Part shown: positions 1-38,506 of the stretch, piece after piece
Layout: each line of letters begins with the position of its first letter
Position numbering within the stretch: the first letter of the stretch is position 1
From: a virus
Taxonomy: Duplodnaviria; Caudoviricetes
IMG/VR virus record: IMGVR_UViG_3300020045_018958
Span: 1 to 38,506 of that record
Length of the DNA: 38,506 bases
Reading direction: 5' to 3' (one strand)
Made by a program: the position numbers and the translations under genes
The notes under the pieces: generated by a model
What the model was told of the DNA's origin: nothing
The model's database searches: none
What the model saw: the letters and a program-made list of their open reading frames with translations, nothing else

Positions 1-122
1 ACCAGCAAGGCATAAACATTAAAGAAAACTCATCACAGGTTTATGTTAAGTTGCAGATGGGCCTAAATGCTACAGGTTGAAAAGGCTAACTCATATAGTC
101 TAGTAAGCATAATCTAACGAGG

Positions 123-435
123 GACTTATGGAAAGACATACGCAGCGTAAGCTTATGTGTAAACAAGTGGTGCCGGTGCAACACGGCTGACAATCTGGAA
201 AGACGGATAAACGGGGTGTTCGTCTAATGCAAGGACGGTGGCAGATCATCATTATAAAGGTTGGATTCCTTTACACTCCACAACCAACAAAGAAAGCGTG
301 AATGTTTGTCTTTGGGGTTAAAATTTTGATTACTACTGACAATATACGGAAAGACGTAGGATTTTAAAAGGGTAAAAGGTATTTGTAGTAATAGGTTTTA
401 AACGAAAGACAAGCTGACAGCGTGGAAAGACACGC
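123..435 (+). repeat. Four copies of a (CT)GAC-N1-4-stem-GAAAGA-stem RNA hairpin motif (123-140, 187-208, 336-358, 414-435)
   Basis: Stems differ but always pair around an invariant G-GAAAGA-C: TATG/CATA, ATCTG/CGGAT, TACG/CGTA, GCGTG/CACGC. Three copies are preceded by CTGACA. Confidence 0.8.
213..280 (+). tRNA. tRNA-like gene with non-canonical anticodon arm (no assignable isotype)
   Basis: Acceptor GGGGTGT(213-219)/ACACTCC(273-279), D-stem GTCT/GGAC, T-arm AAAGG-TTGGATT-CCTTT. The anticodon arm is only GGTG-GCAGAT-CATC (4 bp, 6-nt loop). Confidence 0.65.
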
Positions 436-440
436 AAAAC

Positions 441-535
441 AGGGATGTGGCGGAATTGGTAGACGCTTAAGAAATGAGTATTGTTGACAGTTTTACTGCA
501 CTTTACAGTTATAGGTTCGAGTCCTATTGTCCCAA
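441..535 (+). tRNA. tRNA-like gene with Leu-type D-arm and long variable arm; anticodon arm unrecognisable
   Basis: GGGATG/TGTCCC acceptor, D-arm TGGCGGAATTGGTAGACGC, variable stem ACTG/CAGT, T-arm ATAGG-TTCGAGT-CCTAT. Region 467-494 gives no 5-bp stem with 7-nt loop. Confidence 0.7.
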
Positions 536-618
536 CGAAATCCTGCAAAACTACCATTTATGAGATTAGTTTTGATGGTAAACTCGGAAAACATTGACAC
601 GAGTATAAATAAAAATAT

Positions 619-822
619 CAGCAGTAATGTTGGATGTGTTGTTCCCTTTAGAAAGGAATGAGAGATGGTTCGGTAATTAGCAAGTCCCAACACAAATAAG
701 TTCTAGGCAAGTAGTTAAAAAATTGTTACGAACCTCTTAAGCTACAATCAGAGGGATAGCTAACTACGTGACCCGACTAATATTTACACGATTTTAATCG
801 CTGGATGTTAAGGGTGCTAAAA
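619..822 (+). ncRNA. Candidate structured ncRNA(s) of unknown family
   Basis: CAGCA-GTAA-TGTTG hairpin; TGTGTTG(635-641)/CAACACA(688-694) enclosing TTCC-N9-GGAA; GTAGTTA(711-717)/TAACTAC(761-767) enclosing CCTCT/AGAGG. No credible ORF. Confidence 0.45.
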
Positions 823-848
823 ATTGTTAAAATAAAAGAAATGGAAAT

Positions 849-1352
849 ATGGAAATATGGAAAGATATTATCGGTTATAAAGGTTTTTACCAAATAAGCA
901 ATTTAGGGCAAATAAAATCTTTAGATAAGATTAGTTCCATTGGAAGAAAAGTAAAAGGTAAAATCTTAAAACTACAAATTAATAGTTCAGGGTATTACTC
1001 AATTAGTTTATGTAAGGACAATAAAGTTTCTACTAAAATGATTCATCAATTAGTGGCTATAGCGTTTTTAAAACACAACCCTAATGGATTGAATTTAGTA
1101 GTTAATCATATTGATTTTAATAAATTAAATAATTCCGTTTCTAATTTAGAAATAATTACAAATAGAGAAAACACTAATAGAACTCATTTAAAATCCATTA
1201 GTGATTTTGTAGGTGTTACTTGGAATAAACAAATGAAAAAATGGCAGTCGCAAATATTTATTAACGGTAAAAATAAATATTTAGGTTCTTTTGATTCAGA
1301 AAAAGAGGCGTCAGAAGCATATAATAATATTAAAAGAAAGATAGTTCGTTGA
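849..1352 (+). CDS. NUMOD4-HNH homing endonuclease with C-terminal AP2-like domain
   Basis: EIWKDIIGYKGFYQISNLGQIKS (NUMOD4), VNHIDFNKLNNSVSNLE (HNH), GVTWNK..KWQSQIFINGKNKYLGSFDSEKEASEAY (AP2). Confidence 0.92.
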   Translation: MEIWKDIIGYKGFYQISNLGQIKSLDKISSIGRKVKGKILKLQINSSGYYSISLCKDNKVSTKMIHQLVAIAFLKHNPNGLNLVVNHIDFNKLNNSVSNLEIITNRENTNRTHLKSISDFVGVTWNKQMKKWQSQIFINGKNKYLGSFDSEKEASEAYNNIKRKIVR

Positions 1353-1360
1353 TATTTTTT

Positions 1361-1606
1361 AAGTTTTCGTAAGACCTGGGGGCAGAACCCAGCGACTCCA
1401 CAAAACGATGCCGTGTAAGCTTGTTGGTTTGGTCAGCCGATATATAAATGACTAATTTATGGGGTCGAAACAGTTTTGATTACGATACACGAGGAAAAAG
1501 TAGAATTGTTTTACAAATAACTGCAAAAGTTATCAACCTTTTTTCTGCTCCAATTAGATTGGCAGCATAAAACGAAACTTGGGGGAGCGTCAATCCCCCT
1601 TATTTT
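1361..1606 (+). ncRNA. ssrA: tmRNA gene, circularly permuted (acceptor piece first, coding piece second)
   Basis: 3' half GAC-CTGGG-GGCAGAA-CCCAG-CGACTCC-A (1373-1400) precedes 5' half GGGGTCG (1461-1467); the pairing gives G3.U70. TTACGA(1480-1485) pairs TCGTAA(1367-1372). Tag frame 1523-1570 AKVINLFSAPIRLAA* follows an ATAACT resume motif. Confidence 0.9.
1581..1606 (+). terminator. Hairpin/terminator closing the tmRNA coding piece
   Basis: GGGGGA-GCGTCAA-TCCCCC followed by TTATTTT. Confidence 0.6.
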
Positions 1607-1625
1607 AAATAAAAAAAAGAGTAAA

Positions 1626-1823
1626 ATGACAACAAAATACGATTTAGGAGATAAATTATTTTTCATTCAAGAGAATAAAATTGTGTGTAAAGAAGTTAAT
1701 TCAATTTGCATTGAAAAAACAGGTATTGAATATACGTTTAGAGAATCACCACTTTACATGAGCTTTTTTGTAAAAGAAGACTCTTTATTTAAAACTAAAG
1801 AAGAATTAATTGCGTCTTTATAA
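1626..1823 (+). CDS. Hypothetical phage protein
   Basis: 65 aa, A-rich start, tightly packed; TKYDLGDKLFF..LFKTKEELIASL pattern recalled from Bacteroidota phage small proteins. Confidence 0.7.
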   Translation: MTTKYDLGDKLFFIQENKIVCKEVNSICIEKTGIEYTFRESPLYMSFFVKEDSLFKTKEELIASL

Positions 1824-1829
1824 ATTATA

Positions 1830-2033
1830 ATGACATCATCTGATAAGAAGAAATACATACCTGATTTAATCCCTGCAAATACAATAATGGAAGTAGTGAA
1901 GTACAATCAGAAAACAGGAGAGTTTGTAGGGATGAAATTAATGAGCCACGGAGATTTCAAAAGTATGGTAAAGCAAAAAGGGTTTCGTTACCAGGAGTTT
2001 CAGAAAGGAGCATCACAATTTAACTTAAAATAA
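1830..2033 (+). CDS. Hypothetical protein
   Basis: 67 aa ORF in operon-like packing. Confidence 0.65.
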   Translation: MTSSDKKKYIPDLIPANTIMEVVKYNQKTGEFVGMKLMSHGDFKSMVKQKGFRYQEFQKGASQFNLK

Positions 2034-2034
2034 A

Positions 2035-2244
2035 ATGGAAAAAGAGAATTTTAAAACTTGTGAAGGATGTGGTTATAAATTACCTAAAGACACAATGATT
2101 TTTAATAAAGATTTAGAATTAGTATGTAAACAATGCTTGGAGGAAGAAAAGAGAGATAAAAGAGTTTCTACTATGTTGTTTTTCGGATGTGTTTTTATAG
2201 CAATATTAGTGGTGTTTTTTATTTTTAAAAGCTTTCAAAATTAA
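2035..2244 (+). CDS. Small CxxC-CxxC (zinc-finger-like) membrane protein
   Basis: CEGC...CKQC plus C-terminal hydrophobic helix MLFFGCVFIAILVVFFIF. Confidence 0.65.
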   Translation: MEKENFKTCEGCGYKLPKDTMIFNKDLELVCKQCLEEEKRDKRVSTMLFFGCVFIAILVVFFIFKSFQN

Positions 2245-2259
2245 CAAAAAATATATAAT

Positions 2260-2568
2260 ATGAATCGAATCGAAATTATAGGGTTTTTGGGCCAAGATGC
2301 AGAAGTTAAAGAAACTTCAAACAATCAAGTAATAAATTTTTCAGTAGCAGTTGATGATTCTTATAAAAATAAGGCTGGAGAAAAAGTAGAAAAAACAGTT
2401 TGGTTTGAATGTGCTAGATGGGGAAATAACACGCAAATGGCCCAATACCTTAAAAAGGGACAGCAAGTATTTGTTTCCGGAAAACCCAACAATCGTGCTT
2501 ATGCAAAAGAAGACGGAACCATTGTGGTTGTAAACGGAATCACGGTTGAGAATATTAAGTTAATCTAA
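2260..2568 (+). CDS. ssb: Single-stranded DNA-binding protein (OB fold only, no acidic tail)
   Basis: MNRIEIIGFLGQDAEV..FSVAV..TVWFEC..YLKKGQQVFVSG. Confidence 0.93.
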   Translation: MNRIEIIGFLGQDAEVKETSNNQVINFSVAVDDSYKNKAGEKVEKTVWFECARWGNNTQMAQYLKKGQQVFVSGKPNNRAYAKEDGTIVVVNGITVENIKLI

Positions 2569-2575
2569 AACAAAA

Positions 2576-2770
2576 ATGGATCCAAAAAAAATAATAAATT
2601 ACAGCGAAGTTTCACTTGTTCTTGCAGGAAACAAGAATACTGTTCGAAGTAATCGAGCGAATTCTAGTTTTTCGGAGCCTGTGAACGAGTTGTTGAAATT
2701 TGTGGAGGGATGGGTTAAGCGAAACTCAAAATCCCAAAAAGCGAACATAACTATAAAAACAAAGGAGTAA
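2576..2770 (+). CDS. Hypothetical protein (possible small DNA-binding protein)
   Basis: 64 aa basic ORF in operon. Confidence 0.55.
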   Translation: MDPKKIINYSEVSLVLAGNKNTVRSNRANSSFSEPVNELLKFVEGWVKRNSKSQKANITIKTKE

Positions 2771-2782
2771 TTGTTTTGAATT

Positions 2783-2971
2783 ATGGCAAGAATCAAGTCG
2801 AGAAAGCAAAAGCGAGAAGAAGCGCAAATGGCAATTTATCAAAAAGAAAATTCTATTTCTGTTATAGTTTCTGTTTTAAGACTTTACAATTCACATAAAC
2901 TTTGGAACAAAACTAAATACGAATGGACGCTCCTAGAATGGGAGGAGTATTTTAAACTTAAAAATGTATGA
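2783..2971 (+). CDS. Hypothetical protein
   Basis: 62 aa; stop overlaps next start (ATGA). Confidence 0.6.
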   Translation: MARIKSRKQKREEAQMAIYQKENSISVIVSVLRLYNSHKLWNKTKYEWTLLEWEEYFKLKNV

Positions 2972-3303
2972 TACTAACAGGAAAATGTAAGGAAGATTTT
3001 TTAGAATATTATTGGGAGAATAATATTAAACCACTTAAATTTTCTGTATGCAAAAAAGACGATTTAGAGCAGTTTTTTGAATCTATTTCAGAGTTATTCC
3101 AAAACGTCCTAATAATCGATTTCTTTGATTCGGTGGGGATTTATATAACAATATTTCCGTGTATAGACAAAACTTTTGATTCTTATATTACAATTAATGA
3201 ATCACGAAAAGAATGTTGTCAATTTCAACCAACACGACCAAAAGCAACTAATGCAGCAATCGAAAGAGCAAACGAAATTCACAACTCAAAATATGACAGC
3301 TAA
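2968..3303 (+). CDS. Hypothetical phage protein
   Basis: 111 aa; LTGKCKEDF..DFFDSVGIYI..AAIERANEIHN pattern recalled from Flavobacterium phage proteins. Confidence 0.7.
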   Translation: MILTGKCKEDFLEYYWENNIKPLKFSVCKKDDLEQFFESISELFQNVLIIDFFDSVGIYITIFPCIDKTFDSYITINESRKECCQFQPTRPKATNAAIERANEIHNSKYDS

Positions 3304-3655
3304 AGAAGAAGACTTACTCACGTTATTAGAAACGATTATTTTAATGCAGATGTTGATTGAAAATTTGGAAACATTACAAAACTCTCATTACAATAAAATG
3401 AGATTAAAAGTAAAGTTAAAGGATATGATTAAAGAGGTTTCTCCATTGGTTGAACGTGATTACGGAATAGTGTTTTCTAATGGTGAGGCGGAAACACAAG
3501 AAATCATCAAAGAATACGAAAAATTAGTTTCTTATATTTCTCGTCAAAAATTACCAAGCAAAGTAGCATTAAGCCAATTTGTAGAGGCGTGGAATGCAGA
3601 ACCTAAAACAATGGAAGCAACTGTTCATCGTTTAATCAAAAAACATTCAAAATGA
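3293..3655 (+). CDS. Hypothetical helical protein (start moved to MTAKEE; track start 3176 overlaps upstream gene by ~130 nt)
   Basis: A-rich context AAAATATG at 3293; stop overlaps next start. Confidence 0.65.
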   Translation: MTAKEEDLLTLLETIILMQMLIENLETLQNSHYNKMRLKVKLKDMIKEVSPLVERDYGIVFSNGEAETQEIIKEYEKLVSYISRQKLPSKVALSQFVEAWNAEPKTMEATVHRLIKKHSK

Positions 3656-3954
3656 ATAACATCATAGATAAAACCACTTTTTGCGAAGTAATAGAGCTTT
3701 TAAGGCAACAAATTTTGTTTGACAGACGAGTTGGTTTGGATATACAAGAGGCTTTTGGAGTTACAGGGAAATGCTCTTATATGAATGGTCACGCTATTGC
3801 TGCTACAATGAAATTATTGCAGTTTCACTTTCCGAAAAACGAAGGTGGTTGCAAGATAGAATTTTACTGTTTTTTTATGGATTTTGGGGATGATGGAGAA
3901 ACCATAATGTCAGCCGAAGAATTATACGATACATTAATTCAAGATTTAAAATAA
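3652..3954 (+). CDS. Hypothetical phage protein
   Basis: 100 aa, translationally coupled at both ends; IEFYCFFMDFG..SAEELYD. Confidence 0.7.
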   Translation: MNNIIDKTTFCEVIELLRQQILFDRRVGLDIQEAFGVTGKCSYMNGHAIAATMKLLQFHFPKNEGGCKIEFYCFFMDFGDDGETIMSAEELYDTLIQDLK

Positions 3955-4772
3955 TGGCAGAAGAAGAAAAACCAAAAAAAAGGCTTTGGGGAATGAAGAA
4001 AAACCCATACGCTAATCCGCACAATAAAAAGCCTAAAAAATACAGGAAAAAGCAACCTCCAGGACCTTATACCTACACAGGAAAAATAAGAACAGGAATG
4101 ACACCTGGTCAAAAGCGAAATATGAACAAGTTTATGGCTGTTCGTGAGGGAGAAACAGAGGAGCAATGGAGAAAAAGAACTGCTCACCGTAGGGTAATTG
4201 AATACGATGAAGCCTTGGAACACTCCTATATGAGCAAGGTTCGTGTAATGGCTAGAGCAGAAGAGCGAAAGTCCATTGAGATTAAGAACCGATTTGTTTT
4301 GGTAAAACCATTGGTTAAAGACTTCGATTTTATGCGTTATTACGGAATTGTGATAAATTACTCCTGCATAAAATACGGGATAAGTGTTGAGGACCTGCAA
4401 ATGGGGTTTTATTTTTACTCAAATATTCCGTTCACAAAAGAAAGATTTAATAATGCTGCCGTTCTACATTACGGAACCAATCATAAAAAACTTTCTGTTT
4501 TTATAAAAAACGGTTATATTGAAGAGATTCTTTTTACTAAAAAAGTGTTCGAAAGACCAGACAAAATTGAAAAAACAAATTTATATAAGCTAACAAAAGG
4601 ATTTGTAGCTTTGTTGACTTATATTTACCGAACTTTAGCAAGGATGAATGGAATTAGAATCCCACAACCAACTCTAACTCCATTACCTACGGAAGCAAAG
4701 CAAATTATAATGGATATGAACGATGAAATTATGGATATTCAAACAGGCAGAAAGCCACGATCAAAAATATAA
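3954..4772 (+). CDS. Basic protein with probable C-terminal winged-helix domain (putative regulator)
   Basis: K/R-rich N-terminus; C-half KYGISVEDLQMGFYFY..FIKNGYIE..LYKLTKG resembles MarR-like wHTH (inference). Confidence 0.55.
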   Translation: MAEEEKPKKRLWGMKKNPYANPHNKKPKKYRKKQPPGPYTYTGKIRTGMTPGQKRNMNKFMAVREGETEEQWRKRTAHRRVIEYDEALEHSYMSKVRVMARAEERKSIEIKNRFVLVKPLVKDFDFMRYYGIVINYSCIKYGISVEDLQMGFYFYSNIPFTKERFNNAAVLHYGTNHKKLSVFIKNGYIEEILFTKKVFERPDKIEKTNLYKLTKGFVALLTYIYRTLARMNGIRIPQPTLTPLPTEAKQIIMDMNDEIMDIQTGRKPRSKI

Positions 4773-4814
4773 AAACAAAAACCTCGATTGTATAGGGTAA
4801 ATCTAATTTATATT

Positions 4815-5024
4815 ATGGAAGAAAAAGGAATTCAACCACACCAACAAAGAGTAATTGACGAAGCTTCTGATTTAAAAATTAAAGCAGATGCGTTAGTTAA
4901 TTTTATAACTGTAAATCCGTTTTTTTTAAAACTGCCGAAAGATGAACAAGAACGGTTAAGAAAACAATCTGGATTAATGTTTCAATACTACGAAGTTTTA
5001 CAAGAAAGAATACAAAACTTTTAA
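4815..5024 (+). CDS. Small coiled-coil phage protein (crAss001_48-related type)
   Basis: QPHQQRVIDEASDLKIKADALVNFI..F..L..EQERL..Q..M..Y..L.ERI; ATG at 4815 preferred over TTG 4788. Confidence 0.75.
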   Translation: MEEKGIQPHQQRVIDEASDLKIKADALVNFITVNPFFLKLPKDEQERLRKQSGLMFQYYEVLQERIQNF

Positions 5025-5037
5025 TAATTTAAAACTA

Positions 5038-5325
5038 ATGACAAAAGAACAAATAGACGAAAAACTATCGTTATCAAGTAAAATTAAAAAAGAGCCTTTT
5101 GATTATAAAGATGCTTTATTAAGATTAGTTTATAACGCAAAATATGTAAATTTTGGAGAAATTAGAGAAAATATTTCTTATAAAGAAACCGAAAATGAAA
5201 TTGAAATAAAGATAGGAAGATGTGTTGTTTTAGGAGAAAATCCAAACAAAATCGAAGACATTGATTATCAAAGAGCCTATTCAAAGCTAATGGAACTTTT
5301 AATTAATAACACGTTAAATAAATAA
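5038..5325 (+). CDS. Hypothetical protein
   Basis: 95 aa ORF in operon. Confidence 0.65.
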   Translation: MTKEQIDEKLSLSSKIKKEPFDYKDALLRLVYNAKYVNFGEIRENISYKETENEIEIKIGRCVVLGENPNKIEDIDYQRAYSKLMELLINNTLNK

Positions 5326-5329
5326 AGAA

Positions 5330-5833
5330 ATGGAAAACACAGAAAAAACAGAAAACGAACTCCAAATTGGAGATAGAATTATGGTTGAAACAGTCGAATA
5401 CCTTTTGAATAAAGGTGTAAAAGCACATTTCACAGGATTGCAAACAGTATTCAGCGTAGAGAGTTTGAATGAGCATTTCGAAGGATTAAAATATCACGAG
5501 GTTGATGTTTTGGATATTGAAATTGACAAAGTAGTTGAAGAAGGTGCTGAACCTGAAAAGGAATCCGTAAAATTCCTAAAAGAAGGCGATATTGATTTCA
5601 GTTTATCAACTCCGAAAGAGGTTATTGTTAGAGAATATGAAAAAGACCCAATTTCATCAGAAGCGATAACAATTGAATCAAGAGAATTTCAAATTGAATA
5701 CAAAGAAGACGAAAAGGAAATAGTCGTGAACGAATCAGAAACTGTTTCAAATGGATTAGACATTCCAGAGGAAGACCCAAAACCAGTTGTTGAATATCCT
5801 GTAGCAAAAGCCAAAAAACCTAAAATTCAGTAA
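5330..5833 (+). CDS. Highly acidic hypothetical protein
   Basis: 167 aa, E/D-rich. Confidence 0.7.
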   Translation: MENTEKTENELQIGDRIMVETVEYLLNKGVKAHFTGLQTVFSVESLNEHFEGLKYHEVDVLDIEIDKVVEEGAEPEKESVKFLKEGDIDFSLSTPKEVIVREYEKDPISSEAITIESREFQIEYKEDEKEIVVNESETVSNGLDIPEEDPKPVVEYPVAKAKKPKIQ

Positions 5834-5835
5834 CA

Positions 5836-6129
5836 ATGGCACAATACCAAACAAAACAAGAATTGGTTAATGCTGAAAAATGGAAAGGAGATAACTACAC
5901 TCAAATATTTGAATTTCTTGGGTGGGATGTTTGGGATAAAAGAGATAACTCTGCATCAGGACCTCTTTTCAGTATTAGCAATGCAGAAGGCGATGATGGA
6001 ATTTTATATGTAAATGAAATCGATCCAGTTACCGTTGGAGATTATCTTCAATTGCTTGACAATGGAAATTTAATTATAGTTCCATCTGCTACATTTGAAG
6101 ACAAATACATATTGACAGTAAATCAATAA
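5836..6129 (+). CDS. Phage protein, PGDYG-like
   Basis: VNAEKWKGDN..VTVGDYL..G..VPSATFEDKY. Confidence 0.65.
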   Translation: MAQYQTKQELVNAEKWKGDNYTQIFEFLGWDVWDKRDNSASGPLFSISNAEGDDGILYVNEIDPVTVGDYLQLLDNGNLIIVPSATFEDKYILTVNQ

Positions 6130-6130
6130 T

Positions 6131-6174
6131 AAAAATCCCCGAACTTTCTTTTTTATCAGAAGTCGGGGATTTTT
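6131..6174. terminator. Bidirectional intrinsic terminator between convergent operons
   Basis: AAAAATCCCCGA...TCGGGGATTTTT. Confidence 0.85.
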
Positions 6175-6191
6175 AATTTTATTGAATTATT

Positions 6192-6563
6192 TTAATATTT
6201 TCCTCCAGTCCAAACGAGGTCCCTATAATCCACCATTAAGTAAGCAATACCATCTTGAGTAAAAGCTGTTACCTTGAATTTATCGAAGATTACCTCATCG
6301 CCAATGCTTATAGTGTATTCTAATTTTCCAAATACCATATTGAATAAGAACATTAGATATGAAATTATTTTAAATTTACTAGTGAACTTTGAAGTTTTCT
6401 TGGGGCATTCCGTTCCGATTGAAACTATACGCCCTCGCTTTTGCTTTTCGTTGGCATCCACAATTCCGCTTAAATCTAATCCGGAAGCCGTTTTATTTTC
6501 GTGGAAAACCTCCTCCACAATTACTACCAAGTTTAATGCTTGTCCTTTGAATTTATTTTCCAT
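6192..6563 (-). CDS. groES: Co-chaperonin GroES (Cpn10) with long insertion in the roof loop
   Basis: VVIVEE..NKTASGLDL..RGRIVSIG..ISIGDEVIFDK..DGIAYLMVDYRDLV; coupled to groEL. Confidence 0.88.
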   Translation of the reverse strand: MENKFKGQALNLVVIVEEVFHENKTASGLDLSGIVDANEKQKRGRIVSIGTECPKKTSKFTSKFKIISYLMFLFNMVFGKLEYTISIGDEVIFDKFKVTAFTQDGIAYLMVDYRDLVWTGGKY

Positions 6564-8110
6564 TATTTATCAAATCTTTTAAGGGTTACAACATTGTTAG
6601 TTCGGATAAGGTTATTTGAAGCGGAAACAGCATTAATCAAAGCGGTTTTAACTCCTTTTGCGGTGTCCAAAATTCCGGCATCGAACATATTTACTTCTTT
6701 GTATTCTTTTACATCGTAGCCAAATGGGTATTTAGGTATAGAATCAGGACCTTTTGGAGTACATCCTGCATTATCAATAATTTTCAAATAAGGAGCAACT
6801 ATTGACTCTTTTGTGATTTTGTCTATATCTAAATTGTAAGCATTCAGCAAAGCAATTCCACCTCCTGCTACTACTCCGCCATCTTTAGAAGCACGTACGC
6901 TACAAATAGCATCATCTATACGAGCTACCTTTTCCTCAACTTCACTACTTGTAACTCCTCCAACAAAAACAGTAGAAATACCTCCTGTAATTTTAGCGAT
7001 TCTTTCACGTAGATAGTTCTTTTCTCCTTCGTTGTCTTTTAGGTTAATTTGAGAGGCCAAATCTAAAATTTTACCTTCTACTTTTTCTTTATCTAAATCT
7101 TTTCTAGGAGTGATTACAGTATCTTTTTTTCCGATTTCAATACGTTCACAAGTTCCAAGATAAACAGGTTCTTTTCCATCGTAGTTTGTTCTTGAAATTC
7201 CTTCAAGAGTTTCTGAACCTAAAATAAGAGATAAATCGTGTGCGGTTTCTCTACCTTTTTTGCCAACATAAGGTGGTCTAATAATACAGAATGGATATTT
7301 GTGTTTGTTTACGTTTTCCAAAATCATATTTGAAATATCGTGTTCCATAGTAGCAATAATAACCAAAGGTCGTCCTTGATTGGAAGCGTATTCCAAGAAA
7401 GGAATTACTTCATTTGCGGTTTGGAAGTTAATCAAAGAAACAAGAACTAAAGGATTGTCAAAAACAACAGATTGTGTATCGTTTACATTAATAAAACCTT
7501 CGTGTAAATATCCTGCATCAATTGGATTTCCTGCAATGTGAGTAACATAAGTTTCGTCAGTAAAACTTCTCTTGTGAGATACGATTCCGTGTTCTCCTGC
7601 TTTAATAAAAGCCTCTTGGATAATTTTAGCAATTTCTTCGTCACCGTGAGCCGAAGTTTTGGCAATATCAAACATTAATTTTTCGGTAACTGGAGTAGAA
7701 ATAGAATCAATATACTCGCAAATTTTAATAACTGAAGCATCAATATTGTTTTTAATATCAATAGGAGAAATTCCTTTTTTTAATTCTTGAACAGAATTAT
7801 TGAATAAAGCTTGGGTAAGAACAATTGTTAACGTAGTTCCATCACCTACAACATCAAATGTTTTTTTAGTTGCTTCTTTTAATATCTCACAAGCTATATG
7901 CTCCATACTATCTTCCCAAAATAATTGATGCAACACATCGTGTCCATCAGCTGTAATATTTGGGAGTCCTCCAATTGTTTCAAAAAGCACATTTTGACCT
8001 CTATATCCCATTGTGCTGGATATAATATCACTACTTTTGTTTACTCCATTTAATAATTTTCGTTTTGCATCATCTTCATTGGATAATTGCCTTAAAATTG
8101 CGTTGCTCAT
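6563..8110 (-). CDS. groEL: Phage chaperonin GroEL (Cpn60), no GGM tail
   Basis: STMGYRG.NV, ITADG, VGDGTT, ERIAKITGG, GVVAGGG, AGILD. Confidence 0.96.
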   Translation of the reverse strand: MSNAILRQLSNEDDAKRKLLNGVNKSSDIISSTMGYRGQNVLFETIGGLPNITADGHDVLHQLFWEDSMEHIACEILKEATKKTFDVVGDGTTLTIVLTQALFNNSVQELKKGISPIDIKNNIDASVIKICEYIDSISTPVTEKLMFDIAKTSAHGDEEIAKIIQEAFIKAGEHGIVSHKRSFTDETYVTHIAGNPIDAGYLHEGFINVNDTQSVVFDNPLVLVSLINFQTANEVIPFLEYASNQGRPLVIIATMEHDISNMILENVNKHKYPFCIIRPPYVGKKGRETAHDLSLILGSETLEGISRTNYDGKEPVYLGTCERIEIGKKDTVITPRKDLDKEKVEGKILDLASQINLKDNEGEKNYLRERIAKITGGISTVFVGGVTSSEVEEKVARIDDAICSVRASKDGGVVAGGGIALLNAYNLDIDKITKESIVAPYLKIIDNAGCTPKGPDSIPKYPFGYDVKEYKEVNMFDAGILDTAKGVKTALINAVSASNNLIRTNNVVTLKRFDK

Positions 8111-8130
8111 ATTTATTTAGAATTTATTAA

Positions 8131-8709
8131 TTATATATGTTTCCAAGATTTTCTTCGAAGAATATCGCTAATAGTAACTCTCGATACGTCATATTTTTTA
8201 GCGAGGTCCTTTTGCAAAAAGGAATCTTTGATATTTCTAATTTCAATAACTTTTTGTTCTGTAAGTTTTGATTTGTAACTTTCTCCTTTTGCAGCAATAG
8301 ATAATTTATTATCATAAGCATGCTGTCCATTTTCTGAATAAGTAGACCATTCAAGATTTATAGCGCAATTATTTGTTTTATCTCCATTTTTAGCTTTGTG
8401 ATTCACAATTGGTTTGTTCTTGGTTCTTTTTACAAATGCTTTAGCAACTATTAAATGAACTGTTCTTGTGTTTTTCGCTGCTCCATTTCCATGTAATGTA
8501 ATAGTTAAATATCCAGAATTAGATAATTGCTGTTTTAAAATACCTTGCTTTTTTGTTTTATTGTAATTAAGTGTTTTTATTCTTCCTAAATCAGACACGA
8601 TATATCTATCTTCATATCCAATAACACACTTCCATTTTTCACAGCAAATAAGTCCGTATTCGTTTATGTAGAACAAATCTTCTAAACTTAAATTTTTATA
8701 GTATTTCAT
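8131..8709 (-). CDS. NUMOD4-HNH homing endonuclease with C-terminal HTH (likely start MKYYKN at 8709)
   Basis: EKWKCVIGYEDRYIVSDLGRIK, VHLIVAKAF..VNH..GDKTNNCAINLEWST, QKDLAKKYDVSRVTISDI. Track start 8814 lies inside the promoter/leader. Confidence 0.9.
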   Translation of the reverse strand: MKYYKNLSLEDLFYINEYGLICCEKWKCVIGYEDRYIVSDLGRIKTLNYNKTKKQGILKQQLSNSGYLTITLHGNGAAKNTRTVHLIVAKAFVKRTKNKPIVNHKAKNGDKTNNCAINLEWSTYSENGQHAYDNKLSIAAKGESYKSKLTEQKVIEIRNIKDSFLQKDLAKKYDVSRVTISDILRRKSWKHI

Positions 8710-8719
8710 AGTTTTAATA

Positions 8720-8807
8720 AAAAAACCCCAAAAGGTAGCTATCACACGTCCCGTTTGAGGTTTAGTTTTAGATTTCTCTAAATGTCTTCCTGCAAGTGAT
8801 AGATTGC
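8720..8807 (-). promoter_or_regulatory. Structured 5' leader / attenuator candidate
   Basis: Minus strand: GCAA-TCTATCAC-TTGC hairpin, then AAACCTCAAACGG..GTGATAG..CCTTTTGGGGTTT plus U-tract. The two loops are complementary. Confidence 0.6.
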
Positions 8808-8811
8808 GATA

Positions 8812-8819
8812 CAAATATA
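8812..8819 (-). promoter_or_regulatory. Bacteroidota sigma-A -7 element for HNH-groEL-groES
   Basis: TATATTTG matches TAnnTTTG, immediately upstream of the leader. Confidence 0.7.
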
Positions 8820-8831
8820 CAATTTTAAAAA

Positions 8832-8872
8832 CGACAACAAACGTTTGTTGTTATTTAATTTATATCTTTGTT
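8832..8872 (+). promoter_or_regulatory. Promoter/operator block B, copy 1
   Basis: CGACAACAAACGTTT-N7-TTTAATTTATATCTTTGTT; contains TATCTTTG (8863-8870) and perfect palindrome ACAACAAACGTTTGTTGT (8834-8851); repeated at 36484. Confidence 0.8.
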
Positions 8873-8901
8873 TTTATTTAAAACTCATAAAAATACTTGA
8901 A

Positions 8902-11598
8902 ATGGCAAAGACATCTAGTTATCCAGATAAAAGCAATCCTTCTCTATCTGATAGAGTAGGAGGTAATGATTCTGAAAACAACCAAAAATTTGTAAATTTC
9001 ACTATAGAATCTATTGTTTCTTTAGTCAATTCAATAAGTGGAAAAGATTATATTCAGTATAAGTTTTCGCCTAACTACGGAAGTATTGGATTGTTTTCAT
9101 CAAATGAAGCGATTACAAATCCTACTCAAATAACAAAACTATTTTTTAATAAACAATCAGTTTCAAAAGAGGATTTGACCGCTTTGTTTACCAAACTTGA
9201 TACCTTGCAAAATATCGTTATTGATTTAAGAAACCCTTCTAATTCAAACAATTTTGCCACATTTAAAATAACCAACATTACCAATCAAACCGAGTATTTC
9301 GAGCTTGATGTAACTTTATTCAAAAACTTCTATTCAGGGAATATTGTCGCAAACACAACCTATAGCGCTTACTTCGATGTAAAAGAAAACTTTGAGGACA
9401 AACTGGATCAGGGAAACTACGTAGGAACTGCCGAAACACTTAAAGCTGATATCGAAACAAGACAGCTAAAAGTAGCGGGAAAATCATTGGTAGACGATAC
9501 TGAAATTACTAAACTATCCCATCTTGACGATACTACTGATTTACAAAAACCAATATCTACAGATACAGCTGCTGCTTTAGCTTTAAAACTTGCTGCTGGT
9601 GGCTATGTTGGTACAGCGCAAGATTTAGAAAATGCGATTACTGCTGCTGTAACTGGAGTTACTGGACAAGCTTTAGTACCTTCTTCTCCTGCTTTTGCTG
9701 GTACAGGTATAGCTTCGGGTATTGCATTAGAACCGGGTACATATACTAACCTTGGAGGTGTTGTTGTAAATTCTAATAGTATCGCTGTTATTGCTCGTGA
9801 TGCTTTAGGTGCTTATAGTATTACTCAAACTACTTTAGTATTAACAGGATATGTACAAGAATCAGATATTATTGACGCTTTAGATTCGACAGCGACAGAT
9901 AAGCCTGTTAGTGCTAATAGTGTGAGAATTGTTGCGGAAAAAGTATCAGAAGTTGAGAATAAAGAAATCGGAGAATATAATGTTACTGACGAAGATGGTA
10001 ATGTGGTTTTCAAAATAGATAATCAAGGAGTAAAAGCAAAAAAATATAACATTTGCAATAGTTTAGGGGTTGTTTTAGGTACAATTGATGAAGATGCTTT
10101 TAATACAATTATTTCTATGGAGACTTTAGTTCCAGCAATTAATATGAATGAAAGATACAATGAGGAGTACTATATCACAGATGAAAATGATAATGTCATT
10201 CTAAAATATACAGAAGAAGGTTTTGATGTAGCTAAATTATCCACTCATTTTAAATCATTACTTTCTTCATCCTCAAATAATGGTTTTGTTTCAGTTGGAA
10301 ATTTTATTGATGATATTAACTTAAATATTATATATGGACAATCTCTCGCTGTTGGAGGAACTACAATATCAGCAGAAAATTTTTTAACATCTAAAATGTT
10401 CGCTAATGGTGTTCTTATTGACCCGCCAGCTGACAGTGATATTAATTCAAAATCTTATAATGAAACTTATTTTGGCGATATAGTCAATATGTCAACTACT
10501 GGAAGTGGATTGAATGCTAGGATGATGTCAAAAAAATGGAATGAATTAATAATTTCAGAAGATGGAATTGATTTAGATACTTTTGCTTTTAATTTAATGG
10601 GATTAGTAGCTGGTATTTCAGGAGGAGCGTGGTTTCAATTAAATAAACAAAATATTAGTATTGATAGTACAGGCTGGGCTACAGTTACATCTTTTGCTGT
10701 AAATAATGTAGGGAGAGCTTATTGTAATTTATTACACGGTGTTTACTTTGCTCGTGAAAGAGCACACGCACAAGGAAAGTCTTTGAATGTAAATACATTG
10801 TCTTGGGTGCAAGGAGAAGCTACTTCGGACTACGATGATACTATCACGCAATACTATGATAAATTAGTAGCAATTTTTACTGATTTAAACAATGATATTA
10901 AAATAATTACTGGTCAAACTAATGATGTTGAATTTATAATATATCAAAACTCTAGTTTTTCAATTTATCAAGTTCCAACTTCTCCAAATTATGTATCTGG
11001 TCTATACACAGAGGGCGTGCCACTAGCTTGTTTAAAAGTGGCCAATGATTTGCCTAATGTAACATTTGCAACTCCTTTATATCCTTTTAGTGTTTCACAA
11101 GCCACTAGTGATAAATTACATTTATCAAATGTTGGTTATGCAATAATGTCTTCTCTTTTTGGAATTACTGCCAAAAGAGTTGTTACGGATAAAAAAAGTC
11201 TAAAAGCTTTTTACCCTAATTCTGTAACATCATTTAGTGACGGAACAAATTATTTCGTAAAAGTCAAATTTGATGTCCCTCAAAAGCCTATTGTTTTTGA
11301 TATATCTGGTGACGATGGAAATAATATGCTTGGACACGGACTACAAGAAAATTATGGATTCTCAATAAAAACAGGAGGCGGCACTGAAATCATTACTTCT
11401 GTTCGTAAAAGTGGTAATGATTCAATTGTTATAGGAACTTCTACCAATCCTGATGGATTAGATTTAACTTATGCTTGGACAGGAGTATTAGGCGGTGGTA
11501 ATGTTAGAGATTCCCAAGGGGATACTATTACAACTACTTTTAATGGCATTACTTATCGTTGTGATAATTGGTTGCCTTTTTTTAGAATAACTATTTAA
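8902..11598 (+). CDS. Tail fibre/spike with C-terminal SGNH (sialate O-acetylesterase-like) domain
   Basis: Likely start MAKTSSYP at 8902; internal repeats (GNYVGTAETLK/GGYVGTAQDLE; EYNVTDEDGNVV/EYYITDENDNVI); motifs YGQSL, WVQGEA, DKLHL. Confidence 0.8.
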   Translation: MAKTSSYPDKSNPSLSDRVGGNDSENNQKFVNFTIESIVSLVNSISGKDYIQYKFSPNYGSIGLFSSNEAITNPTQITKLFFNKQSVSKEDLTALFTKLDTLQNIVIDLRNPSNSNNFATFKITNITNQTEYFELDVTLFKNFYSGNIVANTTYSAYFDVKENFEDKLDQGNYVGTAETLKADIETRQLKVAGKSLVDDTEITKLSHLDDTTDLQKPISTDTAAALALKLAAGGYVGTAQDLENAITAAVTGVTGQALVPSSPAFAGTGIASGIALEPGTYTNLGGVVVNSNSIAVIARDALGAYSITQTTLVLTGYVQESDIIDALDSTATDKPVSANSVRIVAEKVSEVENKEIGEYNVTDEDGNVVFKIDNQGVKAKKYNICNSLGVVLGTIDEDAFNTIISMETLVPAINMNERYNEEYYITDENDNVILKYTEEGFDVAKLSTHFKSLLSSSSNNGFVSVGNFIDDINLNIIYGQSLAVGGTTISAENFLTSKMFANGVLIDPPADSDINSKSYNETYFGDIVNMSTTGSGLNARMMSKKWNELIISEDGIDLDTFAFNLMGLVAGISGGAWFQLNKQNISIDSTGWATVTSFAVNNVGRAYCNLLHGVYFARERAHAQGKSLNVNTLSWVQGEATSDYDDTITQYYDKLVAIFTDLNNDIKIITGQTNDVEFIIYQNSSFSIYQVPTSPNYVSGLYTEGVPLACLKVANDLPNVTFATPLYPFSVSQATSDKLHLSNVGYAIMSSLFGITAKRVVTDKKSLKAFYPNSVTSFSDGTNYFVKVKFDVPQKPIVFDISGDDGNNMLGHGLQENYGFSIKTGGGTEIITSVRKSGNDSIVIGTSTNPDGLDLTYAWTGVLGGGNVRDSQGDTITTTFNGITYRCDNWLPFFRITI

Positions 11599-11616
11599 CT
11601 TTTAATAAATATAATT

Positions 11617-12462
11617 ATGGTAATTAAACTTCAAGGTGCTGATTTCAGTATTAATAACATAGGAAAAATTGACGTAAGAACCGCTCCAGACACACAAACA
11701 GCTGATTTATTGGCTTTATATGGAAAAACTTGGACACTACAGAAACAATTGGCTATAAATGATTTTTTACTTGGTGTGCAAGGTGCTGCTTATTATTCAA
11801 AAATAAGTAAATTATTGTTACCTATTTTAGCCCCAACGGCTACAATTAATTTGACAACTACTGCAACAAATAACATAGCGTTTTATGACATTAAATCTGC
11901 AACTTATCTTCAAATAAGAACAGGAGCTGATAACACTTATCATAAAATTGGAACAAATGGTTTATATGCTGATAATGCCGAAAATGGTAATATCTATGGA
12001 TTAGTGTTAAATAATTTTAGCAACGGAGTTAATAGAGATAATTGTCATTATGGAATTTACTACAATGCTGCAAATTTAACAGATGTACCTGCTGGTAACT
12101 TGTATAATATAGTTTTTGCGCAAGATAAGATGACGTTAGGTTTTGGTGGCGGGGAAGCTAGTGCAACAATAGATACTAATACTAGGTTAAATAAAGGACT
12201 AAAAATATCTTCTTTCACTCCATCGTTAGTTACTGGTTTGTCTAATAGTTTGCCTTTAAGCTCTACAGTTGTAAACGCCTCAAATAATGCTGACTTTACA
12301 ACACAACCTAACTTTAATTTATTATCTAAACAAGGTGCATCTGATAATATAAAATTAAACACTACTATAGGTTTAATTACTATGGGAACTGCACTTACAC
12401 AACCTGAAACAGTAGCTTATAATGAATTGATAAATAATTTAATGAATAAGTTATGGGTTTAA
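11617..12462 (+). CDS. Fibre-associated protein, beta-rich
   Basis: 281 aa, N/T-rich; N-terminus IKLQGADFSINNIG; directly follows fibre gene. Confidence 0.6.
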   Translation: MVIKLQGADFSINNIGKIDVRTAPDTQTADLLALYGKTWTLQKQLAINDFLLGVQGAAYYSKISKLLLPILAPTATINLTTTATNNIAFYDIKSATYLQIRTGADNTYHKIGTNGLYADNAENGNIYGLVLNNFSNGVNRDNCHYGIYYNAANLTDVPAGNLYNIVFAQDKMTLGFGGGEASATIDTNTRLNKGLKISSFTPSLVTGLSNSLPLSSTVVNASNNADFTTQPNFNLLSKQGASDNIKLNTTIGLITMGTALTQPETVAYNELINNLMNKLWV

Positions 12463-12471
12463 TTTAAGATT

Positions 12472-12588
12472 ATGAAAACTATTATTTACAAAACAGATTA
12501 TAAAGGCAGAACTTGGGAAGTTTATAAAGGATATTATACACTAATAAAAGATGAAAAAACTAATATTAACAATAATACTATCAATTAG
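12472..12588 (+). CDS. Possible 38-aa ORF (not in track)
   Basis: MKTIIYKTDYKGRTWEVYKGYYTLIKDEK...; fills the gap, overlaps the next start. Confidence 0.3.
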   Translation: MKTIIYKTDYKGRTWEVYKGYYTLIKDEKTNINNNTIN

Positions 12589-12808
12589 TATTTCTAATGC
12601 TCAAGAAAGCGTAATTGCATCAGGAACAAATGATTATACAATTGGAGAAACATTTCCGATTATGCAATCTGATATGAAACAAAAAGAAGTTTCTTTATCA
12701 ATTCCTAAATATGAATACCCAGTAGAACAACCAAAACCAGTAATAACAAAAAAGAAAAACTTCTTTCAAAAGTTGATTGAAGCAATAATCAAAATCTTTA
12801 AAAAATAA
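12551..12808 (+). CDS. Small exported protein with C-terminal amphipathic helix
   Basis: Signal peptide MKKLILTIILSISISNA|Q; C-terminus NFFQKLIEAIIKIFKK. Confidence 0.65.
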   Translation: MKKLILTIILSISISNAQESVIASGTNDYTIGETFPIMQSDMKQKEVSLSIPKYEYPVEQPKPVITKKKNFFQKLIEAIIKIFKK

Positions 12809-12814
12809 ATAACC

Positions 12815-13075
12815 ATGGAAAATCAATTTTCAAAATTCAAAGACATTAATTTAAAAGAATTTATGCTAGGATTTATTATTACTCTAGGAACAGCATTATT
12901 AGACTTGGTTTGGCAGGGAGCAAATCCAATGATAGAACACTTACAAAAAACCTTTGAATTTGACTTAACCTTGTTTACTTCAAAAGTAAATTGGGCTACA
13001 GCTTGGGATACTGCCACAATAACTGCTAGTATTTACTTTGCTACAATATTTTATTCTGGTGAAAAGAAAAAATAG
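12815..13075 (+). CDS. Small membrane protein (holin/antiholin-like)
   Basis: Two hydrophobic segments, basic C-terminus, in lysis cassette. Confidence 0.55.
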   Translation: MENQFSKFKDINLKEFMLGFIITLGTALLDLVWQGANPMIEHLQKTFEFDLTLFTSKVNWATAWDTATITASIYFATIFYSGEKKK

Positions 13076-13123
13076 TTTAATCCTCTTTACAAGTGGAATT
13101 GAAAATAAATGAATTAAAAAGCC

Positions 13124-13591
13124 ATGAAATCAATGGACAAATACCTTAAACATTTTGACGAAATAAAAGCTGCTTTATACTCAACAGCTTTGTTTCTGAA
13201 TATCAATCTAGAAATTGTACAAATCTTAATGCTACTTATGGCGCTAGATACCATATTTGGAATAGTAAAAGCATTAAGATTAGGAGATCAATTCAATTTT
13301 GGAATACTGTTTTGGGGGTTTTCAACCAAGCTTTTGATTTTGATAATTCCAATGGTTTTAGCATTAGTTGGCAAAGGATTGGGTTATGATTTTACGCCTT
13401 TAGTTGATGGAGTAATGAAAGTGCTAGTTTTGGCCGAAGGCTTTTCAATTTTTACATCCATGTATGTTATCAAGACAAAAGAAAAAGTAAAGAACGTTGA
13501 TGTTGTATCCATGTTACTTTCGTCTATAAGAAAAGGATTTATGAGTACAATTAATGTGCTGCTAAAAAAAATAGAAAAACCAATTGAATAA
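13124..13591 (+). CDS. Holin (phage holin family 4-like)
   Basis: LMALDTIFGIVKA..GFSTKLLIL..EGFSIFTSM; several TM helices; MKSM possible dual start; upstream of endolysin. Confidence 0.8.
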   Translation: MKSMDKYLKHFDEIKAALYSTALFLNINLEIVQILMLLMALDTIFGIVKALRLGDQFNFGILFWGFSTKLLILIIPMVLALVGKGLGYDFTPLVDGVMKVLVLAEGFSIFTSMYVIKTKEKVKNVDVVSMLLSSIRKGFMSTINVLLKKIEKPIE

Positions 13592-13593
13592 TT

Positions 13594-14094
13594 ATGGACT
13601 TACTCACAATTCAAAGAATATCAGAAGCGCATCCAAAAATCAGAGTGCAACTTTTGCAACAATACAAAGAAGCAAATAATCTTTTAGGAAAAGGTGCAAG
13701 ATTGCGATTTGCATATGTTTATCGTTCCAATTCATTACAAGATAAACTATATAACCAAAAACCAAAAGTAACGAATGCGAAAGGCGGTCAGTCTATTCAT
13801 AATTACGGACTAGCTTTCGATATTGTAATGCTTTACGATAATGATGGTGACGGAAAATTTGAAGAAGCATCCTGGTCACAAATTAGGGATTTTGACAAAG
13901 ACAGCATTGCTGATTGGAAAGAGGTTACAAACTATTTTAAATCCAAAGGATGGGAATGGGGCGGTGATTGGAAGTCATTTAAAGATGCTCCACATTTTCA
14001 AATGGATTTTGGATATACTTGGCAAAACTTAAAATATAAAATAGACAACAAGGAAACCATTACTGACAACGGTATTATTTACCCTAAAATATAA
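13594..14094 (+). CDS. Endolysin, M15 family L-Ala-D-Glu peptidase
   Basis: YRS..Q..LY, VTNAKGGQSIHNYGLAFD, WGGDW..FKDAPHFQ. Confidence 0.93.
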   Translation: MDLLTIQRISEAHPKIRVQLLQQYKEANNLLGKGARLRFAYVYRSNSLQDKLYNQKPKVTNAKGGQSIHNYGLAFDIVMLYDNDGDGKFEEASWSQIRDFDKDSIADWKEVTNYFKSKGWEWGGDWKSFKDAPHFQMDFGYTWQNLKYKIDNKETITDNGIIYPKI

Positions 14095-14100
14095 TTAGCT

Positions 14101-14784
14101 ATGACAAAAATTGACATCGCCATATTGAAATCCTTGATTTTGGATTACGGGCAATACATTGTGATTCTTGTTTTGTGTTTTTTCCTATTCAAATCCTGTC
14201 AAGGAGAAAAAGAATTGAGCTTGGCCAACAATCAACTCAAAAAAAATGTAATTGAACTTACTAAATCAGCTGACAAATACGTTGCCAAAAACAACGCCTT
14301 GAACGACACAATTACTTTACTGGAAAAGCAAAAGCAAAAAGTTGAAATACAAATTCTTGAAGTAGAAAAAACCACCAAAAAAGAAGCAGAAAAAGCTCAA
14401 AAACTATCTACCAAACAAATCGCCAATTACTATCAGGAAAGGTATAAATTACCCGTTACCATCACGCAATACGGAGTTGCTTTGTCTGATTCCATATCCA
14501 AGAAAAACATCGTGGAATTAGCAGAAAAAGATGGTTGTTTTGAAGAAAATAAATTGATAAAACAAGAATTGGTTATTGAAGAACAGAAAGGATCAATTAA
14601 GGATACTATCAACAGCAATCTTACCAAAGCCAATGTATTGCTTCACAAAGCCAATTTCGAACAGCGAACTATTATTTCAAACACGGAAAAATCATTCAAG
14701 AAAGAACGTGCTAAAAAAACATTCTGGCAAGTCACAACTGGAGCCGTAATCACAGCCACTACTTATTTGATAATTACAAAATAA
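14101..14784 (+). CDS. Spanin-like coiled-coil membrane protein
   Basis: N-terminal TM ending LFKSC, long coiled coil, hydrophobic C-terminus; follows endolysin. Confidence 0.6.
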   Translation: MTKIDIAILKSLILDYGQYIVILVLCFFLFKSCQGEKELSLANNQLKKNVIELTKSADKYVAKNNALNDTITLLEKQKQKVEIQILEVEKTTKKEAEKAQKLSTKQIANYYQERYKLPVTITQYGVALSDSISKKNIVELAEKDGCFEENKLIKQELVIEEQKGSIKDTINSNLTKANVLLHKANFEQRTIISNTEKSFKKERAKKTFWQVTTGAVITATTYLIITK

Positions 14785-14798
14785 GTGTGTTCAATTGA

Positions 14799-14828
14799 AT
14801 ATAAATAATTTATGTTAAAAATATAAAT
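14799..14828. promoter_or_regulatory. Operator family A site (17-bp palindrome plus half-site 22 bp later)
   Basis: ATATAAAT-A-ATTTATGT at 14799; ATATAAAT at 14821. Confidence 0.6.
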
Positions 14829-15410
14829 ATGAAAGGATTGCGCCATTTTATAATTGAAGTCAAAGATCCTTTTAAGGATAAGATTGAAATAGGGAATATT
14901 GAGCTTTTTGTCGACAAAAAAATATCAAGAGAGCGTTCGGCAAACCGATTTGGCAAAGTAGTCAACTGCCCTATTCTTGAAGAAAGCCACGGAATAAAAG
15001 AAGGTTTCGAAATCATTTTTGATGCTACAATATTGTACAGACAGATTTATAAAGAAGGAGTTCAGGAAAGCATCCATTTAATGGATAAAGAAAAATCATT
15101 TTACAAAATCGAGCCTGATATGATTGTTCTTTTTAGAGAAAATGACAAATCTGAATGGCAGGGTTTCAAAGATAATTTGATGGTAGAATTCATAACAGAA
15201 ACTCCAAAATTATCCAGCAGTTTAATTGCTATTCCCAAAGGAGAAACTGTAAAAGGAAAGGCAAAAGTAAAATATAGAAATGCTGAATTAGAAAACGAAG
15301 AAATTGAGAATGGCCAGATAATTTTCATCAAGCCTGATGCCGGGATTCCTTTCTTTTTCAAAAACGAAACATTGTATTGGATAAGAACTAAAGATGTATT
15401 AGCGGTATGA
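14829..15410 (+). CDS. Tandem two-domain GroES-like protein
   Basis: Domain 1 FIIEV..FGKVVNCP..IKEGFEIIFD; domain 2 DNLMVE..KAKVKY..IENGQIIF..KNETLYWIRTKDVLAV, resembling the GroES C-terminus LIMSESDILAI. Confidence 0.7.
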   Translation: MKGLRHFIIEVKDPFKDKIEIGNIELFVDKKISRERSANRFGKVVNCPILEESHGIKEGFEIIFDATILYRQIYKEGVQESIHLMDKEKSFYKIEPDMIVLFRENDKSEWQGFKDNLMVEFITETPKLSSSLIAIPKGETVKGKAKVKYRNAELENEEIENGQIIFIKPDAGIPFFFKNETLYWIRTKDVLAV

Positions 15411-15694
15411 ACCAAGATGAAAGTTACTACAAACAAAACTTACCTAACCTTATTGCTAGGTTAAAAAATTCTATTTCAAAAATAGAAACAATAATCGATG
15501 CAGACATTGAAGATGCCATCACAGACGATAAACTATTCAATGTTTTGAAAGCCAAAAGACAGGCTTCGGAAGATGTGATTTGGACTCTAAAACGCATTGA
15601 TGAATTGGAAAATGAATTGAATGGTGTTGAGGAAGAATCTAAAGTTAGTGTTTCTAAAAATCCAACAAAAAGATACGCCCAAAAAGGGAATTAA
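15407..15694 (+). CDS. Putative terminase small subunit
   Basis: 95 aa helical protein directly upstream of TerL; similar to the N-terminal repeats of the second TerL. Confidence 0.6.
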   Translation: MNQDESYYKQNLPNLIARLKNSISKIETIIDADIEDAITDDKLFNVLKAKRQASEDVIWTLKRIDELENELNGVEEESKVSVSKNPTKRYAQKGN

Positions 15695-15697
15695 CAA

Positions 15698-17905
15698 ATG
15701 ATATTCTACCTAGGAGAAAAAGTCGAAAACCTAACGGACAATAAAGTTCGTCTAGCCAGAAACAAGGCAAAGTCTTGGAAGTATGGCTATGATGCTTCTA
15801 TTGATACTGTTATTATTTCTAAAGACGGTACTCTTGGAGAAATCTATAGCATTAGCGGAATCAATATTGGATTACCACAACAACCTCCAAAAGAGGCAAT
15901 TTTAAATCATACAAAGACGGCATCAAACCAGAAATTCCAAAGAGAAGACGCTCCCAAAGAACTCACTGCCGAAACAATGGATCAGGCAAAATACAGCGAT
16001 TACATTGACAAAGAATATGAACGAAGAGAAAAAGGATTATGGGTTTACATAAAAGGATTCCCAGTTTATATACCAGGAACTTATTACTATGGAATTCAAT
16101 GGGTACGTGAAGAAAAAGATTTTCCTTGTTTCAGGATAATCCAAAATGAATTGATGATTTTTTGGGAAGCTTGTAAAGCAGACGACAGGTGTTTTGGGAT
16201 GCAGTATGTGAAAAATAGGCGTATTGGAGCTTCGTATCTAGCTATTGTAGAGCTATTGGAATCAGGAACAATAAATGAAGACAAGATGCTTGGAATCATT
16301 TCTAAAAAAGGGGATGATAGCAAAAAGATATTTAATCGTTTAATCAAAGGTTTTAAGCGATTGCCTTGTTTTTTTCAGCCTGTATGGGATGGAACAAATA
16401 CACCAAAGAAAGAGTTGATTCTTGATGTTCCTACTAAAAGACGTGCAAAAAACGAGGTAATCAGCGATGATGGATTGGGTTCTTCCATTTCTTGGCACAA
16501 CACGGAAATTAATGCAATGGATGGTGATGCTATTTTCCGTTCTCTTTTGGACGAATCTGGTAAATATCCAAAAGATGTTCCTTTTGATAAATATTGGGAA
16601 ATTGTAAAAACCTCTCATACAAAAGGAATTAGAATTACAGGAAAATCAATGGTCGTTTCTACCGTAAATGCCAAAAGCAAAGGTGGTGCAGAATATGAAG
16701 AGGTTTGGAAAAATAGCAATCCAGATGTAAGGGACGGAAACGGACAAACTAAATCAGGATTGTATAGAATTTTCATTCCAGCAGACTACTGTTTGGAAGG
16801 AATGTTTGATGAATACGGATTTACAATCATCGAAGACCCTGAAACTCCTGTAACAACAGACGAAGGAAAGCAAACAACCATTGGTTCAAAAACATTCTTA
16901 AACAATAAAGAAGAATCTTTAAAAGATAAGCCAGAAGATTTAAACGAACGTCTTCGTCAATTTCCAAGATCAATTCGTGACCCATTCCGTGATGAATCAG
17001 GTAGCTGTCCTTTTAACGGGATTAAAATAACAGAACAAATTGAACATAATGAAAACGCTTCTTTTCCTGACGAAGTTGAAAGAGGGAATTTTTCTTGGGA
17101 AAACGGAATAGCCGATACAAATGTAAAATGGAATCCCGATACTGAAGGACGTTTTTGGATAGCAAAAAACTGCCATCCTCCTACGGAGTTCAGAAATCAA
17201 AAAGAAATGAAGTCTATTAATGGTGTTATGGCTTGGGCTCCAATAGCCACCCATTTAGGATGCTTTGGAGTTGACCCATATAACGTAACAAAAGCAGTAA
17301 GCAAAGGGTCTAGAGGGGCGATACATTTAAGCACAAAAATGAACACAAGTTCATTGCCTAATAACGCATTCATTGTTGAATATTTGGATCGAGCACCACA
17401 AATAGAAATGTTTTTCGAAGATGTTTTAATGGTAATGGTGTATTACTCAATTCCTATGCTTTGTGAATTGTCAAATTATGATTTTTTAAGAATGATTAAA
17501 AACAGAGGATACCGTCATTATTCAATGAATAATCCTTTTAAAAACTATTCTGATTTAATTCCTGCAGAAATAGAATTTGGCGGGTGTCCAGCTCAAAACG
17601 CAAAAATAGGTGTAGCACAAGCTCACGCAGTTCAATCTTATGTTCAAGACTATATTGGTATAGCAAGAGAAGAACTTAATAGACCTAAAGGAACTATTGG
17701 TTTTATGCCTTTCACAAGAACTTTATCTCAATGGGAAAAAGTAGATCTTGAAGACAGAATGGCTTTTGATGCCTACATCAGTTCTTCATTATCATTGGTA
17801 GGAAATCAAAAAATTGAAATTAAAGCACCTCCTAAAAAAACAAGAACCAATCCTTTTCAAAAATACAACAACAAAGGCAATCTATCAACCATTAAAGAAG
17901 ACTAA
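15698..17905 (+). CDS. terL: Terminase large subunit (copy 1)
   Basis: Walker A-like KNRRIGAS, Walker B LLDESGK, coupling VVSTVN, nuclease FGVDPY; precedes portal. Confidence 0.92.
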   Translation: MIFYLGEKVENLTDNKVRLARNKAKSWKYGYDASIDTVIISKDGTLGEIYSISGINIGLPQQPPKEAILNHTKTASNQKFQREDAPKELTAETMDQAKYSDYIDKEYERREKGLWVYIKGFPVYIPGTYYYGIQWVREEKDFPCFRIIQNELMIFWEACKADDRCFGMQYVKNRRIGASYLAIVELLESGTINEDKMLGIISKKGDDSKKIFNRLIKGFKRLPCFFQPVWDGTNTPKKELILDVPTKRRAKNEVISDDGLGSSISWHNTEINAMDGDAIFRSLLDESGKYPKDVPFDKYWEIVKTSHTKGIRITGKSMVVSTVNAKSKGGAEYEEVWKNSNPDVRDGNGQTKSGLYRIFIPADYCLEGMFDEYGFTIIEDPETPVTTDEGKQTTIGSKTFLNNKEESLKDKPEDLNERLRQFPRSIRDPFRDESGSCPFNGIKITEQIEHNENASFPDEVERGNFSWENGIADTNVKWNPDTEGRFWIAKNCHPPTEFRNQKEMKSINGVMAWAPIATHLGCFGVDPYNVTKAVSKGSRGAIHLSTKMNTSSLPNNAFIVEYLDRAPQIEMFFEDVLMVMVYYSIPMLCELSNYDFLRMIKNRGYRHYSMNNPFKNYSDLIPAEIEFGGCPAQNAKIGVAQAHAVQSYVQDYIGIAREELNRPKGTIGFMPFTRTLSQWEKVDLEDRMAFDAYISSSLSLVGNQKIEIKAPPKKTRTNPFQKYNNKGNLSTIKED

Positions 17906-17908
17906 ACT

Positions 17909-20329
17909 ATGAGTACTGTTCCAACTAAAAATACTTATAAAATTCCTGATCCGTTAGCTCCTGATTATGAAAAAGAGCAAGATACTTACGGATTACAAAT
18001 GGCTCATTTTATTGAACAGGAATGGTTCAGTGGAGGAATAATGAGTAAAGATTGTACTTTCTCTACTAGACGTGAATGGATTCGTAGAAAACGCCTTTTC
18101 GTTCGTGGAGAATCGGACAGTGCTTCCGACAAAAGTTTGATTTCAAGAAACAAAGGCGATTTAGATTACCTCAATTTAGACTGGGAGCAACTGAATCTTT
18201 CCCAAAAGTTTTGCCGAATTGTTTCCAATGGTATTTCAGATAAATTCTACAATCTTAACATACGTTCGTTTGATGCTGTTTCTGTAAAATTAAAACAAAA
18301 CAGAATTGATGTATTCAAAACAAAAATGTACGCCAAACCAATGCTCGAAAAAGCAAAGGATGTATTAGGTATTGATTTAACTCCAAAAGGATTTGTTCCA
18401 GAAGACGAAGAGGAATTGGATTTGTATATGCAGATAAAAGACCGTCCGAAAGTTGAAATTGCAGAAGAGATTATGATCGATTATGTAAAGCAAACTAATG
18501 ACTGGGATTTTATTGAGAAAACCAAAAACAGAGATTTGGTTGATATTGGGATTGCCTCTGCTCGAATTTGGACCGACAAAAATGATGGAGTAAAAGTTGC
18601 CGCTGTCAATCCTGAATTCTATGGACACAGTATGGTGGAAAAACCTGATTTTTCAGATGCTTTTTATCATTTTGTAGTAGATACCATTAGCATTAACGAC
18701 ATCAAACGAGAAAGCGGATTTGAGGATTCTGTTTTAAGAAGAATTGCCAAGAAACAATCTTTGTCCGGTTCATTATTCATGGAAAAGGATTATGACAACT
18801 GTGGGATGGAAGATATTTTAAGCATGAGGATTCACGTAATGCGTTTTGCGTGGAAATCTGCCAAAACTATTGTCTATAAAAAAGTAGTCAATAAAAAAGG
18901 ACAACTTGTAAAGGTTTCCAAAAAAGACACAAGCTTCGATCCTCCAGAAGAAATGAAGGATTTAAAATCGTCAAAAGTACTTGATACTTGGTACGAAGGA
19001 AATTATGTTGTTGGTGCCGATATTATTTATGGCTATAAAGAATGTGAGAACCTGGTTCGTGACGACATGAACAAAGCCAAACCGCCATTCGTTACCATCG
19101 CTACCAATATCTATGAAAACAAATTGCGTTCATTCCTTTCGGACATTGAGCCAATGGTAAAACAATTGCAACGCCAGCACTTGAAAATCCAACAATTAAT
19201 CGCCGAATTAAAGCCAGATATTATTCAAATTGATTTGGATTCATTGGCTGATTTAGAAACAGGAGAAGGCGGTGTAAAAAAAGAAGCTTGGGAAATGGCT
19301 CTTAATCTTCTTAACACAAAAGGTGTTGTAATTACCCAGCGTATTGATATGGGAGAGTTGGGAATGAAAGACGGATCTGGAGCAAGACCTATGGGAATTT
19401 CACAAGGAAGCGCTTTGATTCCGTTATTAAATACTTGGGCGCATTATTATAATTTGATTCGCGATGCTACTGGTGTTAATCCAGCTCGTGATGGCTCGTT
19501 GCCAGCAGATGCTTTGCTTGGCGTAAATAAAATGGCAGAATTAGCCAGCAATACCGTTACAAAAGACATTGTTGATGCAGCAACGACTTTCAATAAAAAA
19601 GTTTGCGAGATCATTTCTTCAAGAATTCATTCTATTTTCAAGCACGATAATGCTGGATATTTAAAACGCATTTATGAAAATGCCGTTGGAAAACACAATC
19701 TCGAAGCATTAGAAGCATTGGCTGACAGAAGCCTTCACGAATTTGGCTTTATCACTGAAATGATTCCTGCCCAAAAAGAGCTAGATGAATTAGCGCAAGA
19801 TTTAGGTATTGCCATGAAAGAAGGCTATATTGATTTGGAAGATAAAATTGAAATTCAACGAATTGCCAGAACCAATATTAAACTGGCTGTCGAATACATG
19901 AAATACCGTCGTAGAAAACGTATGAAACAAAGAATGGAAGAGCAGTCCATTATGGCAAAAGAAAAAAGCCAAAATGATATTGCATCGGCACAAGCGGCTT
20001 CACAATATAAAACGCAGGAATATGTTACGAAAAGCCAAATTGATATTGACAAAGAACAAAAATTATCAGTTATCCGTTTGAACGAGCTTCAACAAACGCA
20101 AATTATTCAAGCTCCAGAAAAACAAGTTGAATTCCAGCAAGACGTTTACATTGAAAACCTGAAAGTAAAAACTAAATTAGATTCTGACCAGTACAAAGAA
20201 GAAGCAAAAGACATTCGTTTAGACAGACAGGCAACTCAAAACTCAAAAATGATTGAGCAAAGAAAACAAGATTCTGGTCCAATTGATTTTGAAAAAGCTC
20301 CCGATTTTGAATCGATGTTTGAAAATTAA
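17909..20329 (+). CDS. Portal protein
   Basis: 806 aa after TerL; LDYLNLDW..KFCRIVSNG, IRDATGVNPARDG, long C-terminal coiled coil. Confidence 0.88.
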   Translation: MSTVPTKNTYKIPDPLAPDYEKEQDTYGLQMAHFIEQEWFSGGIMSKDCTFSTRREWIRRKRLFVRGESDSASDKSLISRNKGDLDYLNLDWEQLNLSQKFCRIVSNGISDKFYNLNIRSFDAVSVKLKQNRIDVFKTKMYAKPMLEKAKDVLGIDLTPKGFVPEDEEELDLYMQIKDRPKVEIAEEIMIDYVKQTNDWDFIEKTKNRDLVDIGIASARIWTDKNDGVKVAAVNPEFYGHSMVEKPDFSDAFYHFVVDTISINDIKRESGFEDSVLRRIAKKQSLSGSLFMEKDYDNCGMEDILSMRIHVMRFAWKSAKTIVYKKVVNKKGQLVKVSKKDTSFDPPEEMKDLKSSKVLDTWYEGNYVVGADIIYGYKECENLVRDDMNKAKPPFVTIATNIYENKLRSFLSDIEPMVKQLQRQHLKIQQLIAELKPDIIQIDLDSLADLETGEGGVKKEAWEMALNLLNTKGVVITQRIDMGELGMKDGSGARPMGISQGSALIPLLNTWAHYYNLIRDATGVNPARDGSLPADALLGVNKMAELASNTVTKDIVDAATTFNKKVCEIISSRIHSIFKHDNAGYLKRIYENAVGKHNLEALEALADRSLHEFGFITEMIPAQKELDELAQDLGIAMKEGYIDLEDKIEIQRIARTNIKLAVEYMKYRRRKRMKQRMEEQSIMAKEKSQNDIASAQAASQYKTQEYVTKSQIDIDKEQKLSVIRLNELQQTQIIQAPEKQVEFQQDVYIENLKVKTKLDSDQYKEEAKDIRLDRQATQNSKMIEQRKQDSGPIDFEKAPDFESMFEN

Positions 20330-20372
20330 TATAAATTATTTATGTTTTTGATATAAATTTTAATTATGTTTG
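20329..20372 (+). promoter_or_regulatory. Operator family A pair plus -7 promoter element
   Basis: ATATAAAT-T-ATTTATGT (20329), ATATAAAT (20351), TATGTTTG (20365-20372). Confidence 0.65.
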
Positions 20373-20407
20373 TATTCAATCAATTTATTAATCAATATTT
20401 AAAACCA

Positions 20408-20773
20408 ATGAAAAAAGTACTATTGTTATCGTTAAGTATTTGTTTCCTTATTTCGGTCACAGCACTAGCCAGTGTAACCAACTTTGAAATCAAAAAGGAG
20501 CAAACGGAAAAAGTGTCATTTGAAAACCCTGTTGTTTTTGAAGTAAACACAAAAACTATTGAAGCAAAAGCTATTGTATCAAAATCAATTGTCCAGCGAC
20601 AATGCGATGCTGTTACTAAAAAGAAAGAGTATGCTTCTGACAACCTAAAAAAACAATCTTTTAATTCCAATCGATATTGGTGTCGGAATTTTAGTCATTC
20701 AAGCATTGTACTTAAAGAGATATGCAGCGATAAATTTGACAAACCTCTACCACAAAAAGACAGGAAAGCATAA
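20408..20773 (+). CDS. Exported protein (moron-like)
   Basis: Signal peptide MKKVLLLSLSICFLISVTALA from ATG 20408; has its own promoter and terminator. Confidence 0.6.
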   Translation: MKKVLLLSLSICFLISVTALASVTNFEIKKEQTEKVSFENPVVFEVNTKTIEAKAIVSKSIVQRQCDAVTKKKEYASDNLKKQSFNSNRYWCRNFSHSSIVLKEICSDKFDKPLPQKDRKA

Positions 20774-20793
20774 AAAAACTTATTCAAAATATC

Positions 20794-20829
20794 AAAAAGG
20801 ACTGAACTTAAAATTCAGTCCTTTTTTTT
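20794..20829 (+). terminator. Intrinsic terminator
   Basis: AAAAAGGACTGAA-CTTAAAA-TTCAGTCCTTTTTTTT. Confidence 0.9.
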
Positions 20830-20844
20830 ATGCTTAAAAATACA

Positions 20845-20910
20845 ACATAAATAAATTATACTTTAAATATAAATTATTTGTATTTGATAATTATTATTTA
20901 TTACATTTGT
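20845..20910 (+). promoter_or_regulatory. Operator family A pair plus promoter of scaffold/capsid genes
   Basis: ACATAAAT (20845), ATATAAAT-T-ATTTGTAT (20867), TTATTTATTACATTTGT (20894-20910, identical at 25514). Confidence 0.7.
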
Positions 20911-20935
20911 CATAACTATAACGAAAATCTATATT

Positions 20936-22120
20936 ATGAAATTTGGTATCAACCCCGACATGGAAAATGTTCTTAAAGAACAGGAGAACGTAGAAGTAAA
21001 TTCTGAAACTAAAAACACAGAGGATACCAATGCAGAGGAACAGCATGCAGAAGGTAATACAGAGGATGTAGATAAAGATAAAGGTTCAGAAGCTAATTCT
21101 GGTACTGATGAAAATCAGGAAGGCAATGCTGACAACAACAATACGGATTTAGACAAAACTATTGAGGTTGAACCTTCAGAAGCACAGATTATAAAATTTT
21201 TGAATGACAAAGGCGGAAAGTTTGAAAAACTGGAAGACGTTCTTAAAGAAAATCAAGCTCCTGAAAATCCTTATTCTTCCATTATAGAAGACCCAGAAGT
21301 AAAAAGCTTTTTGGACTTTAAAAAAGATACAGGTCGAGGATTAGCCGATTATATTAAAACACAAGAAAACATTGATGATGTTCCTTTGAAAGATTTGGCT
21401 ATTGCTAAAGCGAAACTAGAACTAGGAAATTTATCTATTGAAGATTTAACTGCTTACATCGAAGAAGAAACTGGTGTGGATTTAGACAGTTCAGATGATT
21501 TGACTGATTTAGAAGTCGCAAAAATCAAAAAATTCACAAAAGATTACAAAGCAAACTTTTTGGCAGAACAGGAGAAATACAAAACTCCTTTGGCAAAAGA
21601 AGAAAATAATACCCAAGGAATCGAAATGATTACTTTGGAAAACGGTGAAAAAGTAGATAAAAAAATCTATGAAGAACACCAAAAAGCACATCAATCTTAT
21701 ATTCAGGACATGAAAGTTGCGGTGGACAGTGTCGCCAAAACCTCCTTAAGTGTTGAGTTTGATAATGCAGGTAAAAAAGAAGTTTTAACTTTTGATTACG
21801 AACATGATGCTGACGATAAAAAGGGAATGGTCTCTTTGTCTGCTGATTTAGATGAAACCGTTAAAAACTTATTTAGAACCGAAAAAGGATTTAATCACGC
21901 AGATTTTGCGAAAGCTGTTTGGCGTTTAGATCCAAAAAACTGGGGAAAAGAAGTTTCTGCAATTGTAAACAAGGCGATTGCCGATACAACGCTTAAGCTT
22001 CAACAGAATGAGAATAATATCGACTTTAATAGAAGTAGAATTCCGGGTAATACAGATGCTACTAAAAAGAAAGATATTTTTCAGGAATCATCCGGATTTG
22101 GGATAAAATTCAACATGTAA
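20936..22120 (+). CDS. Probable capsid scaffolding protein
   Basis: Acidic disordered N-terminus, helical; between portal and capsid; FKKDTGRGLADY. Confidence 0.7.
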   Translation: MKFGINPDMENVLKEQENVEVNSETKNTEDTNAEEQHAEGNTEDVDKDKGSEANSGTDENQEGNADNNNTDLDKTIEVEPSEAQIIKFLNDKGGKFEKLEDVLKENQAPENPYSSIIEDPEVKSFLDFKKDTGRGLADYIKTQENIDDVPLKDLAIAKAKLELGNLSIEDLTAYIEEETGVDLDSSDDLTDLEVAKIKKFTKDYKANFLAEQEKYKTPLAKEENNTQGIEMITLENGEKVDKKIYEEHQKAHQSYIQDMKVAVDSVAKTSLSVEFDNAGKKEVLTFDYEHDADDKKGMVSLSADLDETVKNLFRTEKGFNHADFAKAVWRLDPKNWGKEVSAIVNKAIADTTLKLQQNENNIDFNRSRIPGNTDATKKKDIFQESSGFGIKFNM

Positions 22121-22145
22121 TCTCACAATCTAAATTAAAAAAATC

Positions 22146-23495
22146 ATGGCTTTCGAACTTCCAGTTAACAACTTATTGGGGTCTGCCGTTATTGACAGGC
22201 CAGCCAACACTATTAGATCTGCTGCTAATTTCATCGATCCGTATGATTATGCAATGATCTATCAACCAGAACTTGTTTCTAAATTTCACATGAGATTTGG
22301 AAAAGGCTCTATTTTAGGATTTACCCGTATGACGGGTTCAGAAAGCACGTATGCTTCTGACGAAATCCAACACGGTGAACAAAACCGTTTGCACACTATA
22401 TCTAAAAATGTGGCTGTTGCAGGAAACGTGTTTACTTCCCCAACCGATCACCAATTGCGTGTCGATGATGTAATTATCATATCAGATGGTACTAATGAAG
22501 ATCAAGCAATCGTTACAGCGGTTTCTACTACCAAAGTATTTACTGCATTGAGTGATACTGCTGCTTCATTTGCTTTTGCAGGAAATGTTACTTTGTTTAG
22601 TGGTTCTAACCGTTTTGCAAAAGGAACAGAGAACTTTACAACTGGCTTCCATTGGGATCCTACGATCTACAAGAATAATTCTCATATCATCAAAGGATTT
22701 TATGATATTAATGATTCTGACAGAGCGCACGATACTTGGTTAGATACTCCAGATGGTCCTATGTGGTTTAACTACGAATTAGGTAATCATTCTCGTTATT
22801 TTGATAACCTTGCCGAAATCACTCATATTTTCCACAGAAGAGCTGCTACAGGTGCTGCTTCTACAACTGCAGGAAAAACAAGAGGTATGAAAGGTATTGT
22901 TCAACAAATCGAAGAAAGAGGAAATGTAGCCAATGAGTACATTGAAACTATCGAAGATTTTAATGATATCGCTTACCGTATTAAACAACAAGGAGGTTGT
23001 ACTTCTTACACTGTTTATGCGGATCACATGCAAATGTTCAAATTCAACACTATGTTGGGTGGTGTAAATGCAGGATTTGTAAACGGTGGAAATTACGGTA
23101 TTTTCAACAACAGTAAAGAAATGTCTTTGGCATTAGACTTCCAGTCAGTTACTTTGATGGGAATCACTTTCTTTATTACTGCTTTACGTATTTTGGATGA
23201 TACTCAATTTATGGGTGCAGAACACTTCAAAGCAACTGCTCCGGCATTTGTGATGGTTCCTGCAGGTAATAAATCTATCATGCAAGATGGAGAAACTAAA
23301 GACTCTCCATACTTATCTATTCGTTACCGTAAATCACAATTTACGGATAGAAAGAAACAAGTAAAACTTTTTGGACCTGGATTTACAGATCACAAAAAAG
23401 ATACTATGGAATCTCACTTCACACAAGAACAAACAAATCAGTTGGTTGGTGCGAATGAGTACTTCATTGGAAGACGTAACGCTGCTTACGCCTAA
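22146..23495 (+). CDS. Major capsid protein
   Basis: 449 aa; YQPEL..RFGKGSILGFTRMTGSE..SDEIQHGEQNRLH, GMKGIVQQIEERGN; strong codon bias; followed by terminator. Confidence 0.88.
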   Translation: MAFELPVNNLLGSAVIDRPANTIRSAANFIDPYDYAMIYQPELVSKFHMRFGKGSILGFTRMTGSESTYASDEIQHGEQNRLHTISKNVAVAGNVFTSPTDHQLRVDDVIIISDGTNEDQAIVTAVSTTKVFTALSDTAASFAFAGNVTLFSGSNRFAKGTENFTTGFHWDPTIYKNNSHIIKGFYDINDSDRAHDTWLDTPDGPMWFNYELGNHSRYFDNLAEITHIFHRRAATGAASTTAGKTRGMKGIVQQIEERGNVANEYIETIEDFNDIAYRIKQQGGCTSYTVYADHMQMFKFNTMLGGVNAGFVNGGNYGIFNNSKEMSLALDFQSVTLMGITFFITALRILDDTQFMGAEHFKATAPAFVMVPAGNKSIMQDGETKDSPYLSIRYRKSQFTDRKKQVKLFGPGFTDHKKDTMESHFTQEQTNQLVGANEYFIGRRNAAYA

Positions 23496-23503
23496 AATTA
23501 ATA

Positions 23504-23539
23504 ACAGGAGCGTTGTAAAAAGCGCTCCTGTATTTTTTT
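23504..23539 (+). terminator. Intrinsic terminator after capsid gene
   Basis: ACAGGAGCGTT-GTAA-AAAGCGCTCCTGT-ATTTTTTT. Confidence 0.88.
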
Positions 23540-23557
23540 AACCTAATACTATTAGAT

Positions 23558-24631
23558 ATGAATGTTTACAAATTAAAAAGCGGTAAAACAAGCGGTGCGT
23601 TTCAATTGCCATTAAGAGGAATTTTAGTTTCTAGAGAAATTGAAGGAGAAACTTTCATGAAGGAAATACAGTATGTTCCTGGTGCAAGTTCTTTCTACAA
23701 GGAAGATCACAAGGGCGATGCTAAACCAAGACCTTTATGGTTTGATGATGGAGAAATCAGAGCAAATCCAGACGATAAAGTTCTAAACGAACTATTACAA
23801 AACCACCCGTGGTTCCCTTCAAAATACTTTTTAGTAAATGAAGAAGCAACGGCCAGAGAAGAAATTAACGATTTCGAAAAAATTACCAAAGCTTCCAATT
23901 CAATTATCGAAGAAAAAGATGATTTTAGATTAAAAGCAATGGCAATGATTATTATTTCATTAGATGCTGCTAATTGGGATCCTTTTAAATGCAAAGCAGA
24001 GTTATTGAAGTATGCTAAAAATCATACTGCCACTTTCTTGACAGAATTAGATAAAAAAAATTACGAAGGTAGATTTTTGGCGGCTTTAGCATTTGCCAAA
24101 GGAGTTGTAAAACACAACCAATTCCAAACTGCTGTTTTATGGAATGATGAAAAAGAAGCTGTCATTGTTCGCGTTGCCGAAGGAGAAAGTGGCGTTGACA
24201 AACTAGGTGATTTTTTATCAACTAAAAATGAAAATTCTACTGCTGTTTGTCAAAGAATAGGCGAAAAAGTCGAAGCATTATATGCAAATATATCTTCTGA
24301 AAAAAAGGAAACAACCGCAAAAACTATTCCTGGTAAAACAGAAAAAGAAATTGCGGACGAAGCGATTGAGAAATACAAGGCTTCACTTCCTAAAGTAAAA
24401 ACAGAGGCAGAAATTCGTGAGGAACTATTGGCTGAAATGGCTGGTAATTCAAAAGGAGAAACTTCTTATTCAGGTGCTGAAACTCCAGATACAAAACCAG
24501 TTACTTTTGACAACACTGATTTAGTTCAGGTTCAGGCAAAATACAAAGAGGTTACGGGCGAAGATGCTCCACCAAGATTTAAAAACGATGTTAATTGGCT
24601 AAACGCCAAAATCGTTGAGAAAGGAATTTAA
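23558..24631 (+). CDS. Conserved-looking phage protein after capsid gene (function unknown)
   Basis: 357 aa; LWFDDGEI..LLQNHP; position in head module. Confidence 0.65.
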   Translation: MNVYKLKSGKTSGAFQLPLRGILVSREIEGETFMKEIQYVPGASSFYKEDHKGDAKPRPLWFDDGEIRANPDDKVLNELLQNHPWFPSKYFLVNEEATAREEINDFEKITKASNSIIEEKDDFRLKAMAMIIISLDAANWDPFKCKAELLKYAKNHTATFLTELDKKNYEGRFLAALAFAKGVVKHNQFQTAVLWNDEKEAVIVRVAEGESGVDKLGDFLSTKNENSTAVCQRIGEKVEALYANISSEKKETTAKTIPGKTEKEIADEAIEKYKASLPKVKTEAEIREELLAEMAGNSKGETSYSGAETPDTKPVTFDNTDLVQVQAKYKEVTGEDAPPRFKNDVNWLNAKIVEKGI

Positions 24632-24671
24632 AAAACCATTTTCGTTTGGTTCTGACTTCCCAGTCACGAAG

Positions 24672-24699
24672 AAGCCCCGCTATTGAGTGGGGCTTTTTT
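24672..24699. terminator. Terminator between convergent genes
   Basis: AAGCCCCGC-TATTGA-GTGGGGCTTTTTT. Confidence 0.85.
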
Positions 24700-24702
24700 A
24701 AT

Positions 24703-25122
24703 TTAATCTTCTTCTATAAAATCAGTAATATCAAATTTCCAATTCTCAATTAATCCATTTTCATCTACATTCATTATGATGTAATCTCCATATCCATTTT
24801 CTTTAGGAGACATTGTGTCTGGCACGTAACCATCTTTTCGAGCGATTTCTTTTTCATTTTCATCGTAAACAACATATAGACCATCATCACAAACTTTATA
24901 ATGGATTTCAGCGGTTTTGCCTTGTTCCCAGTTTGTAATAACTCCGGTATCAATATCAATTACTGGAAGCCAATTTTCATCACCTTCAACTCGGCAAGGA
25001 ATCAAATCTCCCACAGTATCTTCTACGCCGTTAACGGTTGCATCTTCCCAATACCTAGCTCCTGCTTTTACGTGAAGCGTTTTTGCTTCCATTTCGACTT
25101 CTTTTTTTACTTTTACTTTCAT
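24703..25122 (-). CDS. Hypothetical phage protein, acidic beta-rich
   Basis: RYWEDATVNG..W.PVIDIDTGVITNW..HYKVCDDG.Y..YVPD..YGDYI. Confidence 0.8.
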   Translation of the reverse strand: MKVKVKKEVEMEAKTLHVKAGARYWEDATVNGVEDTVGDLIPCRVEGDENWLPVIDIDTGVITNWEQGKTAEIHYKVCDDGLYVVYDENEKEIARKDGYVPDTMSPKENGYGDYIIMNVDENGLIENWKFDITDFIEED

Positions 25123-25145
25123 AATTATTTATAGTTTTTGATTTA

Positions 25146-25349
25146 TTATTTTTTAAATATCAATTTCCCATTCAATCCTTCCCGAAGAAAGAAGTATTTA
25201 TCATTGTGTAATTGCTTTAGAATTGGCTTCAAAACATCATATTCTAATTCAGTTTCAATGCTTATATCAGGAATGTAAGTACCGCAACTTCCTCCTGATT
25301 CTTTGTGTTTTTTATCGATGAAGGCTTTTACTTTTTCTGTGTTATCCAT
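25146..25349 (-). CDS. Small putative winged-helix protein (likely start MDNTEK)
   Basis: 67 aa; helix-G-T-helix-turn-helix (VLKPILKQLHNDKY) plus wing hairpin (LREGLNGKLIF), judged by eye. Confidence 0.55.
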   Translation of the reverse strand: MDNTEKVKAFIDKKHKESGGSCGTYIPDISIETELEYDVLKPILKQLHNDKYFFLREGLNGKLIFKK

Positions 25350-25450
25350 AAACAAACTAATGAAACGATGATTAATAAGGATGCCAAAACCAAGCAAAAC
25401 TTAACAAAAAGTTTATAAATCATAGCTGCTCTTTCATCATCGTAATTCAT
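25328..25450 (-). CDS. 40-aa single-TM protein (not in track)
   Basis: MNYDDERAAMIYKLFVKFCLVLASLLIIVSLVCLWITQKK*; downstream of minus-strand TATTTTTG (25467-25474); overlaps next start. Confidence 0.55.
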   Translation of the reverse strand: MNYDDERAAMIYKLFVKFCLVLASLLIIVSLVCLWITQKK

Positions 25451-25466
25451 TGCTAATTGTTTTCAT

Positions 25467-25565
25467 CAAAAATATAAACTATTTATGTTTTAGATATAAA
25501 TAAGTTATACTTTTTATTTATTACATTTGTAATTGATATAAATTATTTCTATTTGAAATATAAAT
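25467..25565. promoter_or_regulatory. Divergent promoters with two operator family A pairs
   Basis: Sites at 25472/25494 and 25536/25558 (22-bp period); TACATTTG (+, 25522-25529); TATTTTTG (-, 25467-25474). Confidence 0.7.
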
Positions 25566-25574
25566 TTATAAGCT

Positions 25575-26276
25575 ATGATGATAGACAGAGTGTATCAAAC
25601 GGTTAAGATGCTGGGCAATACCGAAATCCGTGGAAATTTCAAACCTGCTGATTTTGACAAGGCTTTGTATCTGGTAATTCTGGAGAAGTTTCAGGAGTAT
25701 CCATTTGAATTAAACCGTGCTTTAAATAGGCAAAACCGAGGTTTAATTGGTAATGGTCTTGAAAACGTACCTGATGATATTCTTGAAAAAATGCAACATT
25801 TTTCAGAAGAAGCAATTTTGACTTTTGATACTGGAAAATTTATAATTCCTGACAATTGTAGAGATATTGATGCTGTTATGTATTTGGACAAACACGAAAT
25901 TGTTTTATCTAAAAACACCTCTGAATTCAATCATATAGCCAATTTTAAACATATTGCACCAACTATTAATTATCCTATTGGATTGCGTTCAGGAAACAAA
26001 TTAAAAGTGCTTCCTGCTACAATTATTGACGAAGTGACATTATACTACTTACGCAATCCTTTGATACCAAAATGGACATATGTGACGATCAACGCTACTG
26101 AAATATTCAATCCATCGGCTGGCGATTTTCAAGATATAGACATGCATCCGTCCGAAGAAGATGATATTGTTTCCCGTGTGTGTATCAAAATGGGAATAAA
26201 TCTAAAAGAAGCTGATTTGCAAATATCAGGAACCAATAGCGAAACACAGGAATTTAATCAGCAAAACGCGAACTAA
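25575..26276 (+). CDS. Tail tubular/adaptor (ring) protein
   Basis: IDRVYQTV..N...G...P..F; YLRNPLIPKWTY; DIDMHPSEE; first gene of tail module. Confidence 0.75.
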   Translation: MMIDRVYQTVKMLGNTEIRGNFKPADFDKALYLVILEKFQEYPFELNRALNRQNRGLIGNGLENVPDDILEKMQHFSEEAILTFDTGKFIIPDNCRDIDAVMYLDKHEIVLSKNTSEFNHIANFKHIAPTINYPIGLRSGNKLKVLPATIIDEVTLYYLRNPLIPKWTYVTINATEIFNPSAGDFQDIDMHPSEEDDIVSRVCIKMGINLKEADLQISGTNSETQEFNQQNAN

Positions 26277-27124
26277 TGGAAACACCCGAAGAATATTACG
26301 ATAACGAAGCTTCCCATGGAAGTTATCAATTCGTACCATTAAAAGAAGTTATTGACGGCTTGCTGACCGAAGCAAAACTGGATCCTGATAATTATTTGAA
26401 AAACACCAATCGGGCATTGATTATATATCACGCTAAAAATGGTATTAAAGAATTAACCAAATCAACTGCCAAGGCAACTTTGAAAATCGAAATGACTGTT
26501 GGTGCCAATTCCTGTATTGTAATGCCACAGGATTATGTGGATTATGTGCGTATCTCGGTTGTTGTAGTTGATCATTCTGGAGCAAGAAGACTAGAGGTTT
26601 TGGACATAAACAAAAATATCAACACCGCAACGGGTTATTTACAGGATAATAAATGTGAAATTTTATTTGACAACGATGGGAATATTTTAACAGCCGATGC
26701 TTCTAACGCTTATAACATTCCATATCAAAAATATGAGTTTTGTTCTTCTATTAATGGCAATGCTATGTTGGACACTTCAAAACTTTGTGCTTACGGAGAG
26801 TTTAGTATTGACGAAAACAACGGAAAAATTATATTCAGTTCCAATTTAATTGACAAAGAAGTTGTTGTTGAATACGAATCCGATGGTCTGCAATGGGAAT
26901 CCTTTGGTGAAGGCGATATTAAAGTTCACAAATACATTGAACAGGCACTAAAAGACTGGACGTATTACGCTTGTATTGAAAAAAGAGTAACTGTTTCTAA
27001 TAACGAAAAAGACCGTGCATTAAGAAGATACAAAACCACAAAGCATATTGCCAAAAAAAATAGAGCCGGTTTAGACCTAAATGAAATTTCAAGACAAATG
27101 CGAATCAAAACGAAACACTTGTAA
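26276..27124 (+). CDS. Tail structural (ring) protein
   Basis: MPQDYVDYVRIS, GKIIFSSNL..VVVEYESDGL; coupled to both neighbours. Confidence 0.72.
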   Translation: METPEEYYDNEASHGSYQFVPLKEVIDGLLTEAKLDPDNYLKNTNRALIIYHAKNGIKELTKSTAKATLKIEMTVGANSCIVMPQDYVDYVRISVVVVDHSGARRLEVLDINKNINTATGYLQDNKCEILFDNDGNILTADASNAYNIPYQKYEFCSSINGNAMLDTSKLCAYGEFSIDENNGKIIFSSNLIDKEVVVEYESDGLQWESFGEGDIKVHKYIEQALKDWTYYACIEKRVTVSNNEKDRALRRYKTTKHIAKKNRAGLDLNEISRQMRIKTKHL

Positions 27125-30100
27125 TGAGAAATATCAGAAGAACATTTGTCGCAGGAAGAATGAACAAAGATGTGGATTCTCGTCTATTAAAAGATGGAGA
27201 GTACCGTGAAGCCACCAATGTATTGGTAATGGATTCGGAAGGATCGGATGTTGGCGCTGTTCAAAATTCTTTGGGAAATAAAAAATTGACCAATATTGTT
27301 TTTGGCGCGAACCCTATTTGTTTGGGCGGTTTCCCTGACGAAGCTACTCAAAAATTGTATTGGGTTATCAAATCTGATTTAGGATGCTACTTATTAGAAT
27401 ATGATGTAAGAAACCAAACCGTTGCTAAAGTATTGGAAGATACCAGAGTTGGTGCTGCAAGAGTATTGGATTTTAAAGAAACCCATTTGATTACCGCTAT
27501 GAACAAAATCATAAGCGATAATAGTTTGAAAGATATGATTATTCTTAACGATGATAATATTCAGCCGTTATGTTTCAATATCGAACAAGCAAAAACGTAT
27601 GGACTAAATGGTTTTGACAAAGAAGATATTTTCTTAATCAAAAAACCGCCAAGATATGCACCAGCAACATTTCCTGTTATGGTCAATGGAGCCGGAAATA
27701 ATATTGAAGAAAAGTTTCTGTCTTTCAGTTACCGTTACAAATATTTGAATGGAGAATATTCAGCATTATCTTCCTACTCAAACTATGTTTTTTATCCAAA
27801 CAAATTCAAATTAGACTTTGAGGTTTTGGACAATATCGGTATGATCAATTCCTATAACGCTATTCGTCTGCAAATCAATACTGGCGATAAGCGGGTAACG
27901 GATATTCAAGTTGTTGTAAAAGGAAGTAATTCAAATATGCTTTACATTATTGAAACTTTCAATAAGGAAAATGAAGGTTGGGGCAACAACCAAACCAGAA
28001 GCTTTGTTTTTTCTAATAACAAAATCTACATTGCTCTTCCGGAAAAAGAATTGTATCGTGCTTTTGATAACGTTCCCTTAAAAGCCAAAGCCCAAACTGT
28101 AATTGGTAATAGGCTTGTTATGGGTAACTTTCTTGAAGGCTATGATTTGATTGACAAAAACAATGTAAAGGTAAAACCCAATTATAATTTATCTATTATA
28201 TCCGAAGATTTAGAAGGCAATCCAGTTCCTTTTTCAATATCTAGTACCGGAGGAGTTTCAAATAATTTATTGAATATTGATTTTACAGGACTTATTCTAA
28301 AATCAGGCAGTAAGATTAATTTATTCATTAGTTTAAATAGTATTCATACGCCACCGAGCACTCCTGTTTTGGATTCCAAAAACTACAATGAAAACTTCCA
28401 GTTCTTGTTGACCAAAGATTATGCGGATGCAGCCGAATTGGCGCAGGATGTTGATTTTATATTTTTTGTTACGGATTACATCACCAATTTGTTTTTGGCT
28501 AATTATACTATAACTCCTATTCCAAATTCTGAATTGGAGTCTAACACTCCGTTTTCGATTGATAGTTTTACGGCTACTAGTATTTCTATAAAATCTATTG
28601 CATTATTGTATCGTGTGGATGATACACCGCTGGATGATGGAGATAATCCAACAAACACTCACATCGAAACGGTAAATTGGAGTTTTCAAAATACTAGCAA
28701 CATATTATTTTATGAAATTGGATCCATTTCAACCGTAAAATCAAATAGAGGCTATGAGGTTGGATTGGTTTATTTGGATGAATTCAATAGATCAACTACG
28801 GTATTGACACAGTTGAACAACACTATTTTTATTCCTCACGATCTTGCTTTGTCAAAAAATAAAATAAAAATAAGTTTGTTTCATAATCCACCTGCTTTTG
28901 CAGACAGGTATAAAATTTCAATCAAACAGCCAAAATTAGCCTATCATATTATTTATGCCACGACTTTTTATATCGACGGATTATTTCGTTGGATAAAATT
29001 AGAGAACAACAACAAAGACAAGGTAAAACAAGGCGATATTCTCATTTTTAAATCCGATACGGATGGTTTTGTACCTACACTTACCAAGGTAAAAGTATTA
29101 GAAATTAAAGACCAGCCAAAAGAATTTATAGATGGAAATGTTGACGTAAACGGAAACGAAATAAAAGAACTTGCTGGTTATTACATGAAGATAAAACCGC
29201 CTTCAGGAATTTCTATGAATTATATTGATAACGGATTTATAGAAAAAAAAGGAAGTAAAAACAGCAAAGGCGACGACTTTAACATGTATATTGGTCCGTT
29301 TTCAGAAAAGAACACAACTACTGGTTTGTATGAAGACATTCCAATTACACAAGGGTCTAGAATAGATTTAACCCTACACAATGGAAGGAAATATGATGGA
29401 CAATGGAAGTATCTTGATTTTCCAAAAACCTATTATGCAAGTGCGGATTATGCTGATTTTCAATCATGGTATAACACAGAAGTAAATAACAATACAAGTC
29501 CTTTTATTCATCCAACAAATGGTGTTGTTAGAGGTGTACTTTCCTCTCGCTTTAATGTTTTTTCGCCTAGCACAACAGGCGCATTGTATCTTCAAATTCA
29601 TAATGAATTTAACGGAAACGGTCAACGTACATCCTACTTAAATGGTTCTGTAAAAATAATGGCTGCCAATGGTTTAATCATTCTTGAAACCGAAGAAAAA
29701 AAATCAATTGAAGAAGATATTTATTATGAAACGGCTCAAACATTTGATATTGTAAATGGATTGCACCAAGGCAATCTGCAAAATCAATCTAGCGGAATTC
29801 CCGCTGTGATTGATTTGGATTTTTTCAATTGTTTCTGCCAAGGTAATGGTGCCGAAAGTTATATTATTAAAGACGCTTTTAACAAAGACTATTTGAATAT
29901 TGATTTGCGTCCTTCTGCAGTTTCTATTGAAAAATACAAAGCCGTAAGAAGGTATGCTGATTTGACCTACGGTGATGCCTATATTGAAAGCTCCAATATT
30001 AACGGATTGAATGTTTTTAATACATCAACTGGTAATTTTAAAGAATTGGATAAACAATATGGCAGCATTCAAAAATTGCATAGCCGTGATAATGATATTC

Positions 30101-32094
30101 TGGTGTTGAAAGAATACAAAGCATCTAAAGTGATGTTTGAAAAAGGATTGATTTACAATAGCGATGGAAGTTCGAATGTAAGTACAATTGATAAAATTCT
30201 TGGTCCTGAATTAACTTATCTTGGAGATAACGGAATTGGCAAAAACCCCGAAAGTTTTTCCGAAAATGATTACCAGATTTATTATGCCAATACCAAACAA
30301 GGAACTATTTCAAGATTGTCAATAGATGGTGTTACTGATATTATTTATGGAATGGTAGATTGGTTTCGTGACATTTTTAGATTGCAGCCCAACTCTAAAA
30401 AACTAGGCGGTTTTGACCCTTACACTAAACAATACATGATTTCTATAGGTAACGAACCTGAAAAATTATTGTTTCTTAAATGTGGAAACGAAATTATAAA
30501 AGACAATCAAACCGGTTCTTTTAGCTATGAATTACAGTTAAATGATTTGAGTGGTGAAGTTATACTGAATTACAATATTACTTTTGGAAATGCCACCATC
30601 GTTGCTTTATTTGACGGTATTAGCAATGTGGTTTCAAATGTAACTGGCGTAGGCAATATTACTTTTGACAGAACAAGCCTTGTAGAGAACATTGTTTTGG
30701 TAACTATTACCGCTGTAAGTGAGACGATTAGTTATCAAATTGGTAACGTTTGTCCAATTGGTTCAGAGTTAAAAATTGTAAGCGTTATCGTCAATGATGC
30801 TACTGATATTGGAAACAACAGCGTAAACAGATTTCAATGGGGGTCCTCCTTTTTGTACAATACCGATGATGTGTTTAACAATGCTCCTGTAAGTAAATTT
30901 TTGACAGAAACAGGAATAGAAGGCGTTGGCAAATTCCCTTTGAATAATTCGGTATTTACCGTTCAGGCATTTAAGGATATGGTAACCTCTGGCGAGTTTC
31001 TTGTAAGTGAGTGCAACCGTATTGGTTATTTGATTTCAGATACTGTTTATACACAATCGGATATTAATGCCCTTTTATCAGCAGCTACTTATTTGGATAT
31101 AACCGAAACTAATGAAGTGGGGTATTACAAAATAAGTTCAGGAAGTTTTCTTTTTGCAAGAACAGAGCCTGATCAACTTTTGTATTTAATTTGGGATTAC
31201 ACCAACAGAAAACCTGTCTTGATTAATGATTTTGGCAGTACTTCTGTAGGAGGAAATACAACAATAACCGTTTTGTCTAATGACGATGTGATTGATGATT
31301 CGGTAGTTGTTACAATTGCAACCGCTCCTTCTTTCGGAACGGCTATCGTTAATTTAGACAAAACTATTACTTACACGCACGATGGTTCTGATAATTTTGA
31401 CGATACCATACTATATGAAGTTTCCAATGGTGTTTGTAGTTCAACTGCCAGTATTTTTATTGGAATCGGGTCACCTTGTTCTGGATCAATTTCTGCTTCT
31501 GGAGGTGCTGGAATTTATGAAGCCGTTATTAATGTAGGTACTGCTTTGGGACTAACAGGAATTAAATATGATGCACAAGGAGTTCCGGATAGATTTGAAA
31601 TTTATTACGACAATGTAAAAGTTGCAGATAGCAAATTCGTTGGTGATGGAATAACTCCAGGACCTCCAACTTCTTACAGCGGATTGTTAGGACTAAAATC
31701 AGGACTTCACATTTTTAATTATGATGGGGCAACCTTTGTGGACACTGGTAATATCGAGCCTGATTTTACTGTAATACAAAGCGATATAGCTGATAATGTT
31801 ACTGAAGCCATTGACGGAAACGGAACGCTGTTGTTTAATAAAACTACAGCAACTCCAACAACTATAAAAATTAGAGCCTACGGAGTTGTTGGTGGCACTG
31901 CATGGACTTTTGGAGGCATCTGTCCAATCGCAAGTGCTGATGTGGTTCCAGGAGCAGAAAAATTTGTGTTTGGATTCTTTACAGATGCGAATAAAGCATT
32001 GCAAACAAAATCAATGAAATTTTATCTAGGAACTTCGCCTGTGAAATTCTACACGAACGCTAAAGGAGATACTGATTTTAGCAGTTTTGCATAG
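27124..32094 (+). CDS. Tail stabilisation (nozzle/muzzle-like) protein with C-terminal Ig-like domains
   Basis: GRMNKDVDSRLL..GEYREATNV, FSYRYKY..EYSALS, GNRLVMGNF, YGSIQKL, GIGKNPESF; Big_9-like VLSNDD..PSFGT..ITYTH. Confidence 0.82.
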   Translation: MRNIRRTFVAGRMNKDVDSRLLKDGEYREATNVLVMDSEGSDVGAVQNSLGNKKLTNIVFGANPICLGGFPDEATQKLYWVIKSDLGCYLLEYDVRNQTVAKVLEDTRVGAARVLDFKETHLITAMNKIISDNSLKDMIILNDDNIQPLCFNIEQAKTYGLNGFDKEDIFLIKKPPRYAPATFPVMVNGAGNNIEEKFLSFSYRYKYLNGEYSALSSYSNYVFYPNKFKLDFEVLDNIGMINSYNAIRLQINTGDKRVTDIQVVVKGSNSNMLYIIETFNKENEGWGNNQTRSFVFSNNKIYIALPEKELYRAFDNVPLKAKAQTVIGNRLVMGNFLEGYDLIDKNNVKVKPNYNLSIISEDLEGNPVPFSISSTGGVSNNLLNIDFTGLILKSGSKINLFISLNSIHTPPSTPVLDSKNYNENFQFLLTKDYADAAELAQDVDFIFFVTDYITNLFLANYTITPIPNSELESNTPFSIDSFTATSISIKSIALLYRVDDTPLDDGDNPTNTHIETVNWSFQNTSNILFYEIGSISTVKSNRGYEVGLVYLDEFNRSTTVLTQLNNTIFIPHDLALSKNKIKISLFHNPPAFADRYKISIKQPKLAYHIIYATTFYIDGLFRWIKLENNNKDKVKQGDILIFKSDTDGFVPTLTKVKVLEIKDQPKEFIDGNVDVNGNEIKELAGYYMKIKPPSGISMNYIDNGFIEKKGSKNSKGDDFNMYIGPFSEKNTTTGLYEDIPITQGSRIDLTLHNGRKYDGQWKYLDFPKTYYASADYADFQSWYNTEVNNNTSPFIHPTNGVVRGVLSSRFNVFSPSTTGALYLQIHNEFNGNGQRTSYLNGSVKIMAANGLIILETEEKKSIEEDIYYETAQTFDIVNGLHQGNLQNQSSGIPAVIDLDFFNCFCQGNGAESYIIKDAFNKDYLNIDLRPSAVSIEKYKAVRRYADLTYGDAYIESSNINGLNVFNTSTGNFKELDKQYGSIQKLHSRDNDILVLKEYKASKVMFEKGLIYNSDGSSNVSTIDKILGPELTYLGDNGIGKNPESFSENDYQIYYANTKQGTISRLSIDGVTDIIYGMVDWFRDIFRLQPNSKKLGGFDPYTKQYMISIGNEPEKLLFLKCGNEIIKDNQTGSFSYELQLNDLSGEVILNYNITFGNATIVALFDGISNVVSNVTGVGNITFDRTSLVENIVLVTITAVSETISYQIGNVCPIGSELKIVSVIVNDATDIGNNSVNRFQWGSSFLYNTDDVFNNAPVSKFLTETGIEGVGKFPLNNSVFTVQAFKDMVTSGEFLVSECNRIGYLISDTVYTQSDINALLSAATYLDITETNEVGYYKISSGSFLFARTEPDQLLYLIWDYTNRKPVLINDFGSTSVGGNTTITVLSNDDVIDDSVVVTIATAPSFGTAIVNLDKTITYTHDGSDNFDDTILYEVSNGVCSSTASIFIGIGSPCSGSISASGGAGIYEAVINVGTALGLTGIKYDAQGVPDRFEIYYDNVKVADSKFVGDGITPGPPTSYSGLLGLKSGLHIFNYDGATFVDTGNIEPDFTVIQSDIADNVTEAIDGNGTLLFNKTTATPTTIKIRAYGVVGGTAWTFGGICPIASADVVPGAEKFVFGFFTDANKALQTKSMKFYLGTSPVKFYTNAKGDTDFSSFA

Positions 32095-32190
32095 CGGTAC
32101 GCTAAAATTCATAAACGATGGAGTAAACTGGTGGGAGATAGGTTCTGATGGAACTATCTTAAGCACAGGAACAATTTAATTTTAAACCAA

Positions 32191-32829
32191 ATGGCACAAC
32201 ATACTGTATCGCATTCAGAAAAATCAGAGGGATGGACTTCATTTTGGGGTTTTATTCCTGATTTGATGCTGAAATTAAACAACCGTTTTTATTCCATTAA
32301 AAATGGACAACTGTACTTGCATAATGACGAATCTGTTCCTCGTAATAATTTTTACGGAGTGCAGCATACTTCCAAGATTGACACCGTTTTCAATGAAGAT
32401 AATGGTCAGGATAAAATTTTCAAGACCATGGTTTTGGAAAGCAACAAGCCGTGGGATGTAGCTGTGGAAACTAATATGGCCAACAGCACTATTAAAAAAG
32501 AAGAATTCAACCAAAGAGAAAGCCATCAGTTTGCCTACTTACGTAAAAATGAAAATGCTAATGATTTGCACGGGAATACGGCTAATGGTATTGGAGTAAT
32601 TCTTAATGTGACAACCGTAGGAAGCACTAGAACAATAACCTACAGTTCTATTTCAAACTACATAAGTACTGGAGATAAATTATATCAACTCAACGGAAAT
32701 GAGCAAGAATTTCTTGGAATAATTGACACTATAGATTTTAGAACAGGAAAGATTACGGTGCAAATTAATTCTGTAAATCCTCCAGTTGCCAGAAAATTTA
32801 ATTCAAAATTTAACTTAAAATTCAACTAA
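32191..32829 (+). CDS. Tail structural protein ending in an F-x3-F-x3-F motif
   Basis: SEKSEGWTSF..PD.M..LNNRFYS..RNNFYG..KIFKTM.LES; ends RKFNSKFNLKFN. Confidence 0.7.
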   Translation: MAQHTVSHSEKSEGWTSFWGFIPDLMLKLNNRFYSIKNGQLYLHNDESVPRNNFYGVQHTSKIDTVFNEDNGQDKIFKTMVLESNKPWDVAVETNMANSTIKKEEFNQRESHQFAYLRKNENANDLHGNTANGIGVILNVTTVGSTRTITYSSISNYISTGDKLYQLNGNEQEFLGIIDTIDFRTGKITVQINSVNPPVARKFNSKFNLKFN

Positions 32830-32830
32830 A

Positions 32831-34144
32831 ATGACTAGACCAGAATTAGATAACTCGATAAATACCGTTTTTGACGATAATAGACCAAATGAAAGTTTGA
32901 ATCCATCATTAGCTGGAGCAGAATTAAAAAAAGTAGCAGATTATGTTGATCAAGAAAATAATAAAAAAGTAGATAAAGTTGACGGTAAAAGTTTAATTTT
33001 AAATACTGAAATTGCTAGATTATTAACTATTACGGCTATATTCACAACTGCTTTAAAAACCGTTTATGATAATGCAGTAACTTGGATTTCAACGAACGGT
33101 GCCAATGTATTGACTCACATAAACAATTTATCTACGAATATTACAACCGACGGCACTAGTGATGTAAAATATCCAAGTGTAAAAGCTGTAAAAACTTATG
33201 TTGACGCAAATACAATAGATACAGCATTTGTAGCAAAAACTTATACTTCAACAATGTCTATACCATACGATACAGACAGTCCAAATATAGAAATAACTTT
33301 ATCAGGTAATTTAAACTTAACAGTAACTGGTACTTCAAATGGTGATTTTGGAATAGTTAACATCTATTCAAGCGCATCAGAAACAATTATTGTAAATGGA
33401 TTAAAAGGATTATCGCTCACTGGAAATGGTTCTTCTCAAATGATACCTATTTCTTTTGTACATAGTACAGATGGAATAAGATGGTATGATGAAAGAGAAT
33501 CTATAGGAAGCGATATTGACACAGCAAATCTTGCAGAGTCAGTTGGTACAACATTGTGGCATCCAAACATTGCAACTTCAACAGGAACGGTTACAAGTTC
33601 AGGAACTAATTGGACAGGAACAGGAACGGCACTAACTGGACAGATGGTTGGAGCAAAGATTTTCATAGGTAGTGAATCTTTGATTATTGACACGATAAAT
33701 ACTGGAGCGCAAACATTTACAACTACCGAAGCATTACCAACAGATGTGACTAATTCTGCTTTTCAAATTAAATTAGTTGCGCAAAAAAATGTTGTTGGAA
33801 CGATTAGATGGTATGACGCTAATGAGGGATCTGAAAGAGGTACTTTTGAATCAGGAGGCGATTTTGTTTTTAATGGATTAAGAATGAGGTCTAACAATAC
33901 TATAGTGTCTAGTGCTTCACTATTTATTCAAGAAAATTCAGAAATTCATGGTAACAGATTTAGTTCTCCTTTTTTAGCTCATAAAAACACATTTTTAGCT
34001 AGTCAATTACCTATACTATCAACAACAGACAGGTATATTGCTTCGGTGTCAGATGCCGATACTCCTACTTACCATGGAATATTAAACGGAGGAGGAAATG
34101 TAAATTGTATTGTTTATTGGAATGGACTTAACTGGATAACATAA
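32831..34144 (+). CDS. Tail fibre protein
   Basis: T/S/G-rich; KVDKVDGKSL (similar to QLKVAGKSL in the 8902 fibre), YPSVKAVKTYVD. Confidence 0.72.
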   Translation: MTRPELDNSINTVFDDNRPNESLNPSLAGAELKKVADYVDQENNKKVDKVDGKSLILNTEIARLLTITAIFTTALKTVYDNAVTWISTNGANVLTHINNLSTNITTDGTSDVKYPSVKAVKTYVDANTIDTAFVAKTYTSTMSIPYDTDSPNIEITLSGNLNLTVTGTSNGDFGIVNIYSSASETIIVNGLKGLSLTGNGSSQMIPISFVHSTDGIRWYDERESIGSDIDTANLAESVGTTLWHPNIATSTGTVTSSGTNWTGTGTALTGQMVGAKIFIGSESLIIDTINTGAQTFTTTEALPTDVTNSAFQIKLVAQKNVVGTIRWYDANEGSERGTFESGGDFVFNGLRMRSNNTIVSSASLFIQENSEIHGNRFSSPFLAHKNTFLASQLPILSTTDRYIASVSDADTPTYHGILNGGGNVNCIVYWNGLNWIT

Positions 34145-36309
34145 TGAGAAATATATTTTGTCAAATGCTTAAAAGAAGAAGAATTAGGTCAACACCTATT
34201 ATTCCTCCAATTCCTGTTGTACAAAATCAATTGGAAGAAATAGCTTATTTTAATTCATATTTGCTACCATTATCGCAAAAAGCCAATCTGCAAAGTGCTT
34301 TAAATACCTATGGTTCTGTAAGACTGGAGCAAGGTGATTATTCTGGTTATCCGATAACCATAACAAGCAATCAAAGATTGTATGGGCATAACACTTTAAA
34401 TCCAATATCATTAATAACCGTAGCTCAAGGAAGTACTAATGTACATTTAGAAAGCTTAAATATTGATGGTGCTGGACAAGGAATACAATTTGAAGCAGGC
34501 AATCCAATAATAAATTGTACTATCAAAACTACAAAATACGGAACAATAACTGCTATAGGTGCTAAATTAGAAAATAATCTATTTATTAATATATTGAGTA
34601 GAATTCATTTTGATTTTAGTGCTACAGGTTATTACAGAAATAATAAATTCATTAAACAACAATCAGGAATAGTTTCACCTATAGTTTTAATTAAAGGAAA
34701 TAGTACAACTCCCAGTAGTGGAAATGTGCATTTTTGGACAAATTTATTAACCCCTTGGGGTGACGGGATGGTTCTTGATAATTTAGGAGATACTACATTT
34801 ATAGGAGTTGACGCTGAAGGTTGGAATGGTACAGGTTCTAGTGTTGGTAACAAAGCAGCTGTATACGCAAGAAACATGAGTAATTTTAAATTAGCTGAAG
34901 TTGGCGGTGCTAATGGTTATTCACCAGTTAAAACACCAGGTTTTGATATTCAGGCAAATAATTTATTATTAATACATCCCGCAATTGGAAGTGATGCTAT
35001 AAGTTTAGTTTCTCCAAATGCAAATGTTGTAAATGTTGGAGCTTATATGAATTATGCTAGGACTGCAGGAACCCAAACAGGTTATGATATTACTGCTCAA
35101 CGTTATCATTATCCTGATAATACTCAAGATGTCTTATATAATGGTGTAGTTCAAAGCACAATAACAGATCCAAGTACTGTGTCGACTATTAAAAATGCTT
35201 TTTTGGGCACAAAACGTACTCCTTGGGCAAAACCTAATTGGGAAACATTACCAGACCCTTTAGGAACTAATTGGAGAGCCGAAAGAGTAGGTAAATCTGA
35301 TAGTAGGTCTTATATTCAAAATTTAATAGATACTAATAATATTGCTGAATTACCAGAGGGAATATTTTATATTAGTTCAACATTATATGTTAGTGGTCAG
35401 AATCAAGGAATAATTGGCTCTGGTACAGGCAAAACTGTTATATGTGGTTTGACAGATGATTTTCCGCTAATAACTATGGTTTCTTTTGTTAACGGAATAA
35501 GTTATCATTTAGCCAATTTAACTCTTCAGGGCGGTAGTGCGGGTCAATTTTTTCCAGAGAATTATGTTGGGAATGCCTATATAAATACAAGATTTGTAGT
35601 GTTCAGAGACCAACAAATAGGTATTCACTATTATAAAATGGGTGGAACAGATAACTGCTTTTTTGATAATATTAGTTTTGTAAATTGTGGTGTTGGTATC
35701 ATGCAAGAACCAAAAATGATTACTGATAATGTTGATATTTCTGGATATATTGATAAAGTTGTTTATTATAAAAATCAATATATAAATTGTGGTATTGGTA
35801 CATCAAACAAAGCTATGAGAGGGAATAACTTAAATTCTTGGGTAGATTGTAAATACGATGGAAACCAAACAGCTTATGTTAATGGTAGTAATAACTTTTC
35901 AATAATGGCTAATTGTGATATAAGAAATACCAGTGGTGCGGATTATACTTTAGATGTAGGAGATTTATCACTATATAGTTGTAATTTTTATAATAACACT
36001 CCAAATGTATCTACTGCAAAAGCTGTGAATCTATATGCAGAGGGTTGTGAGTTTTTAGACAGTGTTCGATTTGCACAATCTGTTCCAAATAATGATAATG
36101 GTTTACTAGTATTAAATTCAATTATAAACGGCGATGCTGTAGCAAGAAATAGAACAGACGGTAAAAAAGATAATCTATTATTTATAAACACTACACTAAC
36201 TTCACACAGTGGTTTAAATAAATTTATGACTAAAGTAACTAACGGAACACCAACAGTAGTTATAAACTCCGAGCCAGACCCTTACCCTCAATTTTTAGTA
36301 ACGCAATAG
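34144..36309 (+). CDS. Tailspike/depolymerase with pectate-lyase-like beta-helix
   Basis: LQSALN..VRLEQGDY and IQNLID..AELPEGIFYISSTL..GIIGSGTGKTVI beta-helix starts; Asn/Cys ladders. Confidence 0.75.
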   Translation: MRNIFCQMLKRRRIRSTPIIPPIPVVQNQLEEIAYFNSYLLPLSQKANLQSALNTYGSVRLEQGDYSGYPITITSNQRLYGHNTLNPISLITVAQGSTNVHLESLNIDGAGQGIQFEAGNPIINCTIKTTKYGTITAIGAKLENNLFINILSRIHFDFSATGYYRNNKFIKQQSGIVSPIVLIKGNSTTPSSGNVHFWTNLLTPWGDGMVLDNLGDTTFIGVDAEGWNGTGSSVGNKAAVYARNMSNFKLAEVGGANGYSPVKTPGFDIQANNLLLIHPAIGSDAISLVSPNANVVNVGAYMNYARTAGTQTGYDITAQRYHYPDNTQDVLYNGVVQSTITDPSTVSTIKNAFLGTKRTPWAKPNWETLPDPLGTNWRAERVGKSDSRSYIQNLIDTNNIAELPEGIFYISSTLYVSGQNQGIIGSGTGKTVICGLTDDFPLITMVSFVNGISYHLANLTLQGGSAGQFFPENYVGNAYINTRFVVFRDQQIGIHYYKMGGTDNCFFDNISFVNCGVGIMQEPKMITDNVDISGYIDKVVYYKNQYINCGIGTSNKAMRGNNLNSWVDCKYDGNQTAYVNGSNNFSIMANCDIRNTSGADYTLDVGDLSLYSCNFYNNTPNVSTAKAVNLYAEGCEFLDSVRFAQSVPNNDNGLLVLNSIINGDAVARNRTDGKKDNLLFINTTLTSHSGLNKFMTKVTNGTPTVVINSEPDPYPQFLVTQ

Positions 36310-36315
36310 ACAAAA

Positions 36316-36339
36316 AAAACCACTCATTTGAGTGGTTTT
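36316..36339. terminator. Intrinsic terminator (potentially bidirectional)
   Basis: AAAACCACTCA-TT-TGAGTGGTTTT. Confidence 0.8.
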
Positions 36340-36483
36340 ACAATAAATTCGAGAAAAATTACTGACTACTTCATAATTTAAAATTTAAGATTTTTACTGT
36401 TTTTAGGAAATGTATGTTCTTTTCTTTGAACTACAAATTTAGTAAATAATTTCAAATTCATATACAAAACACAAAATAGTTTC

Positions 36484-36524
36484 CGACAACAAACGTTTAA
36501 TATCGTTTAATTTATATCTTTGTT
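36484..36524 (+). promoter_or_regulatory. Promoter/operator block B, copy 2
   Basis: CGACAACAAACGTTT-AATATCG-TTTAATTTATATCTTTGTT; ATG begins 7 nt after TATCTTTG ends (near-leaderless). Confidence 0.8.
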
Positions 36525-36528
36525 GTAT

Positions 36529-38506
36529 ATGCGAGGATTGAGTGAAGACATAGAATTTGCCATTAAAGATTCCCTACAAGGGATGGAGCTTAACGTTGAA
36601 ATATCAAAGGTCAGCGATGAGAAATTGTCTGCGCTTGTTAGATCTAGAATAGAATCTTTCATTGCTATCAAAGAACTTTTAGTTTCTTGGCAAAACAGTC
36701 CAAACGCTCCAAGCCACGAAAAATTAAGAAGCTACATCATTGAACTTGTATCAATAGGGAATAACTCGATTGATGTATTGCGTAAAGCCTTAAAAAAAGG
36801 GATAAATTTTGAAGATTTAGATGCCGAGAAATACGGAACTGCAATTCGTTCAAAACCTCTTTTACTTAAAGCAATCACGGATATTAATGCCGGAAACATC
36901 GAATTACAAAACCAAATCGATGCTGACAAATTTGACCTGCAAGAACGGGAATTCAAGAGAGGTTATCCTGAAAAGTTTGCCAACCAAGAGTTTTATCCAT
37001 TAAAAAACTATCATAAAGAATGGTATGATGCCGAAACCGATAGTGTAATGATTTGTCCTTTGGGAACAAAAGGCGAAATCATTACCCTTGATGGACTAAA
37101 TATAATGCTTCCAAAAAAGCCAAAACGTACCGAGATACTTTTTGAAAAATACGCTCCTACTGAACAATATTGGAGAAGACAAGAAATGCCGAAAGGTTTG
37201 ACTCCTGATACCGAAGAAGCCTTTGCGGATTATATAGTAAAGGAATACAAAAGACGTAGAGAAGGGGTTTGGTTTATGAATAACGGACAAGCGGTTTACA
37301 TTACTCCCGAACATTATATGGGGTTGCAATGGAACCAAATGGCAGATACAGGAGGTTATAAAGACTTTCGTATGGCACAGGCGAATATGTATTATTTCGC
37401 CAAAGCGTGTTTGATTGATAAAAGAAGTATTGGAATGTTCTTCACCAAAGGTCGTCGTACCGGATTTACCGAAATGGCAATAGACCATATTGTAGAATTA
37501 TCGACTACAACCAAAAATCAATACATAGGAATCACTTCTAAATCAGATATGGATGCGACAGTAGTATTTCGAAAATACTCTTATGTAATTCAGAATTTAC
37601 CTTTCTTTTTTCAACCGGTTGTAAAAGGAAAAATTGATGATGTAAAGAAAATGGTGTTTGGTAAGCCATCTGATAATTCAAGGGCAGCTAAAAAAACAAA
37701 AGACACTTCGACGTCGGATTACCTAAATACTACAGTCGATTATAGAGCCACAGCGATACTATCTTATGACTCTGTAAAGCTAAACTTTTATTTTGGGGAT
37801 GAAGCCTCAAAATGGGAGCATTTAAGTTATTTAGAGCATTGGTCAAACATCGAACCTACAATGATTCAAGGTGGTAGAGTTGTTGGTAAAGCATTTATTG
37901 GCTCTACAGTAAACCCTATAGCAAAAGGAGGGGAAGATTTTAAAAAAATGGATATTGGCTCAAATGTTTCACGAAGAAATGATAACGGAAGCACCACTAC
38001 AGGGCTATATGCTTATTTCCTACCTGCACATCATAACGCAGAGGATTACACTGACAAATATGGGGTTTGCCATACTATTGTAGAAAAAGGAAAAAGTTTT
38101 GTAAACGCACTAGGAGAGTTAAAATTAATAGGTGCTTTACAGTTCTATGAAAATGAGTTTAAATCAAAAAGGTTATTGGGCGAAAAGAATTATTGGAATG
38201 CTCGACGTTTAAATCCTACTACCAAGGCAGATGCTTTTCGTGACGAGTCAGTTTCTACCATATTTGACCAACAAAAAATTAACGACCAATTAGATTTCAA
38301 CGAAACCTACGATATAAGAAAAACGCTCACAAGAGGAAATTTTTCGTGGGAAGATAACATTCCTGATTCAAGAGTTATTTGGACCCCAACCGAAAAAGGA
38401 AGGTTCTTGGTTGCTTGGATTCCACCTGCTGATATGCAAAACAAATGGGAAATCAAACGCAACGAGTTTGGTCACGTTTCAAAACATCCTGGCAATGATG
38501 ATTTAG
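36529..38506 (+). CDS. terL: Second terminase large subunit with N-terminal TerS-like repeats (partial, runs off window; not in track)
   Basis: 659 codons with no stop, translated by hand; KGRRTGFT, YFGDEASK, IGSTVN, GLYAYFLPA, AFRDES, RGNFSWE align colinearly with 15698-17905. Confidence 0.92.
   Translation, partial: MRGLSEDIEFAIKDSLQGMELNVEISKVSDEKLSALVRSRIESFIAIKELLVSWQNSPNAPSHEKLRSYIIELVSIGNNSIDVLRKALKKGINFEDLDAEKYGTAIRSKPLLLKAITDINAGNIELQNQIDADKFDLQEREFKRGYPEKFANQEFYPLKNYHKEWYDAETDSVMICPLGTKGEIITLDGLNIMLPKKPKRTEILFEKYAPTEQYWRRQEMPKGLTPDTEEAFADYIVKEYKRRREGVWFMNNGQAVYITPEHYMGLQWNQMADTGGYKDFRMAQANMYYFAKACLIDKRSIGMFFTKGRRTGFTEMAIDHIVELSTTTKNQYIGITSKSDMDATVVFRKYSYVIQNLPFFFQPVVKGKIDDVKKMVFGKPSDNSRAAKKTKDTSTSDYLNTTVDYRATAILSYDSVKLNFYFGDEASKWEHLSYLEHWSNIEPTMIQGGRVVGKAFIGSTVNPIAKGGEDFKKMDIGSNVSRRNDNGSTTTGLYAYFLPAHHNAEDYTDKYGVCHTIVEKGKSFVNALGELKLIGALQFYENEFKSKRLLGEKNYWNARRLNPTTKADAFRDESVSTIFDQQKINDQLDFNETYDIRKTLTRGNFSWEDNIPDSRVIWTPTEKGRFLVAWIPPADMQNKWEIKRNEFGHVSKHPGNDDL

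What the first reader, a model, noticed from the sequence alone, without database searches (positions are those of the whole stretch)
36529..38506. Two terminase large subunits in one phage region
Seen: an unlisted ORF of at least 659 codons is a colinear but divergent paralogue of TerL at 15698 (YDAETDSVMI/YDASIDTVII, KGRRTGFT/KNRRIGAS, GDEASK/LDESGK, STVN/STVN, FRDES/FRDES, RGNFSWE/RGNFSWE). Both keep their ATPase motifs, so neither looks decayed. Known: tailed phages normally encode one TerL. Inference: either two motors with divided roles (initiation/cutting versus translocation, hetero-oligomer, packaging of a different DNA), or the start of a second morphogenesis module. The two copies sit behind different regulatory motifs.
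Basis: partly seen in the sequence, partly recalled or inferred. Interest (0 to 1): 0.85.

Follow-up and report, generated by a model that had tools for sequence, protein, structure and literature searches.

The report
Two phages joined in one contig
Both DNA-packaging (terminase) genes are really in the sequence, but they come from two different Flavobacterium phage lineages that elsewhere each carry one terminase beside their own portal, so this contig is a patchwork of two phages, most likely an assembly mis-join, and likely not a phage with two cooperating motors.

Summary
Observation confirmed. An ORF from 36529 (659 codons, open at the contig end) is a terminase large subunit (TerL), 34% identical to the TerL at 15698, with ATPase motifs intact; its nuclease domain lies beyond the contig. 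The two are not a duplicated pair. TerL-A belongs to a Pachyviridae-like lineage, TerL-B to an Elemovirus-like lineage (882-aa relatives, 92% identical). In 57 of 57 related loci each TerL type sits beside a portal of its own type. All 18 near-complete related IMG/VR records and all 87 matching cultured-phage records carry one full TerL. The window is a three-block mosaic: B-type early genes and GroEL (1 to ~8.9 kb), an A-type lysis/head/tail block (~8.9 to ~33 kb) without its last genes, then B-type cargo, promoter and TerL-B. Both switches fall in modules the lineages share. Best reading: at least one assembly mis-join (0.6); a real recent recombinant (0.3); a stable two-terminase phage (0.07). 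No available read set spans the switch. Side findings: a recurrent gene cassette that splits the muzzle gene, and a probable small-terminase-like fusion on B-type TerL.

The parts
36529..38505 (+). TerL-B: large terminase of the Elemovirus-like (B) lineage, 659 of an expected ~882 aa; helical N-terminal extension (1-~150), ATPase domain; nuclease beyond the contig end
36484..36524 (+). B-type promoter-like motif ahead of TerL-B; nucleotide matches to B-type relatives begin here
   Evidence: D8
36310..36340 (+). terminator-like hairpin after the cargo genes
   Evidence: read directly from the sequence; not scanned with a tool
34144..36309 (+). 721-aa cargo gene; homologues lie before TerL-B in B-type L005 (47%) and after the short muzzle gene in A-type L138 (50% over 112 aa)
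32831..34144 (+). 437-aa fibre-like cargo gene; residues 1-49 match the A-type muzzle cassette (L156), 128-436 match the B-type cassette of L005; a widely shared repeat at 33161-33211 lies between
32191..32829 (+). N-part of the muzzle C-terminal gene in a naturally recurring short form; the separate ~60-aa C-part that follows the cargo in L156 is not in the window
15698..17905 (+). TerL-A: complete 735-aa large terminase of the Pachyviridae-like (A) lineage
15407..15694 (+). 95-aa helical-hairpin protein in the small-terminase position (function not shown)
17909..32094 (+). A-type portal, scaffold-like protein, probable major capsid protein, two ring-like proteins and muzzle N-part (the names scaffold, capsid and ring are inferred from position and size; PHROGs says portal, virion structural protein or unknown)
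8899..15410 (+). fibre, holin, endolysin and GroES-like genes, closest to A-type G036 (79-99%) except the endolysin (B-type, 80%)
8832..8872 (+). first copy of the B-type promoter-like motif; left switch from B-type to A-type sequence lies at about 8872-9022
1626..8814 (.). B-type left arm: small genes, GroEL (6563-8110, minus strand) and an HNH gene

Best explanation
The contig is a mosaic of two related Flavobacterium podophage lineages, most likely produced by at least one assembly mis-join in genes that both lineages share, and TerL-B is the first gene of an ordinary second head module whose own portal would follow just past the contig end. Shown: the two TerL genes belong to separate clades, each paired elsewhere only with its own portal; the window reads B-type / A-type / B-type; the switches lie at the promoter-fibre boundary (~8.87-9.02 kb) and inside a mobile cargo cassette (32.98-36.48 kb). 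Inferred: in its own phage each TerL is a normal one-per-genome packaging motor (ATPase plus nuclease docking on its cognate portal); TerL-B likely carries a fused, duplicated small-terminase-like hairpin in place of a separate small gene; a co-occurring A phage and B phage shared near-identical lysis/fibre and cargo DNA, which let the assembly path cross between them. One of the two switches (more likely the left) may be an older natural module exchange.
For: One full TerL per genome: 87 places in 87 cultured-phage records; 41 of 43 IMG/VR records with one match, one with an extra weak 41-position hit, one a 4.8-kb inverted rearrangement of a single B genome; 28 of 31 further records one match, 3 none; all 18 records at least 90% complete have one; 7 bacterial genomes with a match have one each. 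TerL and portal trees split the same 57 loci into 28 A and 29 B with no cross-pairing; TerL-A and the window's portal fall in A, TerL-B in B. Left arm: 12 of 12 ORFs with a hit are best in B; middle block: 17 of 18 best in A. GroEL in 12 of 15 B records (6 of 6 near-complete), 0 of 19 close A records. GroEL-to-TerL-B spacing 28.4 kb against 6.4-12.8 kb in 7 B genomes, so a whole molecule would be 16-22 kb over the 60-76 kb of complete B records. The A block lacks the muzzle C-part and the acetyltransferase-like and large virion genes that follow it in 5 of 5 A genomes inspected plus L156. 8 of 10 window proteins looked up are singletons seen on this contig only. Two sibling IMG/VR records show inversion artefacts (G036, G043). 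Several unrelated contigs share 33161-33211 and diverge on both sides, as at a repeat hub.
Against: No junction is shown to be false: no raw reads were available. Every local adjacency exists in nature: short muzzle gene followed by this cargo start (contig in run X1 covering 32498-32842 with 25 differences; L156; L138), cargo gene followed by TerL-B (L005), GroEL-HNH-promoter (L182). The domain order of the 437-aa cargo gene also occurs in independent, diverged proteins (P0271, P0274, P0293). All ORFs across the switches are intact and in frame. Known A and B relatives share only about 14 nt at the left switch, too short for a graph assembler to cross unless the true parents share more. Two switches must be explained. 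Related loci were found by searching with the two TerL genes and short exact words, so a rare two-TerL lineage could be missed.
Confidence: 0.6

Rival explanations
1. A real but recent recombinant: a B-type phage took in about 24 kb of an A-type phage or prophage by crossovers in the fibre/lysis module and in the cargo cassette. TerL-A and the incomplete A module are passengers; TerL-B and its own portal still package DNA. Likely short-lived because oversize.
For: Clean, in-frame switches at a promoter boundary and in a cassette known to shuffle; B synteny kept on both sides; the lineages exchange lysis genes (endolysin 80% to B); A-type phages are often proviruses in Flavobacterium, so co-residence is plausible.
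Against: 16-22 kb more DNA than B relatives; no decay in a block that could not build a virion; never seen twice; an unpackageable molecule would rarely be abundant enough to assemble.
Confidence: 0.3
2. A viable hybrid lineage keeps both enzymes: B-type early arm, A-type virion, and TerL-B captured as cargo in the muzzle cassette. TerL-B with its fused hairpins would recognise or cut B-type genome ends while TerL-A pumps through portal-A; or the phage keeps two full head modules.
For: The muzzle cassette naturally accepts foreign genes and the gene resumes after them (L156); this layout would add only a few kb; both TerL genes look intact; the contig ends before the test.
Against: 0 of 57 loci pair a TerL with the other lineage's portal; no record with both types; TerL-B is followed by a B portal in every relative long enough to show one; the A block has its own gene in the small-terminase position.
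Confidence: 0.07
3. Within-genome duplication of terL followed by divergence and division of labour.
For: Colinear homologues with conserved motifs.
Against: Each copy is far closer to single-copy TerLs of other phages (78% and 92%) than to the other copy (34%), and they sit in separate deep clades.
Confidence: 0.01

Closest known systems
Elemovirus (Flavobacterium phage vB_FspP_elemoA_7-9A, NC_055852)
   Same: Single ~876-aa TerL with the same N-terminal extension, 49% identical to TerL-B over all 659 aa; GroEL on the minus strand upstream; portal directly after TerL.
   Different: No A-type block between GroEL and TerL (6.4 kb against 28.4 kb); closer B relatives are uncultured IMG/VR records (83-92%).
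Pachyviridae (Cellulophaga phages phi46:3, phi18:3, phi19:3, phi13:2)
   Same: TerL 56% identical to TerL-A; same order GroES-like, small gene, TerL, portal, capsid region, muzzle genes.
   Different: One TerL; unsplit 241-aa muzzle C gene followed by further virion genes; no GroEL hit in the 42 kb of phi46:3 fetched.
Large terminases of the T4 gp17 / Sf6 gp2 / HK97 kind
   Same: Model of the full-length 92% relative P0125 matches T4 gp17 (E 1.4e-12), T7, Sf6, HK97, D6E and P74-26 terminases.
   Different: 8-14% sequence identity; extra four-helix N-terminal extension.
Staphylococcus prophage vB_G30_01 (PMC11512304; one passage seen)
   Same: Annotated with 'two terminase large subunits'.
   Different: They are adjacent ORFs 41 and 42, which I infer to be a split gene; here there are two genes of different lineages 21 kb apart.

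Membership tests
Large terminase (TerL) | N-terminal ATPase with Walker A / Walker B / coupling motifs | tested here: met
   Motifs present in both copies; phrog_6681; fold match of P0125 to T4 gp17 ATPase. Motif naming is recalled knowledge.
Large terminase (TerL) | C-terminal RNase H-like nuclease with acidic catalytic residues | tested here: inconclusive
   Present in TerL-A and in the relative P0125 (D665, D847 invariant); for the window's TerL-B the contig ends at residue 659.
Large terminase (TerL) | Adjacent cognate portal | tested here: inconclusive
   Met for TerL-A (17909); for TerL-B beyond the contig; B relatives have one.
Stable two-TerL packaging system (proposed) | Co-occurrence of both TerL types in independent genomes | tested here: not met
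   0 of 87 cultured records, 0 of 74 IMG/VR records, 0 of 7 bacterial genomes with a match.
Stable two-TerL packaging system (proposed) | Physical linkage of both genes on one molecule | not testable with these tools
   Only fragmented contigs of five public runs could be laid; none spans the region.
Genus Elemovirus (B blocks) | High genome-wide nucleotide similarity to type genomes (about 70%, recalled criterion) | tested here: not met
   No blastn match of at least 60 nt and 75% to the 26 kb of elemoA fetched; TerL 49%, GroEL 39% protein identity. Works like, is not, an Elemovirus.
Family Pachyviridae (A block) | Shared core protein clusters and whole-genome clade (PMC8776804, passages seen) | tested here: inconclusive
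   TerL, portal and structural genes 44-56% to phi46:3 and same clade in both trees; the family's clustering was not rerun and the contig is a mosaic fragment.
Small terminase (TerS) fused to TerL-B | Homology of TerL-B residues 1-150 to the small gene before A-type TerL | tested here: inconclusive
   Profile match weak (E 0.024, probability 2%; internal repeat E 0.008); predicted helix 27 / loop 9 / helix 34 against helix 24 / loop 9 / helix 33; one tblastn alignment runs from TerL-B residue 70 through the small gene of L064.
Small terminase (TerS) fused to TerL-B | Structural match of the small protein to a solved TerS | tested here: inconclusive
   Only generic helical hairpins, best Z 8.9, no TerS listed.

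The most novel reading that the evidence does not exclude
A real hybrid phage with a B-type early arm and an A-type virion has captured the B-type TerS-TerL fusion as cargo inside its split muzzle gene and uses two terminases from different lineages, one to recognise and cut the genome and one to pump it through the portal; or it keeps two head modules.
Probability: 0.07. Interest if true: 0.8.

Novelty: not a real feature. Interest (0 to 1): 0.22.

Why it matters
As most likely read, it matters little: it is a warning that mosaic or mis-joined viral contigs can mimic duplicated hallmark genes, and that a second TerL on a contig is a useful chimera flag. If reads proved the molecule real, it would be a snapshot of a 24-kb exchange between two phage lineages whose TerL and portal never cross-pair in 57 loci, and in the rare best case a natural split of cutting and pumping between two terminases. 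The by-products (a recurrent cassette splitting the muzzle gene; a probable TerS-like duplication fused to TerL in the whole B lineage) are real and may deserve their own look.

Tried and rejected
Codon-usage classifier for A versus B genes: did not separate even the training genomes in leave-one-out; unused. My regular expression for the B promoter motif missed known copies; that motif rests. Direct BLASTP of TerL-B residues 1-160 against the 95-aa gene: nothing. Pfam and solved-sequence searches of TerL: nothing useful. Fold searches of the small protein: no TerS among the listed rows. The short muzzle gene was first taken as the scar of a mis-join; rejected, because 12 of 119 other listed clusters have the same short form and a contig in X1 spans it. 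Run X1 holds 92-100% pieces across the A block and little over TerL-B, but contig holes at depth 2-5 prove nothing. In X3 a depth value fits an ~85-nt piece of the 4830-nt cargo contig lying in TerL-B (hand arithmetic), but the piece is not listed, so it is not counted. Scans for close relatives of the cargo genes and of the 14101 gene found no second hybrid. G043, the only other record with several TerL pieces, is a rearranged single B genome. Literature searches gave no description of two full TerL genes in these phages; the library lacks most subscription papers, and no supplements were read. Earlier scan notes: none for this genome or these sequences. No complex prediction was run.

Full report
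Observation. The window is a complete 38,506-base virus record. The ORF at 36529 runs open to the end (659 codons), is 34% identical and colinear with the 735-aa ORF at 15698, and both match the PHROG terminase family 6681. A model of the full-length 92%-identical relative P0125 (pLDDT 86.8) matches T4 gp17, T7, Sf6, HK97, D6E and P74-26 terminases. The quoted motifs are all there and differences to close relatives are mostly synonymous. The contig stops six residues before the nuclease begins, so only the ATPase part is seen.

Two lineages, not a duplication. Among cultured phages TerL-B is nearest Elemovirus (49%) and TerL-A nearest Pachyviridae (56%); each search found 87 records with 87 places. 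IMG/VR scans gave 45 loci for TerL-B (56-92%) and 43 for TerL-A (40-78%), with no contig in both lists. Of 91 loci examined, 83 had a long TerL, 70 a long portal and 57 distinct ones had both; TerL and portal trees split these into the same 28 A and 29 B (one 5'-truncated B locus, L017, was mislabelled A by my length rule and falls in B in both trees). Split support is 1.0 on the A side of both trees; the B-side value after midpoint rooting is 0.47 for TerL and 0.999 for portal. Whole-record searches found one match in 41 of 43 records, one record with an extra weak hit and one fragment with three pieces that is an inverted rearrangement of one B genome; one match in 28 of 31 more, none in 3; one each in 7 bacterial genomes from two samples of 401. 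All 18 records at least 90% complete have one full TerL.

The window is a B/A/B mosaic. Against about 1 Mb each of A and B relatives: of 17 ORFs between the two HNH genes, 12 have a hit and all 12 are best in B (two of them overlap on opposite strands); of 21 ORFs from 8845 to 32829, 18 have a hit and 17 are best in A, the endolysin being B-like; the last genes are B-best. GroEL is in 12 of 15 B records and 0 of 19 close A records; 7 of 14 more distant records have a remote GroEL. A 30-nt motif occurs five times, only between 14799 and 25536, and in 6 of 9 A genomes but 1 of 11 B genomes, weakly. The 41-nt motif at 8832 and 36484 is seen after GroEL and before TerL in B genomes. The GroEL-to-TerL-B distance is 28.4 kb against 6.4-12.8 kb in seven B genomes.

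Where the switches lie. Left: B-type similarity ends at 8871-8883, the fibre gene from 8899 is 80% like A-type G036 and 29-37% like B fibres; the known relatives share only about 14 nt of promoter core there. Right: the muzzle C gene lacks its conserved last ~45 residues, which first looked like a scar. It is not: 12 of 119 other listed clusters are cut at the same place, and in a Flavobacterium genome contig (L156, G044, one TerL) the short gene is followed by a cargo gene whose start matches the window's 32831 gene, then by a separate 63-aa ORF carrying the missing tail, then by the usual downstream virion genes. So A phages have a cargo cassette inside this gene. B phages have a cargo site just before TerL (L005, L007, L011, L014, L035). 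The two sites share genes: homologues of the 34144 gene lie in A-type L138 and B-type L005, and the 32831 gene is A-cassette-like at its start and L005-like from residue 128, around a repeat shared by many contigs. The window enters the cassette from the A side and leaves on the B side; the muzzle tail is nowhere in the window. The exact crossover in 32980-36484 cannot be fixed.

Artefact or real recombinant. For a mis-join: single occurrence (8 of 10 proteins looked up are singletons on this contig), an implied excess of 16-22 kb over B genomes of 60-76 kb, an intact-looking but incomplete A module, switches in shared sequence, and inversion artefacts in two sibling records. For a real molecule: intact in-frame genes, natural counterparts for each local adjacency, short known homology at the left switch, and frequent A-type proviruses that make co-residence plausible. 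The five public runs found hold at most a tenth of the words and only as short contigs, so linkage could not be tested. I put 0.6 on at least one mis-join, 0.3 on a recent real recombinant, 0.07 on a stable hybrid using both enzymes.

How each enzyme likely works. From established knowledge of terminases and the strict TerL-portal pairing, each is the single packaging motor of its own phage. A-type phages have a small helical-hairpin gene before TerL; B-type TerL instead begins with four helices that look like two such hairpins. The sequence support is weak and the small protein matches no solved TerS, so a TerS-TerL fusion is a likely but unproven reading.

Literature. Nine searches found no account of two full TerL genes in these phages. 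I saw passages of PMC8776804 (Pachyviridae definition; integrases in some members) and one passage of PMC11512304 (two adjacent ORFs named TerL); other papers only as listings; no supplements. Verdict: real genes, most likely an unreal combination; interest 0.22.

Noticed in passing
window 32191-36309; L156:10001-11350; L138:2-1794; P0002, P0004-P0009, P0013, P0015, P0016, P0027, P0048: A recurrent cassette splits the muzzle C gene of Pachyviridae-like phages: the N-part gains a stereotyped ending (e.g. KFNSKFNLKFN), cargo genes follow, and the last ~60 residues restart as a separate ORF (seen in full only in L156). 12 of 119 other listed clusters, down to 54% identity, have the short form. 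Possibly a variable slot for tail-decorating proteins.
   Followed up: partly
window 36529-36980 and all B-type TerL (A1): Conserved ~150-aa four-helix N-terminal extension resembling two copies of the hairpin protein encoded before A-type TerL; probable fused small terminase.
   Followed up: partly
L076 (G036) 7490-12931 versus window 13124-18613: Holin 99%, GroES-like 92%, small gene 97%, portal 98% identical to the window, yet TerL only 60%: TerL alleles are swapped between near-identical flanks within the A lineage (G036 TerL is 82-86% to L079 and G044).
   Followed up: partly
L019:21013-21129: A ~38-codon stretch resembling TerL residues 600-633 sits between the second ring gene and the muzzle gene of a B-type genome; possible relic of a terL fragment.
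   Followed up: no
   Followed up: no
window 6192-8110 and 14829-15410: The B arm encodes GroEL with a neighbouring small minus-strand gene, and both lineages keep a GroES-like gene right before the terminase; close A-type phages have the latter without GroEL.
   Followed up: partly
window 14794-14830, 20324-20360, 20839-20874, 25467-25503, 25531-25567: A-lineage motif with two ATATAAAT boxes 22 nt apart before late operons; candidate binding site of a phage late regulator.
   Followed up: partly
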